NCBI GenBank assembly: GCA_963664405.1
Contig: OY761158.1
Span: forward strand, 4,992,001 to 5,056,000
DNA: 64,000 nt
Source of the DNA: Thermoanaerobaculia bacterium
GTDB lineage: Bacteria > Acidobacteriota > Thermoanaerobaculia > Multivoradales > Multivoraceae
Direction: 5' to 3'
The notes beneath the pieces are model-generated. The model had not been told where the DNA came from. It searched no databases and worked only from the letters and a program-made list of their open reading frames with translations. Positions 1 to 64,000 of the stretch are shown here, piece by piece (the first letter of the stretch is position 1; each line of letters starts with the position of its first letter). The position numbers and the translations under genes are program-made.

Positions 1-1835
1 GCCTCGTCGTATCTGCCGGAACTGTAGAGAACCATAGCGATCCCGGTCTGAGAAAGGGGGTCGAGTGGATCCGCCTCGACAGCCCTCTCGAACTGAGCGA
101 GAGCTTCATCGAATCGCCTCATCCACCACAACCGCCAGGCGGACCAGCGGTGCGCATCTCCGCTGTCAGGACTCAAGGCCAGCGCCCGCCCGAAGGAGCT
201 CTCGGCTCCGGCCCAGTCCCTTCTGTACGTCACTCTCATGATGCCTCGCATCACATGTACTTCCGCCAAGCTGCTATTCAACTCGATGGACCGATCGATG
301 GCGGACCGCGCGATGGGATACGCCTCCGTCGGGGGGATCTCGAACATCGGGCCGGCCCCCCCCATGAACATCGTTGCACCCGCAAGCGTGAAGTAAGCCT
401 CCGCGTACTCCGCATCGAGCTCGATCGCCTGCTTCGAGTATTCGACGGCTGTCTGAAGGTCCGGAACAGTGAGTTTGTGGAAGTGATAGCGCGCTTTCAG
501 ATAGAGCGTGAAGGCCTCTCGGTTTCTCGTGCGCCGCTTCACGAGATTCTCGCTGTCGGTGCCGAACAGCTGCACCCTGAGCTCGTCGACGATCGCTAGC
601 GTGATCTCGTCCTGGATTGCGAAGACATCTTCCAGCTCTCTGTCATAGCGCTGGGACCACAGGTGGTAACCATCGCTGACATTGACGAGCTGCGCCGTGA
701 CCCGAATCCGCGCGCCAGCCTTTCGAACGCTTCCTTCGAGCACGGATCGGACCCCCAGCTCCTTCCCGATCTCGCGAACATCGACATCGCGGCCTTTGAA
801 CGAGAAGGCCGAAGTCCGTGCGACGACGTGCAGGTTCTCGAGCTGTGTCAAGGCGTTGATGAGCTCCTCCGCCATGCCGTCACAGAAATACTCCTGTTCC
901 GGGTCGGCGCTCATGTTGGCAAAGGGAAGCACAGCGATCGAAGGTCGCTTCCCGTGGTGTTGCTCTCCTCGACCGCCCCCGGATCTCTCTTCCAGGGCCT
1001 CGAGCTCGATCGCTAGGTCTCGGGCGGATTGCCACCGTCGATCCGGATTCTTGTCGAGGCATCTGCTCACAATCCAATCCAGTCGAGGCGGGGATAGAGG
1101 TTGGTGTCTCGACGGGGGATCTGGATCCGAGCGCAGAATGGAAGCGATCAGATCCGCCTGGCTGTCTCCGCTGAAGGGCCGCGATCCAGAAACCAACTCG
1201 TGAACGATGCAGCCGAGCGCCCAGATATCAGCCCGAGCGTCGACTTGTCCGCCCTGCAACTGCTCCGGAGCCATGTAGGGCATCGTGCCGAAGATGTGTC
1301 CTTCCTCCGTTATCGCTGCCGCCATTGTGGTCGCCTCGGTGTCGACTACCTCGCGGTCGGCACTGCCTCGCGCAAGGCCGAAGTCGACAACCTTCGCTCC
1401 CGTTACAGTCAGCATCACATTGCCCGGCTTGAGGTCGCGATGGACGACAGCCCTCCGATGAGCCGCCTCGATCGCCTCGGCGATCTCCCCCGCGACTCGA
1501 AGAGCCTCCTTGATGGGGAGCGCACCCTTTTTCAGCCGATCTTCGAGCGTTTCCCCCTCTAGGTATTCCATGACGAGGTAGTCGAGCCCGTTCTCTGAGC
1601 CGACGTCGTACAGCGTGCATATGTTTGGGTGCTGCAGCTGGGAGATGGTCTTCGCCTCCCGCTCGAAACGCCTCTTGAAGGTGGCGTCCTTGCTCAGTGA
1701 GGAAGGCAGGACCTTGACGGCGACATCACGGCCGAGACGGGTATCACGAGCCCGATACACCTCCCCCATGCCGCCCTTGCCGCGCAGCTCGACGATCTCG
1801 TAGGGACCGAGGCGGGAGCCTGGTTCTAGAGCCAT
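1..1835 (-). CDS. K1: Ser/Thr protein kinase with TolB-N-like and TPR domains, cytoplasmic type (runs off the window edge)
   Basis: Manual translation from ATG 1835: MALEPGSRLGPYEIVELRGKGGMGEVY, VAVK, HRDLKPGN, DFG, APE; then SIAVLPFANMSADPEQEYFCDGMAEELI (TolB-N-like) and TPR-like helices. Absent from the ORF track because there is no stop in the window. Confidence 0.93.
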   Translation of the reverse strand, partial: MALEPGSRLGPYEIVELRGKGGMGEVYRARDTRLGRDVAVKVLPSSLSKDATFKRRFEREAKTISQLQHPNICTLYDVGSENGLDYLVMEYLEGETLEDRLKKGALPIKEALRVAGEIAEAIEAAHRRAVVHRDLKPGNVMLTVTGAKVVDFGLARGSADREVVDTEATTMAAAITEEGHIFGTMPYMAPEQLQGGQVDARADIWALGCIVHELVSGSRPFSGDSQADLIASILRSDPDPPSRHQPLSPPRLDWIVSRCLDKNPDRRWQSARDLAIELEALEERSGGGRGEQHHGKRPSIAVLPFANMSADPEQEYFCDGMAEELINALTQLENLHVVARTSAFSFKGRDVDVREIGKELGVRSVLEGSVRKAGARIRVTAQLVNVSDGYHLWSQRYDRELEDVFAIQDEITLAIVDELRVQLFGTDSENLVKRRTRNREAFTLYLKARYHFHKLTVPDLQTAVEYSKQAIELDAEYAEAYFTLAGATMFMGGAGPMFEIPPTEAYPIARSAIDRSIELNSSLAEVHVMRGIMRVTYRRDWAGAESSFGRALALSPDSGDAHRWSAWRLWWMRRFDEALAQFERAVEADPLDPLSQTGIAMVLYSSGRYDE

Positions 1836-1841
1836 GAGTTG
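1765..1841. repeat. 77-bp exact repeat (5' end of K1), identical to 7389-7465
   Basis: Direct base-by-base comparison. Confidence 0.9.
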
Positions 1842-1894
1842 AATAGAAGTCTACCGCCCACGGGCGCTATGGCCGAGCACGAGGATCACACCCG

Positions 1895-1987
1895 TGTCGC
1901 AGAGCACCCACAAAGACGACATCGCGCCGATTTTGGGGTCTATCGTCCTTCAGCTATGCCTGTCGTGGTCCGCCACATATTGCGACA
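1895..1987. promoter_or_regulatory. Pair of TGTCGY-N15-RCGACA palindromes (1895-1921, 1961-1987)
   Basis: tgtcgc-agagcacccacaaag-acgaca and tgtcgt-ggtccgccacatatt-gcgaca, 66 bp apart, upstream of K1. Function is inferred. Confidence 0.7.
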
Positions 1988-1991
1988 TCTC

Positions 1992-4682
1992 TCAGTCGGT
2001 TGGCACGAGGCGTTTCAGCTCCTCTAGCCAATTCAGGACGACGGTAATCGTCATGGTTTCGGTCTCCTCTACCTCAGGAATTGCAAGCATGAGGAAGCGG
2101 CCGTCGCGGGCGACATCGTAGTTCGGAAAGTGATCTTCCTGTGAGAAATATGGGTGGCTCCAGAGCTCAATCGGCTCGTCATGTAGCAGTTCGGGTTCGG
2201 TCTCGATTTCCACAGCCATCATCCGGTCCCGGACGCGGTAGTACAGCTCGTCTCCCGTCGATGACCACACCGGCTGACTACCGCCGCCTTGGGATATTTG
2301 TTCCGCCCTTTCCGTTCCAGGATAGCGTCGAACCCAGACCTCGGACTGCCCAGTCTCATCAGAGCTATAGACGATCCAACCCCCTTGTGGAGCGAATTTC
2401 GGAGAAGCGGCATCGTAGGTCGCGTCCGTCAGTGGCTCGGGCAAGCCTCCCCGGGGCAGGACCCATATCCTCGAACCGTCGGCAGATACTTCCCGGAATG
2501 CCAGGGATTCCCCATCGGGTGACCACGATCGGGGCATCTGATAGTTGTCGCGAAGAAGCACTTCTGTGCGTACGGCATCTTCATCCACACGCTTCTCGAA
2601 CATGTCCCCGTTCACGGTATAGGTCAGTGTTTCACCGTCGGGTCTCCATGCAGGGTTGTACTCGATCTCGTCCTCCCCCACCGGGAACGCCCCGCTCCCG
2701 TCGATGTTCATGACCCAGACCTTGCCGATTCCGTGAGCGTCGGTTCGGGAGGTCGCGAGCCGATCGCCCGCCGGAGAGATCTGCAGATCGAAGTACAGCC
2801 CCAGTGGCGCATCGATGAGCGTCTCGTGGCCCTCTCGATCCACCCAGGCGGGCTGTCTTTCCAGACCCATTGTGCCTTGCACAAAAACCAGATCTCCGGT
2901 CGGTGAGAGATCGAAAGAAGCGTGCTCCAGCCCCGCACTATTGCCGGCTGCGATGCCGTCCTCCGCCGTCTGTATTCGACCCATTTCAAGAGTGTCCAGG
3001 TCGAATGAAACCAGCCGTAGGTTCCCGTTCTGCGTAAATGCAATGTATCCGGGCGACAGATATCGTGGCTCCGATCCCGACAGGCCGAGATCGACCCAGT
3101 CGCCTGTGTCGAGCGACAAACGAGCGATTCGCGATCCGTCCTTCGTTCCAATTGCAAACAGCACCGTCGTGCCGTCAGGCAGGAATTCAGGATGTCCGTG
3201 AGCGATCTGACCGCCTCCTGGATCCGGAATTGTGAGCGGTCGGGGAGCACCTCCCGTTAGGGAGACTTGGACGAGCCCGGATGGAATGCCATTGCCGAAG
3301 ATGATCAGGTCATCCGGTCCCCAGGCGACGCCGTAGACAGGCCCTACGCTGGCGATATCCAGTGGTGCGCCACCTCCAACTGGAACTCTTTGTAGTTTTC
3401 CGTTGGCCGTAAACCCCACCCACGCACCATTGGGGGAGAAGAAAAGATCTTGCGCCCCTTCGGTTCCGGCCAGAAGCGTACCCTCGCCTTCGGCCATGGC
3501 TCGGACGAATATCTGACGGACCGGTTCACGTCCTTCTTCTCCGGAGGGTGCTACCCGGGTTGAGAGGTAGGCGATGCGTGACCCGTCTGGCGAGATAGCA
3601 ATCGGACCATCGACCCCAGACCCGATCCCCTGATTTGCGCCCAACGGAACGTCAAACGAAAAGCGAACCGTTGGAGAGTAAACGGACCGATCGGTGGCGA
3701 AGTTCCATGCGGCGAATCCGGCCACCAGCACGCCGAGCGCGAAAGCGATGCCCCATGTCAGGCCACTTGGCGATCTGGTTCGAGTCGCGGTCTGGGAGTG
3801 AGCTCCCGGCTCCTCAGCGTCGGCAGCGTCATCGCCGACCGCCTGAAGCTCGATGCCCACATCCAAGGCCGACTGCCAGCGTCGCTCGGGGTCTTTGGCC
3901 AGACAGCGGGACACCACCCAGTCGAGACGTCGTGGAGCGAGCTCTTGGACCACGCTCAGCGGTCGAGGCTCGGAGGCCATGATGGCGGTGGTCAGACTCG
4001 CCTGGTTGTCGCCCTGGAAGGGCCGCTCGCCGGTGATCATCTCGTAGAGCACGCAGCCCAGGGCCCAAATGTCGGTGCGGGCATCGGTGTCCTTGCCTTC
4101 GAGCTGTTCCGGTGCCATGTAGAGCTGCGTGCCGAGGATCGAGCCCTGACCGGTGATCGGCTGCATCCTCGTTGGTGACTGAGTGTTGGCCGCTTGTGGT
4201 TCCGGCTCGATGCTCTTCGCCAGTCCGAAGTCCAGCACTTTGACGCCGGTCTTGGTCAGCATCACGTTGCCGGGCTTCAAATCCCGATGCACGATTTCTG
4301 CCTTGTGGGCGGCGTCGATCGCTGCGCCGATCTGGCTGCCGATCTCGAGCGCTCGGGCGATCGGTAGAGCGCCCTTCTCGAGGAGCTTCTCCAGGGTCTC
4401 GCCTTCCGCCACCTCCATGACCAGGAAGCGAGTGCCGCCGGCTGCTTCGAAGCTATAGAGCGTGGCGATGTTCGGGTGCTTGAGGCCGGCCAGGACCTTG
4501 GCCTCGCGCTCGAAGCGAGCCAGCCGGTCAGCATCTTCGGAAACCTCATCGAGAAGCAGCTTGATCGCTACTTCCCGCCCGAGCTTGGTGTCTTTGGCTC
4601 GGTAGACCTCTCCCATTCCCCCAGCACCGAGGGAAGAGACGACCTCATAGTGGCCAAGCTTCGTGCCTGCTTCTAGCGCCAT
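1992..4682 (-). CDS. K2: Ser/Thr kinase + TM helix + TolB/PD40-like beta-propeller
   Basis: 896 aa; GAGGMGEV, VAIK, HRDLKPGN, DFG, APE; hydrophobic segment; repeated SPDG/WSPDG blades; ends VVLNWLEELKRLVPTD. Confidence 0.95.
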   Translation of the reverse strand: MALEAGTKLGHYEVVSSLGAGGMGEVYRAKDTKLGREVAIKLLLDEVSEDADRLARFEREAKVLAGLKHPNIATLYSFEAAGGTRFLVMEVAEGETLEKLLEKGALPIARALEIGSQIGAAIDAAHKAEIVHRDLKPGNVMLTKTGVKVLDFGLAKSIEPEPQAANTQSPTRMQPITGQGSILGTQLYMAPEQLEGKDTDARTDIWALGCVLYEMITGERPFQGDNQASLTTAIMASEPRPLSVVQELAPRRLDWVVSRCLAKDPERRWQSALDVGIELQAVGDDAADAEEPGAHSQTATRTRSPSGLTWGIAFALGVLVAGFAAWNFATDRSVYSPTVRFSFDVPLGANQGIGSGVDGPIAISPDGSRIAYLSTRVAPSGEEGREPVRQIFVRAMAEGEGTLLAGTEGAQDLFFSPNGAWVGFTANGKLQRVPVGGGAPLDIASVGPVYGVAWGPDDLIIFGNGIPSGLVQVSLTGGAPRPLTIPDPGGGQIAHGHPEFLPDGTTVLFAIGTKDGSRIARLSLDTGDWVDLGLSGSEPRYLSPGYIAFTQNGNLRLVSFDLDTLEMGRIQTAEDGIAAGNSAGLEHASFDLSPTGDLVFVQGTMGLERQPAWVDREGHETLIDAPLGLYFDLQISPAGDRLATSRTDAHGIGKVWVMNIDGSGAFPVGEDEIEYNPAWRPDGETLTYTVNGDMFEKRVDEDAVRTEVLLRDNYQMPRSWSPDGESLAFREVSADGSRIWVLPRGGLPEPLTDATYDAASPKFAPQGGWIVYSSDETGQSEVWVRRYPGTERAEQISQGGGSQPVWSSTGDELYYRVRDRMMAVEIETEPELLHDEPIELWSHPYFSQEDHFPNYDVARDGRFLMLAIPEVEETETMTITVVLNWLEELKRLVPTD

Positions 4683-4743
4683 GCGAGTGGCGAGAGTCTA
4701 CCGCTCGACTGCCTTCAACGACTTATAGGCCGATCGCGATACT

Positions 4744-4770
4744 TGTCGCGGTCCGCCACCAAAGGCGACA
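4744..4770. promoter_or_regulatory. TGTCGC-N15-GCGACA palindrome upstream of K2
   Basis: tgtcgc-ggtccgccaccaaag-gcgaca. Confidence 0.7.
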
Positions 4771-4780
4771 AGGCCCGCGC

Positions 4781-7459
4781 TCACGAGCCCCCCTCGGAGA
4801 ACATCTCGAGCACCTTGGCCCGCCAGTTCTGGACCAGGATCACTTTTTCCTCCTGGTCCTCAGCGGCCTCGACCATCAGGAAGCGGCCGTCCGGATGCAC
4901 ACCGTAGTTGATGATGCCTAGGTTCGGACCCCTTCGGAACCGATCTTCGAACAGGGTCTCAGGCCGCCCGATGACCAACTCACTGCCCTTCTTCTCGATC
5001 GGGATGGTCATCATGTGGGTCGGGCCGCGGTAGAAGATCTCGTCTCCCGAAGAGGACCATGCCGCTTCCTGGCCGCCTTCGAAGGTGAGCTGGCGCGGCT
5101 CCCCTGGGCCCGGGAAGGGGATCAGCCACAGCTGCGACATAGCGTCGACGGGGTCGAATCCGGCGTAGGCGATCCAGTCCCCATCGGGGTGGAAGCCTCC
5201 CGAGCGAACGAAGACACTGTCGTCGACCACAGAGCGTACCTCGCCGCTACTGCGGTCGAGGGCGACAAACCCCTCCTCGAAGAAGTGGTAGAGCAACACC
5301 CAGCGCCCGTCGGCGGAGACGCCGAAATAGGATTGAGCCTGCTCGGAGGGCAGTAGCCTCTGCGCCGGGGCGCTACGATCGGCCGGCTGGAAAAACACCT
5401 GTGCGTAGTCGTCGACGCGATTCGCCACGAAGAAGATCTCTTTGCCGTCTGGCGGGATCTCTGTCGCGACCGAAGTGGAGCCCGTCTGAGCCGGTCGGCT
5501 CCACGAGCCGGTGGCGAGGTCGAGGGCCCATTGCTCGTTGCCGTCGCCGGCCGAGTTTCGCGAGTGGACCGAGATCCTGTGACCATCGAGGGATGGCCTG
5601 GGAACGGCGAAGGCCTTGATCTCAGGAGCCACCGGCTCGACCTCGCCGCCGCCGCGGTTCACCCACACCAGCCGAGACTGGTTGCTCACCTGCCCTCTCA
5701 CGTAGACGAGATCACCGGACTTTTGAACGTCGAAGCGACCAATGTCGACCGGAATCCCGGGCACGCGAGCTACCTCGGTTTCGACTTGTCGAGGCGGAGC
5801 CGCGAGCTCTCCGGTCACCGAGTCGATGGGAGCCGCCCACAGCGCTCCGCTTCGATAGAAGGCCATCAACCCCGGTTCGACGTAGGTGGCCGCGGCGCCT
5901 TGCGTGAGCACCCGCCCCTCGCCGGTCCCCAGATCCACGGCGACGAGGTCGGCCCAGAACCCTTCTCTTCGATCCTGCGGCAGAGTCGCCAGCAGAGTTT
6001 GACCTCCGGGGAGGAGAGCGGTTGCCATGCCATCACCGATACGCTCGGGCTCGCCGCCGGTAACCGCGACTCGCCAGATCTCGGCTTCGTTTGGGTTAGT
6101 GCGCGATGGTACATGAGTGTAGTAAATGGAGCCGTCCTCTCCCCACGGCCCTGGACTAAAGACGTTCTCCGCGATCGTCGTGGCTCCTCCTCCCTCGACA
6201 GCTACCGTTTTCAGCTTGCCACTGCTGTCAACGAAGACCAGATTCCCGCCGTCGGGGGAGAAGAAGGCAAATCCTCCAGCTCCCTCAGTCCCCGAGATCG
6301 GTTGCGGAAACAGCGAATCGAGGGAGCGACGAGCCAGGATAGATCCGCCACCGGCCTGCTGTTGCGGGAATACCAGAGTACGCCCGTCAGGCGAGATCGT
6401 CGCGAGTCCTTCGTCGGCCGCGATGTCGAGGGTCGTCACGGTCCAGACCTCCGCGCCGCCCTCGACCGCCGGCACATTCGAGCCGCGAGGAAATGCGAAG
6501 CCGATTACCATCCCGACCAGGAGAACGAGGCCCCCGGCCAGGGCGGCGACTCGCGGACGCAGGGCCCGGTCGGCGGTGCCTCCTGTAGGCGCCGCCGTCT
6601 CGGTCCCCTGGTCGAGGCCGCCCAGCTCCAGCGCCACATCGCGCGCCGACTGCCAACGCCGATCGGGATCCTTGTCGAGACAGCGCTCGATCACCCAGTC
6701 GAAGCGGGCCGGCGCGAGCGGCTGGAGCTCCGACAGAGCGCGCACCCGACCGGTCATGATCGACGCGATCAAGCTGGCCTGAGAGGTCCCCTCGAACGGC
6801 CTTGCCCCGCTGGCCATCTCGTAAAGCACGGCGCCAAGGCCCCAGATGTCGCTGCGAGTGTCTGCCTCCTTACCTTCGAGCTGCTCGGGCGCCATGTATT
6901 GCAGCGTGCCGAGAATCGAGCCTTCGCTGGTCAGTGGCTGGGTGATGGTCGGCGTCTGCGTGCTCCCGCTAAGGGCACCGACCTGGACTCCCTTGGCGAG
7001 GCCGAAGTCGAGCACCTTGGCTCCCTCGCGAGTCAACATCACATTGCCGGGCTTGAGATCGCGGTGGACCACTCCCTGGCGATGAGCGGCGTCGATGGCC
7101 TCGGCGATCTGGGATCCGATCGTCGCCACCTCATCCAGCGGCAGGGCGCCGCGTCGAAGCCGGTCCTCGAGGGTCTCTCCCTCCAGGTACTCCATGACCA
7201 GGTAATCGACACCGTCCTCGCTGCCGATGTCGTAGAGCGTGCAGACATGGGGATGGGTCAGCTGCGAGATGGTCTTCGCTTCGCGCTCCAGCCGCTGACG
7301 GTAGAGCGTGTCCTGCCCGAGCTCCTCAGGTAGCACCTTGATGGCGACATCCCGCTCCAGGCGTGTGTCACGACCCAGGTACACCTCTCCCATGCCGCCC
7401 TTGCCGCGCAGCTCGACGATCTCGTAGGGACCGAGGCGGGAGCCTGGTTCTAGAGCCAT
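4781..7459 (-). CDS. K3: Ser/Thr kinase + TM helix + TolB/PD40-like beta-propeller
   Basis: ORF 4781..7540, with start reassigned to ATG 7459 (MALEPGSRLGPY, matching K1); complete kinase motifs; SPDG repeats. Confidence 0.95.
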   Translation of the reverse strand: MALEPGSRLGPYEIVELRGKGGMGEVYLGRDTRLERDVAIKVLPEELGQDTLYRQRLEREAKTISQLTHPHVCTLYDIGSEDGVDYLVMEYLEGETLEDRLRRGALPLDEVATIGSQIAEAIDAAHRQGVVHRDLKPGNVMLTREGAKVLDFGLAKGVQVGALSGSTQTPTITQPLTSEGSILGTLQYMAPEQLEGKEADTRSDIWGLGAVLYEMASGARPFEGTSQASLIASIMTGRVRALSELQPLAPARFDWVIERCLDKDPDRRWQSARDVALELGGLDQGTETAAPTGGTADRALRPRVAALAGGLVLLVGMVIGFAFPRGSNVPAVEGGAEVWTVTTLDIAADEGLATISPDGRTLVFPQQQAGGGSILARRSLDSLFPQPISGTEGAGGFAFFSPDGGNLVFVDSSGKLKTVAVEGGGATTIAENVFSPGPWGEDGSIYYTHVPSRTNPNEAEIWRVAVTGGEPERIGDGMATALLPGGQTLLATLPQDRREGFWADLVAVDLGTGEGRVLTQGAAATYVEPGLMAFYRSGALWAAPIDSVTGELAAPPRQVETEVARVPGIPVDIGRFDVQKSGDLVYVRGQVSNQSRLVWVNRGGGEVEPVAPEIKAFAVPRPSLDGHRISVHSRNSAGDGNEQWALDLATGSWSRPAQTGSTSVATEIPPDGKEIFFVANRVDDYAQVFFQPADRSAPAQRLLPSEQAQSYFGVSADGRWVLLYHFFEEGFVALDRSSGEVRSVVDDSVFVRSGGFHPDGDWIAYAGFDPVDAMSQLWLIPFPGPGEPRQLTFEGGQEAAWSSSGDEIFYRGPTHMMTIPIEKKGSELVIGRPETLFEDRFRRGPNLGIINYGVHPDGRFLMVEAAEDQEEKVILVQNWRAKVLEMFSEGGS

Positions 7460-7465
7460 GAGTTG
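7389..7465. repeat. 77-bp exact repeat (5' end of K3), identical to 1765-1841
   Basis: Direct comparison. Confidence 0.9.
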
Positions 7466-7517
7466 GCGACATCTTACAGTCGCCCGGTGGATCAGCGGCT
7501 CAGAGCTCGAATTGTGT

Positions 7518-7610
7518 TGTCGCACCTCACCATATTTCACGACAGCCCCTCTCCTCAGAGGCTTATTCGTTTTCGGCTATACGTGTCGTGGTGCGCCCCA
7601 AAGTGCGACA
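7518..7610. promoter_or_regulatory. Pair of TGTCGY-N15-RCGACA palindromes (7518-7544, 7584-7610)
   Basis: tgtcgc-acctcaccatatttc-acgaca and tgtcgt-ggtgcgccccaaagt-gcgaca, again 66 bp apart, upstream of K3. Confidence 0.7.
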
Positions 7611-7614
7611 TCTT

Positions 7615-10303
7615 TCAGTCTGTGGGCACGAGGCGCTTCAGCTCCTCGAACCAGTTCTGGACCAGGACGACGTCATTGCGCTCGCCCCCCTCGGTCGTCT
7701 CCAGTGGTTTGACCATCAGGAACCTCTCGCCGTCCGGGTGGATGTCGTACATGCGACCGACGGAGACGGCATAGTTTCCCGTGAAGATCACTTCAGGTTT
7801 CCCGGGCTCGAACGAGGGCTCGGTCCTGACCGGCACCGCCATCAACCGATCGCCGGCACGATAGAAGATCTCGCTGCCGTCCGGCGACCACAGCGGTTCG
7901 GTGCCGCCTCCGGCCGAGATCGGAAAACGGCCACCGGCTTCTACGTCGGGAAACGGCCTCACATAGATTCGGTCTTCGTCCGCCGATTCGTCCGACTGGT
8001 AGACCAACCACCGGCCATCGGGTGAGATTTCTCCATTCAGCTCACGGAACTCCGAGGCTAGAAGCGGTTTCGGCGATCCTTCGCCTTCCAGCGACAGCAC
8101 TCCCAGATCGAACCCTGACGTCACTCCGACGCGGTAAAGCAGGGCCTTGCCGTCTGGGGAGATCGACGACGGATATAGATACTCCGCGAACTCGATAAGG
8201 AGCTTCACTGTTCCCGTTCCGTCAAACGCTCGCTGGTAGAACCCCAGGGTCCCGTCACGGTCGGAGACGAACACCACTTCCCGGCTGTCACGAGTCCAGA
8301 CCGGATACACGTCTATTGCCGGATCAGCGGTCAGCCGGTCCAGAGGAGACTCCCGCGTGAGGTCCCAGATCCACACGTCCTGGTCTTCATCGCGGGAAGA
8401 GACCGCCACCCGCTGTCCATCCGGAGAGATTCGGGGATAGATGTAGAACCGGGGTGGGGCCGAGAGAGCCGCCTCTCGTCCGTCGCGTCCCACCCAGACA
8501 AGGGTCCGTTGCGCCCCTCCCCCCATGCCACCGGTGACGTACACCAAGGACCCGTCCTGCGAGAAGTCGAAGTTCACAACACCAAAGGTCTTGGTGTTGA
8601 CGCCTTCTAGGACAGGGACCGGATCTCCCCGCACTTCCAGACTCCCCGCATCGAAGGCCACCGCATGAAGCGTACCGTTCAGCCCATAGACCAGGTGCCC
8701 GGTGGGCACGTACCGGGCACCGGCACCTCCAAAGACCAGGTCCTTCCGCTCCCCGGTGGTGAGAGATTGAGCCACGATCTGCGCGTCGTCGACGTTCGAG
8801 CTCGTAAAGACCGCAAAGAGAACGGCTTCGCCACCCGGTAGAACCTCGGGAAAACGATAGGAAAGCTCTCCTTTATCGGGATCTAGCGCGACCAGCCGCT
8901 CCAGTTCACCGCCTCCCCCCGACACCCGATAGAGCCCCTCGTTGAGGAAGCCAAGGACAATGGTGTCGTCCGCGCCCCAGCTCGCGCCGAGAAGAATAGA
9001 GGGTAGTTCGCACAAAGTCACCGTTGGCCCCCCGAGAATGGGGACTTTCTTAAGAGTCCCGCCGGACTCGAAGGCGACCCAGGCCCCGTCGGGCGAGAGG
9101 AAGGGAGACTCAGCGTCCTCCGTTCCTCGCAGCTCGGAGCCAACGATGCGGTCCACCCAGCGAACATAGAGAGAGCCTTCGCTCTTGTAGACCACCACCC
9201 GACCATTGCGTGCCATCGCCAGATCGCGAGCAATGGGAAGAGAACCCGTCATCGGCGCGCTGGGAGCGGCGCTCAGCACCGCACGAACGACGGGGCGCTC
9301 GGGTGGTGCGGGCTTCAGGGTCCAGACGGCGATGCCAGCGATCACCGCGCCGGCAGCGAGGGTGGCGAGGGCCAAAGGTACAGGACTGCGCTCTTCCGCC
9401 GCGGCCGCGCCGGGCGTCGGCTCATCGCTCTCGGGAGCCTCGATGACGGTTTCGATTTCCATCAGGGCATCACCGATGTCTCGCAGCCGTTGTCGTGGAT
9501 CCTTGCGTAAACACCGCTCAAGCAATTCGCGTAGTCTTCGAGGAACGCTTGCGGGGAGCGGGTCCCAGCTCGGCACATCGCGCAACACAGCGCCTACTGT
9601 CTCCATCGCATCTTCGCCCTCGAACAAGCGTTGTCCAACAAGGGCCTCGTAGAGACAAACACCGAAGGCCCAGACGTCGGTGCGCTTGTCGACTGCCTTC
9701 CCCCGAGCCTGCTCGGGCGACATGTAGGCAGCAGTCCCGAGGATTTCACCGCGCTGTGTCGCAGCTAGCGTCAGCGTTGGCGACATCGACATCGAGGCGT
9801 CACCCGACTCGCCGACATCTCCGACCATTGCCTTGGCCAACCCGAAGTCAAGGATCTTGACGTTGCCGTCGTCGGTGACCTTGATGTTGGCGGGCTTGAG
9901 GTCGCGATGAATGACGCCCTTGTCGTGAGCAGCTTCTAGCCCTTCCGCGATCTGGAGGAACAGCGGCAGAGCCTCCTCGACCGCAATAGGCCCTCGACTG
10001 ATCCTCTCCGCAAGGGTCTCGCCCTCGACCAGTTCCATGACCAGGAAATTGGTGTCTCCGTCCTTCTCGAAGCCGTGGAGCGTAGCGATGTTGTTGTGGT
10101 TCAGAGAAGCAAGGACGCGGGCTTCCCGCTCGAACCTCGCGAGCCGTTCTGGATCGGTCGACACCTCCTCCAACAGCAGCTTGATCGCGACCTCACGACC
10201 GAGCTTCGTGTCCTTCGCCCGGTACACCTCTCCCATGCCTCCCGCACCGAGGGAAGAGACCACTTCGTAGTGGCCGAGCTTTGTGCCTGCTTTCTAATGC
10301 CAT
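7615..10303 (-). CDS. K4: Ser/Thr kinase + TM helix + TolB/PD40-like beta-propeller, with a +1 frameshift after codon 4
   Basis: ORF 7615..10263. Removing one A from GAAAGC (10291-10293) restores MALEAGTKLGHYEVV from ATG 10303, as in K2. HRDLKPAN, DFG, SPE; ends NWFEELKRLVPTD. Confidence 0.9.
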
Positions 10304-10350
10304 CGACTGAGCGACATTCTACCGGCAGCCGCCAAGGGCCGATTTCGAGG

Positions 10351-10377
10351 TGTCGCGATCCACCAGATTCTGCGACA
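10351..10377. promoter_or_regulatory. TGTCGC-N15-GCGACA palindrome between divergent K4 and arylsulfatase
   Basis: tgtcgc-gatccaccagattct-gcgaca. Confidence 0.7.
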
Positions 10378-10494
10378 CTGACGATGTTGTCCATTGCACC
10401 TTCCACTAGAAAAGGTGCCAGTATCAACCCCGCCGAGGGCGTGGGCTCCAGGAGCCTGAATTCGGCTAGCCCGGCTAAATAGGAGATCTGGGAC

Positions 10495-12189
10495 ATGAAT
10501 GCACGGAGAATCCCGATACTCGTCTTGATGCTGACGCTGTTTCTGGGCGCCTGCGGAGCGTTCGAGCCGGATGAGGCAGTGCCAGTGGAGACGGAAGAGA
10601 GGCCCAACTTTCTTCTAGTCGTTGCCGACGACATGGGATACACGGACACAGGCCCCTTCGGCGGTGAGATCGAGACCCCGAATCTCGACCGGCTCGCAGC
10701 CTCCGGGGTCCGTTTCGCGGACTTCCACGTATCCATGTCCTGCTCGCCGACGCGCGCGATGATGATGTCTGGCATGGACAACCACCTGGCCGGTCTCGGC
10801 AACATGGGGGAGCTCATCACGCCCAATCAGCGCGGCAAACCGGGTTACGAGGGTTACCTCAGCCGCGATGTCATCAGCCTGCCTGAGGCGCTCGGGAGTG
10901 GCGGGTACCACACCTACATGGCCGGAAAGTGGCACCTGGGACACGAGCCGGATCAGCGTCCCTTCGCACGGGGCTTCGAGCGCTCGCTGGCGTTGATGTA
11001 CGGTGGCGCGAGCCATTGGAATGACAGGCATGGGCTCATTGCCGCGCAGGATCCGGTCATCTACACGCGCAATGGCGAGAAGCTCGAACAACTGCCCGAG
11101 GATTTCTACTCGAGCAAAAACTACGCCGACTTCCTCATGGAGTCGATTCGAGAGAACCACGGCGACGGCAAGCCCTTTCTTGCCTACCTCGCCTTCACAG
11201 CGCCTCATGACCCTCTGCACGTGCCCGAGCCTTGGCTCAGCAAGTACCGAGGGCGGTACGACGAGGGCTACGAAGCTCTGAAGGCAAGTAGGGCTGAAGG
11301 CGCGGCCCGGGCCGGCGTCGTGCGGGCCGGCGCCCCGCTGCCCCAACGCCACTCGATGACTCCGGCCTGGGACACCTTGAGCCCCGAGGAGAGAACCCGG
11401 CAGTCCCGGATGATGGAGGTCTATGCGGGGATGGTCGACAACATGGACCACCATCTCGGCCGAGTGCTGGATTTCCTCGACGACATCGGCGAGCTCGACA
11501 ACACCGTCATCATTTTCTTTTCGGACAACGGGCCCAATCCGTGGGACAGCGAGGATTATCCCGGCAATCGGGACGGGAACTTCATGGACCTTTTCGACAA
11601 CAGTCTCGACAACCTCGGCAAGCCCGGCTCGAACGTCGCCTACGGAAGCGGCTGGGCTCAGGCGAGCGCCGGTCCCTACAGTTACTTCAAGATGACGGTC
11701 GCCGAGGGAGGCACACGGAGCCCTCTGATTGTCGCTGGACCGCAAGTGAACAACGGCGGACGGATCAACGATACCCCCGTAACCGCCATGGATGTGATGC
11801 CGACCCTCCTAGACATAGCGGGCATCGAACACCCCGAGACGTTCAACGGCAGACGGGTCAAGCCGATGATGGGCCGCTCGATGAAAGGCGTGGCAGCCGG
11901 CACCGCAGAGCGCGTGCACCCGGAGGACACACTCTTCGGCCACCAGGCCTTCGAGGAGCACGAGCTTTCCGGCGAGATGCTGGGCGGCAAGTTCGTGCGC
12001 CGCGGCGATTGGAAGGCGCTCTTCGTGAGCCGGCCGTATGGCCCGAACGAGTGGCAGCTCTTTGATCTCGCCGCCGACCCCGGCGAAACCGATGACCTGG
12101 CGGGTGAGCATCGGGAGCTGTTGGAGGAACTGACTGCGGGCTGGGACCAGTACGCGAACGACGTGGGGGTTGTCCCACCGGAGGGCTAA
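10495..12189 (+). CDS. Arylsulfatase (AtsA-like), probable lipoprotein
   Basis: RPNFLLVVADDMG, CSPTR formylglycine motif, GKWHLG, APHDPLH, SDNG; lipobox LGAC; AGGAG RBS. Confidence 0.93.
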   Translation: MNARRIPILVLMLTLFLGACGAFEPDEAVPVETEERPNFLLVVADDMGYTDTGPFGGEIETPNLDRLAASGVRFADFHVSMSCSPTRAMMMSGMDNHLAGLGNMGELITPNQRGKPGYEGYLSRDVISLPEALGSGGYHTYMAGKWHLGHEPDQRPFARGFERSLALMYGGASHWNDRHGLIAAQDPVIYTRNGEKLEQLPEDFYSSKNYADFLMESIRENHGDGKPFLAYLAFTAPHDPLHVPEPWLSKYRGRYDEGYEALKASRAEGAARAGVVRAGAPLPQRHSMTPAWDTLSPEERTRQSRMMEVYAGMVDNMDHHLGRVLDFLDDIGELDNTVIIFFSDNGPNPWDSEDYPGNRDGNFMDLFDNSLDNLGKPGSNVAYGSGWAQASAGPYSYFKMTVAEGGTRSPLIVAGPQVNNGGRINDTPVTAMDVMPTLLDIAGIEHPETFNGRRVKPMMGRSMKGVAAGTAERVHPEDTLFGHQAFEEHELSGEMLGGKFVRRGDWKALFVSRPYGPNEWQLFDLAADPGETDDLAGEHRELLEELTAGWDQYANDVGVVPPEG

Positions 12190-12315
12190 GGCTTGCTCCG
12201 CCTCCGCCGTCGAAACGGGCTCGGTCCGAATTTGAAGGGCTAAGGGAGGTGCCACCCTTCGCCTTCCCATGGCACCTTCCACAGCGAACTATGCAAGTGG
12301 ACTTCTGGCTTGCGA

Positions 12316-12435
12316 TGTCGCAGAGCACCACAGATCGCGACACGCCTGCTCCCAGACGCCCGTAGACGTTGAGCTCTCGTAGTGGCGTGGGGTGAAAAGG
12401 CGACATCTTGTCGCAATTTTTGCTTAGGTGCGACA
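12316..12435. promoter_or_regulatory. Two TGTCGC-N15-GCGACA palindromes (12316-12342, 12409-12435) upstream of the cyclase gene
   Basis: tgtcgc-agagcaccacagatc-gcgaca and tgtcgc-aatttttgcttaggt-gcgaca. Confidence 0.65.
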
Positions 12436-12557
12436 CCAGACTTCTCTAAGCCACTGATTACAAGCTAGATCCGTGCAGGCCCTAAGCCTGTAAGAGCTCG
12501 CGGATCTGGTATGTTCACGATCATCAATCCGATTGCGATCCGTTGAGGAGGGACCCA

Positions 12558-13628
12558 ATGACGCTATGCCCGAGGTCGGCTGGCCTGATGCTTCTTACCA
12601 TCGCTGCTCTCAGCTGCGCCCCGGCTGCCGACGAAGGTGCTGAATCGACGACGGTACCCGTTTCTGTCGTTGACTCCTTCGTTCCGCCCGAGGTGACGCC
12701 CGAATCGCGCGATCTGACCCTGGCCGATATCGAGCGGATGATGGAGGAGCTGTCGAACTGGGGCCGCTGGGGCGGCGACGACCAGCTGGGCGCCGCCAAT
12801 CTCATTACGCCGGCCAAGCGACTGGAGGCGGTCTCACTGGTCACCGAGGGTATCTCTGTCTCGCTGGAGCATCAGCTGTTGACCGAAGAGGCCGAGGACG
12901 TGCCGCGGCCGTTCGACCGCCGGATGCTGGGGCTCCCCGATCTGACGGCCGAGCCTCTGTTCAGGAGCGGGGTCAGCGACGCCTACAGCATCAGCTATCA
13001 CGGTTACTCCCACAGCCACATCGACTCTCTGTGTCACATGCTCTACAAGGGGCAGATGTATAACGGATTCTCTCGGGAGACGGTAACGGAGGAGGGCTGT
13101 TCGAAGAATTCAGTCTTCAATCTGCGGGGCGGCATCGTGACTCGCGGCGTGCTTTTCGACATCCCCCGCCTCAAGGGAGTGCCCTACCTCGAGCCGGGCA
13201 CTCCGATCTATATGGAAGACCTCGACGCCTGGGAAGAGATGGCAGGGGTCACGGTTCGACCCGGCGATGCGGTCTTCGTGCGCACCGGCCGTTGGGCGCG
13301 ACGTGCGGATGTCGGCCCGTGGGCCGTCGCGGAGAGCGCGGCCGGTCTGCACGCCTCGGCGGTGCCCTGGCTCAAGGCGCGGGATGTCTCCTTTCTCGGC
13401 GGCGACGCGGCCTCCGACGTCGTGCCTTCCCAGATCGAAGGGGTGCGGCTTCCGGTGCATACTCTGACCATCGTTGCGATGGGCGTCGACCTCTTCGATA
13501 ACCAGGATCTCGAGGACCTTGCCGAGACTGCCGCAAGACTCGACCGATGGGAGTTCATGCTGGTTGCAGGTCCGCTGGCGGTCGAGACCGGCACAGGCTC
13601 TCCAGTCAACGCTTTGGCAATTTTTTAG
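12558..13628 (+). CDS. Cyclase / kynurenine-formamidase-like metallohydrolase, lipoprotein-like signal
   Basis: NWGRWG..DQLGAANLIT, HGYSHSHIDSLCH, GTGSPVNALAIF; GAGGAGG RBS before ATG 12558. Confidence 0.88.
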   Translation: MTLCPRSAGLMLLTIAALSCAPAADEGAESTTVPVSVVDSFVPPEVTPESRDLTLADIERMMEELSNWGRWGGDDQLGAANLITPAKRLEAVSLVTEGISVSLEHQLLTEEAEDVPRPFDRRMLGLPDLTAEPLFRSGVSDAYSISYHGYSHSHIDSLCHMLYKGQMYNGFSRETVTEEGCSKNSVFNLRGGIVTRGVLFDIPRLKGVPYLEPGTPIYMEDLDAWEEMAGVTVRPGDAVFVRTGRWARRADVGPWAVAESAAGLHASAVPWLKARDVSFLGGDAASDVVPSQIEGVRLPVHTLTIVAMGVDLFDNQDLEDLAETAARLDRWEFMLVAGPLAVETGTGSPVNALAIF

Positions 13629-13639
13629 GAGGCTGCCCT

Positions 13640-14365
13640 ATGGCGACTTTTGAACGCGACGGTGTTTCGATTCACTACGAGGTCCGGGGAGGTGGTTTCC
13701 CCGTTCTGCTCATTGCCCCCGGCGGGATGAAGAGCGTTATTTCGATGTGGGAGACGACTCCCTGGAACCCGATCGAGCAGCTTTCGAGCGACTATCAAGT
13801 CGTTGCGATGGATCAGCGCAACGCCGGCACCTCGAGCGCGCCGATCAGCGGCGACGATGGCTGGCACACTTACATCGGAGATCAGCTTGCGCTGATGGAT
13901 CACCTCGGTGCGGACCGCTTCCATGTGGTCGGTATGTGTATCGGGGGCCCCTACAGCATGGGGCTCATCGAGGCCGCACCGGAGCGGGTGGCGTCGAATG
14001 TTCTCTTTCAACCGATCGGTCTCGATAACAATCGAGAGGCCTTCTACGAGATGTTCGATAGCTGGGCCGACGTGCTTCGGACCACTTCTCACACCGACGT
14101 GCCGGCCGACGATTGGACTCGCTTTCGCAGCAATATGTACGACGGCGACAAATTGCTCTTCAACCTCGATCGCGACTTTGTGCGTGCCTGTACGACTCCA
14201 CTGCTGGTGCTCGCCGGGAGTGACCTCTATCACCCGGCCTCGACCTCGAAGGCGATAGCGGAGCTCGCTCCTAACGTGGAGCTCATTGAAAACTGGAAGG
14301 AGTCGCCGGACCGAGAAGCCGCTATGGAGAAGACCGCCGCCTTCCTGCGGCGCAATTCAATCTAG
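13640..14365 (+). CDS. Alpha/beta hydrolase
   Basis: IHYEVRGGGFPVLLIAPGG, MDQRNAG, GMCIGG elbow; AGGAGG RBS before ATG 13640. Confidence 0.88.
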   Translation: MATFERDGVSIHYEVRGGGFPVLLIAPGGMKSVISMWETTPWNPIEQLSSDYQVVAMDQRNAGTSSAPISGDDGWHTYIGDQLALMDHLGADRFHVVGMCIGGPYSMGLIEAAPERVASNVLFQPIGLDNNREAFYEMFDSWADVLRTTSHTDVPADDWTRFRSNMYDGDKLLFNLDRDFVRACTTPLLVLAGSDLYHPASTSKAIAELAPNVELIENWKESPDREAAMEKTAAFLRRNSI

Positions 14366-15018
14366 ATTGACGCGACACGCTCGAGGATCTGCTCGATGAC
14401 TTCTTCGATCCCGAGCTCGGTGGTGTCGACGATCTGGGCGTCGGCTGCCGGAACCAGGGGTGCGATGGAGCGGCTGGAGTCGCGCTCGTCTCGCTCTCGG
14501 AGCGAGGCGAGCACCTCCTCATAAGATTCTTCCAGGCCTTTCGCGGCGAGCTCGCGCTGTCGGCGCTGAGCACGAACTTCGTCGTTGGCGGTGACGAAGA
14601 ATTTGGCGCCGGCGTCGGGGAAGACGACTGTGCCCGTATCGCGACCCTCTGCCACGACGCTCCCCTGGGCAGCGATCTGACGCTGCTGCTCCAAGAGTGC
14701 GCGACGTACGGCCGGCAGCGCCGAGACGATCGAGGCCGCTTGGGAGATCTCGGGCAGGCGAATCGCGTCGGAGACGTCGTCGCCGTCGAGGGAAACGCGA
14801 TTGACTCCCTCCCGCATCTCGAATGAGATGTCGAGCGCTGCGGCGAGCTCGGCGAGTCCTTCTTCGTCGCCGTGGTCGAGCCCTCGCCTATGGGCCGCCA
14901 GCGCGAGGCTGCGATAGATCGCACCGGTGTCGAGGAGCATGAAGCCGAGGCGCGAGGCGACTTCGCGTGCGACCGTCGTCTTTCCGGCGGCGACCGGGCC
15001 GTCGATGGTGACGATCAA
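14362..15018 (-). CDS. cmk: Cytidylate kinase
   Basis: IVTIDGPVAAGKTT, LDTGAIYR, EGRDTGTVVFPDA, RDERDSSR; TTG start overlaps the upstream stop (TTGA). Confidence 0.93.
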   Translation of the reverse strand: MIVTIDGPVAAGKTTVAREVASRLGFMLLDTGAIYRSLALAAHRRGLDHGDEEGLAELAAALDISFEMREGVNRVSLDGDDVSDAIRLPEISQAASIVSALPAVRRALLEQQRQIAAQGSVVAEGRDTGTVVFPDAGAKFFVTANDEVRAQRRQRELAAKGLEESYEEVLASLRERDERDSSRSIAPLVPAADAQIVDTTELGIEEVIEQILERVASI

Positions 15019-15515
15019 GTGCCGGCGGCCTGGTTGTCGTACTGCTCGACGCGATCTTCGACTACTTCGAGCTCTATGCCCGCTTCGGCAAAGAGATCGC
15101 GAGTGTCCTGCGCGGCGTGATAGCGCCGCTTCGGTACCACGCGCTTGATGCCTACGCTGGTGATCAGCATCGCGCAGACGCGGCACGGCTCCATGGTGCA
15201 ATAGAGGGTCGTGCCCTCGAGCGAGAGGCCGTATCGTGCAGCTTGGCAGATGGCGTTCTGCTCGGCGTGGATGGTGCGCACGCAGTGGTTGCGGACGGTA
15301 CCGTCCTCGTCGACCATCTTCTTCATATAGTGGCCGGCCTCGTCGCAGTGGGGGAGCCCGGGAGGCGAGCCGACGTAGCCGGTACAGAGAATGCGCTTGT
15401 CTCGGACGATGACGCAACCGCTACGGCCGCGGTCGCAAGTTGCCCGGCTCGCAACTTCGTCTACGAGGCGAATGAAGTACTCATCCCAGCTCGGTCGAAT
15501 CGAGTCATTGGCCAT
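15015..15515 (-). CDS. dCMP deaminase family protein
   Basis: RPSWDEYF, RATCDRGRSGC, HAEQNAI, PCRVC zinc motifs. Confidence 0.93.
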   Translation of the reverse strand: MANDSIRPSWDEYFIRLVDEVASRATCDRGRSGCVIVRDKRILCTGYVGSPPGLPHCDEAGHYMKKMVDEDGTVRNHCVRTIHAEQNAICQAARYGLSLEGTTLYCTMEPCRVCAMLITSVGIKRVVPKRRYHAAQDTRDLFAEAGIELEVVEDRVEQYDNQAAGT

Positions 15516-15541
15516 GGTCGGATTCTATGCCTCTTCTCTCG

Positions 15542-17956
15542 CTAGAGCACGCCACGGCGGTGTAGCAGCAGCCCTACCAGATAGCTCAGGAGGGCCATCG
15601 CAAACAGCCAGGGTGCCAGATGGATCTGCCGTGTTGCGAAGTCTTCCCCGGGCTCGAGAACCTCGGCGATGCCCGCGCCCAGGGTGCCGCCGGTTGCGGT
15701 TGCGAGAGTCTGGAGGAGGTCGATATCGGGGGGCCTGGGCAGGGTCTCGTCGGACTGGGGATAGTAGAGAGAGCGGAACGCTCTCGTCTCGCCATCGATC
15801 GAGAGCTCGAAGCGAAAGTCGCTGGCGGGGTCGGGGACGGCCTCGTAGACCGCTCCGAAAGAACCTGGAGCGCTTTGGGTGAGCTCTACTCGTCGATCGC
15901 CGCCGGCTCCTCCGACGAGCACCGAGGCCTTCACGTCGGTCCTCGGCTCACCATCGGCGTCATAGAGCTCGAGGGCGAGCTCGAAACGGCCTCCGCTGCG
16001 GGTGACTCCGAACTCGAGCTCGCGGGTCACTCGCTCGCCGGCCGCGTCTCTGAGAACCTGAGAGAAGAGAGTGCCAAACCCATCCCAGTCGATCCACTCT
16101 GCGGCCCAGCGCGGCTTGACGTCGGCAGCGAAGATCCACACCTTTCCGAGCCCCGACTGGCGAGAGGCGAGAAGAGGTTTCTCAGTCGTGGTCTCGAGCA
16201 CGACCTTGCCGTGCGGACTCGGCTCGAGGGTGACGAACCCGCGTAGAGCGGGAGCGCTTGTGATGTCGACTCCGTCGAGCACGGAGGCCTCGGAAAGAAC
16301 CGCAGCTTTGAACGATTTTTCGACCAGGGTGCGATCGCTCTTGCGACGCGCCTCGTCGATGAGAATGCTCTGGACTCTCGACGCGTCACGCACGAAATAG
16401 CTCTCGCCAGCACCCCACTCGGCAATTCGGTCGAGGAGCTCGCGGTCAGCACCTTCGCCGACGGCGACCGTCGAGACTGTGATCTCCTGCTTGCGTATCC
16501 GCGCCAGCAGGTCTTCGTAGTCGTCGAGATAGGTTTTGCCGTCGGTGATCAGGATGACGTGCTTGACCTCCGCCTCCGTCGCGCTGAGCTGGGCGAGGCA
16601 GCTCTCCAGAGCCGGGTAGAAGTTGGTCTGGGAGCTGGCCTGGATTCGATTGATCAGGTCGTTAATGGCCTCCCGATTCGCTGCCGACTGCAGCGGAACC
16701 GCGTCGATGCTCTGCGAGTCGAAGGCCACCATGCCGAAGCGTTGCTCGTCGTCGAGCTCGCCCAGCGCCGACTTCGTTGCCACTTTGGCCAGTTCCATCT
16801 TCGGGCCGTTCATGCTGTAGCTCTTGTCGAGAGCGATCATCAGGGCCAGGTCCACTCGCTCCTCCTGCAATCGAAAGCTGAGCGGCAGAATGGTCTCCAG
16901 AGGGCCACCGCTCCAACCTCCTTCACCGAAGGTGCGGGGCCCGGCGGCGAAGAAGAGGCCGGTGCCACGAGTCGTGACCCAGTCGACAATCGCCTGTTGA
17001 GTCGTCTCCGGGAAGTCGGCGGGTGTGACGTCGCTGAGCACCAGGGCACGCCAATCACCCGCTTCGAGTTGTCGTAAAAGGGCGGCGGGGGTCGTGCTCG
17101 TGATCTCGAAGCCGCGCCGATTGAGCGCCGACCACAGTGGGCTCAGGCCGTCTCCGGACTCCACTAGAAGAATAGGAGTCGGGCGGTGAACGTCGAGAGT
17201 CTGTCGCCAGCCGATCGGGGCGCCTTCAATTCGGAGCTGTAGAGGAGCTCGACCGGTCTTCGCCAGGGTGAGCTCGATGCGATGCGTCGTGCCACCGGCC
17301 TCGAGCGTGATGCGCTTGGACGACTCCTCTCCGGCGCCCACGCTCCACGCAAGCTCGACCTCGGTGCCCTCCGCCGCCAGGATGTCGACCTCCAGGGGGA
17401 CGGTGGCGTTGGCGGGGGAGCCCAGCGGCAGTCGGGTGGCGGCAATCCGGGGTGGCTGCGGCGCCCCCGAGGCGAGCCGAGGAAAGACACGGATCTGATT
17501 CTGGATCAGAGCCGGAAGAGCCCGCTTGGCGCTGCCCGTCGTCTGATTGCCATCGCTGATAAGAAGAATGCGCGAGACACGATCGAAGCGCGCTCGCTCG
17601 ATGGCGGCAAACAGTGCGGTCTCCAGATCGGTCGAAGCGCGGTCGAGAGAGTCTTCGGGAATCTCGGTGTCGGCGACCCCGGTTGAACTGTCGTAGAGCT
17701 TGAGGTCCGACAGCCCCTCGGCGTTGGTCAGGCGGAGGCTGCGGTCGGCAAAGGCGATGACTTCGAGATCAGGGTCCAATGTCGAGAGGTCTTCGATGTT
17801 CTGGCTCAGGTCTTGACCCGCAATGCTTCGTGAAACGTCGATCACCGGGATGAGCTCGACGACCCGCCCCTTGGTCTGTACCAACGGTAGTGTCAGTCCG
17901 GCAAGTAGGCAGACGCCGGCGATGAGGTGAAAGAGGCCGCGGCGCAAACCAGTCAC
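15542..17956 (-). CDS. Double vWA-domain membrane protein with a GATase-like segment (MoxR-associated)
   Basis: MIDAS-like motifs DVSRS and DKSYS, ISDG/ITDG; N- and C-terminal TM segments; GTG start overlaps the upstream stop. Confidence 0.85.
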   Translation of the reverse strand: MTGLRRGLFHLIAGVCLLAGLTLPLVQTKGRVVELIPVIDVSRSIAGQDLSQNIEDLSTLDPDLEVIAFADRSLRLTNAEGLSDLKLYDSSTGVADTEIPEDSLDRASTDLETALFAAIERARFDRVSRILLISDGNQTTGSAKRALPALIQNQIRVFPRLASGAPQPPRIAATRLPLGSPANATVPLEVDILAAEGTEVELAWSVGAGEESSKRITLEAGGTTHRIELTLAKTGRAPLQLRIEGAPIGWRQTLDVHRPTPILLVESGDGLSPLWSALNRRGFEITSTTPAALLRQLEAGDWRALVLSDVTPADFPETTQQAIVDWVTTRGTGLFFAAGPRTFGEGGWSGGPLETILPLSFRLQEERVDLALMIALDKSYSMNGPKMELAKVATKSALGELDDEQRFGMVAFDSQSIDAVPLQSAANREAINDLINRIQASSQTNFYPALESCLAQLSATEAEVKHVILITDGKTYLDDYEDLLARIRKQEITVSTVAVGEGADRELLDRIAEWGAGESYFVRDASRVQSILIDEARRKSDRTLVEKSFKAAVLSEASVLDGVDITSAPALRGFVTLEPSPHGKVVLETTTEKPLLASRQSGLGKVWIFAADVKPRWAAEWIDWDGFGTLFSQVLRDAAGERVTRELEFGVTRSGGRFELALELYDADGEPRTDVKASVLVGGAGGDRRVELTQSAPGSFGAVYEAVPDPASDFRFELSIDGETRAFRSLYYPQSDETLPRPPDIDLLQTLATATGGTLGAGIAEVLEPGEDFATRQIHLAPWLFAMALLSYLVGLLLHRRGVL

Positions 17957-19635
17957 TCCAGATACCCTCGCTGCCTCAGCGCAAATTCGACGGCCAGCAG
18001 CGCCAGGGCCAACAAGACCAGCACGACCTCCGGAGACCACGCCGCCGCGGCCGGGCTCGCCGTTGTCGCCTCCGTGCGTCTCCGATTGATGTCGGTGACC
18101 TCGGCCCCCAGGGGCTCGATCGCGCTGATCTCGGCACGACCTTTCGAGTGGCTGAGCTTGACCAACTGGGGGCGGTCCGCCTCGTCGTCAGCGTAGCCTG
18201 ACCATCCCGCTTCTCGTGGTGGCTTGGCGACGGTCAGCGAAAGCGCATCCAGAGCCAGCTCGACCAGGGCCGGGAACTGTGCGTCGAGGTGAACCGAAGA
18301 GGCCTCGGGATCGAAGCTGAGGACCGCGATCCGCGGCGGCTCGGCCTCGCTCCCGAGAACGAAGAGCAGTGGGGCGTCCTCGCCGGTCCACAGTGTCTCG
18401 GCCTGCGGGACGCTGTAGCGACGGAGGGCCTCGAAGGCGACGTGGCGCGGGGCAACACCTGGAAGCGCCCACGAAGTTTCTGCAAAGATCGCGGGCGCTG
18501 CGGCCTGCTCCACCGGCAACCATGGGCGATCCGGCGGGTTGACCAACAGAGTCGGCCCACCGGGTCGCTCGACGGGCGCGTCGTGGTACCAAACGTCCAC
18601 TTCGTAGCGCTTCACTTCGAGATCGGGGCCCGGGCGGAGCGCCGTCAAGGTCGGGTCGGCGGCGACCACTCGATCGATCGGCTCGCAGACCCCGTGGACT
18701 TGGAGGCGTCGTGGCAGGAGCGCCTGGGTGACGACCCACGCCTGGTCGTCCAGATCGAGCGCATCGTCCGGGCTGGTGACGGTTGCTCGGAACCATTGGG
18801 CCTCGAGCGTCGGCAGGGGCTCGAGGCGGACGGTCGCCGACCACAGCTCGCCGGCTTCCAGACTCAGAGTCTGACGTGCGAAGACTCTCCCTTCCTGGTC
18901 CGAGATCGCGACTTCGACAGCGGCTTCGCGGGGACCGGCGTTGGTGACTTCGAGCAGTGCCGCCGGTTGGCGTGCCCTACGTTGGGTGACCGCGAACCGA
19001 GTCAGGCCGACGTTGGGCTCGGGCTCGAAGACACTGACGATGGCGGCCCCGTCGGGTGCTCCAAGATCGGCGACACCGTCGGTGACTACCCACAGCGGCC
19101 GGCCGTCTGAGCTCGAGCCGGGAATCCTCGGCGGGCGAGCCGCGTGGAGCTCGAGCTCATCGAGCTTCTCGAGGGCGGCTCGACGGCTGCGGAGCTCGCC
19201 GCTGTTGACGCCGCCGGTGGTGTCCGAGATCGTGATCGGCGGGGCCGCATTGCGGATCAGTCGGCGTGCTGTCGAGAGGGCGCGGTCGAGGCGGGTCTGT
19301 CGTCCACCGGAGCGGGCGCCCATTGTCGCGGAGGTGTCGATCACCAGCCTCGGCCGGGTCAGCTCCGGCGCGGCTCGTTGCGCCCCGGTGAAGGCCATGC
19401 CGATCAGAAGCGCGATTGCCGCTGACACCAGCAGTGAGAGCAGCCAGCGAAGGAGGTCCCGTTTGCGCCGCCGCCGCCGCGCGACCTCCTCCCAGAGAAG
19501 GATCGAAGATACCGGCTGCCTCCGAGCCGGCGGGCGCAGCAGGTAGAGAAGGATAACCGCGGCTGCGGTGCTCAGTAGGACTGCGACGGCAAGCGCGTAG
19601 GGCAGGGTGGAGAAAGAGAGAGTCGCGGGGCTCAT
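17953..19635 (-). CDS. BatA/vWA-domain membrane protein
   Basis: BatA-like N-terminus ILLYLLRP..VSSILLW; DTSATM; VTDG; C-terminal TM; ATGA overlap with the upstream gene. Confidence 0.82.
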   Translation of the reverse strand: MSPATLSFSTLPYALAVAVLLSTAAAVILLYLLRPPARRQPVSSILLWEEVARRRRRKRDLLRWLLSLLVSAAIALLIGMAFTGAQRAAPELTRPRLVIDTSATMGARSGGRQTRLDRALSTARRLIRNAAPPITISDTTGGVNSGELRSRRAALEKLDELELHAARPPRIPGSSSDGRPLWVVTDGVADLGAPDGAAIVSVFEPEPNVGLTRFAVTQRRARQPAALLEVTNAGPREAAVEVAISDQEGRVFARQTLSLEAGELWSATVRLEPLPTLEAQWFRATVTSPDDALDLDDQAWVVTQALLPRRLQVHGVCEPIDRVVAADPTLTALRPGPDLEVKRYEVDVWYHDAPVERPGGPTLLVNPPDRPWLPVEQAAAPAIFAETSWALPGVAPRHVAFEALRRYSVPQAETLWTGEDAPLLFVLGSEAEPPRIAVLSFDPEASSVHLDAQFPALVELALDALSLTVAKPPREAGWSGYADDEADRPQLVKLSHSKGRAEISAIEPLGAEVTDINRRRTEATTASPAAAAWSPEVVLVLLALALLAVEFALRQRGYLE

Positions 19636-20591
19636 CGGAGGAGGTAGCCGGTCTTGAAGATCTGTCGCAGCTGGTCCGACAGAGGCTGGTCGGTCCTGGC
19701 CCTGATGTAGCTCCAGTGGCGCTTCCGGCATAACGACTCGAATTGCTGATGCTGCTCGCTCAGAAGGTCGCGATAGTCGAGCAGGGTGTCGTGACTGGCG
19801 TTGATCAGGGCTTCGCCGCCGGTCTCGACGTCGACGAGTAGGGCTCGGCCGGCGAGACGAGGCTCTTCTTCCAGAGCTGACGCGATCCGAATCGCCATCA
19901 GGTCGAAGCCGGCGCCGAAGCGTTGGAGAGCGCTCTGCGCAGTCGCGTCGAAGAAGTCGGAGATGATGATCAGCAGGCCTCGCTTGCGGGGGCTCTCGAG
20001 AAAGCTGATGAGCGCCCGGTCGTGCGCCGTTTCACCCGCCGGCGTCAGGCCTTCGAGGTGGCGAAACACTCGATGGATCTCGTTGGGGCCGCGTAGTCCC
20101 CGCAGCTCCGAACCGGTGGTGGTCGAGTAGGTGACCAGGTTGACGCGGTCCAGGTTGCTGAGGCCGACATAGACCAGGGCTGCCGCGAGTCGACGCGCGA
20201 GGTCGAACTTGGTCTGGGCGTTGCCGTCGCCGGCCGCATCGAAGCCCATCGAGGCGCTGGTGTCGAGGAGCACCGCGATGGGGAGCTCGGTCTCTTCCTG
20301 AAACATACGGATCAGCAGCTTGTCGAAGCGAAGGTAGGCCGGCCAGTCGACGAAGCGCAGTGAGTCGCCGTCGACATAGGGGCGATAGTCGGCGAACTCG
20401 ATGCCGGAGCCCCTTCTCTTCGAACGATGCTCCCCACGGAGCGCACCTGGCGTAAGGCGACGCGAGACCAGGCGGTAATGATCGAGCTGGGCGAGGAAGT
20501 GCCGGTCGAAGAGCCCCTCACGACCACCCTCCGACGGGGTCGGGCCAGTGCCATGGGAGTGGCGCCAAGGGGTCGGCAGAGACCAGGGCAA
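19632..20591 (-). CDS. DUF58 family protein (MoxR-associated); start uncertain
   Basis: GEHRSKRRGSGIEFADYRPYVDGDSLRFVDW, LLDTSASM, ISDF. The ORF-track start at 20621 lies inside the MITE; the first in-frame start outside it is TTG 20591. Confidence 0.88.
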   Translation of the reverse strand: MPWSLPTPWRHSHGTGPTPSEGGREGLFDRHFLAQLDHYRLVSRRLTPGALRGEHRSKRRGSGIEFADYRPYVDGDSLRFVDWPAYLRFDKLLIRMFQEETELPIAVLLDTSASMGFDAAGDGNAQTKFDLARRLAAALVYVGLSNLDRVNLVTYSTTTGSELRGLRGPNEIHRVFRHLEGLTPAGETAHDRALISFLESPRKRGLLIIISDFFDATAQSALQRFGAGFDLMAIRIASALEEEPRLAGRALLVDVETGGEALINASHDTLLDYRDLLSEQHQQFESLCRKRHWSYIRARTDQPLSDQLRQIFKTGYLLR

Positions 20592-20592
20592 G

Positions 20593-20759
20593 CTAGACCA
20601 GCGTTTCCAAAGTTCGCGCACCCTATCTCGGCCCCTTCTGCCCGCTGGCTGCGTTTCGCCTCCTCGACATATTGCCCAATATGCCTGCGTCGGCGCGCCT
20701 GGCCAGCGAACAGAATGGGCTCGAGCTATGCAACACGAACTTTGGAAACGCTGGTCTAG
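20593..20759. mobile_element. 167-bp MITE-like element with perfect 24-bp terminal inverted repeats, CTAG at both ends
   Basis: ctagaccagcgtttccaaagttcg (20593-20616) and cgaactttggaaacgctggtctag (20736-20759). Confidence 0.8.
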
Positions 20760-21733
20760 GTAACCTGATCGAGGATGTCGGTGATCAGCTTGTTGGTACT
20801 GATCCCTTCGGCCTGACCTTCGAAGTTGAGCAGGATGCGGTGGCGCAGAGTCGGGAGGGCAACCGCATGAAGATCTTCGACCGATACATAGGGGCGGTCG
20901 TTCTGAAGGGCACGGACTTTGGCGGCGAGGACTATGGATTGCGTTCCGCGGGGGCTGGCGCCGACGCTGACAAAGCGTTTGATGGCCTCAGGAGCGTCAC
21001 TCTCCTGGGGGTGCGTGAGCAGCGTGGCCCGGATTGCAACATCGAGAACGTCGTCGGCGATCGGCACCGAGCGCACCACCCGTCGCAACTCGATGATCGA
21101 CTCTGCGTCGAGAACCGTCTTCACCTCCGGGGTCTGGGTCCCGGTCGTCCGATTGAGGATCTCCCGTAGCTCCTCGGCCGACGGATACTGCATTTCGAGC
21201 TTCATGAAGAAGCGGTCGAGCTGCGCTTCGGGAAGGGGATAGGTGCCCTCCATCTCGATCGGGTTCTGGGTGGCGAGAACGAAGAAGGGCTCGTCGAGTT
21301 TGTGGCTGGTGCGGCCCACCGACACCGTTCGCTCCTGCATCGCCTCGAGCAGCGCCGACTGGGTCTTCGGTGTCGCACGGTTGATCTCGTCGGCGAGAAG
21401 CAGGTTGGTGAAGACCGGGCCGGGGCGAAAACGGAGGGCTCGACCGCCGTGAGCGTCCTCCTGGAGAATCTGGGTGCCGATGATGTCCCCGGGCATGAGA
21501 TCGGGGGTGAACTGCACTCGGGAGAAACCGATGTCGAGGACCTCAGAGAGGGTGTGGGCCAGTTGCGACTTGCCGAGGCCTGGAACGCCCTCGATCAAGA
21601 CGTGGCCGTCTGCAAGTAGACAGGTGAGAATCGCCTCTACGCTTTCGGTCTGGCCTACGATCACTCGACCGACTTCGTCGATCAACGCCGCGAAGCTGGT
21701 ACGGAAATCTGCCAATCGACTTTCGGGATTCAT
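20756..21733 (-). CDS. moxR: MoxR-family AAA+ ATPase
   Basis: GHVLIEGVPGLGKS, RVQFTPDLMPGDI, LLADEINRATPKTQSALLEAMQE, ATQNPIEMEGTYPLPEAQLDRF; ATGA overlap at the start. Confidence 0.95.
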   Translation of the reverse strand: MNPESRLADFRTSFAALIDEVGRVIVGQTESVEAILTCLLADGHVLIEGVPGLGKSQLAHTLSEVLDIGFSRVQFTPDLMPGDIIGTQILQEDAHGGRALRFRPGPVFTNLLLADEINRATPKTQSALLEAMQERTVSVGRTSHKLDEPFFVLATQNPIEMEGTYPLPEAQLDRFFMKLEMQYPSAEELREILNRTTGTQTPEVKTVLDAESIIELRRVVRSVPIADDVLDVAIRATLLTHPQESDAPEAIKRFVSVGASPRGTQSIVLAAKVRALQNDRPYVSVEDLHAVALPTLRHRILLNFEGQAEGISTNKLITDILDQVT

Positions 21734-23121
21734 GGCTCGGCGTCTTCCTCTCTCGGTCCTGCCGGTGCGAAGTAGTTCAGAAGTAGGGAGCGCCACGCTG
21801 GCTCGACCTGAAAGGGCTCGAGGCTCGAGTCGACTCCCCGCCAGTCGCCTCGCCGCGCCAGCTCCAGGCCGAGCTCACTGTCTTGCTCGCGGCTGGACCG
21901 CCAACGACGGTCTTTGCTGTCTGGATCTTTCTCCTCTCGCTCACGGAGCAGGGCCTGCTCCAGGGTCACGAGGTAGTCTTCGCTGGCTTCTCCGAGGAGC
22001 GTGCTCTCTCCGCCGTCGTTGGGCGTGCCAGGCTCGTCGCCGCCCTGTGCGCCTTGTCGAGGTATGGCGCCGTCGCTAGGCACCTGGCCATCGGCCGCCT
22101 CTGATTGCGGAGTAGTCGGCTCGCCCTCGGCGGATGAGGCCTCCGAGGATTGCTCTTCGTCAGAGGTGCCGGCGTCTCCGCTTGGCGATCCCTGCGAGTC
22201 GTTCTCCTGGGCGTCGCTCGACGCCGCATCTTTCGGGTCACTGGGTTGGCGAGAGTCGATTCGACGCCGCTCGAGCTCATTGAAGGCGTCACCAAGCGAA
22301 TCGTGGGAGGGAAGTTGGAGGAGCTTGAGAGGTGAATCCGCATCGTCGGCTTCGTCCCCCATGGCGGGGCCGCTCAAGATCTCCGGTAGCGCCTCGAGAA
22401 TCTCGGTCGACAACATCCCCTCGTCGCCCTCCTCGATCTGGGGGAGGTAGATCTCGGTCAGCTTCAGGTCCTCTCCGAGCCGTAGGCGGCGGGAGGACTC
22501 AGTCCGAGACTCCTCCTCCTCGCCGTCACTCATCTCGGCCGCCGCTACCGCCCCCGACTGGCTTCCTGGCGGCTGAGACTCTGCAGCCCCGGGTAACATG
22601 GCGATCCGGTTCGAGCTCGTCTGGAGGAGATTGACACGCGGCATCATCCATACTGCGACGAGGAAAGCGAGCGCTCCCCAGAGCGCCCAGGGGACGATCA
22701 GAGGTACCAGGCGTTTGAGATCGATTCGAGCGAGTGCATGCGATGCGCGCTCGCGAATGAGACGATGCCAGCCAAAGGGATCTTCGGCTTGCGGGCTGAG
22801 ACTGACGGCGGTGAGGAGCAGGTCGTCGAGCTCGGCCTCGTGGTCGATGATCCGAGCTCCGGCGCTGACTGCAGACCGCGGTGGGAAGAAGAGGGCGGCG
22901 CCCAGTCGGACGAGCGCGGCGGCAAGCACAACAAGTACCAGCACGACGATGGTTGTGAGAACGGTCGCCGGCGCGCCGGTCGGGGGAGCGAGGCGCAGCA
23001 GCAGTGACGAGATCGCGGCCGCGGCCAAGAGCCAGATCAGCGGGGAGGTGCCTTCCGCCCAGCGTCGACGTCGGTATGCCGACAGCAATGGCTTGGTTAT
23101 AAGACTCAATCGCTCATCCAC
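21730..23121 (-). CDS. Hypothetical membrane protein with acidic low-complexity C-terminus (first gene of the MoxR operon)
   Basis: 463 aa; three hydrophobic segments; ends ..WRSLLLNYF..; coupled to moxR. Confidence 0.7.
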   Translation of the reverse strand: MDERLSLITKPLLSAYRRRRWAEGTSPLIWLLAAAAISSLLLRLAPPTGAPATVLTTIVVLVLVVLAAALVRLGAALFFPPRSAVSAGARIIDHEAELDDLLLTAVSLSPQAEDPFGWHRLIRERASHALARIDLKRLVPLIVPWALWGALAFLVAVWMMPRVNLLQTSSNRIAMLPGAAESQPPGSQSGAVAAAEMSDGEEEESRTESSRRLRLGEDLKLTEIYLPQIEEGDEGMLSTEILEALPEILSGPAMGDEADDADSPLKLLQLPSHDSLGDAFNELERRRIDSRQPSDPKDAASSDAQENDSQGSPSGDAGTSDEEQSSEASSAEGEPTTPQSEAADGQVPSDGAIPRQGAQGGDEPGTPNDGGESTLLGEASEDYLVTLEQALLREREEKDPDSKDRRWRSSREQDSELGLELARRGDWRGVDSSLEPFQVEPAWRSLLLNYFAPAGPREEDAEP

Positions 23122-23157
23122 TCATTGACCACCAACCGAAGGGGAAGTCCCCCCAAG

Positions 23158-23517
23158 CTACGAATATAGCGCGCCGGACGGTCTCAAGGACCAAACCTCT
23201 TCGGCTCCGATCGCTTGCCGCAGTGGCTCCACAGAGGCAGGGAAGCAAGCCAGGGAGCCGGCCGAGAATAGATGAGTTGCACATTTGCAGTCAGAAGCGC
23301 CGAAGCCTTTCGGAGCCGCGATGGGCACGCCGATCGATTCCAGCGCCGCGGCCCATGCGCATTCGAGGCGCTGCGAATCATAGGACACGAACGCGAGTAG
23401 TGGTTCTGCCTCTTGTCGGAGGTAGTCGACGTGCCAGTGGAGTCGATCGACAGGTCGGGCGTGGCGGCGCAGTCTAGCCGCCGGGCCGCCCGGGCCCCGT
23501 GCACTCCCCACGTACAC
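23158..23517 (-). pseudogene. 5'-truncated DUF123/GIY-YIG-type nuclease
   Basis: YVGSARGPGG, RLHWHVDYL, ECAWA, GFGASDCKCATHLF; the usual N-terminal portion is missing. Confidence 0.7.
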
Positions 23518-23686
23518 ACTTGTGTGACTGGGCGTTGGTCAAGACCGTCGTACCCTCGGGCACGAGACTGGAATGGGCGATGAAGACGATGGGCTGTCCA
23601 GGGAAATCGAACTGATAGACAAACTGATCCGTTGTCATCCCAGGCTCCGGCTGAACCACCGATGCACCGCCGAGCTGTCGAGCGGC

Positions 23687-24090
23687 GGCACCTCGACCGG
23701 CTACTCCGGGATCTGGTTCGGCTTGGCGCGCGCAAGACCGGGGGCACACTCACGACTTTCGAGATCGATCCCCAACGAGCGGCAACCGCGCGTGCGAACT
23801 TCGAGCGTGCAGGGTTGAGTGAGCTCATCACCCTGATCGAGGGAGATGCCCACGACAAAGTGGCCGCGGTCGAGGGCCCCATCGACATCGTCTTTCTCGA
23901 TGCCGACAAGGATGGCTATATCGACTATCTGAACAAGCTCTTGCCTCTCCTCCGCGACGGTGGGCTGGTGATTGCCCACAACATCACCCCTCGAATGGCC
24001 GACCCCGCCTACATGGAGGCGATCACCACGAATCCCGATCTGGAGACGATCGTGCGCGATGGCGTCGGCTTGACGCTCAAGAAGAGGTAA
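23687..24090 (+). pseudogene. 5'-truncated, frameshifted O-methyltransferase (family 3)
   Basis: GTSTGYSGIW in one frame, then TTFEID..IEGDA..DIVFLDADKDGY..GGLVIAHN in another. Confidence 0.75.
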
Positions 24091-24112
24091 AGAAGGGCTC
24101 GCCGCCGCCGAG

Positions 24113-25033
24113 CTACCTGAAAGCGGAGATCACCTCTTCTTCGAACTGCTTCAGGCGCGCCACGTCTCCGGACCTGATTGCGCCGAAGATGACCTCGGCG
24201 ACACCGGCCTCCTCGAACTCGCCGATGCGGTCGACTACGTACTGGCGCGAGCCGGCGACGGTGCCTGGGCCGAGCGAGGCTGTGACGCGCTCGATCATCC
24301 CCGTGTCCTCGGTCAGATAGCAGGGCATCATAACCGTCCTGCGAATCTCAGCCGGATCGCGACCGCAATCTACACAGTGTTGCTCGAGGATCCCGGCCTT
24401 GTACTTGTAGTAGTCCAGAGCCAGGCCTTTCCCAGCCCAGCCATCCAGGTTCATGACGTCGCCGTACCTCGCCAGGGTGCGCAGCGTCCGCTTGGGGCCG
24501 CTGCCGCCGACCATGATCGGGATCGGCCGCTCGTATGAGCCGGGTGAGAGAGGTGCCTTGTCGAGCTGGTAGTACTTGCCGTTGTAGTCGACCGGCCCGT
24601 CGGAGTGGATTAACAGCCGAATGAGCTCTACCGCCTCCTCGAAACGATCCTGGCGCTCTTTCATCGTCGGGAAGGTCCAGCCGTAGGCGTCGTGCTCACG
24701 TTCGCACCAGCCGGCGCCGATCGCCAGGGTGAAGCGTCCTTCGGTCATGGTGTCGATGGTGCCGGCCATCTTGGCGACCAGTGCCGGGTTGCGATAGGTG
24801 TTGCCGATGACCAGGTTCCCGAGTCTCAGCTTCTTGGTCATGCCACCGGCGAAGGCGATGGCCGAGATGCCTTCGAACGCAGTCAGGGACTCATTCTCGA
24901 GGCTGGCGCGGGGCGGTACGAAGTGGTCGGCGAACCAGACACTGTTCCAGGGGCCGGCCTCCATGGCTTCGACGGAGGCTCTCACCGCCTCCCACTCGGT
25001 CTGATAGACGCTTACCTGTACTCCAAAATCCAT
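24113..25033 (-). CDS. LLM-class flavin/F420-dependent oxidoreductase
   Basis: VWFADHF, LRLGNLVIGNTYRNPALVAKMA, GRFTLAIGAGW, IMVGGSGPKRTL. Confidence 0.9.
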   Translation of the reverse strand: MDFGVQVSVYQTEWEAVRASVEAMEAGPWNSVWFADHFVPPRASLENESLTAFEGISAIAFAGGMTKKLRLGNLVIGNTYRNPALVAKMAGTIDTMTEGRFTLAIGAGWCEREHDAYGWTFPTMKERQDRFEEAVELIRLLIHSDGPVDYNGKYYQLDKAPLSPGSYERPIPIMVGGSGPKRTLRTLARYGDVMNLDGWAGKGLALDYYKYKAGILEQHCVDCGRDPAEIRRTVMMPCYLTEDTGMIERVTASLGPGTVAGSRQYVVDRIGEFEEAGVAEVIFGAIRSGDVARLKQFEEEVISAFR

Positions 25034-25087
25034 GCTTCGAGTCTCCTCTCGTTTCGTCGTCGACGGCGGTCGGTGGGCTTTGGGCGC

Positions 25088-25718
25088 CTACGACCCCGGC
25101 GCTCTTGTGATCTTGAATTGGCCGAGCACCGACGGATCGGCAGTGAGCTCCTGGTCACCTTCGGGGAAGTCGTTCCGAGCCATGATGTAGGCGAGGATTC
25201 TGACATAGGTCTGCGCTGGAAGGCTATTGGGTGCATTGGGCGGCATTGCACTCTGCATCGCGGTGAAGAGCTCGCGGAGGGATTTGTTCTCCCAGACGAA
25301 TTGAAAGCTCTCTCCGACCAGGCTGGGTGCTGTGCCGTCCCCCTGCAGATTCAGGAAGTGACAGGTGGAACAGGATCTTCGGTATTGCGCCCCTCCGAGC
25401 CTCGCCTGCTCGGCGGAGTAGGCTCCGGCCCAGACCGACTTCGTGGCCTCGACCACCGGGCTCGTGGCGCCGGTCACCGGGCTGGTCACCTCGACGCTCG
25501 CCGTAGCGGTCGGCATCACCCTCGCCCCTCGACCCGGCAGCGCGAAGACATGGATCGAGTTGCCGTTGTTCGGGCGACGGATGTGGGGCGTGAGATCTCG
25601 CGGCAGCATGGTCGACCAGCTGGCACCGCCGGTCCCCGAGGGGATCGCAATGTACTGCGTGCCGTCGGCCAGATAAGAGACCGGAAAGCCCTGGGCGGAG
25701 GTGGGCAGGCGCGTGTGC
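25088..25718 (-). pseudogene. 3' remnant of a PQQ-dependent dehydrogenase with C-terminal cytochrome c
   Basis: RLPTSAQGFPVSYLADGTQYIAI..IHVFALP, then SVWAGAYS..CSTCH..MPP; upstream part replaced by an MFS fragment. Confidence 0.75.
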
Positions 25719-26132
25719 CGAAGGCCTCGATGATCCAGCCAAGCACCAGAGCGCCGATGGGGGCGCTGCCGATCTGGCCGACGCTGAAGACCGAGAGCAC
25801 CCGTCCGCGGAAGGCGGGAGCCGCCGATTCCTGGACGATCGAGCGGGCGCGAGTCGAGGTCACCCCCATATTGAGGCCCCAAGAGACCGTGGCGACCACC
25901 AGCAGCCACCAGCTCGGCTCGATCCACAGCAGCATCAGAATCACCAGACGCGAGAGCTGCATGAGCAGAAACAGCCGCCCGGGTTGAGCGAAAGGCATCC
26001 AGCGCAGCATGGCGCCAGCGAAGAAAGCCACCATCATGCCGGCGAGAAGCGCGGCGTTGCCTCCGTAGATGCGCTTGATGTGAATGGGAAGACGGTCATG
26101 AAGGCGCCGGCGTTGAAGATAACTACGGCGAG
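25719..26132 (-). pseudogene. Internal fragment of an MFS transporter (frameshifted)
   Basis: Hydrophobic helices and RSIVQESAAPAFRGRVLSVFS; no own start or stop. Confidence 0.7.
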
Positions 26133-26137
26133 TACTC

Positions 26138-26200
26138 GAGCGTCGCCGGCTCCGGCGGGCTTGGGCCCAGATGATCAGGCGGATCTACGAGGTGGATCTC
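26138..26200 (+). pseudogene. IS91-family transposase C-terminal shard
   Basis: Translates ERRRLRRAWAQMIRRIYEVD, resembling the WAxLIxRxYEVDPL motif. Confidence 0.55.
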
Positions 26201-26336
26201 TCAGGTCCAGGCTGTCAATCCCTTCCTGATACTGGTCTTGATTCCTACCTTCACCTACCTCGTCTACCCACAGGTCGACAGATATACCAAGGTTACGCCG
26301 CTGCGAAAGATCGGGGCGGGCCTGTTTCTGACCAGC
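26199..26336 (+). pseudogene. POT/PTR peptide-transporter shard
   Basis: Translates SQVQAVNPFLILVLIPTFTYLVYPQVDRYTKVTPLRKIGAGLFLTS. Confidence 0.65.
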
Positions 26337-26413
26337 GTCGACAGTGGCGGGCGAGCACGCGGAGTTGAACTACAATGACCAACAAATGCTCGCCTCCGAA
26401 CCGAGGTCAATGA

Positions 26414-27775
26414 ATGAACGGTTCTCTTCAGAAAGCGACCAAAGTTTGCATCTTGCTTGCCGCTATTGCCTCTGCGCCATTGGCGCCCGCTATCTTCGCC
26501 GCCGAGCAGCCGAACATCGTGTTCATCATTTCCGACGACCACGACAACGAGCACCTGGGTTTCATGGGCAACAAGATCGTGCACACGCCGAATCTCGACC
26601 GGCTGGCTCGGGCGGGGACGGTGTTCACCCGCGCGCACCTACCGATGTCGCGCTGCCATCCGACGCTGGCAAGCTTTCTCAGCGGCCGCTGGCCTCATCA
26701 AACGGGCGTTTACCACAACTTCGGAACGAAGAAGCTCGACCCGACAAACTCGTTGCCCAGGCTCTTGAAAGACGCCGGCTACGCGACCTACGTCGAGGGC
26801 AAGTACTGGGAAGGCGATCCGAGAGGAATGGGCTTCACACATGGCAAAGGCGAATCGGGGAACGAGTTTGTGCGCAATGGACAGGCCGATCTTTTTGCGT
26901 TTGTCGACGAGGTTGGCGGGCGAGAACCGATGTTCATCTGGTGGGCGCCCAAGATCCCACACCTGCCACACGACCCGCCGCAAGAATACCTGGCGTTGTT
27001 CGACAAGAAAGAGATCCCCATGCCTGCTTGGATCGGCGAAGACCGTCGGGAATCGTTCCTGCAGAAGGAACACCTGAGCCTGGCGATGGAGGCGTGGCTG
27101 GACGACGGAATTGGCAAGCTCGAAAAGAAGCTGCGCGAAAAGGGAGTCTACGAAAACACCCTGTTCGTGTTTGTCATCGACAACGGCTGGTGCAACGGCT
27201 TGGTGTCGAAAGGTTCGCCGTTTGAAAAAGGCGTCCGCACGCCGGTGTTCTTCAGCTGGCCCGGCAAGATCAAAGGCGGGCAGCGTTTCGATGCTCTGAC
27301 CAGCACTTTGGACATCTATCCGACAATTCTGGATTACGCCGGCGCGAAGACGCCCGCTTCCGCCGCGGGGAACAACTTGCGGCCGATCATCGATGGCAAG
27401 ACAACCAAGAATCGCGAGCGCCTGTTCGGCGCGATCTACTCGGCGTTCGTGACGGAGACCGACGAGCGACCCGAGCGAGATATCTACGCGCTTTACGTCC
27501 GCGACGAGCGGTGGAAGTACATGTTCTTCCTGCAGGATGTCGTTGAAGAGCGCAACAGAAACTACTTCCGCATCCAATGGATCGAGACGGACTACCCCGC
27601 GCGGCGAAAGGGCGCAGAAGACCTGTACGACCTCCAAGCCGATCCGACGGAACGAACCAACCTGGCCGCGAAACCCGAACACGCCCAGCGGATGGCCGAG
27701 ATGCGCGAGGCCGTGCTCGCATGGTGGAAGGAAACCGGCGGCAAACCGATCGACGCGTTGGCAGAGAAGGACTGA
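26414..27775 (+). CDS. Sulfatase-family protein with atypical CHPTL motif
   Basis: Signal peptide, QPNIVFIISDD, HTPNLDRLA, RCHPTLASFLSG, GKYW, IDNG. Confidence 0.88.
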   Translation: MNGSLQKATKVCILLAAIASAPLAPAIFAAEQPNIVFIISDDHDNEHLGFMGNKIVHTPNLDRLARAGTVFTRAHLPMSRCHPTLASFLSGRWPHQTGVYHNFGTKKLDPTNSLPRLLKDAGYATYVEGKYWEGDPRGMGFTHGKGESGNEFVRNGQADLFAFVDEVGGREPMFIWWAPKIPHLPHDPPQEYLALFDKKEIPMPAWIGEDRRESFLQKEHLSLAMEAWLDDGIGKLEKKLREKGVYENTLFVFVIDNGWCNGLVSKGSPFEKGVRTPVFFSWPGKIKGGQRFDALTSTLDIYPTILDYAGAKTPASAAGNNLRPIIDGKTTKNRERLFGAIYSAFVTETDERPERDIYALYVRDERWKYMFFLQDVVEERNRNYFRIQWIETDYPARRKGAEDLYDLQADPTERTNLAAKPEHAQRMAEMREAVLAWWKETGGKPIDALAEKD

Positions 27776-27802
27776 GGGAGATCCGCTTGATTCGGATCTC
27801 CA

Positions 27803-29227
27803 TCAACTCGCGGCGTAAAGGCGCTCGGCGACGGCGGTCAGCTCTTTCACGATGCCGGAGTTGCCGGAAGCGTCGATGACGTTGTGGTGCTCGCCCGGGT
27901 CGGCCTCCAGGTCGAACAACTCCGAGCGCTCCCAGCTCAAGTAGTTGAGCTTCCACTTGTCGGTGCGCACCATTAGGATGGGCGGCTTGCCGACATAGCG
28001 GTTGTCCACCGTGAAAGAGCTATGGCAAAAGTAGTACTCCGAGTATGCGTGCTCGCGCTGCGTGTACGCTCCGCCTTGGACTAAGGGTGCAAAACTGCGG
28101 CCGTCGATCCCGGCGGGGCTCCCCAGCCCGCACAGCTCAGTCAGAGTTGGGAGCAGATCGACGTGCTCGATGATTTGCTTGCGGGCGGTTCCGGCTTCGA
28201 TCCGCTCCGGCATGCGCACGATCAGCGGCACGTTCACGCTCTGCTCGTACATGTTGTGTTTGGTCCACATGCGATGCGCCCCGGCCATCTCGCCATGGTC
28301 CGAGGTGTAGACGACCACTGTATTCTTGTCGAGCCCTAACTCGCGCAACGTGTCGAACACCCGCCCAAGGTTCGCGTCCATCTGGGAGATGTTGCCGTAG
28401 TAGCCGCGGATGGCGTCGCGCAGATCGTCGTCGGTCTGCTGATACCAGCCGCGGTCCTTCGCGCGAATCAAGTGCCCGACGAAGCCGCCCTCCAGCTCTT
28501 CTTCCGACCGCTCGGGCAAACTCAGACTGACCCCGTCATACATATCCCAGTACCGCTTCGCCGGAACCAGAGGCGTATGCGGCATGTAGAACGACGTCCA
28601 CAGGCAGAAGGGGCGGTCCTTGTTCTCGCGCAGAAAGGCGACCGACTCCTCGGCGTAGAAGGTATCGGGGAAGTACCTCTCCGGGGCCTTCGAGGTGGCG
28701 CCGCTCAGCCCGGTCGCGTACTCGCCGTCGGTGTACGCCGCGTATTGATCCTGTTGAAACTCCCGCTGTTCGGCCTCGGTGAGCCGGTTGAAGTGATCGT
28801 CGCGGTGGAGCCGGTGATCGAAGCCGTGCCGGCGGGTCTCGTCGACGAAGTGCATCTTGCCGATCGCGCCGGTGACGTAGCCGTGATCCTTGAAGTAGTG
28901 GGCGACCGTGCGCGCCTCGTCAGGCAGCGGGTCTCGCAGAATCTTCGCCCCGTGCTTGTGGGGGTGGAGGCCCGTGATGATCGACCCGCGGGCCGGGACG
29001 CAGACGGGTGCATTGCAGTAGGCGCGCTCGAAGCGGACGCCTTCGGAGGCGATCTCGTCGATATGGGGCGTCTTGGCTTCGTGGCTTCCGTAGCAGCCGG
29101 ACGCGGCGGTCTGATGTTGATCCGAGCACAGGAAGAGCAGATTCGCTCGCCGTGTCTGCGCAAAGTTGAAAAAGGGCCCGACAGACGCGGCGGCGACGCT
29201 CTTGACTGCTTGACGGCGAGTGATCAT
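27803..29227 (-). CDS. Sulfatase (choline-sulfatase-like), Tat signal
   Basis: MITRRQAVK twin-arginine, CVPAR, GKMHF, SDHGEM; start reassigned to ATG 29227. Confidence 0.9.
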   Translation of the reverse strand: MITRRQAVKSVAAASVGPFFNFAQTRRANLLFLCSDQHQTAASGCYGSHEAKTPHIDEIASEGVRFERAYCNAPVCVPARGSIITGLHPHKHGAKILRDPLPDEARTVAHYFKDHGYVTGAIGKMHFVDETRRHGFDHRLHRDDHFNRLTEAEQREFQQDQYAAYTDGEYATGLSGATSKAPERYFPDTFYAEESVAFLRENKDRPFCLWTSFYMPHTPLVPAKRYWDMYDGVSLSLPERSEEELEGGFVGHLIRAKDRGWYQQTDDDLRDAIRGYYGNISQMDANLGRVFDTLRELGLDKNTVVVYTSDHGEMAGAHRMWTKHNMYEQSVNVPLIVRMPERIEAGTARKQIIEHVDLLPTLTELCGLGSPAGIDGRSFAPLVQGGAYTQREHAYSEYYFCHSSFTVDNRYVGKPPILMVRTDKWKLNYLSWERSELFDLEADPGEHHNVIDASGNSGIVKELTAVAERLYAAS

Positions 29228-29332
29228 TCTGAGCACATTGTAGTTCAGCCGAATCCGTCCGCGGCCGACACCGCACTGCTGGCTTGCTATGCTCTCCGTG
29301 GCGGAATGGCCGAGAATGGAGGCTACAAGCCC

Positions 29333-30820
29333 ATGAAAATCCACCGAATCACGATCGCCCTTGTTCTCGCCTTAGGAGTACTCGCCCAGCTCCCTCTCCG
29401 CGGAGCCGAATCATCGACACCGAACATCCTCTGGATCATCGTCGATGATATGTCGGCCAACTTCTCTTCCTATGGAGAAACGCTGATCGAGACGCCGCAT
29501 GTCGATCGGTTGGCGAGCGACGGGGTGCGGTTCGCCAACGCATACGTCACGGCCCCGGTCTGTTCGCCCAACCGCTCGGCGTTTATTACCGGGATGTACC
29601 AGACGTCCATCGGCGCTCACCACCACCGCAGCGGCCAAGGGCAGCTGAAAATCCGTTTACCTGACGGCATTCGGCCGATTCCGGAGATGTTTCAAGAGGC
29701 CGGCTACTACACGGCGATCACCGGGTGGCCCAACACAGATCGGACGACCCTAGGGAAGACGCACTACAACTTCGAATGGGACGAAGCCATGTACGACGGC
29801 CCCGACTGGAGTCAACGTCAACCCGGCCAGCCATTCTTCGCCCAAGTTCACCTCCCCGGCGGCAAACATCGCGGCGGGTCAATCGAGTCTTTCGAAAAGC
29901 TCAGCGCTCGCATCGAGAAGCTGTTGGGGAGCAGAACCGATCCTGCCAAGGTGAAGCTGCCGCCGTACTATCCCGACGATCCGGTGCTTCGAAAAGATTG
30001 GGCGGCGTATCTGGATTCGGTTCGTCTCACCGACAAGTTCGTGGGCGACGTCGTGCAACGGCTCAAAGACGAGGGCGACTACGAGAACACGGTTGTGCTC
30101 TTTATGACCGACCACGGCATCAGCCACGCCAGGGGAAAGCAGTTTCTCTACGACGAAGGTCTCCACGTGCCTCTCGTCATCGCCGGACCGACCATCGAGC
30201 CCGGGCAGGTTCGCGACGACCTGGTCGAGCACATCGATATCGCGGCTCTCTCGCTCGGACTCGCGGGAATCGAGATTCCCCAAACCATGGAGGCCCGCGA
30301 CATCCTCAGCAAGGACTACAAGAAGCGGACAGCTATCTTCGCGGCCCGTGACCGCTGCGATGAGACGGTCGACTACATCAGAGCGTTGCGTACAGCGCGC
30401 TACAAATACATCCGCAACTTCCTGCCCGACCGCCCTCACCTGCAACCCAACCTCTATAAGGATGGGAAAGGCATTCTCATAGCGCTGCGCAAGGCTCATG
30501 CGGCCGGGACGTTGAATGAGACCCAGGAGCTTCTGTTTGCCCACAGTCGCCCCAAAGAGGAGCTCTATGATCTGACGGAGGACCCGTTCGAAGTCCGCAA
30601 CCTGGCCGGCGATCCGAAACACGAAGCACAACTGAAGAAACTAAGAACGCGCCTCGACGAATGGATCCTGCGCACGAACGACCATGGCGCGGAATCAGCA
30701 GCCGTGTACGACAGCGAGATGGTCGCGTATTCCAAGCGCGTAGGCAACAATCCTGAAGCGGCAAGCATCCTGCGTGGCAACATCGCTCTGATGAAACGGT
30801 GGGCGGCCGAGGGCATGTAA
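29333..30820 (+). CDS. Sulfatase (sulfamidase-like)
   Basis: Signal peptide from ATG 29333, PNILWIIVDD, CSPNR, TDHG, ARDRCDE. Confidence 0.9.
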   Translation: MKIHRITIALVLALGVLAQLPLRGAESSTPNILWIIVDDMSANFSSYGETLIETPHVDRLASDGVRFANAYVTAPVCSPNRSAFITGMYQTSIGAHHHRSGQGQLKIRLPDGIRPIPEMFQEAGYYTAITGWPNTDRTTLGKTHYNFEWDEAMYDGPDWSQRQPGQPFFAQVHLPGGKHRGGSIESFEKLSARIEKLLGSRTDPAKVKLPPYYPDDPVLRKDWAAYLDSVRLTDKFVGDVVQRLKDEGDYENTVVLFMTDHGISHARGKQFLYDEGLHVPLVIAGPTIEPGQVRDDLVEHIDIAALSLGLAGIEIPQTMEARDILSKDYKKRTAIFAARDRCDETVDYIRALRTARYKYIRNFLPDRPHLQPNLYKDGKGILIALRKAHAAGTLNETQELLFAHSRPKEELYDLTEDPFEVRNLAGDPKHEAQLKKLRTRLDEWILRTNDHGAESAAVYDSEMVAYSKRVGNNPEAASILRGNIALMKRWAAEGM

Positions 30821-30853
30821 GCTGTCCGCGAGCTGGGCTATAATAGAACCATC

Positions 30854-33800
30854 TTGTTCAAGGCGTACCGGGCAGCAATAGCTCCACTTTGGCTCGCCGC
30901 CAGCCTCCCGTTGCCGGCCACGGCTGCGACCGTCGATTTTCATCGCGACGTGCGACCGATCCTCTCCGACAACTGCTTCGCTTGCCACGGCAACGACGAA
31001 TCGAAGAACCGCAGCGGATTGAGGCTCGATACGCCGGACGGTCCGTCCGCCGACCTCGGCGGCCGTTTCGGCGTCGTCCCAGGCGAGGTGGAAAGGAGCG
31101 AAGTCTACAAACGCATCTCTTCCGACGACGTCCGACGTCGCATGCCACCGTCGTCGTCCGGCGCAAGCAAGCTCTCGCCCGACGAGATCGAGACCATTCG
31201 CCTGTGGATCGATCAAGGTGCAGAAGGGGGCGGTCATTGGGCTTTCGAGACCCCGACGAGACCCGAGCTGCCCGAGGTCGACGGGGAGGATTGGGCGCGT
31301 AATCCCATCGACTTCTTCATCCTCGACCGCCTATCTGTCGAGAGCCTCGAACCTTCGCCGACAGCACCCCGCGAAACACTCATCCGCCGAGTCAGCTTGG
31401 ATCTGACCGGTCTACCGCCGACGCCGGCGGAGGTCGACGCATTCCTCGCCGACGACTCCGCCGATGCTTACGAAAAGCTGGTCGACCGCCTACTCGAGTC
31501 TCCGCGCTACGGCGAGCGCATGGCGATTCGCTGGCTCGACGCGGCGCGCTACGCCGATACCAACGGCTATGAGACCGACGCCGAGCGCTATCAATGGCGC
31601 TGGCGCGACTGGGTCATCGACGCCTTCAACAACAACATGCCCTTCGACCAGTTCACTATCGAGCAGATCGCCGGCGACATGCTGCCCAACGCAACGCTCG
31701 AGCAGAAGATCGCCAGTGGTTTCAACCGCAATCACCGCCAAACCGGCGAGGGTGGCACCATCCCCGAAGAGTACGCCGTCGAGTACGTGGCCGATCGCGT
31801 AGATACGACCTCGACCGTCTGGCTCGGCCTGTCGATGAGCTGCGCCCGCTGCCATGACCACAAATACGACCCGATATCACAGAAGGACTTCTACCGCTTT
31901 TTCGCCTACTTCAACAACGTTCCCGAACGGGGCATGGCTTTCAAATACGGCAACTCGCCGCCGATGATCGTCGCGCCGACTCGCGCTCAACAGGCGATGC
32001 TGAGCGCGCACGACAGAGAGCTTGCAGCCGCTCAGAAACGATTCGAGTTGCTGGCAGACAAGGCGGAAGCCGAGCAGCGCAAATGGGAGCGCAAGCTCGC
32101 CCAGGGCGGCCCCGTCGATTGGACGATGCCGGATCGCCGCCTCACCTACTTCACTCTCGACACCGAGGATGGTGAAGCCAGCGCCGTCGACGGGCGCGTT
32201 CCGATCGAGGAGGGCGTCATTGGCCGCGCCGCCAGCTTCGACGGTAAGGGGTTCCTCGACGCCGGCGAGGTCGCCCACGTCGACTTCGAGGACAAGTTCA
32301 CCCTCTCCGCCTGGGTCAAGCCCGAGCGCCTCGACGGCGCCATCCTTTCCAAGGCCCGCGATGTCGAGAGGGGCACCGGTTACGGCGTCTATCTCAAGAA
32401 CGGCAAGGTGCAGGTAAACCTCGTCTGGCAATGGATCGAGAGATGCATCCGCATCGAAACACAAGAGCCGATTCCGCAAGGCGACTGGGCGCACGTGCTC
32501 GTCACCTACGACGGCTCGCGCTTGGCCAAAGGCCTCAAGATCTACCTCGACGGACGCGAGGCGGAGCCCAACGTTCTTCACGACCAGATGACCCAGCACT
32601 TCGCGACGAAGGAGCCCTTCCGCATCGGCGCCGGTAACGGACAGCGGTTCTACGGACTCATCGACGATGTGCGCGCCTACTCCTACCCGCTCTCGCCCGA
32701 CGAAGTCGCGATTCTGGCCTCGTCCGCGCCGCTGAACGCGATCGCCGCACGCCCCGCCGCCGAGCGAAGCCGCGGCGAGCGCGACAAGCTGCGACTCGCG
32801 TTTCTCCACCAGAATGCGCCGAAGAAGATCCGAGAGACCTGGGCAGACACCTTCGAGCTGAGAAAGCAACGCGACGCCATGGTCGATAGCTTTCCGACCG
32901 TGATGGTGATGGCCGAGCGTCCGCAGCGCAAGCAGACACACGTCTTAGTGCGTGGCGCCTATGACGCCCCCGGCGAGGCGGTAGAGCCTGGTGTTCCCGC
33001 AGCGCTGCCGCCGCTGCCCACCGGCGCCTCCAACGACCGCCTCGGCCTCGCGCAGTGGCTGGTCGACCGCTCGAACCCGCTCACGTCGCGCGTCACCGTC
33101 AACCGCTTCTGGCAGATGTTCTTTGGCACCGGGCTGGTCAAGACGGCGGAGGATTTCGGCTCTCAGGGCGAGCCGCCGGCGAATCGGGAGCTCCTGGACT
33201 GGCTCGCGGTCGAGTTCGTCGACCAGGGTTGGGACACCAAAGGCATCGTCAAGACGATCGTCACCAGCGCAACGTATCGGCAGTCGTCAAAGGCGCGTCC
33301 CGAGCTACGGGTGAAAGACCCTGAGAACCGACTGCTTGCCCGTGGGCCGCGTTTCCGGCTCCCCGCGGAAGCGGTGCGTGACCAAGCGTTGGCCCTCGCC
33401 GGCCTGCTGGTCGAGAAGCAGGGCGGACCGTCGGTCAAGCCCTACCAGCCGGCGGGCTTGTGGACCGAGCTGGGTGGCACGAAGGGCTACGAAGTAGACT
33501 CCGGAGAAAACCTCTACCGTCGCAGCCTCTACACCTTCTGGAAACGCACCGTGCCGCCGCCCTCGATGCTGAGCTTCGACTCGGCCGGGCGTGAAGCGTG
33601 CACGGTTCGCGCCGTGCGCACCAACACGCCGCTGCAGGCGCTCAACCTGATGAACGACGTCGCATACCTGGAGATGTCGCGCAGATTGGCCGAGCGCATG
33701 ATTCGCGAAGGCGGCGAGAACGCTCAGGATCGCCTGGCGTGGGGCTTCCGCGCAGCGACGGCGAGACGGCCCGGCGAGGACGAGAGCGGCGTGCTCGCTT

Positions 33801-33973
33801 CCAGCCTGGCGCACTTCCGCGATCATTTCGCCTCCGACCCGGACGCCGCCGAGCGTTACCTGCGCCAAGGCGAAAGTCCCCGCGACCAATCGATTCCACC
33901 CACCGAGCTCGCCGCCTACACCTCGGTAGCCAGCCTCATCCTCAACCTGGACGAAACCATCACAAAGGAGTAG
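30854..33973 (+). CDS. Planctomycete cytochrome c / DUF1549 / LamG / DUF1553 (PSD1) protein
   Basis: VDFHRDVRPILSDNCFACHG, RRVSLDLTGLPPT, CARCHDHKYDP, LamG-like middle, NPLTSRVTVNRFWQ, NLDETITKE. Confidence 0.92.
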   Translation: MFKAYRAAIAPLWLAASLPLPATAATVDFHRDVRPILSDNCFACHGNDESKNRSGLRLDTPDGPSADLGGRFGVVPGEVERSEVYKRISSDDVRRRMPPSSSGASKLSPDEIETIRLWIDQGAEGGGHWAFETPTRPELPEVDGEDWARNPIDFFILDRLSVESLEPSPTAPRETLIRRVSLDLTGLPPTPAEVDAFLADDSADAYEKLVDRLLESPRYGERMAIRWLDAARYADTNGYETDAERYQWRWRDWVIDAFNNNMPFDQFTIEQIAGDMLPNATLEQKIASGFNRNHRQTGEGGTIPEEYAVEYVADRVDTTSTVWLGLSMSCARCHDHKYDPISQKDFYRFFAYFNNVPERGMAFKYGNSPPMIVAPTRAQQAMLSAHDRELAAAQKRFELLADKAEAEQRKWERKLAQGGPVDWTMPDRRLTYFTLDTEDGEASAVDGRVPIEEGVIGRAASFDGKGFLDAGEVAHVDFEDKFTLSAWVKPERLDGAILSKARDVERGTGYGVYLKNGKVQVNLVWQWIERCIRIETQEPIPQGDWAHVLVTYDGSRLAKGLKIYLDGREAEPNVLHDQMTQHFATKEPFRIGAGNGQRFYGLIDDVRAYSYPLSPDEVAILASSAPLNAIAARPAAERSRGERDKLRLAFLHQNAPKKIRETWADTFELRKQRDAMVDSFPTVMVMAERPQRKQTHVLVRGAYDAPGEAVEPGVPAALPPLPTGASNDRLGLAQWLVDRSNPLTSRVTVNRFWQMFFGTGLVKTAEDFGSQGEPPANRELLDWLAVEFVDQGWDTKGIVKTIVTSATYRQSSKARPELRVKDPENRLLARGPRFRLPAEAVRDQALALAGLLVEKQGGPSVKPYQPAGLWTELGGTKGYEVDSGENLYRRSLYTFWKRTVPPPSMLSFDSAGREACTVRAVRTNTPLQALNLMNDVAYLEMSRRLAERMIREGGENAQDRLAWGFRAATARRPGEDESGVLASSLAHFRDHFASDPDAAERYLRQGESPRDQSIPPTELAAYTSVASLILNLDETITKE

Positions 33974-33991
33974 GTTCCAACGGAGCCCGCC

Positions 33992-35443
33992 ATGGATCCC
34001 CAACGCGAGACCATCCTCGGTATGACCCGTCGGCACTTCTTCGGCCGCGCGGCAACTGGAGCCGGCGCAGTGGCGATCGCTTCGCTCCTCGGCGACGACC
34101 TCAGCGCGGTCTCCGCGACCGGCGGCATTCCCGGTGTGCCGCACTTTGCCCCCAAGGCCAAGCGCGTGATCTACCTGTTCCAATCGGGTGGCCCGTCGCA
34201 GCTGGAGCTCTACGACTACAAGCCCGCGCTGGAGAGATTGGCTCGCACCGAGCTTCCCGACTCTATCCGCAAAGGGCAGCGTCTCACCGGGATGACGGCT
34301 GCACAGACGTCGTTCCCGGTGGCGCCGTCGCTCTTCGAGTTCGCGCAGCACGGCAGGTCGGGCGCTTGGATGAGCGAGCTCGTGCCGCATCTGGCGGAGA
34401 TCGCCGATGAGCTGTGCTTCATCAAGTCGATGCACACCGAGGCCATCAACCACGACCCGGCGTTGACTTTCTTCCAGACCGGCGCGCAGCTCGCCGGACG
34501 GCCGTCGATCGGCGCGTGGCTCTCCTACGGCCTCGGCACCGAGTCGAGCGAGCTGCCGGCCTTCGTGGTCATGACCTCGAAGGGGAGCGGCCAGCCCGAG
34601 GGCGGCCAGCCGCTCTACGATCGTCTGTGGGGCAGCGGCTTCCTAGCCGGCCGCTATCAGGGCGTCAAGTTCCGCTCCGCGGGCGACCCGGTGCTCTACC
34701 TCTCCAACCCGGATGGCTTCAGCTCGGCGGCCCGCCGACGCTACCTCGACGACCTCGCCAAGCTCAACCAGATCAAGCTCGAGGACACGGGCGATCCGGA
34801 GATCGAGACGCGCATCGCCCAATACGAGATGGCGTTTCGCATGCAGACGTCGGTGCCGGACTTGACCGACCTATCGTCCGAGCCCGACAGCGTCTTCGAC
34901 ATGTACGGCCCCGACGCGCGCAAGCCGGGAACCTACGCCGCCAACTGTCTGCTGGCGCGGCGCCTCGCCGAGCGCGGCGTGCGCTTCATCCAACTCTTCC
35001 ACCGCGGCTGGGACCAGCACGCCAAGCTGCCGGAAGAGATTTCGCTCCAGTCGCGCGACGTCGACCAACCCTCGGCGGCGCTGGTCAAGGATCTCAAGCA
35101 GCGAGGTCTGCTCGAGGACACCCTCGTCGTCTGGGGTGGAGAGTTCGGCCGCGCGGTCTACTCGCAGGGCAAGCTCACGGACACGGATTACGGCCGCGAC
35201 CACCATCCGCGCTGCTTCACGATCTGGATGGCCGGTGGCGGTGTCATGCCTGGCATCACCCACGGCGCAACGGACGACTACGGCTACAACATCACCGAGA
35301 ACCCGGTCCACGTCCACGATCTGCACGCCACCATGCTTCACCTGCTCGGCATCGACCACAAGAAGCTCACCTACAAGTATCAGGGTCGAAACCATCGCCT
35401 GACGGACGTCCACGGTGAGGTCGTAGAGTCGGTGCTGGCGTAG
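33992..35443 (+). CDS. DUF1501 protein (sulfatase-like fold), Tat signal
   Basis: TRRHFF, HFAPKAKRVIYLFQSGGPSQ, LARRLAERGVRF, WDQH, GEFGR, GRDHHP. Confidence 0.92.
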   Translation: MDPQRETILGMTRRHFFGRAATGAGAVAIASLLGDDLSAVSATGGIPGVPHFAPKAKRVIYLFQSGGPSQLELYDYKPALERLARTELPDSIRKGQRLTGMTAAQTSFPVAPSLFEFAQHGRSGAWMSELVPHLAEIADELCFIKSMHTEAINHDPALTFFQTGAQLAGRPSIGAWLSYGLGTESSELPAFVVMTSKGSGQPEGGQPLYDRLWGSGFLAGRYQGVKFRSAGDPVLYLSNPDGFSSAARRRYLDDLAKLNQIKLEDTGDPEIETRIAQYEMAFRMQTSVPDLTDLSSEPDSVFDMYGPDARKPGTYAANCLLARRLAERGVRFIQLFHRGWDQHAKLPEEISLQSRDVDQPSAALVKDLKQRGLLEDTLVVWGGEFGRAVYSQGKLTDTDYGRDHHPRCFTIWMAGGGVMPGITHGATDDYGYNITENPVHVHDLHATMLHLLGIDHKKLTYKYQGRNHRLTDVHGEVVESVLA

Positions 35444-35500
35444 TCGGGTATGATCCGGTGCCGACTCGACCCAACGAGGTTTCCTAAACGAGGTTGTCCT

Positions 35501-37003
35501 ATGAAAACGATTCTCTGCCTGTACGCATTCGTCTGCGCACGGTTGGTGCGCGCGATCCCTATCCTGGGGGTGGTCCTGGTGACGTTGGCCGTTGGCTGCA
35601 ATACGGCGACGCCCGACAAGACGGAGACTCCCGAGCCACGGCCGCCCAATGCTGGGCGCCCCAACATCGTTTTCATTTTTATCGACGACCTGGGCTGGGC
35701 CGACCTGCCAGTCTACGGCAACGCCTTCCACGAGACGCCCAACATCGACCGCTTGGCGGCACAGGGGTTGCGTTTTACCGATGCCTATGCGGCGGCACCG
35801 ATATGCTCCGCGACCCGCGCCAGCGTCCAGTCCGGGCAGTACCCGGCACGCGTCGGAGTCATCGACTTCATCCCCGGGCACTGGCGGCCCTACGAGCGCC
35901 TCACCGTGCCCAAGAACCGCACCCAGTACCTGCCCCTGGAGGTCGTGACTGTCGGCGAGGCGATGAAGATGCAGGGCTACGCGACTGGCTACTTCGGCAA
36001 ATGGCATCTCGGATCCTCACGAACGGGTACGACCCCTGCCGCGCAGGGCTATGATGTCTCGTTCTACCAGACAGGAAGGGGACACTTCGACCTCGCAGAA
36101 AAGCTCACCCCACCACAAGGCGTCGCGCCCGACGATTATTTTGCCGAGGTGATTACCGACCACGGCCTCGCGTTCATGGAGGCTCATCGGGACCAACCCT
36201 TCTTCCTCACCCTCTCTCACTACGCCGTTCACATCCCGCTCGAGGCCCGGCAGGCGCTCATCGAAAAGTACGAGAACAAGGAGAAGCCGGCGGAAGGCAT
36301 CAATCATCCCGTCTACGCGGCCATGATCGAGCATGTCGACGAGAGTGTCGGCCGGGTGCTCGACACGCTCGACGAGTTGGGGCTCTCGCAGAACACGCTT
36401 GTCATGTTCTATTCAGACAACGGAGGTCTCTCCGAGCGCTACGACAAGGCCGACGGAGTCGTCGTGACGACCAACGCACCCCTGCGCGACGAGAAAGGCA
36501 GCCCCTACGAGGGTGGCATCCGCGAGCCCCTGTTGGTCCGTTGGCCCGGCGTCGTCGCCCCGGGCACGACCTCCGACGCGCTGGTGACGAGTGTCGACCT
36601 CTTTCCTACCTTTGTCGACCTCGCCGGGGGGACGATGCCGGACGGGCAGACTTTCGATGGGATCAGCATGGCGCCCGTGCTGCGCGGCGCTGCGCCGGAT
36701 GCCGAGCGTGCTCTCTTCTTCCACTATCCGGTTTATCACCATTCCGTGCCGGCGGGCGCCATCCGACAGGGCGATTTCAAGCTGATCGAGTTCTTCGATG
36801 ACGGACACACGGAGCTGTACAACCTTCGCGAAGATATCGGAGAGGCCCATGACCTCGCCGCTGACCTGCCCGAAAAGACGGCCGCGATGCAGACCTTGCT
36901 TGCCGAATGGCGCGAACAGGTCGGTGCAGCGATGCCCGTCGCGAATCCGGATTTCGATGAAGCCCGCCGCAGCGAGTGGGGGCGACATCCCGACCTTCAG
37001 TAG
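35501..37003 (+). CDS. Sulfatase (arylsulfatase A / GALNS-like), lipoprotein
   Basis: Lipobox AVGC, PNIVFIFIDDLGW, CSATR, GKWHLG, SDNGG, YEGGIREP. Confidence 0.92.
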   Translation: MKTILCLYAFVCARLVRAIPILGVVLVTLAVGCNTATPDKTETPEPRPPNAGRPNIVFIFIDDLGWADLPVYGNAFHETPNIDRLAAQGLRFTDAYAAAPICSATRASVQSGQYPARVGVIDFIPGHWRPYERLTVPKNRTQYLPLEVVTVGEAMKMQGYATGYFGKWHLGSSRTGTTPAAQGYDVSFYQTGRGHFDLAEKLTPPQGVAPDDYFAEVITDHGLAFMEAHRDQPFFLTLSHYAVHIPLEARQALIEKYENKEKPAEGINHPVYAAMIEHVDESVGRVLDTLDELGLSQNTLVMFYSDNGGLSERYDKADGVVVTTNAPLRDEKGSPYEGGIREPLLVRWPGVVAPGTTSDALVTSVDLFPTFVDLAGGTMPDGQTFDGISMAPVLRGAAPDAERALFFHYPVYHHSVPAGAIRQGDFKLIEFFDDGHTELYNLREDIGEAHDLAADLPEKTAAMQTLLAEWREQVGAAMPVANPDFDEARRSEWGRHPDLQ

Positions 37004-37061
37004 CGCGACCAGACCCGTTTCGACGCCCAAAGGTGCCACCCTGCCAAGGGGTGGAGACCCC

Positions 37062-37913
37062 GTGCCGGAAGTACGGCCTCGTCTGACAACGGTTCTCTCC
37101 CTCGTCTTGGGCTTCATGAGTCTCGGAGTGTGCGCCGTCGTCGTGTCGGCCGGCGCGCAAGAGCGAACCCGGATCAACAGAGTCATCGAAGCGCTGGAAG
37201 AGGGACGGCCGGCGATCGCCACTCAACACTGGCGCTTCATCGATATGGAGCATTCGCCGTTTTCGGCCGAGCGGCTGGAATCCATCCTGGCCGAAATGGA
37301 TGAGGACCGGGACGCCCGAGGCCGCATGAACCTGGCTCCTTTGGTGCGCATCCCGCAGGACGGCGACGAAGATTTCAGGTGGGCGGTCAAGCAGGTGTTG
37401 GATCTGGGAGCCCTCGGCGTCGTGCTGCCACACGTCGACACCAAGGACGAAGCGGTGCGGTTGGTGCGCGCGATGCGCTACCCACCGATGCGCGGCTCAA
37501 GCCAGCCCGAGCCGCGTGGGGAGCGGGGTTGGGGGCCTGGGAGAGCCGTCCGTTTGTGGGGCGTCGCGAATGCCAGCGAGTACCACAGCAAGGCTGATGT
37601 CTGGCCGCTCAATCCTGACGGGGAGCTCTTCGCCGTGGCCATTATCGAATCGGCCGAGGCCGTCAGGAATATTGCGGAGATCCTCGAAGCGCCGCTCAGC
37701 GCGGTCATGGTCGTTCCCGGAGATCTGAGCATCGACCTAGGCCTGGGGCCTCCTGGCGCGGATATCTACCCCGAAGTCGATGCCGCCTTTCGGAAGGTCC
37801 TCGAAGCGTGCCAGGCACAGGACACCGTTATTTGCGGATGTGGGGATGCTCGCAGCCGCATGCAGAGGCGCCTCGAGGAGGGGTGGAAGTTCTTTCTCCC
37901 ACTCGGCGGGTGA
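37062..37913 (+). CDS. HpcH/HpaI aldolase-family protein with N-terminal signal peptide
   Basis: IDMEH, PLVRIP, VLDLGALGVVLPHV, AMRYPP, IIES, PGDLS; GTG start uncertain. Confidence 0.82.
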   Translation: MPEVRPRLTTVLSLVLGFMSLGVCAVVVSAGAQERTRINRVIEALEEGRPAIATQHWRFIDMEHSPFSAERLESILAEMDEDRDARGRMNLAPLVRIPQDGDEDFRWAVKQVLDLGALGVVLPHVDTKDEAVRLVRAMRYPPMRGSSQPEPRGERGWGPGRAVRLWGVANASEYHSKADVWPLNPDGELFAVAIIESAEAVRNIAEILEAPLSAVMVVPGDLSIDLGLGPPGADIYPEVDAAFRKVLEACQAQDTVICGCGDARSRMQRRLEEGWKFFLPLGG

Positions 37914-37931
37914 AGACCGTAACCCGCCCCG

Positions 37932-38137
37932 CAGCCTTCGGCTGTCGCAGGTGCCACCCGAATATTCGAGGGACGCGGGTTAGCACCCACCCAGCGATTC
38001 TGCGGGTGGCACCTTCATAGCTTCCGGGCGCTCAAGGTCCCAGCCTTTCCACACATTCCAAAAGAGTTAGCACCCCATGCGACCGAAGTGCCGTTTCCCG
38101 TCAATAAGAGGGTGGCACCTGTAACGGCCGAAGGCTG
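37932..38137. repeat. 206-bp MITE/REP-like element with 28-bp imperfect terminal inverted repeats (repeat family copy 1)
   Basis: cagccttcggctgtcgcaggtgccaccc versus the reverse complement of gggtggcacctgtaacggccgaaggctg (25/28). Confidence 0.75.
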
Positions 38138-38404
38138 TTGGGGCTCGTCACCATCCTCGCCAAAGTCGATGAGAGCGTCAGCTTGTGGCGATCACGCAGC
38201 GAGCGCCGCAGGCCGGACGGCTCCTACCTCCAAGCCTACGACAAGACCACAGGCGCGCTGCTGGCCGAGGTCGAGGTCGACACCCATCTGCATGGCCAAC
38301 CCATGACCTACCTACACCAGGGTCGCCAGTACATTGCGGTCACCGGCGGCGGGACGGAAGACGAGAAGGCAGAGCTCGTCGTCTTCGCCCTTCCTCGACA
38401 GTGA
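38138..38404 (+). pseudogene. 3' remnant of a PQQ-dependent dehydrogenase
   Basis: LQAYDKTTGALL..PMTYLHQGRQYIAV..LVVFALP; begins at the edge of the repeat element. Confidence 0.7.
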
Positions 38405-38431
38405 GCGCCGCGGGGCAGAGAAGAGCTCGGT

Positions 38432-39397
38432 TCAGAACATAGCGATCGGGTTTATTGGGCCACCGGTACCGCGGGCGACTTTGAGTGGCAGCGCCATGAA
38501 CATGAACGCATAGCGCTGCTCGTCGGCACATGCCTTCGCCAGCGGCTCGAGAAGCGCGTTGTCGAGGATCGCCACGCCGTAGTTGAAGAGCACGCCGTGC
38601 ATCGGGAAGGTCAAGCCATATTCATCGGGCCTGGCGTCGTGCAGGTCCCAACCGAGCAAGGCGACATCGTGATCGCGAAGGAACTTGGCACAGCTGACGT
38701 GCAAGCCCGGATCGTCGGCACCGAAGGTATTGCCGCGCCGGAGGAACTCCTCGCGGCCGCTGTAGACGAGGAGTGCGTCGCCCGGCTCGACTTCGACGCC
38801 CTGAGCACCCGCGATCTCGTCAAGCTCCCAACCATGAACCGGCCGCCTTCGGGTGACGTGCGGCTCGCCGCGGTGGCGGGGCACGTCGAGCAGCACACCG
38901 CGCGTGATGATGCCGTCGCTCCAGGCGGTGATGGCTCCAAAGTGGGCCCCGTTGGTATCGATCTCCTCGTCGGCATCACGCCCCTGCCACATACCATCCG
39001 CATCCCACATATGACACAGAGCGTCGATATGCGTCACCGACTTCTGGCCGTGATAGATGAAGCCCCAGTAATCGACAACGGCGCCGGCACCGCTCTCTCG
39101 ATCGCTCTTGCGTATGAAGTGCTGCTGGGGCTCGAAGACTCTACTCAGTGACACCGTTCGTCCGTTTGTGACCAGCGCCGCTGCTTCGGCGCGTTTCTTC
39201 GCGGTGATGAGATTGATCGCCCCCTTTTCGTCGTCCGCCCCCCACCGCCCCCAGTTGCGCCGCTCGGTATACCAGGCCTCGACCTCCTGTTGGGTCGGAC
39301 GGCGGCGCTGCGACGGTTGACCATGAGCAGGCGCGGCCAGTGCAGCGCTTCCCAGCGCCGCGCCGCCGGCTAGAAACTGTCGTCGCGTCGTGGTCAT
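38432..39397 (-). CDS. Cyclase-family metallohydrolase, Tat signal
   Basis: TRRQFL, NWGRWGADDEKGAINLIT, THIDALCH, GTGGPINPIAMF. Confidence 0.9.
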   Translation of the reverse strand: MTTTRRQFLAGGAALGSAALAAPAHGQPSQRRRPTQQEVEAWYTERRNWGRWGADDEKGAINLITAKKRAEAAALVTNGRTVSLSRVFEPQQHFIRKSDRESGAGAVVDYWGFIYHGQKSVTHIDALCHMWDADGMWQGRDADEEIDTNGAHFGAITAWSDGIITRGVLLDVPRHRGEPHVTRRRPVHGWELDEIAGAQGVEVEPGDALLVYSGREEFLRRGNTFGADDPGLHVSCAKFLRDHDVALLGWDLHDARPDEYGLTFPMHGVLFNYGVAILDNALLEPLAKACADEQRYAFMFMALPLKVARGTGGPINPIAMF

Positions 39398-39538
39398 CGT
39401 GTTGCCTCCTGTTTTCTAATAGACGGATTCTAGTCCTCACTGGCAGGAGGCGGCGAAACCGTGAGTCCCTGTCCTTCCTCGGTTGGCTTCAAAGGAAGAA
39501 GGCGGGACCGGTTCACTGTTATGATCGCCGGAGTTACG

Positions 39539-40660
39539 ATGCAACGCGCTCGCCCATGGACACCTTCGCCGGCTCGTTCGGCACGAGAGGAACCCGCTAT
39601 ACGCTCGTCTTACTTGTTCCACAGTCCAGCCATCGTCGCCGTCGCCGCCAGCCTCGCGGTCTTGGTGCCCACGGCCCTCGTTGCCGGCGATGACATCCCG
39701 CGAACCCCCTCGGGTCGGCCGGATCTCAGCGGTACCTACGACGCGGCGACTCTGACTCCGCTCGAGCGACCCGAGAAGTACGGCGAGAATCTGTATATCA
39801 GCGTGGAGGCCGCCAAGGAGATTGCAGAGGCGGAGAGGATCCGGTATGAAGAAAGAGCGCAGGACAGCGATCCGCATCGGGAGGCACCACCCGAAGGCGC
39901 CAGCGTCGGCGGCTACAACTACTTCTGGCTCGATCGAGGGGTTGACTCGTTCGCGGTCGACGGCAAGTTCCGAACTTCGATCATCGTCGAACCGAAGAAC
40001 GGCCGCAGGCCGCCGCTGACAGAAGCGGGGCAGGCTTACGCAGACAAGCGAGCCGAGAGTCGCGACAAGTACACCGGTGAAGCCTGGTGGGTCGACCAGG
40101 ACGGTCCCGGGCCCTACGACAACATGGAGCAGCGCGGCCATCCCGAGCGGTGCATCCTGGGCTTCACCGGCACCACCCCCTCCTTCCCCAGCGGGTACAA
40201 CAACTACAAGCGCATCGTGCAGACAGAGGATCACATCATGATCCTGGTCGAGATGGTGCACGACGCTCGCTCGGTCAGGATGAACTCAGAGCATGCGCCT
40301 GCCAGCGTGCGCAAGTGGCTTGGCGATTCCATCGGTTGGTGGCAGGGCGACACCCTGGTGGTCGACACCACCGGCTTCCACCCCCGTTCTCATTCGTCGG
40401 CGTCGCGCTGGACCCGCGATACGGGCACAGAGAATCCGCACGTTGTCGAGCGATTCACTCGACTCGAGAACGGCGATCTGCTCTACCGCTTCACCGTCGA
40501 GGACGATGCGATCTGGACCGCGCCCTGGACCGGCGAGTACGTCTGGCGCGCAAGTGACGAGAAGGTCTACGAATACGCCTGCCACGAAGGCAACTACGCG
40601 CTCGGCAACATCATGCGCGGGGCTCGACTGATGGAACAGGATGCGTTGAATAGCCAATAG
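39539..40660 (+). CDS. Conserved exported hypothetical protein (start uncertain)
   Basis: PRTPSGRPDLSG, PERC, YNNYKRIVQT, GDSIGWWQGDTLVVDT, YEYACHEGNY. Confidence 0.8.
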   Translation: MQRARPWTPSPARSAREEPAIRSSYLFHSPAIVAVAASLAVLVPTALVAGDDIPRTPSGRPDLSGTYDAATLTPLERPEKYGENLYISVEAAKEIAEAERIRYEERAQDSDPHREAPPEGASVGGYNYFWLDRGVDSFAVDGKFRTSIIVEPKNGRRPPLTEAGQAYADKRAESRDKYTGEAWWVDQDGPGPYDNMEQRGHPERCILGFTGTTPSFPSGYNNYKRIVQTEDHIMILVEMVHDARSVRMNSEHAPASVRKWLGDSIGWWQGDTLVVDTTGFHPRSHSSASRWTRDTGTENPHVVERFTRLENGDLLYRFTVEDDAIWTAPWTGEYVWRASDEKVYEYACHEGNYALGNIMRGARLMEQDALNSQ

Positions 40661-40720
40661 CCGACGGGCGGCCCAGAGGTCACCGTCGTCAGAGGCGTCA
40701 TCGAGATCACCAAAGCCCCG

Positions 40721-40890
40721 GCAGCCTTCGGCTGCTAGGTGCCACCCGAATCTCTCAGGACTTGGCGGCGCTCAGAGGTGACTCCTCGGGTGGCATCCCG
40801 GCCCGCCGAAAGGGACCGTGGTTGTCAACTCTTCTTCGGGTTCTCCGCCCTCTCGAAGATGTTTCGGTTGGCACCCTGCCGGCGGAGGCA
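40721..40890. repeat. Repeat family copy 2
   Basis: Starts gcagccttcggctgctaggtgccacccgaat; colinear with copy 3 except for an inverted 44-bp core (40797-40840). Confidence 0.8.
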
Positions 40891-40988
40891 TCCGGGTCTC
40901 GCCGACTCGAGCGCGTCGGGTCGGCGACGCGGCCCCGCGCGGTGGCATAATCAAGCCCACGTTTCCATCGCACCGAGAGGACATCATC

Positions 40989-42005
40989 ATGAAGATCCCA
41001 GCGGTTTTGGGTACGGTCATCGTCGGCATCTTCTTGCTGGGCACGTCCGAATCGGCGACGGCCGCGTGCGAGCCCGATGGCGAGGTGACTTTTCTGTGCG
41101 GGCCGGTCAGCCCCGAAGATCTCGCGCCGGTGCCGCGGTCGCCGTGGGTCATCGTGTCGAGCATGGTGGATGAGGGGCACCTCTATGCGGCCGACACCCG
41201 TGACCACACCGCGACAGTGATCTTCCCGGCCGAGGGCTCCGAGCCACGACACGACACCGGGACCTACGGCGCCTGCCCCGGGCCGGTGTCCCGGCAGTTC
41301 AGGCCCCACGGGCTCTATCTCCGTCCTGGAGACGGGGATCGGCACACCCTGCTGGTCGTCGGCCACGGCGCGCGCGAGGCCATCGAGGTGTTCGAAGTCG
41401 ATATGCGTGGCGCGACACCGGCGCTCACCTGGATCGGGTGCGCCGTCGCCCCCGACCCACTGGCGTTGAATTCCGTCGTGGCGTTGCCCGAGGGCGGCTT
41501 TGCCGCGACGAGTCCCCGCACCGGTGACATCTGGGAGTGGAACCGCGAGGCCGGGTGGCGTCTCGTTCCCGGCAGTGAGGAGATCGGTCCGAACGGCCTC
41601 GAGATCTCGCGTGACGGTCGATGGTTCTATGTCGGTGGCTACGGCGCCAAGTCGTTGATCCGCTTGTCACGGGGACGGACACCGGTCGAGAAGGATGCCG
41701 TGGCCGTCGGGTTTCACATCGATAACGTCCGCTGGGGCCCCGGGGAGACGCTCCTGGCGGCGGGACACCTCGGGCCGACCCGGGCCGCGATCGGCGAGTG
41801 CATCCGCGATGGGCGGTGCGAAGGGGTGACGTCGCGGGTGTCACGGATCGACCTGCAAAGCTTCACCGCGGAAGAAGTCGTTCGATACCCCTCGAACGAT
41901 CGGCTGATCCTCGGCACCGTCGCCATTCAGGTCGGGTCAGAGATCTGGGTCGGCAGTGTCGCCGGCAGTGATCGGATTGCGCGATTCCCGGTCGCGAGAC
42001 CGTAG
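40989..42005 (+). CDS. SMP-30/gluconolactonase/paraoxonase-like beta-propeller, exported
   Basis: Signal peptide, PEDL, FRPHGL, HGAREAIEVF, LNSV, PNGLEIS, IDNV. Confidence 0.8.
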   Translation: MKIPAVLGTVIVGIFLLGTSESATAACEPDGEVTFLCGPVSPEDLAPVPRSPWVIVSSMVDEGHLYAADTRDHTATVIFPAEGSEPRHDTGTYGACPGPVSRQFRPHGLYLRPGDGDRHTLLVVGHGAREAIEVFEVDMRGATPALTWIGCAVAPDPLALNSVVALPEGGFAATSPRTGDIWEWNREAGWRLVPGSEEIGPNGLEISRDGRWFYVGGYGAKSLIRLSRGRTPVEKDAVAVGFHIDNVRWGPGETLLAAGHLGPTRAAIGECIRDGRCEGVTSRVSRIDLQSFTAEEVVRYPSNDRLILGTVAIQVGSEIWVGSVAGSDRIARFPVARP

Positions 42006-42059
42006 TCGACTAGTGCTAGTGTGCTGTAACACTCGATCGTTTAGTGACTGAGCGAGACT

Positions 42060-43343
42060 ATGCTGCGTTCGATTCTTGCCACCATCGCCGCCTTGATCAT
42101 TCTGTCAACTGCGTTCTCTGGTCCCTCGTCCGCAGCGGGCATTGAGTGGCCCGGCTTGCTTGGCCCGCAGCGTAACGGCTGGGTGAGTAACTTCCAGCCG
42201 CCGACGCAGTGGCCGGCGGAACTGAAAAAGGCTTGGCAAATCGAAGTTGGAACCGGCTATCCATCGCCACTGGTTTCTGGCGGCTTCGTTTACCAACATG
42301 CGCGCCAAGGTGAAAATGAGGTGGTTCGGTGTATCGACCTGAAGACCGGCGAACTCAAGTGGCGCCGGAGCTACTCCACTCCTTTTCAAATCGGAGGAGG
42401 CGGGGAGAATCACGGCAAGGGTCCCAAGTCGTCGCCCGCGCTGGCTGACGGCAGGCTGTTTACTTTGAGCATCACCAACGTGCTCTCGGCCTGGGATGCA
42501 GACTCGGGCGAGCTGCTCTGGCGTCGCGACTACGGTTCGCGGTTCAAGGCCAGCCATGGCGGCAGAGAATACACAGGCCATCCATGGTGGGGCGCTGCGA
42601 CTTCGCCCCTGGTCGACGGCGGTCGAGTGATTGTCCATTTCGGCGCCGACTCTGACGGCGCGTTGATCGCGCTGGACGCCAACACTGGAAACGAAGTGTG
42701 GACTCAAGGCAAGGATGGCCCGCACTACGCGTCGCCGATTTTGGTCGAGATCCAGGGAACCCGCCAGGTCGTCGAGTGGAACGAGCGGGCTCTGGTCGGC
42801 GTGGAAAGTGCCACCGGCCGGCTATTGTGGGAGTATCCGGCGCCGGGGAACTTCAGCGACCAGAACATGCCGGCACCCGTATTTCACCAGGGTCGCGTGC
42901 TGCTGGGCGCGGAGAACCGCGGAATTCGCAGCCTCGAGCCGCAAGTGAAAGACGGCGTGTGGACGATCCAGGAGCGCTGGTTCCAGAAGAAGGTGGCGCT
43001 GGATATGAGCACGGCCGTGATCAACGACGGGCTGTTGTACGGCTTCTCGCACTACGACGGGGGTCGCATCTTCTGCCTGGACCCCCAGACCGGTGACGTG
43101 CTTTGGGAGGGTCCGCCGAGAACAGGCCAGAACGTCCGCTTTCTGGCGATTCCCGGCCATGTCGTAGCACTGATCAACGACGGCGAACTGCAGATCGTCG
43201 GCGCGATCGCCAGCGGCTTCAACAAGGTCGCGTCGTACCAAGTGGCCGAAGACACGACCTTCTCGACCTGGGCGCCCCCGGTTCTGGTGGAAAACGGAGT
43301 CTTGATCAAGGACAAGCAAATGTTGACCCTGTGGACCTTCTAG
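42060..43343 (+). CDS. PQQ-binding-like beta-propeller protein
   Basis: WPGLLGPQRNG, GPKSSP, repeated D..TG..W blades, WAPPVL. Confidence 0.85.
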   Translation: MLRSILATIAALIILSTAFSGPSSAAGIEWPGLLGPQRNGWVSNFQPPTQWPAELKKAWQIEVGTGYPSPLVSGGFVYQHARQGENEVVRCIDLKTGELKWRRSYSTPFQIGGGGENHGKGPKSSPALADGRLFTLSITNVLSAWDADSGELLWRRDYGSRFKASHGGREYTGHPWWGAATSPLVDGGRVIVHFGADSDGALIALDANTGNEVWTQGKDGPHYASPILVEIQGTRQVVEWNERALVGVESATGRLLWEYPAPGNFSDQNMPAPVFHQGRVLLGAENRGIRSLEPQVKDGVWTIQERWFQKKVALDMSTAVINDGLLYGFSHYDGGRIFCLDPQTGDVLWEGPPRTGQNVRFLAIPGHVVALINDGELQIVGAIASGFNKVASYQVAEDTTFSTWAPPVLVENGVLIKDKQMLTLWTF

Positions 43344-43358
43344 TTAAGGGGGACCAGC

Positions 43359-43532
43359 GCCCTTCGGCTGCTGCCGGCTGCTAGGTGCCCACCCGAATAT
43401 CTCAGGACTTGGTGGAGCCCGGATGTAACTCCTCGGGTACCCGAAGAAGAGTTGGCAACGACGGTCCCCTTCGGCGGGCCGGGTTCTCCGCCGTCTCGAA
43501 AATCTTCGGCTGGCACCCTGCCGGCCGGAGGC
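43359..43532. repeat. Repeat family copy 3
   Basis: ccttcggctgctgccggctgctaggtgcccacccgaatatctcaggacttgg...; core 43440-43483 is the reverse complement of the copy 2 core. Confidence 0.8.
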
Positions 43533-43548
43533 CGGCGGGCCATGCCAG

Positions 43549-44463
43549 TCAGGCGCGAAACTCGGGCAGCACGCGCTCGGCGAGCAGGCGCTCGTTCGAG
43601 GGCAGGTACTCGACGGGGCAGGCCGAGCTCAGGATGATGGTGCGCGCACCGGCGTCGATGTACTCGCGGAGTCGAGCAACGCAGTCTTCGGGCGAGCCCG
43701 CCAGCGCGTACTTGCCTGCCAGCTTGGAGAAATCCTGGTTGTACTGCAGGGAGAGCCGCTCGACGGCCATCTTCACGGCGAGGTCGCGATCCTCGTGAAC
43801 GGCGAAGAAGATGTAGAGGCCCGGTCTCACCGGCGCATCGCGATCCTCGTCCTCGGCAAAGCCGGCGATGGCTTCGACACTGGCGGCAAGCCGCTCGGGC
43901 GTGTACATGTAGGGAAGCCAGCCGGTGCCGTAACGCGCGCAGCGGCGCATCGCCGCCTCGCTGCGACCGGAGACCCAGATCGGGGGGTGGGGCTGCTGCA
44001 CCGGGCGGGGGTAGAGCGTCAGGCCCGATACTTCGGTGAACCTGCCGGCGAAGGTGACCTTCTCTTCGGTCATCAGCCGCCGGATGAGCTCGAGCGCCTC
44101 GTTGGTGCGCTCGCCGCGCTCGCCGACCGGCACTCCACAGGCTTCGAACTCCGCCGCGAACTCGCCGCCGACACCGACGCCGAGGCTGAAGCGTCCTTTC
44201 GACACCGCATCTAGGGTCGCGATTTGTTTGGCGAGCAGCGGCGGTGGATAGAGCGGCACCAGGGTGATGGCGCTCATCAGCCGGATCGTCTTGGTGGCAC
44301 CGGCTGCCGCCGCCAGCGTCACCAGGCCGTTGCTGGTAGGACCGTAGAAGAAGACGTGCTCGCCCATGGAGACATAGTCGTAGCCAAGCGCCTCGGCAGT
44401 CTGGGCCTCCTCGACGACGTCCTGCACTCGTCTCAGATTGATACCGAATTCGAGGTCCGTCAC
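43549..44463 (-). CDS. LLM-class flavin-dependent oxidoreductase
   Basis: AEALGYDYVSMGEHV, LAKQIATLDAVSKGRFSLGVGVG, PPIWVSGRSEAAMRR. Confidence 0.9.
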   Translation of the reverse strand: MTDLEFGINLRRVQDVVEEAQTAEALGYDYVSMGEHVFFYGPTSNGLVTLAAAAGATKTIRLMSAITLVPLYPPPLLAKQIATLDAVSKGRFSLGVGVGGEFAAEFEACGVPVGERGERTNEALELIRRLMTEEKVTFAGRFTEVSGLTLYPRPVQQPHPPIWVSGRSEAAMRRCARYGTGWLPYMYTPERLAASVEAIAGFAEDEDRDAPVRPGLYIFFAVHEDRDLAVKMAVERLSLQYNQDFSKLAGKYALAGSPEDCVARLREYIDAGARTIILSSACPVEYLPSNERLLAERVLPEFRA

Positions 44464-44469
44464 GCCCAC

Positions 44470-44600
44470 CTACCCGTCCGGCTCGTACCAGATGGGAGAG
44501 CTCCAAGCGCGCTCCTGATGGGTCGCCGGCAGATCGGGATTGGGGTTGATACCGGAGTTCTGCGCATCCCACGTCGACCACCGACAGGACGGATGCCGAC
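44470..44600 (-). pseudogene. 3' remnant of a DUF3604-like gene
   Basis: PSCRWSTWDA..PATHQERAWSSPIWY. Confidence 0.65.
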
Positions 44601-44794
44601 GCCTGGCAGAGGCGGCGCGGCGGGGTGCCAATCGGAGTCGGCCACTGTACCAGTTACAGAGCGGTGCGGAAGGGCGGAGCAGAGGCGCTGGGGAATCGGC
44701 GGAGCAGACGCAGGACGCCATCGAGTATCCTGGCGGTGGTTCGAGAGGCGGCTCGCAGGTAGTATCCTGACTCATTGATCATGGGAGTAGGGCG

Positions 44795-45781
44795 ATGAGA
44801 AACGCGACTGCGGAACGGAGCGGCACGAAACGGGTCTCGCCCATCGCCCAAATGGCCGGCAAAGACGATGAAGCGCGCGAGCGGGTGCTGGCAAGAATAA
44901 CGGAGCTCGATCTCAACGAGAATCTGCTCGAGCTCGAGACCAAGGGGTACACGGTTGTCCTCGGCGTGCTGTCCGATGACCGGATAGAAGGCGCCAAGGC
45001 CGCCATACTACGGCGCGTTGAAAGCAAGACGGGCAAGAAAGTCGATCCCGACACGGCCACGTCCAAAGACTTTGGCGGTATGGCGTATCAGCACTACCTG
45101 ATTTTCGATGATCCGGTCTTCCCCGAGATTCTGCTGGAGCCAAAGCCGCTCGCGCTGATTACCTACCTGCTCGGTGAGAGTTGTGTGTTGTCTTCCATGG
45201 GCAGTCACTTTCGTGGGCCCGGCGGCATGCCTTTGTCGGTGCACGCCGATGGGGTTCGAGTCGGCATGACCGAGACGTCTTTGGTCGCCAACTGCAACTA
45301 CGCTCTCACACCCTATAGCCGTGAAACGGGCGCGGTGGTGCTTTTCCCAGGCAGCCATCGAAAGCAGCGCCAGCCTACGGCACACGAGAACTGGATGGCG
45401 GGCCACGAAACCGTTCCGGAGATCATGGCGAAGAACCTCGATCCTGAAGAATTGGACGCCCTCGAATGGACGGCGCCGCCAGGTGCTGTAACCATGGAGC
45501 TCAATCCGGGAGACGCCGCCGTCTGGCATGGCAACTCGTGGCACGGCGGTTGGCGACGCGAGCTACCGGGCACGCGCATCAATCTCGCGACCTATTTCTG
45601 CCGGCCTCATCTCTCGACCCAGGAGCGACGCGGCGATACACGTCATCCCGAGGTGTTCGAGCGCTATGCCAACGAGCCCCGCTTTGCCCGTCTGCTGGGA
45701 GAGAAGATCTTCAATGGCTGGCGTGAAGAAGGGCCGGATCTCACCGGCGCGAAGGCTGGGCCCAGCGGCTTTTTCGACTGA
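44795..45781 (+). CDS. Phytanoyl-CoA dioxygenase (PhyH)-family Fe/2OG oxygenase
   Basis: LETKGYTV, HAD, PGSH, GDAAVWHGNSWHG, R.NL; start may be ATG 44852. Confidence 0.85.
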   Translation: MRNATAERSGTKRVSPIAQMAGKDDEARERVLARITELDLNENLLELETKGYTVVLGVLSDDRIEGAKAAILRRVESKTGKKVDPDTATSKDFGGMAYQHYLIFDDPVFPEILLEPKPLALITYLLGESCVLSSMGSHFRGPGGMPLSVHADGVRVGMTETSLVANCNYALTPYSRETGAVVLFPGSHRKQRQPTAHENWMAGHETVPEIMAKNLDPEELDALEWTAPPGAVTMELNPGDAAVWHGNSWHGGWRRELPGTRINLATYFCRPHLSTQERRGDTRHPEVFERYANEPRFARLLGEKIFNGWREEGPDLTGAKAGPSGFFD

Positions 45782-45792
45782 GCCTCGGGCGC

Positions 45793-46203
45793 ATGAAGCC
45801 GAGCCCGGGCCGACCCCTGGCGCCGCCGGACGACCGCGGACTGGACGAGGACACCGGCTGGTTCCTGGACCACTTCTCACTGGGAGAGCTGCGGCGCGCG
45901 CTCGCGGGGGGGGATTGCAAGCGGGTATTGCGGCGCGACACCTGGCTCGCCCTCGGGGTTTCGACCGTGCTCTTCACCGTGGCCTTGCTCGGGGTCGGTA
46001 GAGTGCTGGATCTCAGCGGCAGGCCCGGAATCGGCGTGCTCACGCTCGTACTCCTGGCCGGCGTCGCGATCACCGGGGTCTGCTTTCATGCCTTCCGTGT
46101 TTCCGCCAGCAGTCGGGCGGCGACCATTTCACCCGAGGCGCTGCGCGCTCACCTGGCGATCACGGAGCACCTGGCGCAGGCGGGCGCCTCCGCGCGCGCC
46201 TGA
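45793..46203 (+). CDS. Hypothetical membrane protein
   Basis: 136 aa, two hydrophobic helices, fills the gap after the PhyH gene. Confidence 0.55.
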   Translation: MKPSPGRPLAPPDDRGLDEDTGWFLDHFSLGELRRALAGGDCKRVLRRDTWLALGVSTVLFTVALLGVGRVLDLSGRPGIGVLTLVLLAGVAITGVCFHAFRVSASSRAATISPEALRAHLAITEHLAQAGASARA

Positions 46204-46212
46204 GCTCCCTCG

Positions 46213-47460
46213 CTAGAGCCGCTCACCTGTCCGCCGATCCATCACGTACCGACCGCGCCGCATCTCTGTTATCGAGGTGGCGCCCGCCTGCTTCATCACC
46301 AGCTCGAGCTCACGGTGCAAGATGTCGATGACCTTCTCGACGCCGTCCTGGCCATAGCCTGCCAGACCCCAGGCGTAAGGGCGACCGATCCCAACCCCGT
46401 CAGCGCCCATCGCCAGCGCCTTGAAGACGTCAGTCCCGCGGCGGATACCACCGTCGAGAAGGATCGGAATACGACCGGCGATGGCGGCAGCCACTTCCGG
46501 CAAACACTCGATCGTAGAGCGCAAGCTCTCCGACCCTCGTCCTCCGTGGTTCGACACGATCACACCGTCTGCACCATGCTCGACCGCCAGCTCTGCGTCC
46601 TCATGCGTCACGATGCCCTTGAGCACGAGAGGCATGCTGGTGGCATCCTTGAGGCGATCGACATATTCCCAGGTATGAGGCTCGCGCCGCGTCCCCGGCT
46701 TGCGTGGGGGCAGTCCGGCACGCATCGGCTTGGTGAGCCCGGCGTGGCAATTCGCACAGAACGCCGCGTCTGTGCCCTCGAGACCCAAGGCACGCTCAAG
46801 GGTCGGGGTGTTTCGCCCGGCGAGTAGGTCGATGGTAAACACCAGCACGGGACAGCCTGCACTCTCAACCCGCTTGATCAACTTGTAGGTGCCCTCCCAG
46901 TCGGGCCTGGTGTAGAGCTGGTACCAGACCGGCTCTCCATACGCTTCGTTGACCTCTTCCACGGCGGTGGAGGCCGACGTCGACAGCATCATCATGTTCT
47001 CTTTTGCACGAGCAGCCTTCGCGGCCCCGATCTCGCCCTGGGTGTGGAACGTCTTCAGGCTCCCAACCGGACAGAGGCCAATCGGCGTCTTCCATCGGAC
47101 CCCGAAGAGCTCAGTCGACATGTCGACGCTGCTGAAGTCGACCAAACGCCGCATGCGAAGTTGATAGTTCGAGAAGGCTTCGTGGTTCCAGCCAAGGGTG
47201 GCGTCGTCGTCGACGCCGGTGGCGAGGTATGCCCAATGCTCGTGAAGCAGCATTTTTTTTGCGACAGGCTCGAAGTCCATCACTTCGATTGCCTCCTCGA
47301 GCGAGCCGATGATGCCGTCGTCCTCTTCCAGGGCGCGGAGGACGGTGGCGCCTGACCCGCCGGCCAGCAGTGGCGGCAGGCCCGCGTACTTGAGAAACGG
47401 ACTCGTAGCCAGCATCTTCAGAAACTGGCGCCTTCCGGTCAGGGTTTCACTCCGGGTCAT
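46213..47460 (-). CDS. FMN-dependent alpha-hydroxy-acid oxidase/dehydrogenase, Tat signal, internal CxxCH
   Basis: GRRQFLK, WYQLY, LVLKGI, SNHGGR, DGGIRRGTDVFKALAMGA; CANCH at 46744-46758. Confidence 0.92.
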   Translation of the reverse strand: MTRSETLTGRRQFLKMLATSPFLKYAGLPPLLAGGSGATVLRALEEDDGIIGSLEEAIEVMDFEPVAKKMLLHEHWAYLATGVDDDATLGWNHEAFSNYQLRMRRLVDFSSVDMSTELFGVRWKTPIGLCPVGSLKTFHTQGEIGAAKAARAKENMMMLSTSASTAVEEVNEAYGEPVWYQLYTRPDWEGTYKLIKRVESAGCPVLVFTIDLLAGRNTPTLERALGLEGTDAAFCANCHAGLTKPMRAGLPPRKPGTRREPHTWEYVDRLKDATSMPLVLKGIVTHEDAELAVEHGADGVIVSNHGGRGSESLRSTIECLPEVAAAIAGRIPILLDGGIRRGTDVFKALAMGADGVGIGRPYAWGLAGYGQDGVEKVIDILHRELELVMKQAGATSITEMRRGRYVMDRRTGERL

Positions 47461-47544
47461 AACCGCTCTCCTTTCTGTACCATTTTCCGTGGATGCTCTA
47501 GCCTAGCAGCTAGGTTACGGACGGCTGGTCTTGAGATTTGCTCG

Positions 47545-47560
47545 CGTTGTATATATAACG
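47545..47560. promoter_or_regulatory. Candidate operator (imperfect AT-rich palindrome) between divergent genes
   Basis: cgttgtatatataacg in a GC-rich context. Confidence 0.3.
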
Positions 47561-47747
47561 GTCTCCATCTATTAGGACAATCTGCCTTTAGGCTATCCGG
47601 CTAAACCCAACTGGAGCATGAGGCACTCGCGGCGCCTGGAGAATCTTTAGTTCGGGAAGGGTGTCGTCGTTCTCGACCAGGCGCACCAAATCCCGTAGCG
47701 CAAGGCTCGTCAGAGTCCTCGCGATTCACGGTATCATTTCGAGCGAA

Positions 47748-49223
47748 ATGCTTACTCGACGCGAATGGCTCAAGCGTGCGGGGCTCGGCGTCTTGGCGGC
47801 GGGCAGTGCAGTCGGTCAAGAGCCGCGCGCTGCAGGCCCCAACGTGCTCATGATTTCGATCGACGACCTGAACGACTGGATCGGCGTCCTCGGCGGACAC
47901 CCGCAGTCGATCACGCCGAACATCGACGCGCTCGCCAAGCGCGGCGTCACCTTCCGGCGAGCCTACTGCCAGGCGCCCTCCTGCAACCCCTCTCGGGCGA
48001 GTCTGATGACCGGCATGCGCCCGACGACCTCAGGTTGTTACGGCAACGGCGACGTCTGGCGCGACGCCATGCCGCAGGCCGTCACTCTGCCGCAGCACTT
48101 CATGCAGCAGGGCTATGAAGTGATCGGCGGGGGCAAGACGTTTCACAACACGCAGAACGAGGCCGCGTCGTGGCATTACTACAACAGCTTCCGTGGCTTT
48201 CTAAAGGTCCCCGGCTGGCCGGTGAACAAGCTGAACAGCAACAATTTCGACTGGAGCGCCCTCGACGTCGACGACGAAGAGACCTCCGACACCCAGCTCG
48301 CCAATTGGGCGGCGGAGTACCTATCGAAAGATCACTCCAAGCCTTTCTTCCTGGCCTGCGGCCTCTATCGCCCGCACTTGCCGTTCTACGCGCCCAAGAA
48401 ATACTTCGACAAGTTCCCCGAGGCCGAGATCGAGCTGCCGCCCTATCTCGAGAACGACCTCGACGACGTGCCGAAGTCCGCGCCGACGCCACGCGGTTTG
48501 GACGACCACGACAAGGTGACAGCGACGGGTCAGTGGAAGCGCGCCGTGGCAGCCTATTTGGCGTGCATCAACTTCGCCGATGCCAACGTGGGGCGCGTGC
48601 TGAAAGCGCTCGACCAAGGGCCGCACGCCGAGAATACGATCATCGTCCTGTGGACCGACCACGGTTGGCAGTTCGGCGAGAAGAATCAGTGGCGAAAGTT
48701 CACTCTATGGGAACGCTCCTGCCGCGTGCCGATCATCTTCGCCGGCCCTGGGATCGAGGCCAAGGGAGAATTCTGCGACCGGACCGCCGAGCTGCTCGAC
48801 ATCTACCCGACGTTGGCGGATCTCTCCGGGCTGCCCGAGCGCGAGGAGCTGGACGGCGAGAGCCTGAGGCCATTGCTCGAGAATCCCAAAGCGGAGTGGG
48901 ATCACCCCGCGATCACCTCCCTGGGGCCTGAGAGAAACTCGATCCGCACCGAGCGCTGGCGCTACACCAGCTATGAGGACGGTGAAGAGCTCTACGACCA
49001 CGACATCGATCCGAATGAGTGGCGCAACTTGGCGAGCGTCCCCGAGCACGCCGGGACGAAGCAGCGGCTTCGAGCCATGCTGCCGCAGAACCCTTCACGC
49101 AAGAAGGTGATGCACATCTTCGACCAGCCCGAGGAGCAGCGTCGCCTCACCGAGCTGCTGCCGGATCACTTTCGCGCCTCCGACGCGGCGAACGATGTCG
49201 GGCTCGACCCGGGGCCGAGGTGA
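47748..49223 (+). CDS. Sulfatase (iduronate-2-sulfatase-like), Tat signal
   Basis: MLTRREWLK, PNVLMISIDDLN, CNPSR, YRPHLPF, TDHGWQFGEK; start reassigned to ATG 47748. Confidence 0.92.
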   Translation: MLTRREWLKRAGLGVLAAGSAVGQEPRAAGPNVLMISIDDLNDWIGVLGGHPQSITPNIDALAKRGVTFRRAYCQAPSCNPSRASLMTGMRPTTSGCYGNGDVWRDAMPQAVTLPQHFMQQGYEVIGGGKTFHNTQNEAASWHYYNSFRGFLKVPGWPVNKLNSNNFDWSALDVDDEETSDTQLANWAAEYLSKDHSKPFFLACGLYRPHLPFYAPKKYFDKFPEAEIELPPYLENDLDDVPKSAPTPRGLDDHDKVTATGQWKRAVAAYLACINFADANVGRVLKALDQGPHAENTIIVLWTDHGWQFGEKNQWRKFTLWERSCRVPIIFAGPGIEAKGEFCDRTAELLDIYPTLADLSGLPEREELDGESLRPLLENPKAEWDHPAITSLGPERNSIRTERWRYTSYEDGEELYDHDIDPNEWRNLASVPEHAGTKQRLRAMLPQNPSRKKVMHIFDQPEEQRRLTELLPDHFRASDAANDVGLDPGPR

Positions 49224-49288
49224 ATGAATGATCGGTTTGCTTCGACAAGCGACTAACCCTTGGTTCTTGCTCGCCGCGATTGCCCCCA

Positions 49289-49320
49289 GCAGCCTGCGGC
49301 TGCTTAGGTGCCAGCCGAGT
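49289..49320 (+). repeat. Repeat family end motif (copy 4)
   Basis: gcagcctgcggctgcttaggtgccagccgagt. Confidence 0.65.
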
Positions 49321-49514
49321 GTTTTGACGACGCCGTGGTAGCTGGAAGGCAGTTCGGGCACCTTGTGGGGGGCGAAAACCCCATTTGTCTCACGCAGCGA
49401 GTCGGCGGCGGTATCGATCGTGTGTCCAGAACCACACGTCGGCTCGGCCCGGCTCGCTGCCGAGTTGCCCTGCACTCCTGACAATCGAGCTCGAGGTTCG
49501 ACATAAAACGCCGG

Positions 49515-50135
49515 GTGAAGCTGCTGGCTTTGGAGGGCGATCCGCATGACCTCGGGGCGGAGCTCAAGCGCAACGCGGAGAGGTGGCGACTGCTCGCCGA
49601 AGCCTACGGTCGAGCCGGAAGGAGGGACGAGCAGCTGCAATGCCTTTGGAGCCTCCTCGAGGGAACCGGCCATTTCGGGAGCTACGAAGAGATCCTCGAG
49701 CTGCTGCCCGCCAGGGAGCACACAGAAGCGAAAGAGCGAGCCCGAGAAGCGGCTCTCCGACTTGGAGACCTGCTCTCCGCAGCCAGCTTCCTCCTGCGTA
49801 TCGGGGCGGGCGCCGACGCCGAGCGCCTGACGATGGACCGTGTCGTCGAGCTCGAGGGCGCCTACTTTGCGCATCTGAAGTCGCTGGCCGAGCTCGCCCG
49901 GGAGCACAGCTATCCACGCATCGAAATGCCCTGCTATCGAGAGCTTCTGTCCGACATCCTGAAGGAGGCCCGGAGCAAAGCGTATGCCCACGCGGCGCGC
50001 TACTTCCGGCGGCTGGAGCAGCTGGATCGGGCGATCGACGACTACGCACTTCTATCCGATCACCTGGTGTTCGTCGATGCGCTGCGCCAGCGGCACGGTC
50101 GGAAGTACGCGTTCTGGAGGAGGGTCGAGGAATGA
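49515..50135 (+). pseudogene. Probably 5'-truncated DUF6880-like protein
   Basis: YRELLSDIL..ARSKAYAHAARY..LRQRHGRKYAFW C-terminus. Confidence 0.55.
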
Positions 50136-51005
50136 CGGTGGCGCAAAGGCAAGAGATCAGGCGCTACTTGAGCACCGGCGAAAGCGATCCCTTGCCCGCC
50201 GCGTGGGGCGGCGGCGCGTTCGAAGCCGCACACCAGGCAAGCCAGGACCTCAAGAGCGCCCTGATCGAGGAGGTGAAGCAGCGCTCGTCCGGCAGACGAT
50301 CCAGGAGCCCGCCGCGGGGGCAGGACCTACGTACTTTCGCGAGGGCGAAGGTCGAGCCCATGGTGCGAGGCCTCTTTCCGGCCCGCGAGCGAGACCCCGT
50401 ACTTGCGATGCTCGAGCGGAGTGTGGTCTTCCTCACGCAGAACAACGTCGAACGGGTGCTACGGCAGCAGAGCTGGCTGTCGACGGCATGGACGTTAGCC
50501 AACCTCTACCTTACGAGCCTCGGTGCCGAGCCTCTCGGCGAAGGCTTCTCTCCGATCGTCGGGCTCAGCGAGGAGACGAACTGCTACGTGTCGACGGAGT
50601 ACTTCACGACCGAAGATACGTTCGCCGACTTCGTCGTCCACGAGGCCGCCCACGTCTTTCACAATTGCAAGCGGGCCACCATCGGGCTCCCCCAAAACCG
50701 CCGACGAGAGTGGTTGCTCGATATCGACTTCGGAATGCGAGAGACCTTCGCCTACGGCTGCGAGACCTTCGGTAGGGTTTGCGAGCTCGGACCAAGGCCG
50801 GCCGACCGTCGCACTAGCCGAGCTCCTGGAAGGTCCGAGGCCGGCGACCGATCTGGTCGATGGGGGGGTCTATCGCGACATGCTCTGCGAGGCCGTCGCG
50901 GCTCAGAACGGGTGGAAGCGCATTCTCGAAAAGTGTGCTCCTTCCGGCCACGCGCCGCCCATCACCCCAAGCTCTCGATCGCAAAGAGGTTCATGGTCGC
51001 GGTAG
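50132..51005 (+). pseudogene. Hypothetical protein with HEAAH motif, frameshift near 50815
   Basis: ATG 50132 overlaps the upstream stop; coding-like sequence continues in another frame (ALAELL..NGWKRILEKC). Confidence 0.55.
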
Positions 51006-51096
51006 GAAACGTGGAAATGAGGAGGCGTGATCGGCAAAGAACATCCCGATGATGATGCTGTAGAAGGGGGAGAGCTCAGGCCTCAACCCACGTCAA

Positions 51097-51430
51097 CTAC
51101 TCTCCTGAGCTTGCTTGGCCGCCTCGACGGCGCTCCGCATGGCTCCATGCGAGCGCGGGATCGGTACCAGCCTTGACGGAGACAAGGAGGTTGGCGGCGG
51201 CAAGCTTCTCCGCCTGATCCGCGGTCAGATCGCCATGCTTTCCGAGAGTGATCCGTTTCGGGACAGCCTGGGAACCCTGGTCTCTTGTGCGGTACTGGAA
51301 AATGTAGACCTTGCGCCCGGCGGGCGTGACCTTGCAGCCGAAGCCGGTGACGTCGGTGTCCCATAGGAACCGAGCACGCGAGCTTGCTCGGAGGGCATCG
51401 ACATTGCGCTTGTTGATGCGTTTGCCGAGA
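51097..51430 (-). pseudogene. Tyrosine integrase arm-binding domain (DUF4102-like) remnant
   Basis: FLWDTDVTGFGCKVTPAGRKVYIFQYR..RITLGKHGDLT..GTDP; no catalytic domain follows. Confidence 0.7.
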
Positions 51431-51532
51431 TTCGATGAATGTGCCGGTATATTCGACCTTCTCGAGAAGCTCTCCAAAGAGAACTGTAGCCGTTGTGGGA
51501 CGCGCATGCTGGCGTATATGCTAGCATCGGCC

Positions 51533-51958
51533 GTGCGACTGGTAATCGACACTAATGTCCTGGTCAGTGCCGTCGTCGGCAAGCGCGGAGGCGCGAGTCG
51601 TGAGGTTCTTCGACAATGCTTGAAGGGACGACTCCAACCGCTAATGGGCATGGCGCTTTTTCTCGAGCTCGAAGAGGTTCTCCAACGCACGTCAATTCTG
51701 CGCCAGATGAGTCTCGACCGAGTAGAGCTAGACGTTCTCGTGGACGCGTACTTGAGTCAATGCTCCTGGGTCACGGTTTACTATGGCTGGCGCCCAAACC
51801 TGCGGGACGAAGGAGATCAACATCTCATCGAGCTGGCTGTCGCCGGCAGCGCCTCTGCGATCATCACCAAGAACGTTCGTCACTTGAAAAGTGGTGATCT
51901 TCGCTTTGAAGACCTTCGTGTTCTGACACCCTCTCAGCTACTCGCGGAGCTCCCCTGA
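51533..51958 (+). CDS. PIN-domain toxin
   Basis: VRLVIDTNVLVSA..WRPNLRDEGDQHLIELAVAG..IITKN; GTG 51533. Confidence 0.88.
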   Translation: MRLVIDTNVLVSAVVGKRGGASREVLRQCLKGRLQPLMGMALFLELEEVLQRTSILRQMSLDRVELDVLVDAYLSQCSWVTVYYGWRPNLRDEGDQHLIELAVAGSASAIITKNVRHLKSGDLRFEDLRVLTPSQLLAELP

Positions 51959-52167
51959 TGGCAACCATGACAATCCGACTTCCCGACCCGACCTACGACC
52001 GACTCAAGCGCCTGGCAAAGCAGCGGGGACTGAGCCTCAACAAGTTGATTGAGCAGCTCTCGATCTCTGCCTTGGCTGAGTTCGACGTCGAGACCCGATT
52101 CTTGCTGCGAGCGCAAAGGGGATCGGTGGCGCGCGGACTCGACGTGCTCGCAAAGCTCGACGCATAG
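51958..52167 (+). CDS. RHH/HicB-like antitoxin
   Basis: MATMTIRLPD..RLKRLAKQRGLSLNKLIE; TGATG coupling to the toxin. Confidence 0.85.
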   Translation: MATMTIRLPDPTYDRLKRLAKQRGLSLNKLIEQLSISALAEFDVETRFLLRAQRGSVARGLDVLAKLDA

Positions 52168-52211
52168 GCAGGCGGCCGGTGCAGGCGCGGCCGGCCAGGC
52201 TTGAACGTAGA

Positions 52212-52586
52212 TCAGTCGCTGGAAGAGGTGGCCAGCAGACCCTTCATCTGGCGACGGACAACCGCCTTTCGCCGCGTAAGGAACTCGCCCGTTACGTCTA
52301 GATAGGCGTCGTTCTCGACCCCGTACCCCCTCGCGACCCGGCGATAGTAGGCGTAGCGCTCGGCGAGGAAATCGTCGCTCAGACGGTGGTCGAGTATCTC
52401 CTCGAGCGCCGAAGCGACGCGACGGCGAAACTCGGGGCTCCCTCTCCACAGACGGCGCAGCAGAATCGCCCGCAGCTCCTTGACGGGGGTGCGAAAGCGC
52501 ACGATCGAAAGAGCGCCGAGAAGGCCCAGCGACAGCGGCAGAGAGAACTGGATGCAGATGAAGATGGCCGTAATCGACAGACCCAA
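52212..52586 (-). pseudogene. Chimeric remnant: DUF4956-like segment fused to a CotH-like C-terminus
   Basis: SLPLSLGLLGALSIVRFRTPVKE joined in frame to LRAILLRRLWRGSPEFRRR; the CotH assignment is tentative. Confidence 0.5.
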
Positions 52587-52676
52587 TAGCCGGAAAGCCC
52601 TCGTCCCGAACCAACGCCGGCCCCCAAGGCCGGAACAGGGGAGGTGAGCTCGCTTGACTCGGGCCTTCTAATGTGT

Positions 52677-52718
52677 GGCACCTATAACAACAGCAGCGGC
52701 ACCTATAACAACAGCAGC
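52677..52718. repeat. 2 x 21-bp exact tandem repeat
   Basis: ggcacctataacaacagcagc twice. Confidence 0.85.
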
Positions 52719-52810
52719 GTGGAAATGAGGAGTATCATTCCCACCAGCTACACAACATCGGAGCTAGAGAGTAGAACGCCGTCACCTTCGCAGCTCTTAG
52801 GGAGCACGAC

Positions 52811-55282
52811 ATGAAGCAAGCTCTGTTCATTCTGTTGTTCGTCACTCCCCATGCCTGGGCCCAACAATCGGGGACATTCCGCTTTGAGGACGTCGGCTCG
52901 CGGAATCTGCCCCCTGCGGAGATCGCCGGCGAGGTAGAGAGCGAGCGAGTCAGCCCGCCCGAGATGACCGGCGACTGGCCCTCGATCGCCTCCGCGCCTG
53001 ACGGCGGTGCCTGGATCGCCTGGGTCGAATGGGACGCCGCCAAGAGCGACCGTGTCGTGGTGCGCCATCGCGACGCAAGCGGAAGCTGGGGCGAGCTCAT
53101 CGAGATCCGCGACGGTCATTGGGATCATTATCTGCCGGCCATCGTCGCCACCCCGAGCGGGGCGCTGGTCGCCTGGTCGGCGCAGGTCGACGGTGGCTAC
53201 GACCTCTTCGCCACCACCGTCTCGAACAGCAGCGAAGTCGGAAGGATCGAGACCCTCTCGTCGATGGAACACGGCGACTTCCACGTTCGCCTGGCCGCCG
53301 ACTCGAGGGGTCGTGTCACCGCCGTCTGGCAGTCCTTCGGCAACCGCAACGCCGACATCTACGCTCGCAGGCTCACTGACGGCGTCTGGGGACCGAGCGT
53401 TCGCATCTCGACTTCGAGCGCCTCCGACTGGGAGCCCTCGCTGGACCTCGACTCCAGCGGTAGAGCGTGGATCTCATGGGACACCTACCACGCGGGGAAC
53501 TACGACGTTCTGCTTGCATCCTTCGACGGCCAGAGTGCCGGGGAGCCTGTTCCCATCGCAACCGGTGCCGAGGCACAGTTCCACTCGAGTGTGGCGGTCG
53601 ACGCGATCGATCGCATCTGGGTGGGCTATGACACCGCCGGCCGCAACTGGGGCAAGGACTTCTCCACTTCGGGAGGCGTCGAGGGTAGCGAGGGTCTCCA
53701 TGCCCGACGGGGTCTGGGCGTCCGCGTCTACAAGAACGGCAGGGTCTTCGAGCCGCAGGCGGATGTCCGCGACATTCTGACCGGCCGTATGAGCATCTTC
53801 GCCGAGCTGCCTACGATCTCGATCGACGGCAAAGGGTCGACCTGGTTGATCTTCCGCCATTGGACCCTCGAGAAGCCTCACGAGATGTACCACGTCTACG
53901 CGACCCGACTCGCCGAGAACGGATGGACGACACCGGTACGACTCACCAACAGCGCGGGACGCAACACGCAGCACACCTCGGTCGCGACTCAGCCTGATGG
54001 CTCGCTTGTGGCGGCGTATGCGAGCGACCTGCGCTCCCCTGAGAACCTGCCTCGAAGCCAGTCCCACTCTCTGCACTACAACGTCTTCGTCGCGGAGTTG
54101 GAGGCTGGGTCGGCAGGTGGAGGCCCCGCGCTCGAAGAGGTGGAAGTAGCGGCACCGGTTGCCGGCTTCGAAGTACGCCAGCGGGCGAAGATGACGGTCG
54201 ACGGCAAGACCTACACTCTGCTCCTCGGTGACTGCCACCGGCATACCGACATCCGGGGCCACTCGGGATTCGACGCCTCGACCGAGGACACCTATCGTTA
54301 CGCCATTGACGCCGCACAGCTCGACTACGTCGGCCCCAGCGACCACAACGCCGTGGTCGGCGGGCGGTGGCCCGACGGTCTGCGCGACTACAGCTGGTGG
54401 TATCAACAAAAGCTGGTCGATGTCTACAGCCATGAGCCGCGCTTTTGGGGGATTTACACCTACGAGCATTCGATGGTACGTCCCGGAGGTCACCGCAACG
54501 TCCTATTGTTGAAGCGAGGCGCTCCTTTGCGTCCGATCGATCGCGAAAAGGGCCTCGACGCGCCAGACAACTCTCCGCCGGTTCTCTGGGACTGGGCGAG
54601 GAAAAACGTGCTCACCCAGCAGGGGCAGAAGATGGTGATCGTCCCTCATACTTTCGCCTCAGGTCCCCTGGCCGACTGGAACTGGCAGAACCCGGAGTTC
54701 GACTGTCTGCTCGAGATCTACCAGGGCGCCCGCGGCAGCTTCGAGCGGTGGCGCCTACCCAAGACCGAGCTCCGCGGCGTAACCCAGACCGACGACCCGG
54801 GCCACTTCGCCGTGGACGCTCTCGACAAGGGCAATATCTATGGCTTCGTATCCTTCAGCGATCACGGCTCTACCCACAACTCGTGGGCTGCCATCTGGGC
54901 CGTCGAAGAGACTCGAGAGGCTCTCTTCGACGCCATGCTGGCGCGCCGCACTTACGCTGCCACTGACGAGATCATCCTCAAGGTGTCCGCCGACGGCCAC
55001 AATATGGGCGAGCAGTTCGTTACCGCCGTCGAGAGGCCGCTCGAGATCTCGATCGACATCGAAGCCCTCGACGAGATCCTTCGGGTCGACGTCATCAAGA
55101 ACGGAGAGTACGTCTACACCCAACGGCCTGGAGGTCGAAGCGCACAGCTGTCCTACCGCGACTCGACACCCGCCGCCGGCGACAGCTACTACTACGTGCG
55201 GGTCTTTCAGCGCGATCCCGACAACCCGTCGGGCGATCCCGAGATCGCCTGGGGCTCGCCATTCTTCGTGAAGTACGAGTAG
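52811..55282 (+). CDS. Exported beta-propeller + PHP-like metallohydrolase (DUF3604/CehA-like)
   Basis: Signal peptide, repeated W-x-x-W blades, GDCHRHT, DHN, GHRN, PHT, SDH, YYYVRV..AWGSPFF. Confidence 0.78.
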   Translation: MKQALFILLFVTPHAWAQQSGTFRFEDVGSRNLPPAEIAGEVESERVSPPEMTGDWPSIASAPDGGAWIAWVEWDAAKSDRVVVRHRDASGSWGELIEIRDGHWDHYLPAIVATPSGALVAWSAQVDGGYDLFATTVSNSSEVGRIETLSSMEHGDFHVRLAADSRGRVTAVWQSFGNRNADIYARRLTDGVWGPSVRISTSSASDWEPSLDLDSSGRAWISWDTYHAGNYDVLLASFDGQSAGEPVPIATGAEAQFHSSVAVDAIDRIWVGYDTAGRNWGKDFSTSGGVEGSEGLHARRGLGVRVYKNGRVFEPQADVRDILTGRMSIFAELPTISIDGKGSTWLIFRHWTLEKPHEMYHVYATRLAENGWTTPVRLTNSAGRNTQHTSVATQPDGSLVAAYASDLRSPENLPRSQSHSLHYNVFVAELEAGSAGGGPALEEVEVAAPVAGFEVRQRAKMTVDGKTYTLLLGDCHRHTDIRGHSGFDASTEDTYRYAIDAAQLDYVGPSDHNAVVGGRWPDGLRDYSWWYQQKLVDVYSHEPRFWGIYTYEHSMVRPGGHRNVLLLKRGAPLRPIDREKGLDAPDNSPPVLWDWARKNVLTQQGQKMVIVPHTFASGPLADWNWQNPEFDCLLEIYQGARGSFERWRLPKTELRGVTQTDDPGHFAVDALDKGNIYGFVSFSDHGSTHNSWAAIWAVEETREALFDAMLARRTYAATDEIILKVSADGHNMGEQFVTAVERPLEISIDIEALDEILRVDVIKNGEYVYTQRPGGRSAQLSYRDSTPAAGDSYYYVRVFQRDPDNPSGDPEIAWGSPFFVKYE

Positions 55283-55288
55283 CTCCGA

Positions 55289-55659
55289 CTACGGAAGCGG
55301 CGTCGCCACCCGCGGATCGTTGACCCCCATGTGGTCGAGAATGGCCTCGAAGCGGGGCTCGGGGCGCAGGTTGTCTAGCCAGGGATGGACCTTCGTCCAT
55401 AGAATCAGGCCGCCCTTCTGGGCTAAGGCCTCCTCCAGCCAGTGCAGGGCAGGCTCCCTGTCGTCGAGCCAGGCATAGAGAAGTGCCAGGTTGTAGGGGT
55501 GGGCTTCGCCGGCCTTCACCCGAGGCAACCGCCTCTCAGCCAGCCAGCGGAAGACGGCGACCCGATGATGCGATCCACGAGCGGCAGATCCACCTGCAGA
55601 GGCTGGAGCAGCCAGAGCAGGCGGAAGAAATGGGTCGGATCTACGAGTCGGAAGGAGGG
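55289..55659 (-). pseudogene. C-terminal remnant of a TolB-N/TPR-type protein, partly inverted
   Basis: Minus strand: VAVFRWL..PYNLALLYAWLDDREPALHWLEEA..LDNLRPEPRFEAIL. Plus strand 55561-55659: PDDAIHERQIHL..AEEMGRIYESEGG. Confidence 0.6.
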
Positions 55660-56196
55660 ACTGGAACGAAGGCAACCATTACTCCCGCAACGACAACGAC
55701 CCCCACCTCACGGGCTTCGGCGGCGTCGAGGTTTCAACCGGGATTGTCAATCCCACCAGTGGCCCCCTGTGGTACGGGACCCATAGAGTGGCAGCGGGAC
55801 TACATCGTCAACGTCATCGGCATGAAGCGCTGGGTGTTCGGCAAGCATGACGTCATGACCAGTGCTGCCGTGCATGCGGCCGCCGGCGAGCAATGGGGAT
55901 TGCAGCCCTCCACCCAGGTTGCGCACCCGGAGTCCGGCCAGACCATCAACACTTTCACCTTCCGCGAGCAGAGAGGCACCAACCAGCTCGAGGACTTCTG
56001 GACGCTCAACCTGAATGCCACCTACCAGTTCCCGATCAGCGGTGGGGTGCAGGGAATTATCGGCGGCGAGGCTGCAAACGTCACCAACGAGCAGTCTCTG
56101 ATTCGGATCAACATCAGGAACGGCCGACCTAGAACCGGCCTCGACACTTTCCAGTTCACGCGGGAGTATCGCCTCAAGCTCGGTATCCGATTCTGA
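55658..56196 (+). pseudogene. Orphan 3' end of a TonB-dependent receptor paralog (copy of 62189-62726)
   Basis: Aligns to the intact receptor; one extra G at 55776-55778; same stop and downstream region. Confidence 0.88.
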
Positions 56197-56231
56197 GCAC
56201 GTCGAAGCACGATCGGCTTAGCTGAGATTGC

Positions 56232-56269
56232 AAAACACCGGCGGCTTCGGCCGCCGGTGTTTTTCTTTT
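56232..56269 (+). terminator. Intrinsic terminator
   Basis: aaaacaccggcggc-ttcg-gccgccggtgtttt followed by a T-rich tail. Confidence 0.85.
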
Positions 56270-56442
56270 GTACCGGGAAGCAGGCGACCGAAACCGACGG
56301 CCTTCCCGGGATCCGGGTTGCTGAGGTTGCCTTCCGAGTTCAGGTAGGGGAGCACCGAGAAATCGCGCTCGAAGGTGCGCGCCATTTCCACCTGCCACTC
56401 CGACTGGCCACCCGAGTACTCGTAGGCGTGGAACGATGTCTG

Positions 56443-57750
56443 TCAGTTGATCAAACGTAGAGCATCAACCGCCCACCCGAGATCAAAAGATTCCCCATCC
56501 CAATCGGGAAGCCCGCTCGAATCATCGACCTTGATCCCCTGCCGCTCGAGGAGGCGCAGCAGCAGCTCCAAGGGCTCACCCGCCAAGATTGGCGCCGCCG
56601 GCGCCTGCAGCATCGGTCGACCATCTGGCCAGTAGAAAGAGACCTCGCCTTCCGCGAGCTTCATCGAGAAGCCCTCCTCATGAACGGCTCTGTGATGGCG
56701 CCGACACAGTAGTACAAGGTTGTCGAGGCGAGTTTCTCCGCCGTGGGCCCAGTGTTCGATGTGATGCGCCTCGCAGAACTTGGACTGGCACCCGGGAAAG
56801 CGGCAGATCTGGTCTCTGGCATTCAAAGCACGGCGGATGGCGGGTGAGATGGTGCGTGTTTTTCGCCCAACGTCGAGGACCGTGCCGTCTCGTGCATGCC
56901 GAACCACCACTTTGCCGGCGTCGCACGCCAGCCGCTGAGACGTTCCCGCGGGAACGTGCTGCCCGTCCTCGAGCACAGAAACGCCTGAGGCTCTTTCATC
57001 CGCCAGCGTCTCGGCATCCACGTGCACGACCACCTGATAGCGATCGCCCGAAGTGCCCCGGTCGAGCTCGTGCGCGAGTGCGCTCTCGGCGAGAAGCTGG
57101 AGCGCGTCGGCCCGTCGCTGACCGATGGGGATCTCGGCCTTCTCCTCGGCCGATTCGTAGAGAGCTTCCGAAGCCGACTCCAACGCCCGCATCACCACCG
57201 CACCCGCCTCGGCATCGAGACGCCCCCTCACCACCAGCATGCCGTCCTCGTCGAAGAAGGCATCGAGCGATCGGCTCGCATGTCTTCGCTGCTCTTCTTC
57301 CTTATCCGCGATCCGATCGACCCGTCGCCACGCCCGCACCAGCCTCTCGACATGCGCGGCGCTCCCGCTGCGAGCAAAGGCGAGGAGCTCTTCTTCGTTC
57401 TCCGGCGTGGCAACCCGCGTGAGCGCCCGCACCTTCGAGTACGACAGCTCGCCTCGGCTCATCGACTCACTGAGAAGCGGCAGCTCGCCCAGCGCATGGG
57501 CAACGCGAACCTTCTCGCGCGCGGCCCCGAGGGCAAGGCCGGTGCGCCAGTTGAGCCAGTGGGCACAAGAGGCGAAGCCGACGTTCCAACCGCCGCGATC
57601 GTCGAATTGGCGAATCAGTACCAGAAGGCAGTAGTTCGCCGCCTGAATGCGGGCGGAGAGCTCTGCGATCTGTTCGCCGAGATCTTCGACTGGGCACTCG
57701 GGAAGGGGCGGAACCGGGTTGAGCGATAGGGTAGAGGGCTCTTGTCTCAT
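56443..57750 (-). CDS. DUF222/HNH endonuclease (13E12-repeat-like element)
   Basis: SCAHWLNWR, LSYSKVRALTR, RLACDA, LDVGRKTR, RDQICRFPGC..HHIEHWAHGGETRLDNLVLLCRRHH. Confidence 0.9.
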   Translation of the reverse strand: MRQEPSTLSLNPVPPLPECPVEDLGEQIAELSARIQAANYCLLVLIRQFDDRGGWNVGFASCAHWLNWRTGLALGAAREKVRVAHALGELPLLSESMSRGELSYSKVRALTRVATPENEEELLAFARSGSAAHVERLVRAWRRVDRIADKEEEQRRHASRSLDAFFDEDGMLVVRGRLDAEAGAVVMRALESASEALYESAEEKAEIPIGQRRADALQLLAESALAHELDRGTSGDRYQVVVHVDAETLADERASGVSVLEDGQHVPAGTSQRLACDAGKVVVRHARDGTVLDVGRKTRTISPAIRRALNARDQICRFPGCQSKFCEAHHIEHWAHGGETRLDNLVLLCRRHHRAVHEEGFSMKLAEGEVSFYWPDGRPMLQAPAAPILAGEPLELLLRLLERQGIKVDDSSGLPDWDGESFDLGWAVDALRLIN

Positions 57751-58065
57751 TGGTCTCTCCAGGTCGATACAACAATCATAAACCCTGTTTTTCGAGACGT
57801 TTGAAGCCCTCTTGAGGCGGCGAATGCGGGCCGATCGAGGGCCAAGTCCTCGCCTCTTCTTCGAACGCGCCGCACAGGTGAATATAGAGGCTCTGTGGCC
57901 AGCTCAAGACGCGACATAGGACTCGGGGCGGAGTGGCCTGAAAGACCTTGTCAAGGGGATTCGGAAGAAAAGTCGAAAAAGTTTCCGACTGCGTTTCTCA
58001 ATCCCTGAGTGCAACCATCTCGCCGCGAATCATCGTCCAGATGCTCTCGTTACGGCCGCGAAGAC

Positions 58066-58097
58066 ATTCGGCTGGCACCCAAGCAGCCGAAGGCTGC
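58066..58097 (-). repeat. Repeat family end motif (copy 5)
   Basis: Reverse complement reads gcagccttcggctgcttgggtgccagccgaat. Confidence 0.7.
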
Positions 58098-58225
58098 GGG
58101 TTCTGTGAGCGCCGGTCGGTGGTGTCGAGATCGGTCGGGGGCTCACCGGTCTCAGCGGCCAATTGTCGCTTGCCGCGCGCCGCGTTCGAGTAGAAGCCCC
58201 AGTAACGTATGAGCTGCCCGACAGA
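58098..58225 (-). pseudogene. IS91-family transposase shard
   Basis: QLIRYWGFYSNAARGKR, resembling the RYYGxYSN motif. Confidence 0.6.
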
Positions 58226-58443
58226 TTGCCTGAATATTCTCGGTGCCGAGGTCAATTTCAAACAGTTATCAGGTGGGTCGAGGTTCACCTTTCCTCCGTA
58301 CCCAAAACGCCATCGTATCCAATTCATTGAATTCTGATTCAATTTTCGATATCGCCGTTCGGCCAAAAGCACAATATATAGTATCTCCGACCTTCTTACA
58401 CACAATATGTAGTTGGTATGATTTTTGCGTCTAAGACATGTTA

Positions 58444-58494
58444 GAGATCGTTAGTAATTTGAGATCGTTAGTAATCTGAGATCGTTAGTAATCT
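58444..58494. repeat. 3 x 17-bp tandem repeat
   Basis: gagatcgttagtaat(t/c)t at 58444, 58461 and 58478. Confidence 0.9.
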
Positions 58495-58520
58495 GTGTAT
58501 ACTGCATGTCTGTTCGTCGT

Positions 58521-59884
58521 GGATGTGTCCCGTTTTTTGTGGAAATGGGTTCAGGCGTAGTCCTCCGAGTCGTCTTTTGCTAAATCCTACCGTTTACGCG
58601 GCCCTCTCAACCTCGAGCAGGAGCTGAAGCGCCCGGTAGCCGTTAATCCTTCGCAGGTGTATCTGCCCGAAGGCGACGAGCCCCCAGAGGAGCGTGACGC
58701 CGGCAGCCTCGGTGGCAAAGGAGCCCTGGGTTTTAGTGCGGCGACGAAACTCGCGGTTCAGGTTCTCCAGAGCGTTGGTCGTGCGCACCGAACTCCACAG
58801 CGATTTGGGGAGCTCGTAGAAGGTCAGTAGCTGGAACCCTGCCTCCTCAAGGCTGCGAGCCACCGCCGGGACTAGTCGCGACCACTTGGTGACGAACGCC
58901 GCGTAGGCCTTGCGGGCCTGTGCCGCGTCCTCGGCTCGTACGATCGAGTGCCAGTCACGCCGCAGCTCGTCGTGTGCGTGCACCGGGCAGTGTTTCTTCA
59001 GATTCTCCCACTTGTGTTGGACGCAGCGCTGGACTTTGACCTCAGGCCAAGCCTTCAGCGCCGCGGCCAGCCCTTTGTGGCCATCCGTGACCAGGTAGCG
59101 CGGAGCCTGAAGACCTCGGGCCTTCAGATCCTCGATCAGCCACTTCCAGTGCTCGGCGGCCTCGCTCGCGGCTAAACGTAAGGCCACCAGCACCTTGGTG
59201 CCGTCCGGAGTCACACCCAGCACCACCAGCACCGGTACCGAGACCACTCGACGGGCCAAGCGGACCTTCAGGTGAAAGCCATCGAGAAACAGAAGCACGT
59301 AGGACTCCTCCGACAGATCGCGCTCACTCCAGCGAGCAAAAAGCTCCTTCAGCCGAGACACCACACGCGAAACTGCGCTCTTGGACAGGTGCTCCTCACC
59401 CAGCAGCGGAGCCAATGCCTTCTTGATCCGGCGGCTGTTAGCGCCAGCCAGATACGCACCCAGGATCGCGTCATCGACCTCCTGCGTACGACGAGCGTAA
59501 CGCGGCACGATCGCACTGCGAAACTCTACGCTGGCCCCATCCTCGCCGACTAGCCGTCCTCGTGGAATGTCCAGTTCCTTCGACCCACACGCCGTCGTGA
59601 TCAGACGACGCTGCTTGCCGTTGCGATAGCCCGCACGCTCGCCTGAACGCTCGTAGGCGCTGCAGCCCAGCGCCTCGGACAGCTCTTCCTCGAGTGTGAT
59701 CTCGATCGCCGCACGAACACGCTCGCGTAACAACGAACGAATGTCCTGACGGAAGCGTGCAGCTTCCCCTTCCTCGTTGATATTCTCCACCATGGCGTAA
59801 TCCTCCGTTCGCCCTAACCGGCGATGTGTTTGACCACTAGGAGGTTACGCCATTCTCAATTTCCACAGCATTCGGGACGGATCC
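58521..59884 (-). mobile_element. IS256-family insertion sequence, 1364 bp, with 8-bp target-site duplication
   Basis: 26-bp imperfect TIRs (58521-58546 and 59859-59884, 20/26); ttcgtcgt at 58513-58520 and 59885-59892. Confidence 0.93.
58594..59793 (-). CDS. IS256-family (Mutator) DDE transposase
   Basis: GYRNG, IPR, LSKSAVSR, FLDG, VTDGHKGL, QRCVQH, RTTNALENLNREFRRRTK. Confidence 0.95.
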   Translation of the reverse strand: MVENINEEGEAARFRQDIRSLLRERVRAAIEITLEEELSEALGCSAYERSGERAGYRNGKQRRLITTACGSKELDIPRGRLVGEDGASVEFRSAIVPRYARRTQEVDDAILGAYLAGANSRRIKKALAPLLGEEHLSKSAVSRVVSRLKELFARWSERDLSEESYVLLFLDGFHLKVRLARRVVSVPVLVVLGVTPDGTKVLVALRLAASEAAEHWKWLIEDLKARGLQAPRYLVTDGHKGLAAALKAWPEVKVQRCVQHKWENLKKHCPVHAHDELRRDWHSIVRAEDAAQARKAYAAFVTKWSRLVPAVARSLEEAGFQLLTFYELPKSLWSSVRTTNALENLNREFRRRTKTQGSFATEAAGVTLLWGLVAFGQIHLRRINGYRALQLLLEVERAA

Positions 59885-60035
59885 TTCGTCGTCAACCACC
59901 GCCAAGTAGGCACAGTGTGTCTTTAGATAGGGAGAGTCTCTAGACAAGTTAGCAGTTTCCATCGCGCGGCCCGGCGGCGGCCTTCCACAGGAGACCCCGA
60001 TTCAACCGGGTCGCAAGACTCTGGAGGAAAGCATC

Positions 60036-62726
60036 GTGAAAGCCACCGCCCTTAGGTCTTCTATTTGGATCATCGCCATCGCCGCTTCCGCGTTGCCACT
60101 TCTGGCCGACGGCCCGCAGACATCGACCATCGACGGCACCGTAACCGACGCCCAGGGTGGCGGCCTGCCCGGCGTCACCGTGACTCTTACCGGCCCTCAG
60201 AACCCGAGGACCGAGATCACCAACGCCGACGGCGACTATCGCTTCGCCCTTCTCCAGGCGGGTACCTACAACGTCACCGCCAACCTCGAGGGCCTGGGCT
60301 CAGCCGAGCACGCAGTCGTCCTCGACCCGGGGCGGCGCCAGGACGTCGACCTCACGCTCGGGACCGCCACTGCCGAGACCATCACCGTCACCTCCGAGGC
60401 GGCGCTGATCTCGAAGTACGACACCGGCGCCACCACCACCCTCGGGGCAGAGACGCTCGAGCACGCCCCGCAAGCCCAGCGTAACTACTGGTCGAACATG
60501 AGGATGATGGCCGGTGTGGTGTCACAAAACCAGGAATTCGATCAGGGACCCGGGGTCAACGGTGGCAACGCCCAAGAGAACGCCGTCTTCATCGACGGCG
60601 TCGACATCTCCCACAATCGTCGCGGCGGCGAGCTCACCTTCTATATGCCGTCGACCGTGATCGCCGAGAACAAGATGGAATCCGCCGGTTTCGACGCCGA
60701 GTACGGCCGAGGGATCAGCGGGGTGCTGAACACGACGATCAAGACCGGCACCAACAATTTCCACGGCGACTTCCTCTATATCGGCCAGAACCCGGCATGG
60801 CGCGCCGAGAACTGGCTCGGTCACGACCGCCCGGACGATCAGATCCACAGCTTCGAGACCTCGCTCGGTGGCCCGCTGTGGCGCGACAAGGCCTGGTTCT
60901 TCGCCTCCTACAACCAAATGAATGACAACAATCTCGACCAGATTGCTGACGGCACGGTGATCAACACGAACCGCGAATCGAACCCGATGATCGGCAAGTT
61001 CAACACCCAGCCTTCGAGCCGACACCAGCTTACGTTTACCTTTATCGACTCCCCGTCGGCCCGGGAAAACCCACCCGGGACAGCCCAGGACATCTACTCG
61101 CTCACCAACAGTTCGTGGAATAACAGGGTCGAGACCCTGACCTGGAGCTTCGCCATGACCAACTCGGCGTTCCTCGAGGTCAAGGCCGCCCAACGCGACC
61201 TCAACACCGGGCGCAATGGTTCCCCGCCAGCCCCGATCATTCCGGGCGCTTCCATTGACTCACCCGACGGCAACGACTTTCGCTACCGCGATCTCGCCAC
61301 CGCTTTTCGCTACAACGCTCCCTCGTTTCGCCTGGGGTCTGGGGGCAACGACTTTCCGCGCGATCAGGCGAATGGCTCGGTGACCTACTTCAAGGGCAAC
61401 CACGAGCTCAAGGGCGGCATCGACCTCCAGGACATCACTTTTGCGGTGTCGACAACCATCGGGCAGGAGTATTTCGGCAGCGGCTACGGCCGCAGCCTAC
61501 CCGGTGGCTTCGAGAGTCCGAGCGACAAACGGGTCTACGACTGCCCAACCCCTTGCATCACCGCTTACACTACTTTTTTGACTGCCGCCTATGTCCAGGA
61601 CCGAATCACGGTCGGTGACAAGCTCACCTTCCACCTCGGCCTACGCCAGGACACCCAGGACATCGACAACAATCTCGGCCAGCAGGTCATGTCCTACGAC
61701 AAGGTGGTGCCGCGCCTATCGGCGGTCTACGACATCAACGCCGACGGCAAGATGCTGGTGCGGTTTTCCGCCGGGCGCTACTTAGACTTTATCGGCCTCG
61801 GTGTCGTCTTCACGGAGTTCACCTCGGGCGCCAATGGTGAGAATGTATACACCCAGTACTCGTGGAATCCCGCGACGGAGCTCTACGATATCTTTCAGCG
61901 CCGCATCGAGGCCCGTGAACCCCTGGACTCCCAAGTCAACCCCTTCTACAAGGACGAGATCTCGGTGGGCTTCGACTGGCAGTTCGCCGACAACTGGGTC
62001 TTCACCTCGCGCGTGACCAAGTGGGAGATGGATAACATGTTCCACGCCAGCCAGCAGTTCGACGAGCAGGGCCAGGTCGTTCGCGACCTGAGAAACTGGC
62101 CGCAGAACCAACGCGACTACGAGGGCATCTTGTTCCAGGTCAACCGTGCGTTTCGCAACAACTGGTCGCTGCGGATGAACTTCTCGAAGGACTGGAACGA
62201 AGGCAACCATTACTCCCGCAACGACAACGACCCCCACCTATGGGGCCTAGGCGGCGTCGAGGTTTCAACCGGGATTGTCAATCCCACCAGTGGCCCCCTG
62301 TGGTACGGACCCATAGAGTGGCAGCGGGACTACATCGCCAACGTCATCGGCATGAAGCGCTGGGTGTTCGGCAAGCATGACGTCATGACCAGTGCTGCCG
62401 TGCATGCGGCCTCCGGCGAGACCTGGGGATTGCAGCCCCCCACCAGGGTTGCGCACCCGGTGTCCGGCGAGACCCTGAGGGTTTTCACCTTCCGCGAGCA
62501 GAGAGGCACCCAGCAGCTCGAGGACTTCTTCACGCTCAACTTGAATGCCACCTACCAGTTCCCGATCACGGGTGGGGTGCAGGGAATTATCGGCGGCGAG
62601 GCTGCAAACGTCACCAACGAGCAGGTTCTGGTTCGGATCAACACCAGGAACGGCCGACAAAGAACTAGCCTCAACGCTTTCCAGTTGACGCGGGAGTATC
62701 GCCTCAAGCTCGGTATCCGATTCTGA
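60036..62726 (+). CDS. TonB-dependent receptor (Oar-like) with carboxypeptidase-regulatory-like N-domain
   Basis: GTVTDAQGGGLPGVTVTL, IDGVDI, AEYGRGISGVLNTTIKTGTNNFHG, C-terminal LGIRF; GGAGG RBS. Confidence 0.93.
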   Translation: MKATALRSSIWIIAIAASALPLLADGPQTSTIDGTVTDAQGGGLPGVTVTLTGPQNPRTEITNADGDYRFALLQAGTYNVTANLEGLGSAEHAVVLDPGRRQDVDLTLGTATAETITVTSEAALISKYDTGATTTLGAETLEHAPQAQRNYWSNMRMMAGVVSQNQEFDQGPGVNGGNAQENAVFIDGVDISHNRRGGELTFYMPSTVIAENKMESAGFDAEYGRGISGVLNTTIKTGTNNFHGDFLYIGQNPAWRAENWLGHDRPDDQIHSFETSLGGPLWRDKAWFFASYNQMNDNNLDQIADGTVINTNRESNPMIGKFNTQPSSRHQLTFTFIDSPSARENPPGTAQDIYSLTNSSWNNRVETLTWSFAMTNSAFLEVKAAQRDLNTGRNGSPPAPIIPGASIDSPDGNDFRYRDLATAFRYNAPSFRLGSGGNDFPRDQANGSVTYFKGNHELKGGIDLQDITFAVSTTIGQEYFGSGYGRSLPGGFESPSDKRVYDCPTPCITAYTTFLTAAYVQDRITVGDKLTFHLGLRQDTQDIDNNLGQQVMSYDKVVPRLSAVYDINADGKMLVRFSAGRYLDFIGLGVVFTEFTSGANGENVYTQYSWNPATELYDIFQRRIEAREPLDSQVNPFYKDEISVGFDWQFADNWVFTSRVTKWEMDNMFHASQQFDEQGQVVRDLRNWPQNQRDYEGILFQVNRAFRNNWSLRMNFSKDWNEGNHYSRNDNDPHLWGLGGVEVSTGIVNPTSGPLWYGPIEWQRDYIANVIGMKRWVFGKHDVMTSAAVHAASGETWGLQPPTRVAHPVSGETLRVFTFREQRGTQQLEDFFTLNLNATYQFPITGGVQGIIGGEAANVTNEQVLVRINTRNGRQRTSLNAFQLTREYRLKLGIRF

Positions 62727-62761
62727 GCACGTCGAAGCACGATCGGCTTAGCTGAGATCCC

Positions 62762-62796
62762 AAAACACCGGCGGGCGACCGCCGGTGTTTTTCTTT
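62762..62796 (+). terminator. Intrinsic terminator
   Basis: aaaacaccggcgg-gcga-ccgccggtgtttt followed by a T-rich tail. Confidence 0.85.
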
Positions 62797-63022
62797 GGTC
62801 CTTCGGGTAGAAGTGCAAGCCGCTGGTGGACTGGTCTAGTGGTGCATGTTGACCTGTACTCTGATTGACGAGAGAGGGGGATTAGTGTCCTGGAAAAAAG
62901 GAGCGCTCGGGTCTGGACCTTCAGGCGCGGTTGGTGTCCGCGCTGCGAAAGGTGAAGCGGCGACGAGACCTCGATCGGCACGCTCTTGCCCGTATCCGTT
63001 TGGGCTCTGCTAGGGTACTCGG

Positions 63023-64000
63023 ATGCGATCTAAAAGATTCGGCTGCGGTCTCCTGGCTCCCCTCTCTATCGCGGCGCTCCTCCTCGGGGGGTGCCTGAGC
63101 GAACCCAGGAAGAGCTCGGCATCGAAGTCGTTCTACGATCCCACCGCCGATCCGGCAGCCAACCCCGCTTCGCTCTTCGAGCCGCTCACCGAGGCCGAGA
63201 GGTATCGAGCCGATACCGACGCGACCCTGACCCGCTACGCGCTCGACAAGCCGACTTCGCTCAACCCTCTCTTCATCGGAGCCTGGGCCGACAGCTACCT
63301 CTATGAGCTTCTCTTCGATCCGGTGGCGCATCGCAACTCGGAGCTGCGCGCGGTCTGGAACCCCAACGTCGTCGACGAGGTCGAGGAGCTCGAAGGCGGC
63401 CTCATCCACCGCGTGCATCTGCATCCCTTTCTGAAGTGGCACGACGGCGAGCCCTTCACCGCCCACGATGTCCGATTCACCTACGAAGCCATCTCCGACG
63501 ACAGCGTCCCCGCTCTCGACGCCAAGTACAAGATCTCGGAGATCGACGACATCCGCGTCCTCGACGATCACACCTTCGAGGTCCACCATCGCCAGGTCAC
63601 GGCACTTGCGGTCGACAATATGTACTTCCCCACCCTCCCGAAGCACCTTCTCGACAACCCCGAGGAGCGCGCCAAAGACCCCACCATGCGCTCGAGCACC
63701 TTTTTCAACCGCTACAAGCGGGAGCTGGCTATCGGCAACGGCCCCTACCGCTTCGTCGAGTGGATCGAGGGCGACCGCGTGGTGGTGGAGCGCTGGGAGG
63801 AATATCCCTTCACCAAGCCGCCGATAAAGCGCCAGGTGATCACCAGCCAGCCCGACCGTAATACCGCCCTGCTCCAGTTCCGTCAGGGCAATCTCGACGA
63901 CATCTGGCTCACCGTGCAACAGCACGGCAGCCAGACCAACGACGAGGAGTTCCGCGAGGTCGGCGTCAAGGCCTGGAAGCCGCGCTGGATGCAGGCTTAC
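63023..64000 (+). CDS. ABC transporter peptide/nickel substrate-binding lipoprotein, family 5 (runs off the window edge)
   Basis: Manual translation: lipobox LGGC, PTSLNPL, KWHDGEPFTAHDVRFTY, IGNGPYRFVEW. Confidence 0.9.
   Translation, partial: MRSKRFGCGLLAPLSIAALLLGGCLSEPRKSSASKSFYDPTADPAANPASLFEPLTEAERYRADTDATLTRYALDKPTSLNPLFIGAWADSYLYELLFDPVAHRNSELRAVWNPNVVDEVEELEGGLIHRVHLHPFLKWHDGEPFTAHDVRFTYEAISDDSVPALDAKYKISEIDDIRVLDDHTFEVHHRQVTALAVDNMYFPTLPKHLLDNPEERAKDPTMRSSTFFNRYKRELAIGNGPYRFVEWIEGDRVVVERWEEYPFTKPPIKRQVITSQPDRNTALLQFRQGNLDDIWLTVQQHGSQTNDEEFREVGVKAWKPRWMQAY

Follow-up and report, generated by a model that had tools for sequence, protein, structure and literature searches.

The window analysed here, a stretch of 64,000 nucleotides from a Thermoanaerobaculia bacterium, begins with four Ser/Thr kinase genes (K1 to K4), all on the minus strand, and a sulfatase gene (Table 1). 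Between these genes lie copies of a 27-bp element. The initial annotation had described this element as a palindrome, TGTCGY-N15-RCGACA, upstream of every kinase, and had read it as the operator of a dimeric activator or, alternatively, as a recombinase site that shuffles the gene cassettes.

Table 1. Genes, 27-bp sites and associated elements of the kinase array (window positions).
Feature	Position	Strand	Remarks
K1, Ser/Thr kinase paralog, 763 aa	1..1835	-	Runs off window start
-10-like hexamer TAGACT	1848..1853	-	12 nt 5' of K1 ATG
Class B site (GGTG)	1895..1921	-	59 nt 5' of K1 start codon
39-nt A/B linker	1922..1960	-	ATAGC..GATAG motif family
Class A site (GGCG)	1961..1987	-	4 nt past K2 stop
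K2, Ser/Thr kinase with PD40 beta-propeller repeats, 896 aa	1992..4682	-	
-10-like hexamers matching that of K1, before K2-K4	4695-4700, 7471-7476, 10316-10321	-	
Class A site	4744..4770	-	10 nt past K3 stop, 61 nt 5' of K2 start
K3, Ser/Thr kinase with PD40 repeats, 892 aa	4781..7459	-	
Class B site	7518..7544	-	58 nt 5' of K3 start
39-nt A/B linker	7545..7583	-	
Class A site	7584..7610	-	4 nt past K4 stop
K4, kinase with PD40 repeats	7615..10303	-	One-base insertion at codon 5 breaks frame; open from GTG 10263
Class B site	10351..10377	-	47 nt 5' of frameshifted K4 start; GCACCTT/AAGGTGC palindrome 10393-10421 precedes
Sulfatase gene	10495..12189	+	Inverted, between two B sites
Class B site, array head	12316..12342	-	No kinase after; sulfatase gene converges on site
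Head-type (C-like) copy without GGYG core	12409..12435		93 bp from head B site; marks upstream end of array

The window contains exactly eight copies of the element, all where the initial annotation had placed them and all with a spacer of precisely 15 bp. The chance expectation is 0.03 copies (about 0.02 per 64 kb in the earlier rough estimate), and eight copies were reached in none of 100 shuffles. The distances given for the nearest copies to the starts of K1 to K4 were likewise correct within 1 nt. For the copies at 1961, 4744 and 7584, the distance past the stop codon of the upstream kinase describes the position better. The intergenic regions of K1 and K3 are paralogous.

Anatomy and distribution of the 27-bp element

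Genome-wide, 100 copies were found at spacer 15 versus 0-8 copies at each other spacer length from 0 to 40, and 91 of the 100 are clustered in nine gene arrays. Copies with one mismatch number 89 at spacer 15, compared with 58-148 at control spacers in the genome. Since the exact copies are concentrated at spacer 15 and the one-mismatch counts stay at control level, the element has almost no degenerate halo. Along an array the orientation of the element is constant, and it faces the downstream gene.

The consensus of the element is TGTCGY-N7-GGYG-N4-RCGACA. The earlier description as a palindrome holds for the outer arms, which are inverted, but not for the interior, which is asymmetric. Similarly, the spacer has the constant length that had been claimed but not the free sequence, because an invariant GGYG core is located within it. 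Positions 1-5 and 23-27 are invariant, the core bases G14, G15 and G17 are conserved in 91, 87 and 85 of the 94 distinct copies, and positions 7-12 and 18-21 are variable. Although 94 of the 100 copies differ in sequence and their spacers and flanks have diverged, 14 positions are invariant or nearly so.

Beyond the five invariant pairs the two halves show no base-pair covariation; the Watson-Crick counts at pairs 6/22 to 13/15 equal the expectation. A hairpin or RNA element was rejected on these grounds and because Rfam returned no match in positions 1-14000 at E values up to 1, apart from a chance lncRNA match. Terminator-like matches were no commoner than in shuffles. REP/BIME elements of the REP/RAYT type were rejected in view of the absent covariation, the concentration of 91 of the 100 copies in nine clusters, and the location of the Y1_Tnp matches elsewhere. 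The window and the 11 array loci contain no tRNA gene, so that a tRNA-linked island was also dismissed. The second palindrome in the window, GCACCTT-N9-AAGGTGC, was not accepted as the real site, as it has only about nine copies.

The copies fall into two classes. Class A sites have the core GGCG and lie 1-15 nt 3' of a stop codon, and class B sites have the core GGTG and lie 58-60 nt 5' of kinase starts. With gene calls from a crude custom ORF picker based on GC3, a co-oriented stop lies no more than 15 nt ahead of 22 of the 54 class A sites and no more than 70 nt ahead of 36; this placement is seen with kinase, methyltransferase, amidohydrolase, DUF1326 and DUF3047 genes alike. By the same gene calls, ten class A sites (10/54) lack any co-oriented ORF in the next 400 nt, and some are faced by convergent genes. 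For class B, 18 of the 29 measured distances to a kinase start are 58-60 nt. Where an A site is followed by a 39-nt linker and a B site, the resulting unit is 93 bp long, and its A and B sites are direct, not inverted, repeats.

The same unit, with GGCG followed by GGTG, occurs in other organisms. It is present in 3 of 7 genome-contig matches and in 33 of 36 metagenome matches, while the other four genome-contig loci and three metagenome loci (L037, L043, L047) were set aside as chance matches. Besides this genome, the unit is therefore present in three other genomes and 33 metagenome contigs. The flanks of the unit in these organisms do not match those in this genome, and the unit had no match in plasmids or phages.

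Breakpoints and reassortment between arrays

Homology between arrays of this genome stops inside the 4-bp core, at positions 14-17, an interval that could not be narrowed further. In a self-BLAST of the arrays (88% identity cut-off, alignments shorter than 150 bp left out), 36 of 172 alignment ends were at most 14 nt from a site centre (1.1% expected), and 19 were at most 3 nt from it (0.26% expected). Both A and B sites show such breakpoints.

The arms of the sites follow their flanks in this genome, each left or right arm going with the flank on its own side. This was seen in pairs of copies with at least 90% identity in one flank and at most 45% in the other, leaving out the 6 of 100 copies without a clear orientation. 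Among pairs sharing only the left flank (n = 12), the left arm was common in 9 and the right arm in 2. Among those sharing only the right flank (n = 87), the right arm was common in 47 and the left arm in 3; background arm sharing was 3.5% and 10.8%. In 37 of these 87 pairs, however, the right arm differed as well, which we count against recombination at the core.

Whole units bounded by the core at both ends were also found. A 3.8-kb kinase unit (99.7% identical) recurs in different arrays, where its neighbours differ on either side; the same is true of a 0.83-kb unit (98.4% identical) and a unit with a 143-aa ORF (99.5% identical). One 66-bp linker module, again bounded by cores, occurs in four contexts. 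In many other homology blocks only one end lies at a core and the other lies inside genes.

This evidence for exchange is all historical and comes from one genome. Core breakpoints were not replicated in an all-against-all comparison of the metagenome contigs, in which none of 61 informative alignment ends was within 3 nt of a site centre; there the alignments stop at the outer borders of the A-linker-B unit. The four read runs, all of them metagenome contigs at about 6x, had joints inside kinase paralog repeats with sides of 20-29 nt and none at a site centre, and say nothing on ongoing recombination.

Together, the core breakpoints, the core-bounded units and the asymmetric core favor the recombinase site that the initial annotation had offered only as its alternative. 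We estimate a probability of roughly 0.6 that the 27-bp element is a site-specific recombination site bounding gene cassettes. The odd length of the element speaks against this reading: the dyad of a 27-bp site coincides with a base, a poor fit to either a symmetric 2-bp serine stagger or a standard tyrosine overlap of 6-8 bp.

Candidate recombinases and competing explanations

No recombinase gene is located in the window: all matches to PF00589 and PF00239 lie outside 4992001-5056000, in agreement with the earlier statement that a cognate protein gene is absent. Three candidates were found elsewhere in the genome. The first is a 179-aa tyrosine recombinase with only the PF00589 domain (G000 5456062-5456601), which lies 88 nt beyond the final A site of one array; a truncated copy of it follows a one-mismatch A site at 782905. 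The second is a pair of small serine recombinases with 93% identity, both adjoining kinase units. An A site lies 160 bp from the ORF at 6509415-6510104, and the paralog (2755041-2755655) adjoins a kinase unit whose site has decayed. The third, a 286-aa tyrosine recombinase, belongs to an IS91-like element found in arrays. Close homologs of the two in-array candidates were not found in the three other site-bearing genomes (G041-G043) or in 40 relatives, and no close homolog of the tyrosine candidate was found in 400 genomes of the phylum. Searches of 39 loci (36 metagenome contigs and three genome-contig loci) gave no candidate homologs either. A dif-like pattern had no match in the genome, although this is not a thorough test of Xer/dif.

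Could the element instead be purely regulatory, with reassortment as a side effect? It might be an activator operator upstream of a promoter lacking a -35 element, or an ECF-type promoter with TGTCGY as -35 and CGAC as -10. Class B sites, which face the downstream gene, keep a fixed distance to the kinase start, and also to a -10-like hexamer (variants TAGAAT, TAAGAT, TAGACT and TATGAT) 10-13 nt 5' of the ATG. This latter distance is bimodal, 29-32 or 40-46 nt with 0/51 between; the two classes are about one helical turn apart, as would suit a B-bound protein contacting RNA polymerase, albeit they may simply represent two lineages of 5' leader. A canonical -35/-10 pair was not found in positions 1700-12700, and therefore an activator would make sense. 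The geometry TGTCGY-N16-CGAC also resembles the ECF41 promoter, given as TGTCACA-n16-CGTC in PMC3426412. An ECF sigma promoter with a spacer of 16±1 nt and free sequence would fit this geometry, but the element differs from ECF41-type promoters in its conserved spacer core, its internal breakpoints and the class A sites, which are bound to the upstream stop and in 10/54 cases lack a co-oriented ORF within 400 nt. In addition, no array contains any of the six PF07638 sigma genes, which map to 1.93-2.11 and 5.37 Mb. The statement that the motif lies upstream of every kinase is true for the window but not for the genome: a copy is present within 260 nt of only 28 of the 58 kinase starts with an aligned N-terminus, and the 30 starts without a motif include paralogs outside the arrays that are 50-70% identical to K2. 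The operator of a dimeric activator co-regulating the kinases, as proposed initially, hence leaves most observations unexplained, namely class A sites at stops, the invariant asymmetric core, the core breakpoints and the close paralogs without motif; core-bounded whole units have no regulatory explanation. We therefore consider a purely regulatory element unlikely, while class B sites may possibly have a regulatory side role.

Another explanation is a hotspot rather than a dedicated site: a site-specific nuclease or nickase might cut there, with gene conversion from paralogous arrays mending the break, or mobile elements might prefer it as a target. The many blocks with a core at only one end are in line with this, although these one-sided ends may stem from the 88% identity cut-off. 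Two different A sites carry an IS110-family element exactly at 17|18, and a B site has a further copy at the mirror position, 10|11; the insertions at 17|18 also count in favor of the recombination reading. Four of the five full IS91-like copies are in or at the edge of arrays, but the copy at 887 kb has no site at its ends. The three units and the 66-bp module that are core-bounded at both ends fit reciprocal exchange better than one-sided conversion tracts, and we regard a mere hotspot as improbable. The IS110 positions match the edges of a possible 10-7-10 division of the site, as for a tyrosine-type enzyme, although the inner arm positions are the variable ones.

That the copies are a functionless remnant left by successive duplications of a single kinase gene and its flanks, as the paralogy of the K1 and K3 intergenic regions and the long blocks common to arrays might suggest, is highly implausible: the distinct copies with diverged spacers and flanks retain their 14 positions, they flank unrelated genes, the unit is kept in other organisms with unmatched flanks, and the invariance of the site does not reflect recent copying, because the kinase N-terminal domains are only ~50-60% identical to K2.

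If the element is a recombination site, its inverted outer arms TGTCGY and RCGACA would presumably be the recombinase-binding motifs, and the asymmetric core GGYG (14-17) would be the point of strand exchange and set the polarity of the site. Two compatible classes would alternate along an array, A directly past the stop of a cassette and B 66 bp further on, ahead of a leaderless-type promoter and the start codon of the next kinase. Recombination of A x A or B x B would excise, insert or exchange units, in a presumed cycle of excision and integration. Such exchange, integron-like but without IntI or attC, could have built and reshuffled the nine arrays of sensor Ser/Thr kinase and other genes. 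As a tentative proposal, to which we give slightly less than even odds, marine Acidobacteriota would possess a platform for gene capture and shuffling that is independent of IntI and attC. Alternating 27-bp sites, A after stops and B before starts, with a conserved 39-nt linker would bound its cassettes, and a putative recombinase, possibly of the minimal 179-aa tyrosine or the small serine type, would move whole sensor Ser/Thr kinase and other genes between chromosomal arrays and diversify the sensory repertoire.

Among bacterial platforms that store and reshuffle single-gene cassettes, integrons are to our knowledge the only well-known one, and they rely on a single integrase family and folded attC sites. 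If the proposal is correct, there would be a second, unrelated cassette platform, which operates on double-stranded 27-bp sites and carries large signalling genes, and cassette-array architecture would have arisen more than once. It would also supply a mechanism behind the large families of paralogous kinases in Acidobacteriota, and a new pair of short recombination site and enzyme for genome engineering.

Relation to known systems

Full-text literature searches gave no description of the motif or of kinase cassette arrays. The element resembles the two-subsite res sites of small serine recombinases (Tn3/gamma-delta, Sin, beta), whose dimer sites have 25-34 bp and outer helix-turn-helix motifs; its length, within the 24-34 bp of resolvase and invertase sites, its inverted outer motifs and its looser interior agree with this form. 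In Sin/beta res a bend site lies between two subsites, an architecture similar to that of the 93-bp A-linker-B unit. A bioRxiv article (10.1101/2021.12.07.471667) gives a Tn3 accessory-site oligonucleotide that begins with TGTCTGA. In res, however, only site I recombines and there is one site per transposon, whereas here both A and B show breakpoints, there are ~90 sites in the chromosome, and the site length is odd.

In the pdif modules of Acinetobacter plasmids, ~28-bp two-arm dif sites that depend on Xer bound gene modules in varied contexts. The short two-arm sites bounding gene modules in this genome are alike in this respect, but pdif sites alternate in orientation and are dif-like, while the arms found here are unlike dif arms.

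The likeness to integrons lies in the co-oriented arrays of unrelated genes with a site directly past each ORF, in the occurrence of one site-bounded unit in different arrays and contexts, and in the insertion of IS110/IS1111-type elements into the site; IS1111 elements target attC. Sites of the attC type are imperfectly palindromic, fold in single-stranded form and contain inverse-core and core sites. An integron proper was rejected nevertheless: for an IntI-type integrase (TIGR02249, cut-off 265 bits) the best whole protein in the genome reached 205.9 bits and the best stretch 122 bits, and no integrase gene lies beside an array head. Moreover, attC sites are imperfect hairpins of 57-141 bp, whereas the sites here have 27 bp without pairing covariation, and their two classes alternate as direct repeats. 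The cassettes themselves are large, with kinases of 2.7 kb, and bring their own -10-like element. A previously undescribed integron-like system that shuffles kinase and other cassettes between arrays is the most likely interpretation.

Distribution and anatomy of the 27-bp element

The pattern TGTCGY-N15-RCGACA (the 27-bp element, or site) was found eight times in the window against 0.03 expected, and none of 100 shuffles attained eight; the search recovered every copy listed in the initial annotation, whose observation of the pattern is thereby confirmed. The four Ser/Thr kinase genes K1-K4 lie on the minus strand, and in their products PD40 beta-propeller repeats come after a protein kinase domain. 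On this strand the distance from site to start codon is 59 (K1), 61 (K2), 58 (K3) and 47 nt (K4), in line with the 60, 62, 59 and 48 bp first noted. The sites at 1961, 4744 and 7584 follow the stop codon of the preceding kinase by only 4, 10 and 4 nt. K4 has one extra A past codon 4 relative to its paralogs, which breaks the frame until a GTG at 10263 (882 aa from there); the gene could be a pseudogene or start elsewhere, or the extra base could be a sequencing error in a homopolymer.

The whole genome (G000; 6.78 Mb, single contig, 62.6% G+C), in which the window spans C1 4992001-5056000, contains 100 matches with spacer 15, against 0-8 for each remaining spacer between 0 and 40. Copies with one mismatch amount to 89 for spacer 15 versus 58-148 for ten control spacers, and the site family is almost free of degenerate members. 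Nine arrays, i.e. clusters of sites with intervening genes, hold 91 of the 100 copies (14, 8, 19, 2, 12, 2, 11, 11 and 12). The proposal that the element precedes every kinase is correct for K1-K4 but not genome-wide, where 30 of 58 kinase starts have no motif. In 40 genomes from the same family or order we found 0-10 copies each, which is not above the reversed-pattern control. The N-terminal domains of the array kinases are only about 50-60% identical to K2, so the invariance of the site does not come from recent copying.

The element had been described as a palindrome with a variable spacer. The five outer pairs stand, since positions 1-5 and 23-27 are invariant in 94 distinct copies, but the site is asymmetric and has a conserved GGYG core in its spacer (G14 in 91, G15 in 87 and G17 in 85 copies; C or T at 16); positions 7-12 and 18-21 are variable. 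Watson-Crick combinations at pairs 6/22 to 13/15 occur as often as base frequencies predict, and a hairpin extending beyond the five invariant pairs was therefore rejected. All orientable copies are directed at the downstream gene. Of the 54 class A sites (core GGCG), 22 lie no more than 15 nt past a co-oriented stop codon and 36 no more than 70 nt past one; the genes ahead of them encode, among others, kinases, a methyltransferase, an amidohydrolase, a DUF1326 protein and a DUF3047 protein. Of the 32 class B sites (core GGTG), 29 have an ORF downstream, and 18 of these are 58-60 nt ahead of the start of a kinase. Where both occur, A comes first, with an offset of 65-67 bp. The other 14 sites include a head type without GGYG core, which lies at the upstream array end, 93 bp from the first B site. 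A second palindrome, GCACCTT-N9-AAGGTGC, is present together with its inverse arrangement in about nine copies genome-wide; several are 20-30 nt ahead of a 27-bp site or flank the kinase unit beside the serine recombinase at 2.755 Mb.

Coordinates of features at the sites and arrays (G000, whole genome; L017, a locus from outside this genome)
Feature	Position	Description
Head pair	window 12409 / 12316	head type without GGYG / class B; the window's example of 93-bp head spacing
39-nt linker examples	window 1922-1960, 7545-7583	
K4 extra A	window 10289-10303, minus strand	
Second palindrome family	window 10393-10421, about 12262-12285; L017 2820-2850, 2905-2930	
IS110-family copies	G000 4985456-4987019, 779050-780613 (outside window)	370-aa DEDD_Tnp_IS110 + Transposase_20 ORF
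Partial IS110-like copy	G000 5460111-5460710	
IS91-like full copies	G000 34790-37392, 41380-43976, 596927-599449, 615191-617709, 887165-889767	
IS91-like partial copy	G000 1011285-1012249	
Sigma-70 gene	G000 771143-772837	RpoD-like, full length (regions 1.1 to 4)
tRNA-like sequence	G000 about 3944300 (outside window)	resembles 3' half (T-arm + acceptor end)
Candidate 1	88 nt past last A site of 5.456-5.475-Mb array	179-aa ORF, tyrosine-recombinase catalytic domain only
Candidate 2	near arrays/kinase units	two small serine recombinases, 93% identical to each other
Candidate 3	4 of 5 full copies in or beside arrays	tyrosine recombinase of IS91-like element

Probable recombination and possible regulation at the site

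Sorting the sites by flank family revealed few left-arm and right-arm variants, which are combined in many ways. Among 12 pairs with a common left flank alone (over 30 nt, identity of 90% or more on that side versus 45% or less on the right), the left arm was common to 9 and the right arm to 2; among 87 pairs sharing only the right flank, the right arm was common to 47 and the left arm to 3. Unrelated pairs shared arms in 3.5% and 10.8%. The 37 right-flank-only pairs that also differ in the right arm come from sub-lineages within a single leader family. When the nine array regions were aligned to themselves by BLAST (at least 88% identity and 150 bp), 36 of the 172 alignment ends lay no further than 14 nt from a site centre (1.1% expected), and 19 of these no further than 3 nt (0.26% expected). 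Two arrays share a 3.8-kb unit that encodes a 1208-aa kinase (99.7% identity); its neighbours differ between them, and at either end the match stops within an A-site GGCG core. A 0.83-kb unit (98.4%, two arrays) is likewise bounded at A cores; in one array its downstream A site is a clean hybrid, the left half from one site and the right half from a third array. A unit with a 143-aa ORF (99.5%) starts at an A core in two arrays, and a 66-bp module that spans the linker from an A core to the B core after it occurs at four places with four different left and four different right contexts. These core-bounded units and the hybrid site confine the presumed crossover to positions 14-17. The outer pentamers are just as conserved but lie outside this interval, which speaks against microhomology as a simple cause.

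With a probability of about 0.62, we consider the element a recombination site that delimits gene cassettes and lets a putative recombinase shuffle them, in an arrangement resembling integrons but independent of IntI. This was the second option of the initial annotation, and the breakpoints and core-bounded units support it. Full-text literature searching found no description of such a site or cassette system.

That the site is purely regulatory appears unlikely. In 51 sites, B is separated from a -10-like hexamer by either 29-32 or 40-46 nt and never by an intermediate distance; the two classes differ by roughly a helical turn, which would be in keeping with a protein at B that touches RNA polymerase but may equally represent two leader lineages. 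The ECF41 promoter resembles the site in outer motifs and spacing (PMC3426412). However, class A sites follow stop codons and in 10 of 54 cases have no co-oriented ORF within 400 nt; together with the motif-free kinase starts, the conserved core and the breakpoints inside the site, this disfavours a purely regulatory role, including the operator of a dimeric activator co-regulating the kinases that was originally proposed. The position of the -10-like hexamer, 10-13 nt ahead of the kinase ATG, points to messages with little or no leader; no canonical -35 was found with these hexamers. Resolvase affects transcription at res, and by analogy a putative recombinase bound at B could affect transcription as well; the regulatory and recombination readings are not mutually exclusive.

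Sites in other genomes and metagenomes

A tandem A-N36-42-B pattern was scanned over one genome per species and a metagenome collection. The genomes gave seven loci, three of them true (two MAGs labelled Acidobacteriota or Acidobacteria, one Myxococcota MAG), with only about 2-4 true site copies per genome. The metagenomes gave 36 contigs, 33 of them true, for most of which a G000 match is absent or distant; plasmid and phage collections gave no match. In 30 units of the strict pattern the A core is always GGCG and the B core GGTG or GGTA. Their 39-nt linker, which may be a site for an accessory protein, is conserved across organisms (ATAGC 3 nt after A, GATAG/GATAAG and a short CCCCGA/TCGG palindrome). 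Two outside loci have in common the order stop codon, A, linker, B, leader and kinase start. In metagenome contig alignments none of 61 informative ends fell within 3 nt of the centre; the alignments stopped at the outer borders of the 93-bp unit. By these alignments the unit is conserved, and the core breakpoints of G000 are not replicated. At L021 (1990-2060) and L042, which come from another genome and a metagenome contig, A, linker, B and what is left of the kinase leader and its opening codons stand ahead of an alpha/beta-hydrolase gene. This gene is 93% identical to a site-free gene of G000 (4949722-4950726), so that one organism carries it in a cassette and another does not.

Mobile elements and candidate recombinases

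The IS110-family copies are 99.4% identical and are inserted right after the GGCG core (17|18) of two different A sites; the partial copy, in opposite orientation, abuts B-site position 10|11, the mirror position. The IS91-like element encodes two proteins, a 286-aa tyrosine recombinase and a 408-aa Y2 transposase. Of its five full copies, four occupy A-B linkers, adjoin a head site or interrupt a B site; the one at 887 kb has ends without a site. The sigma-70 gene is inside the 747-779-kb array, between A-B site pairs and after a truncated kinase 5' end. The tRNA-like sequence, in which ARAGORN called no tRNA, is about 400 nt past the head site of the 3.94-Mb array, whose opposite end has a gene for a 424-aa integrase.

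The window has no recombinase gene, in agreement with the first reading that no cognate protein gene is present there, and no integron integrase above cut-off was found anywhere in G000. Three kinds of candidate near the arrays are listed in the Table. A truncated copy of the 179-aa ORF follows a one-mismatch A site beyond another array's end. One small serine recombinase lies where the 6.506-6.523-Mb array ends, 160 bp away from an A site, and the other is divergent from a kinase gene having a decayed downstream A site. Close homologs of the 179-aa tyrosine and small serine candidates were absent from the three other site-bearing genomes, from 40 relatives and from 39 short loci, and the tyrosine candidate has no close homolog in 400 genomes of the phylum.

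By its architecture the element could be a small serine recombinase site, which its outer arms recall, or possibly a 10-7-10 tyrosine-type site. The likeness to small serine recombinase sites lies in the invariant outer arms and variable inner positions; in such sites, according to bioRxiv 10.1101/2021.12.07.471667, the outer 7 bp are read by helix-turn-helix domains, and the Tn3 accessory site starts with TGTCTGA.
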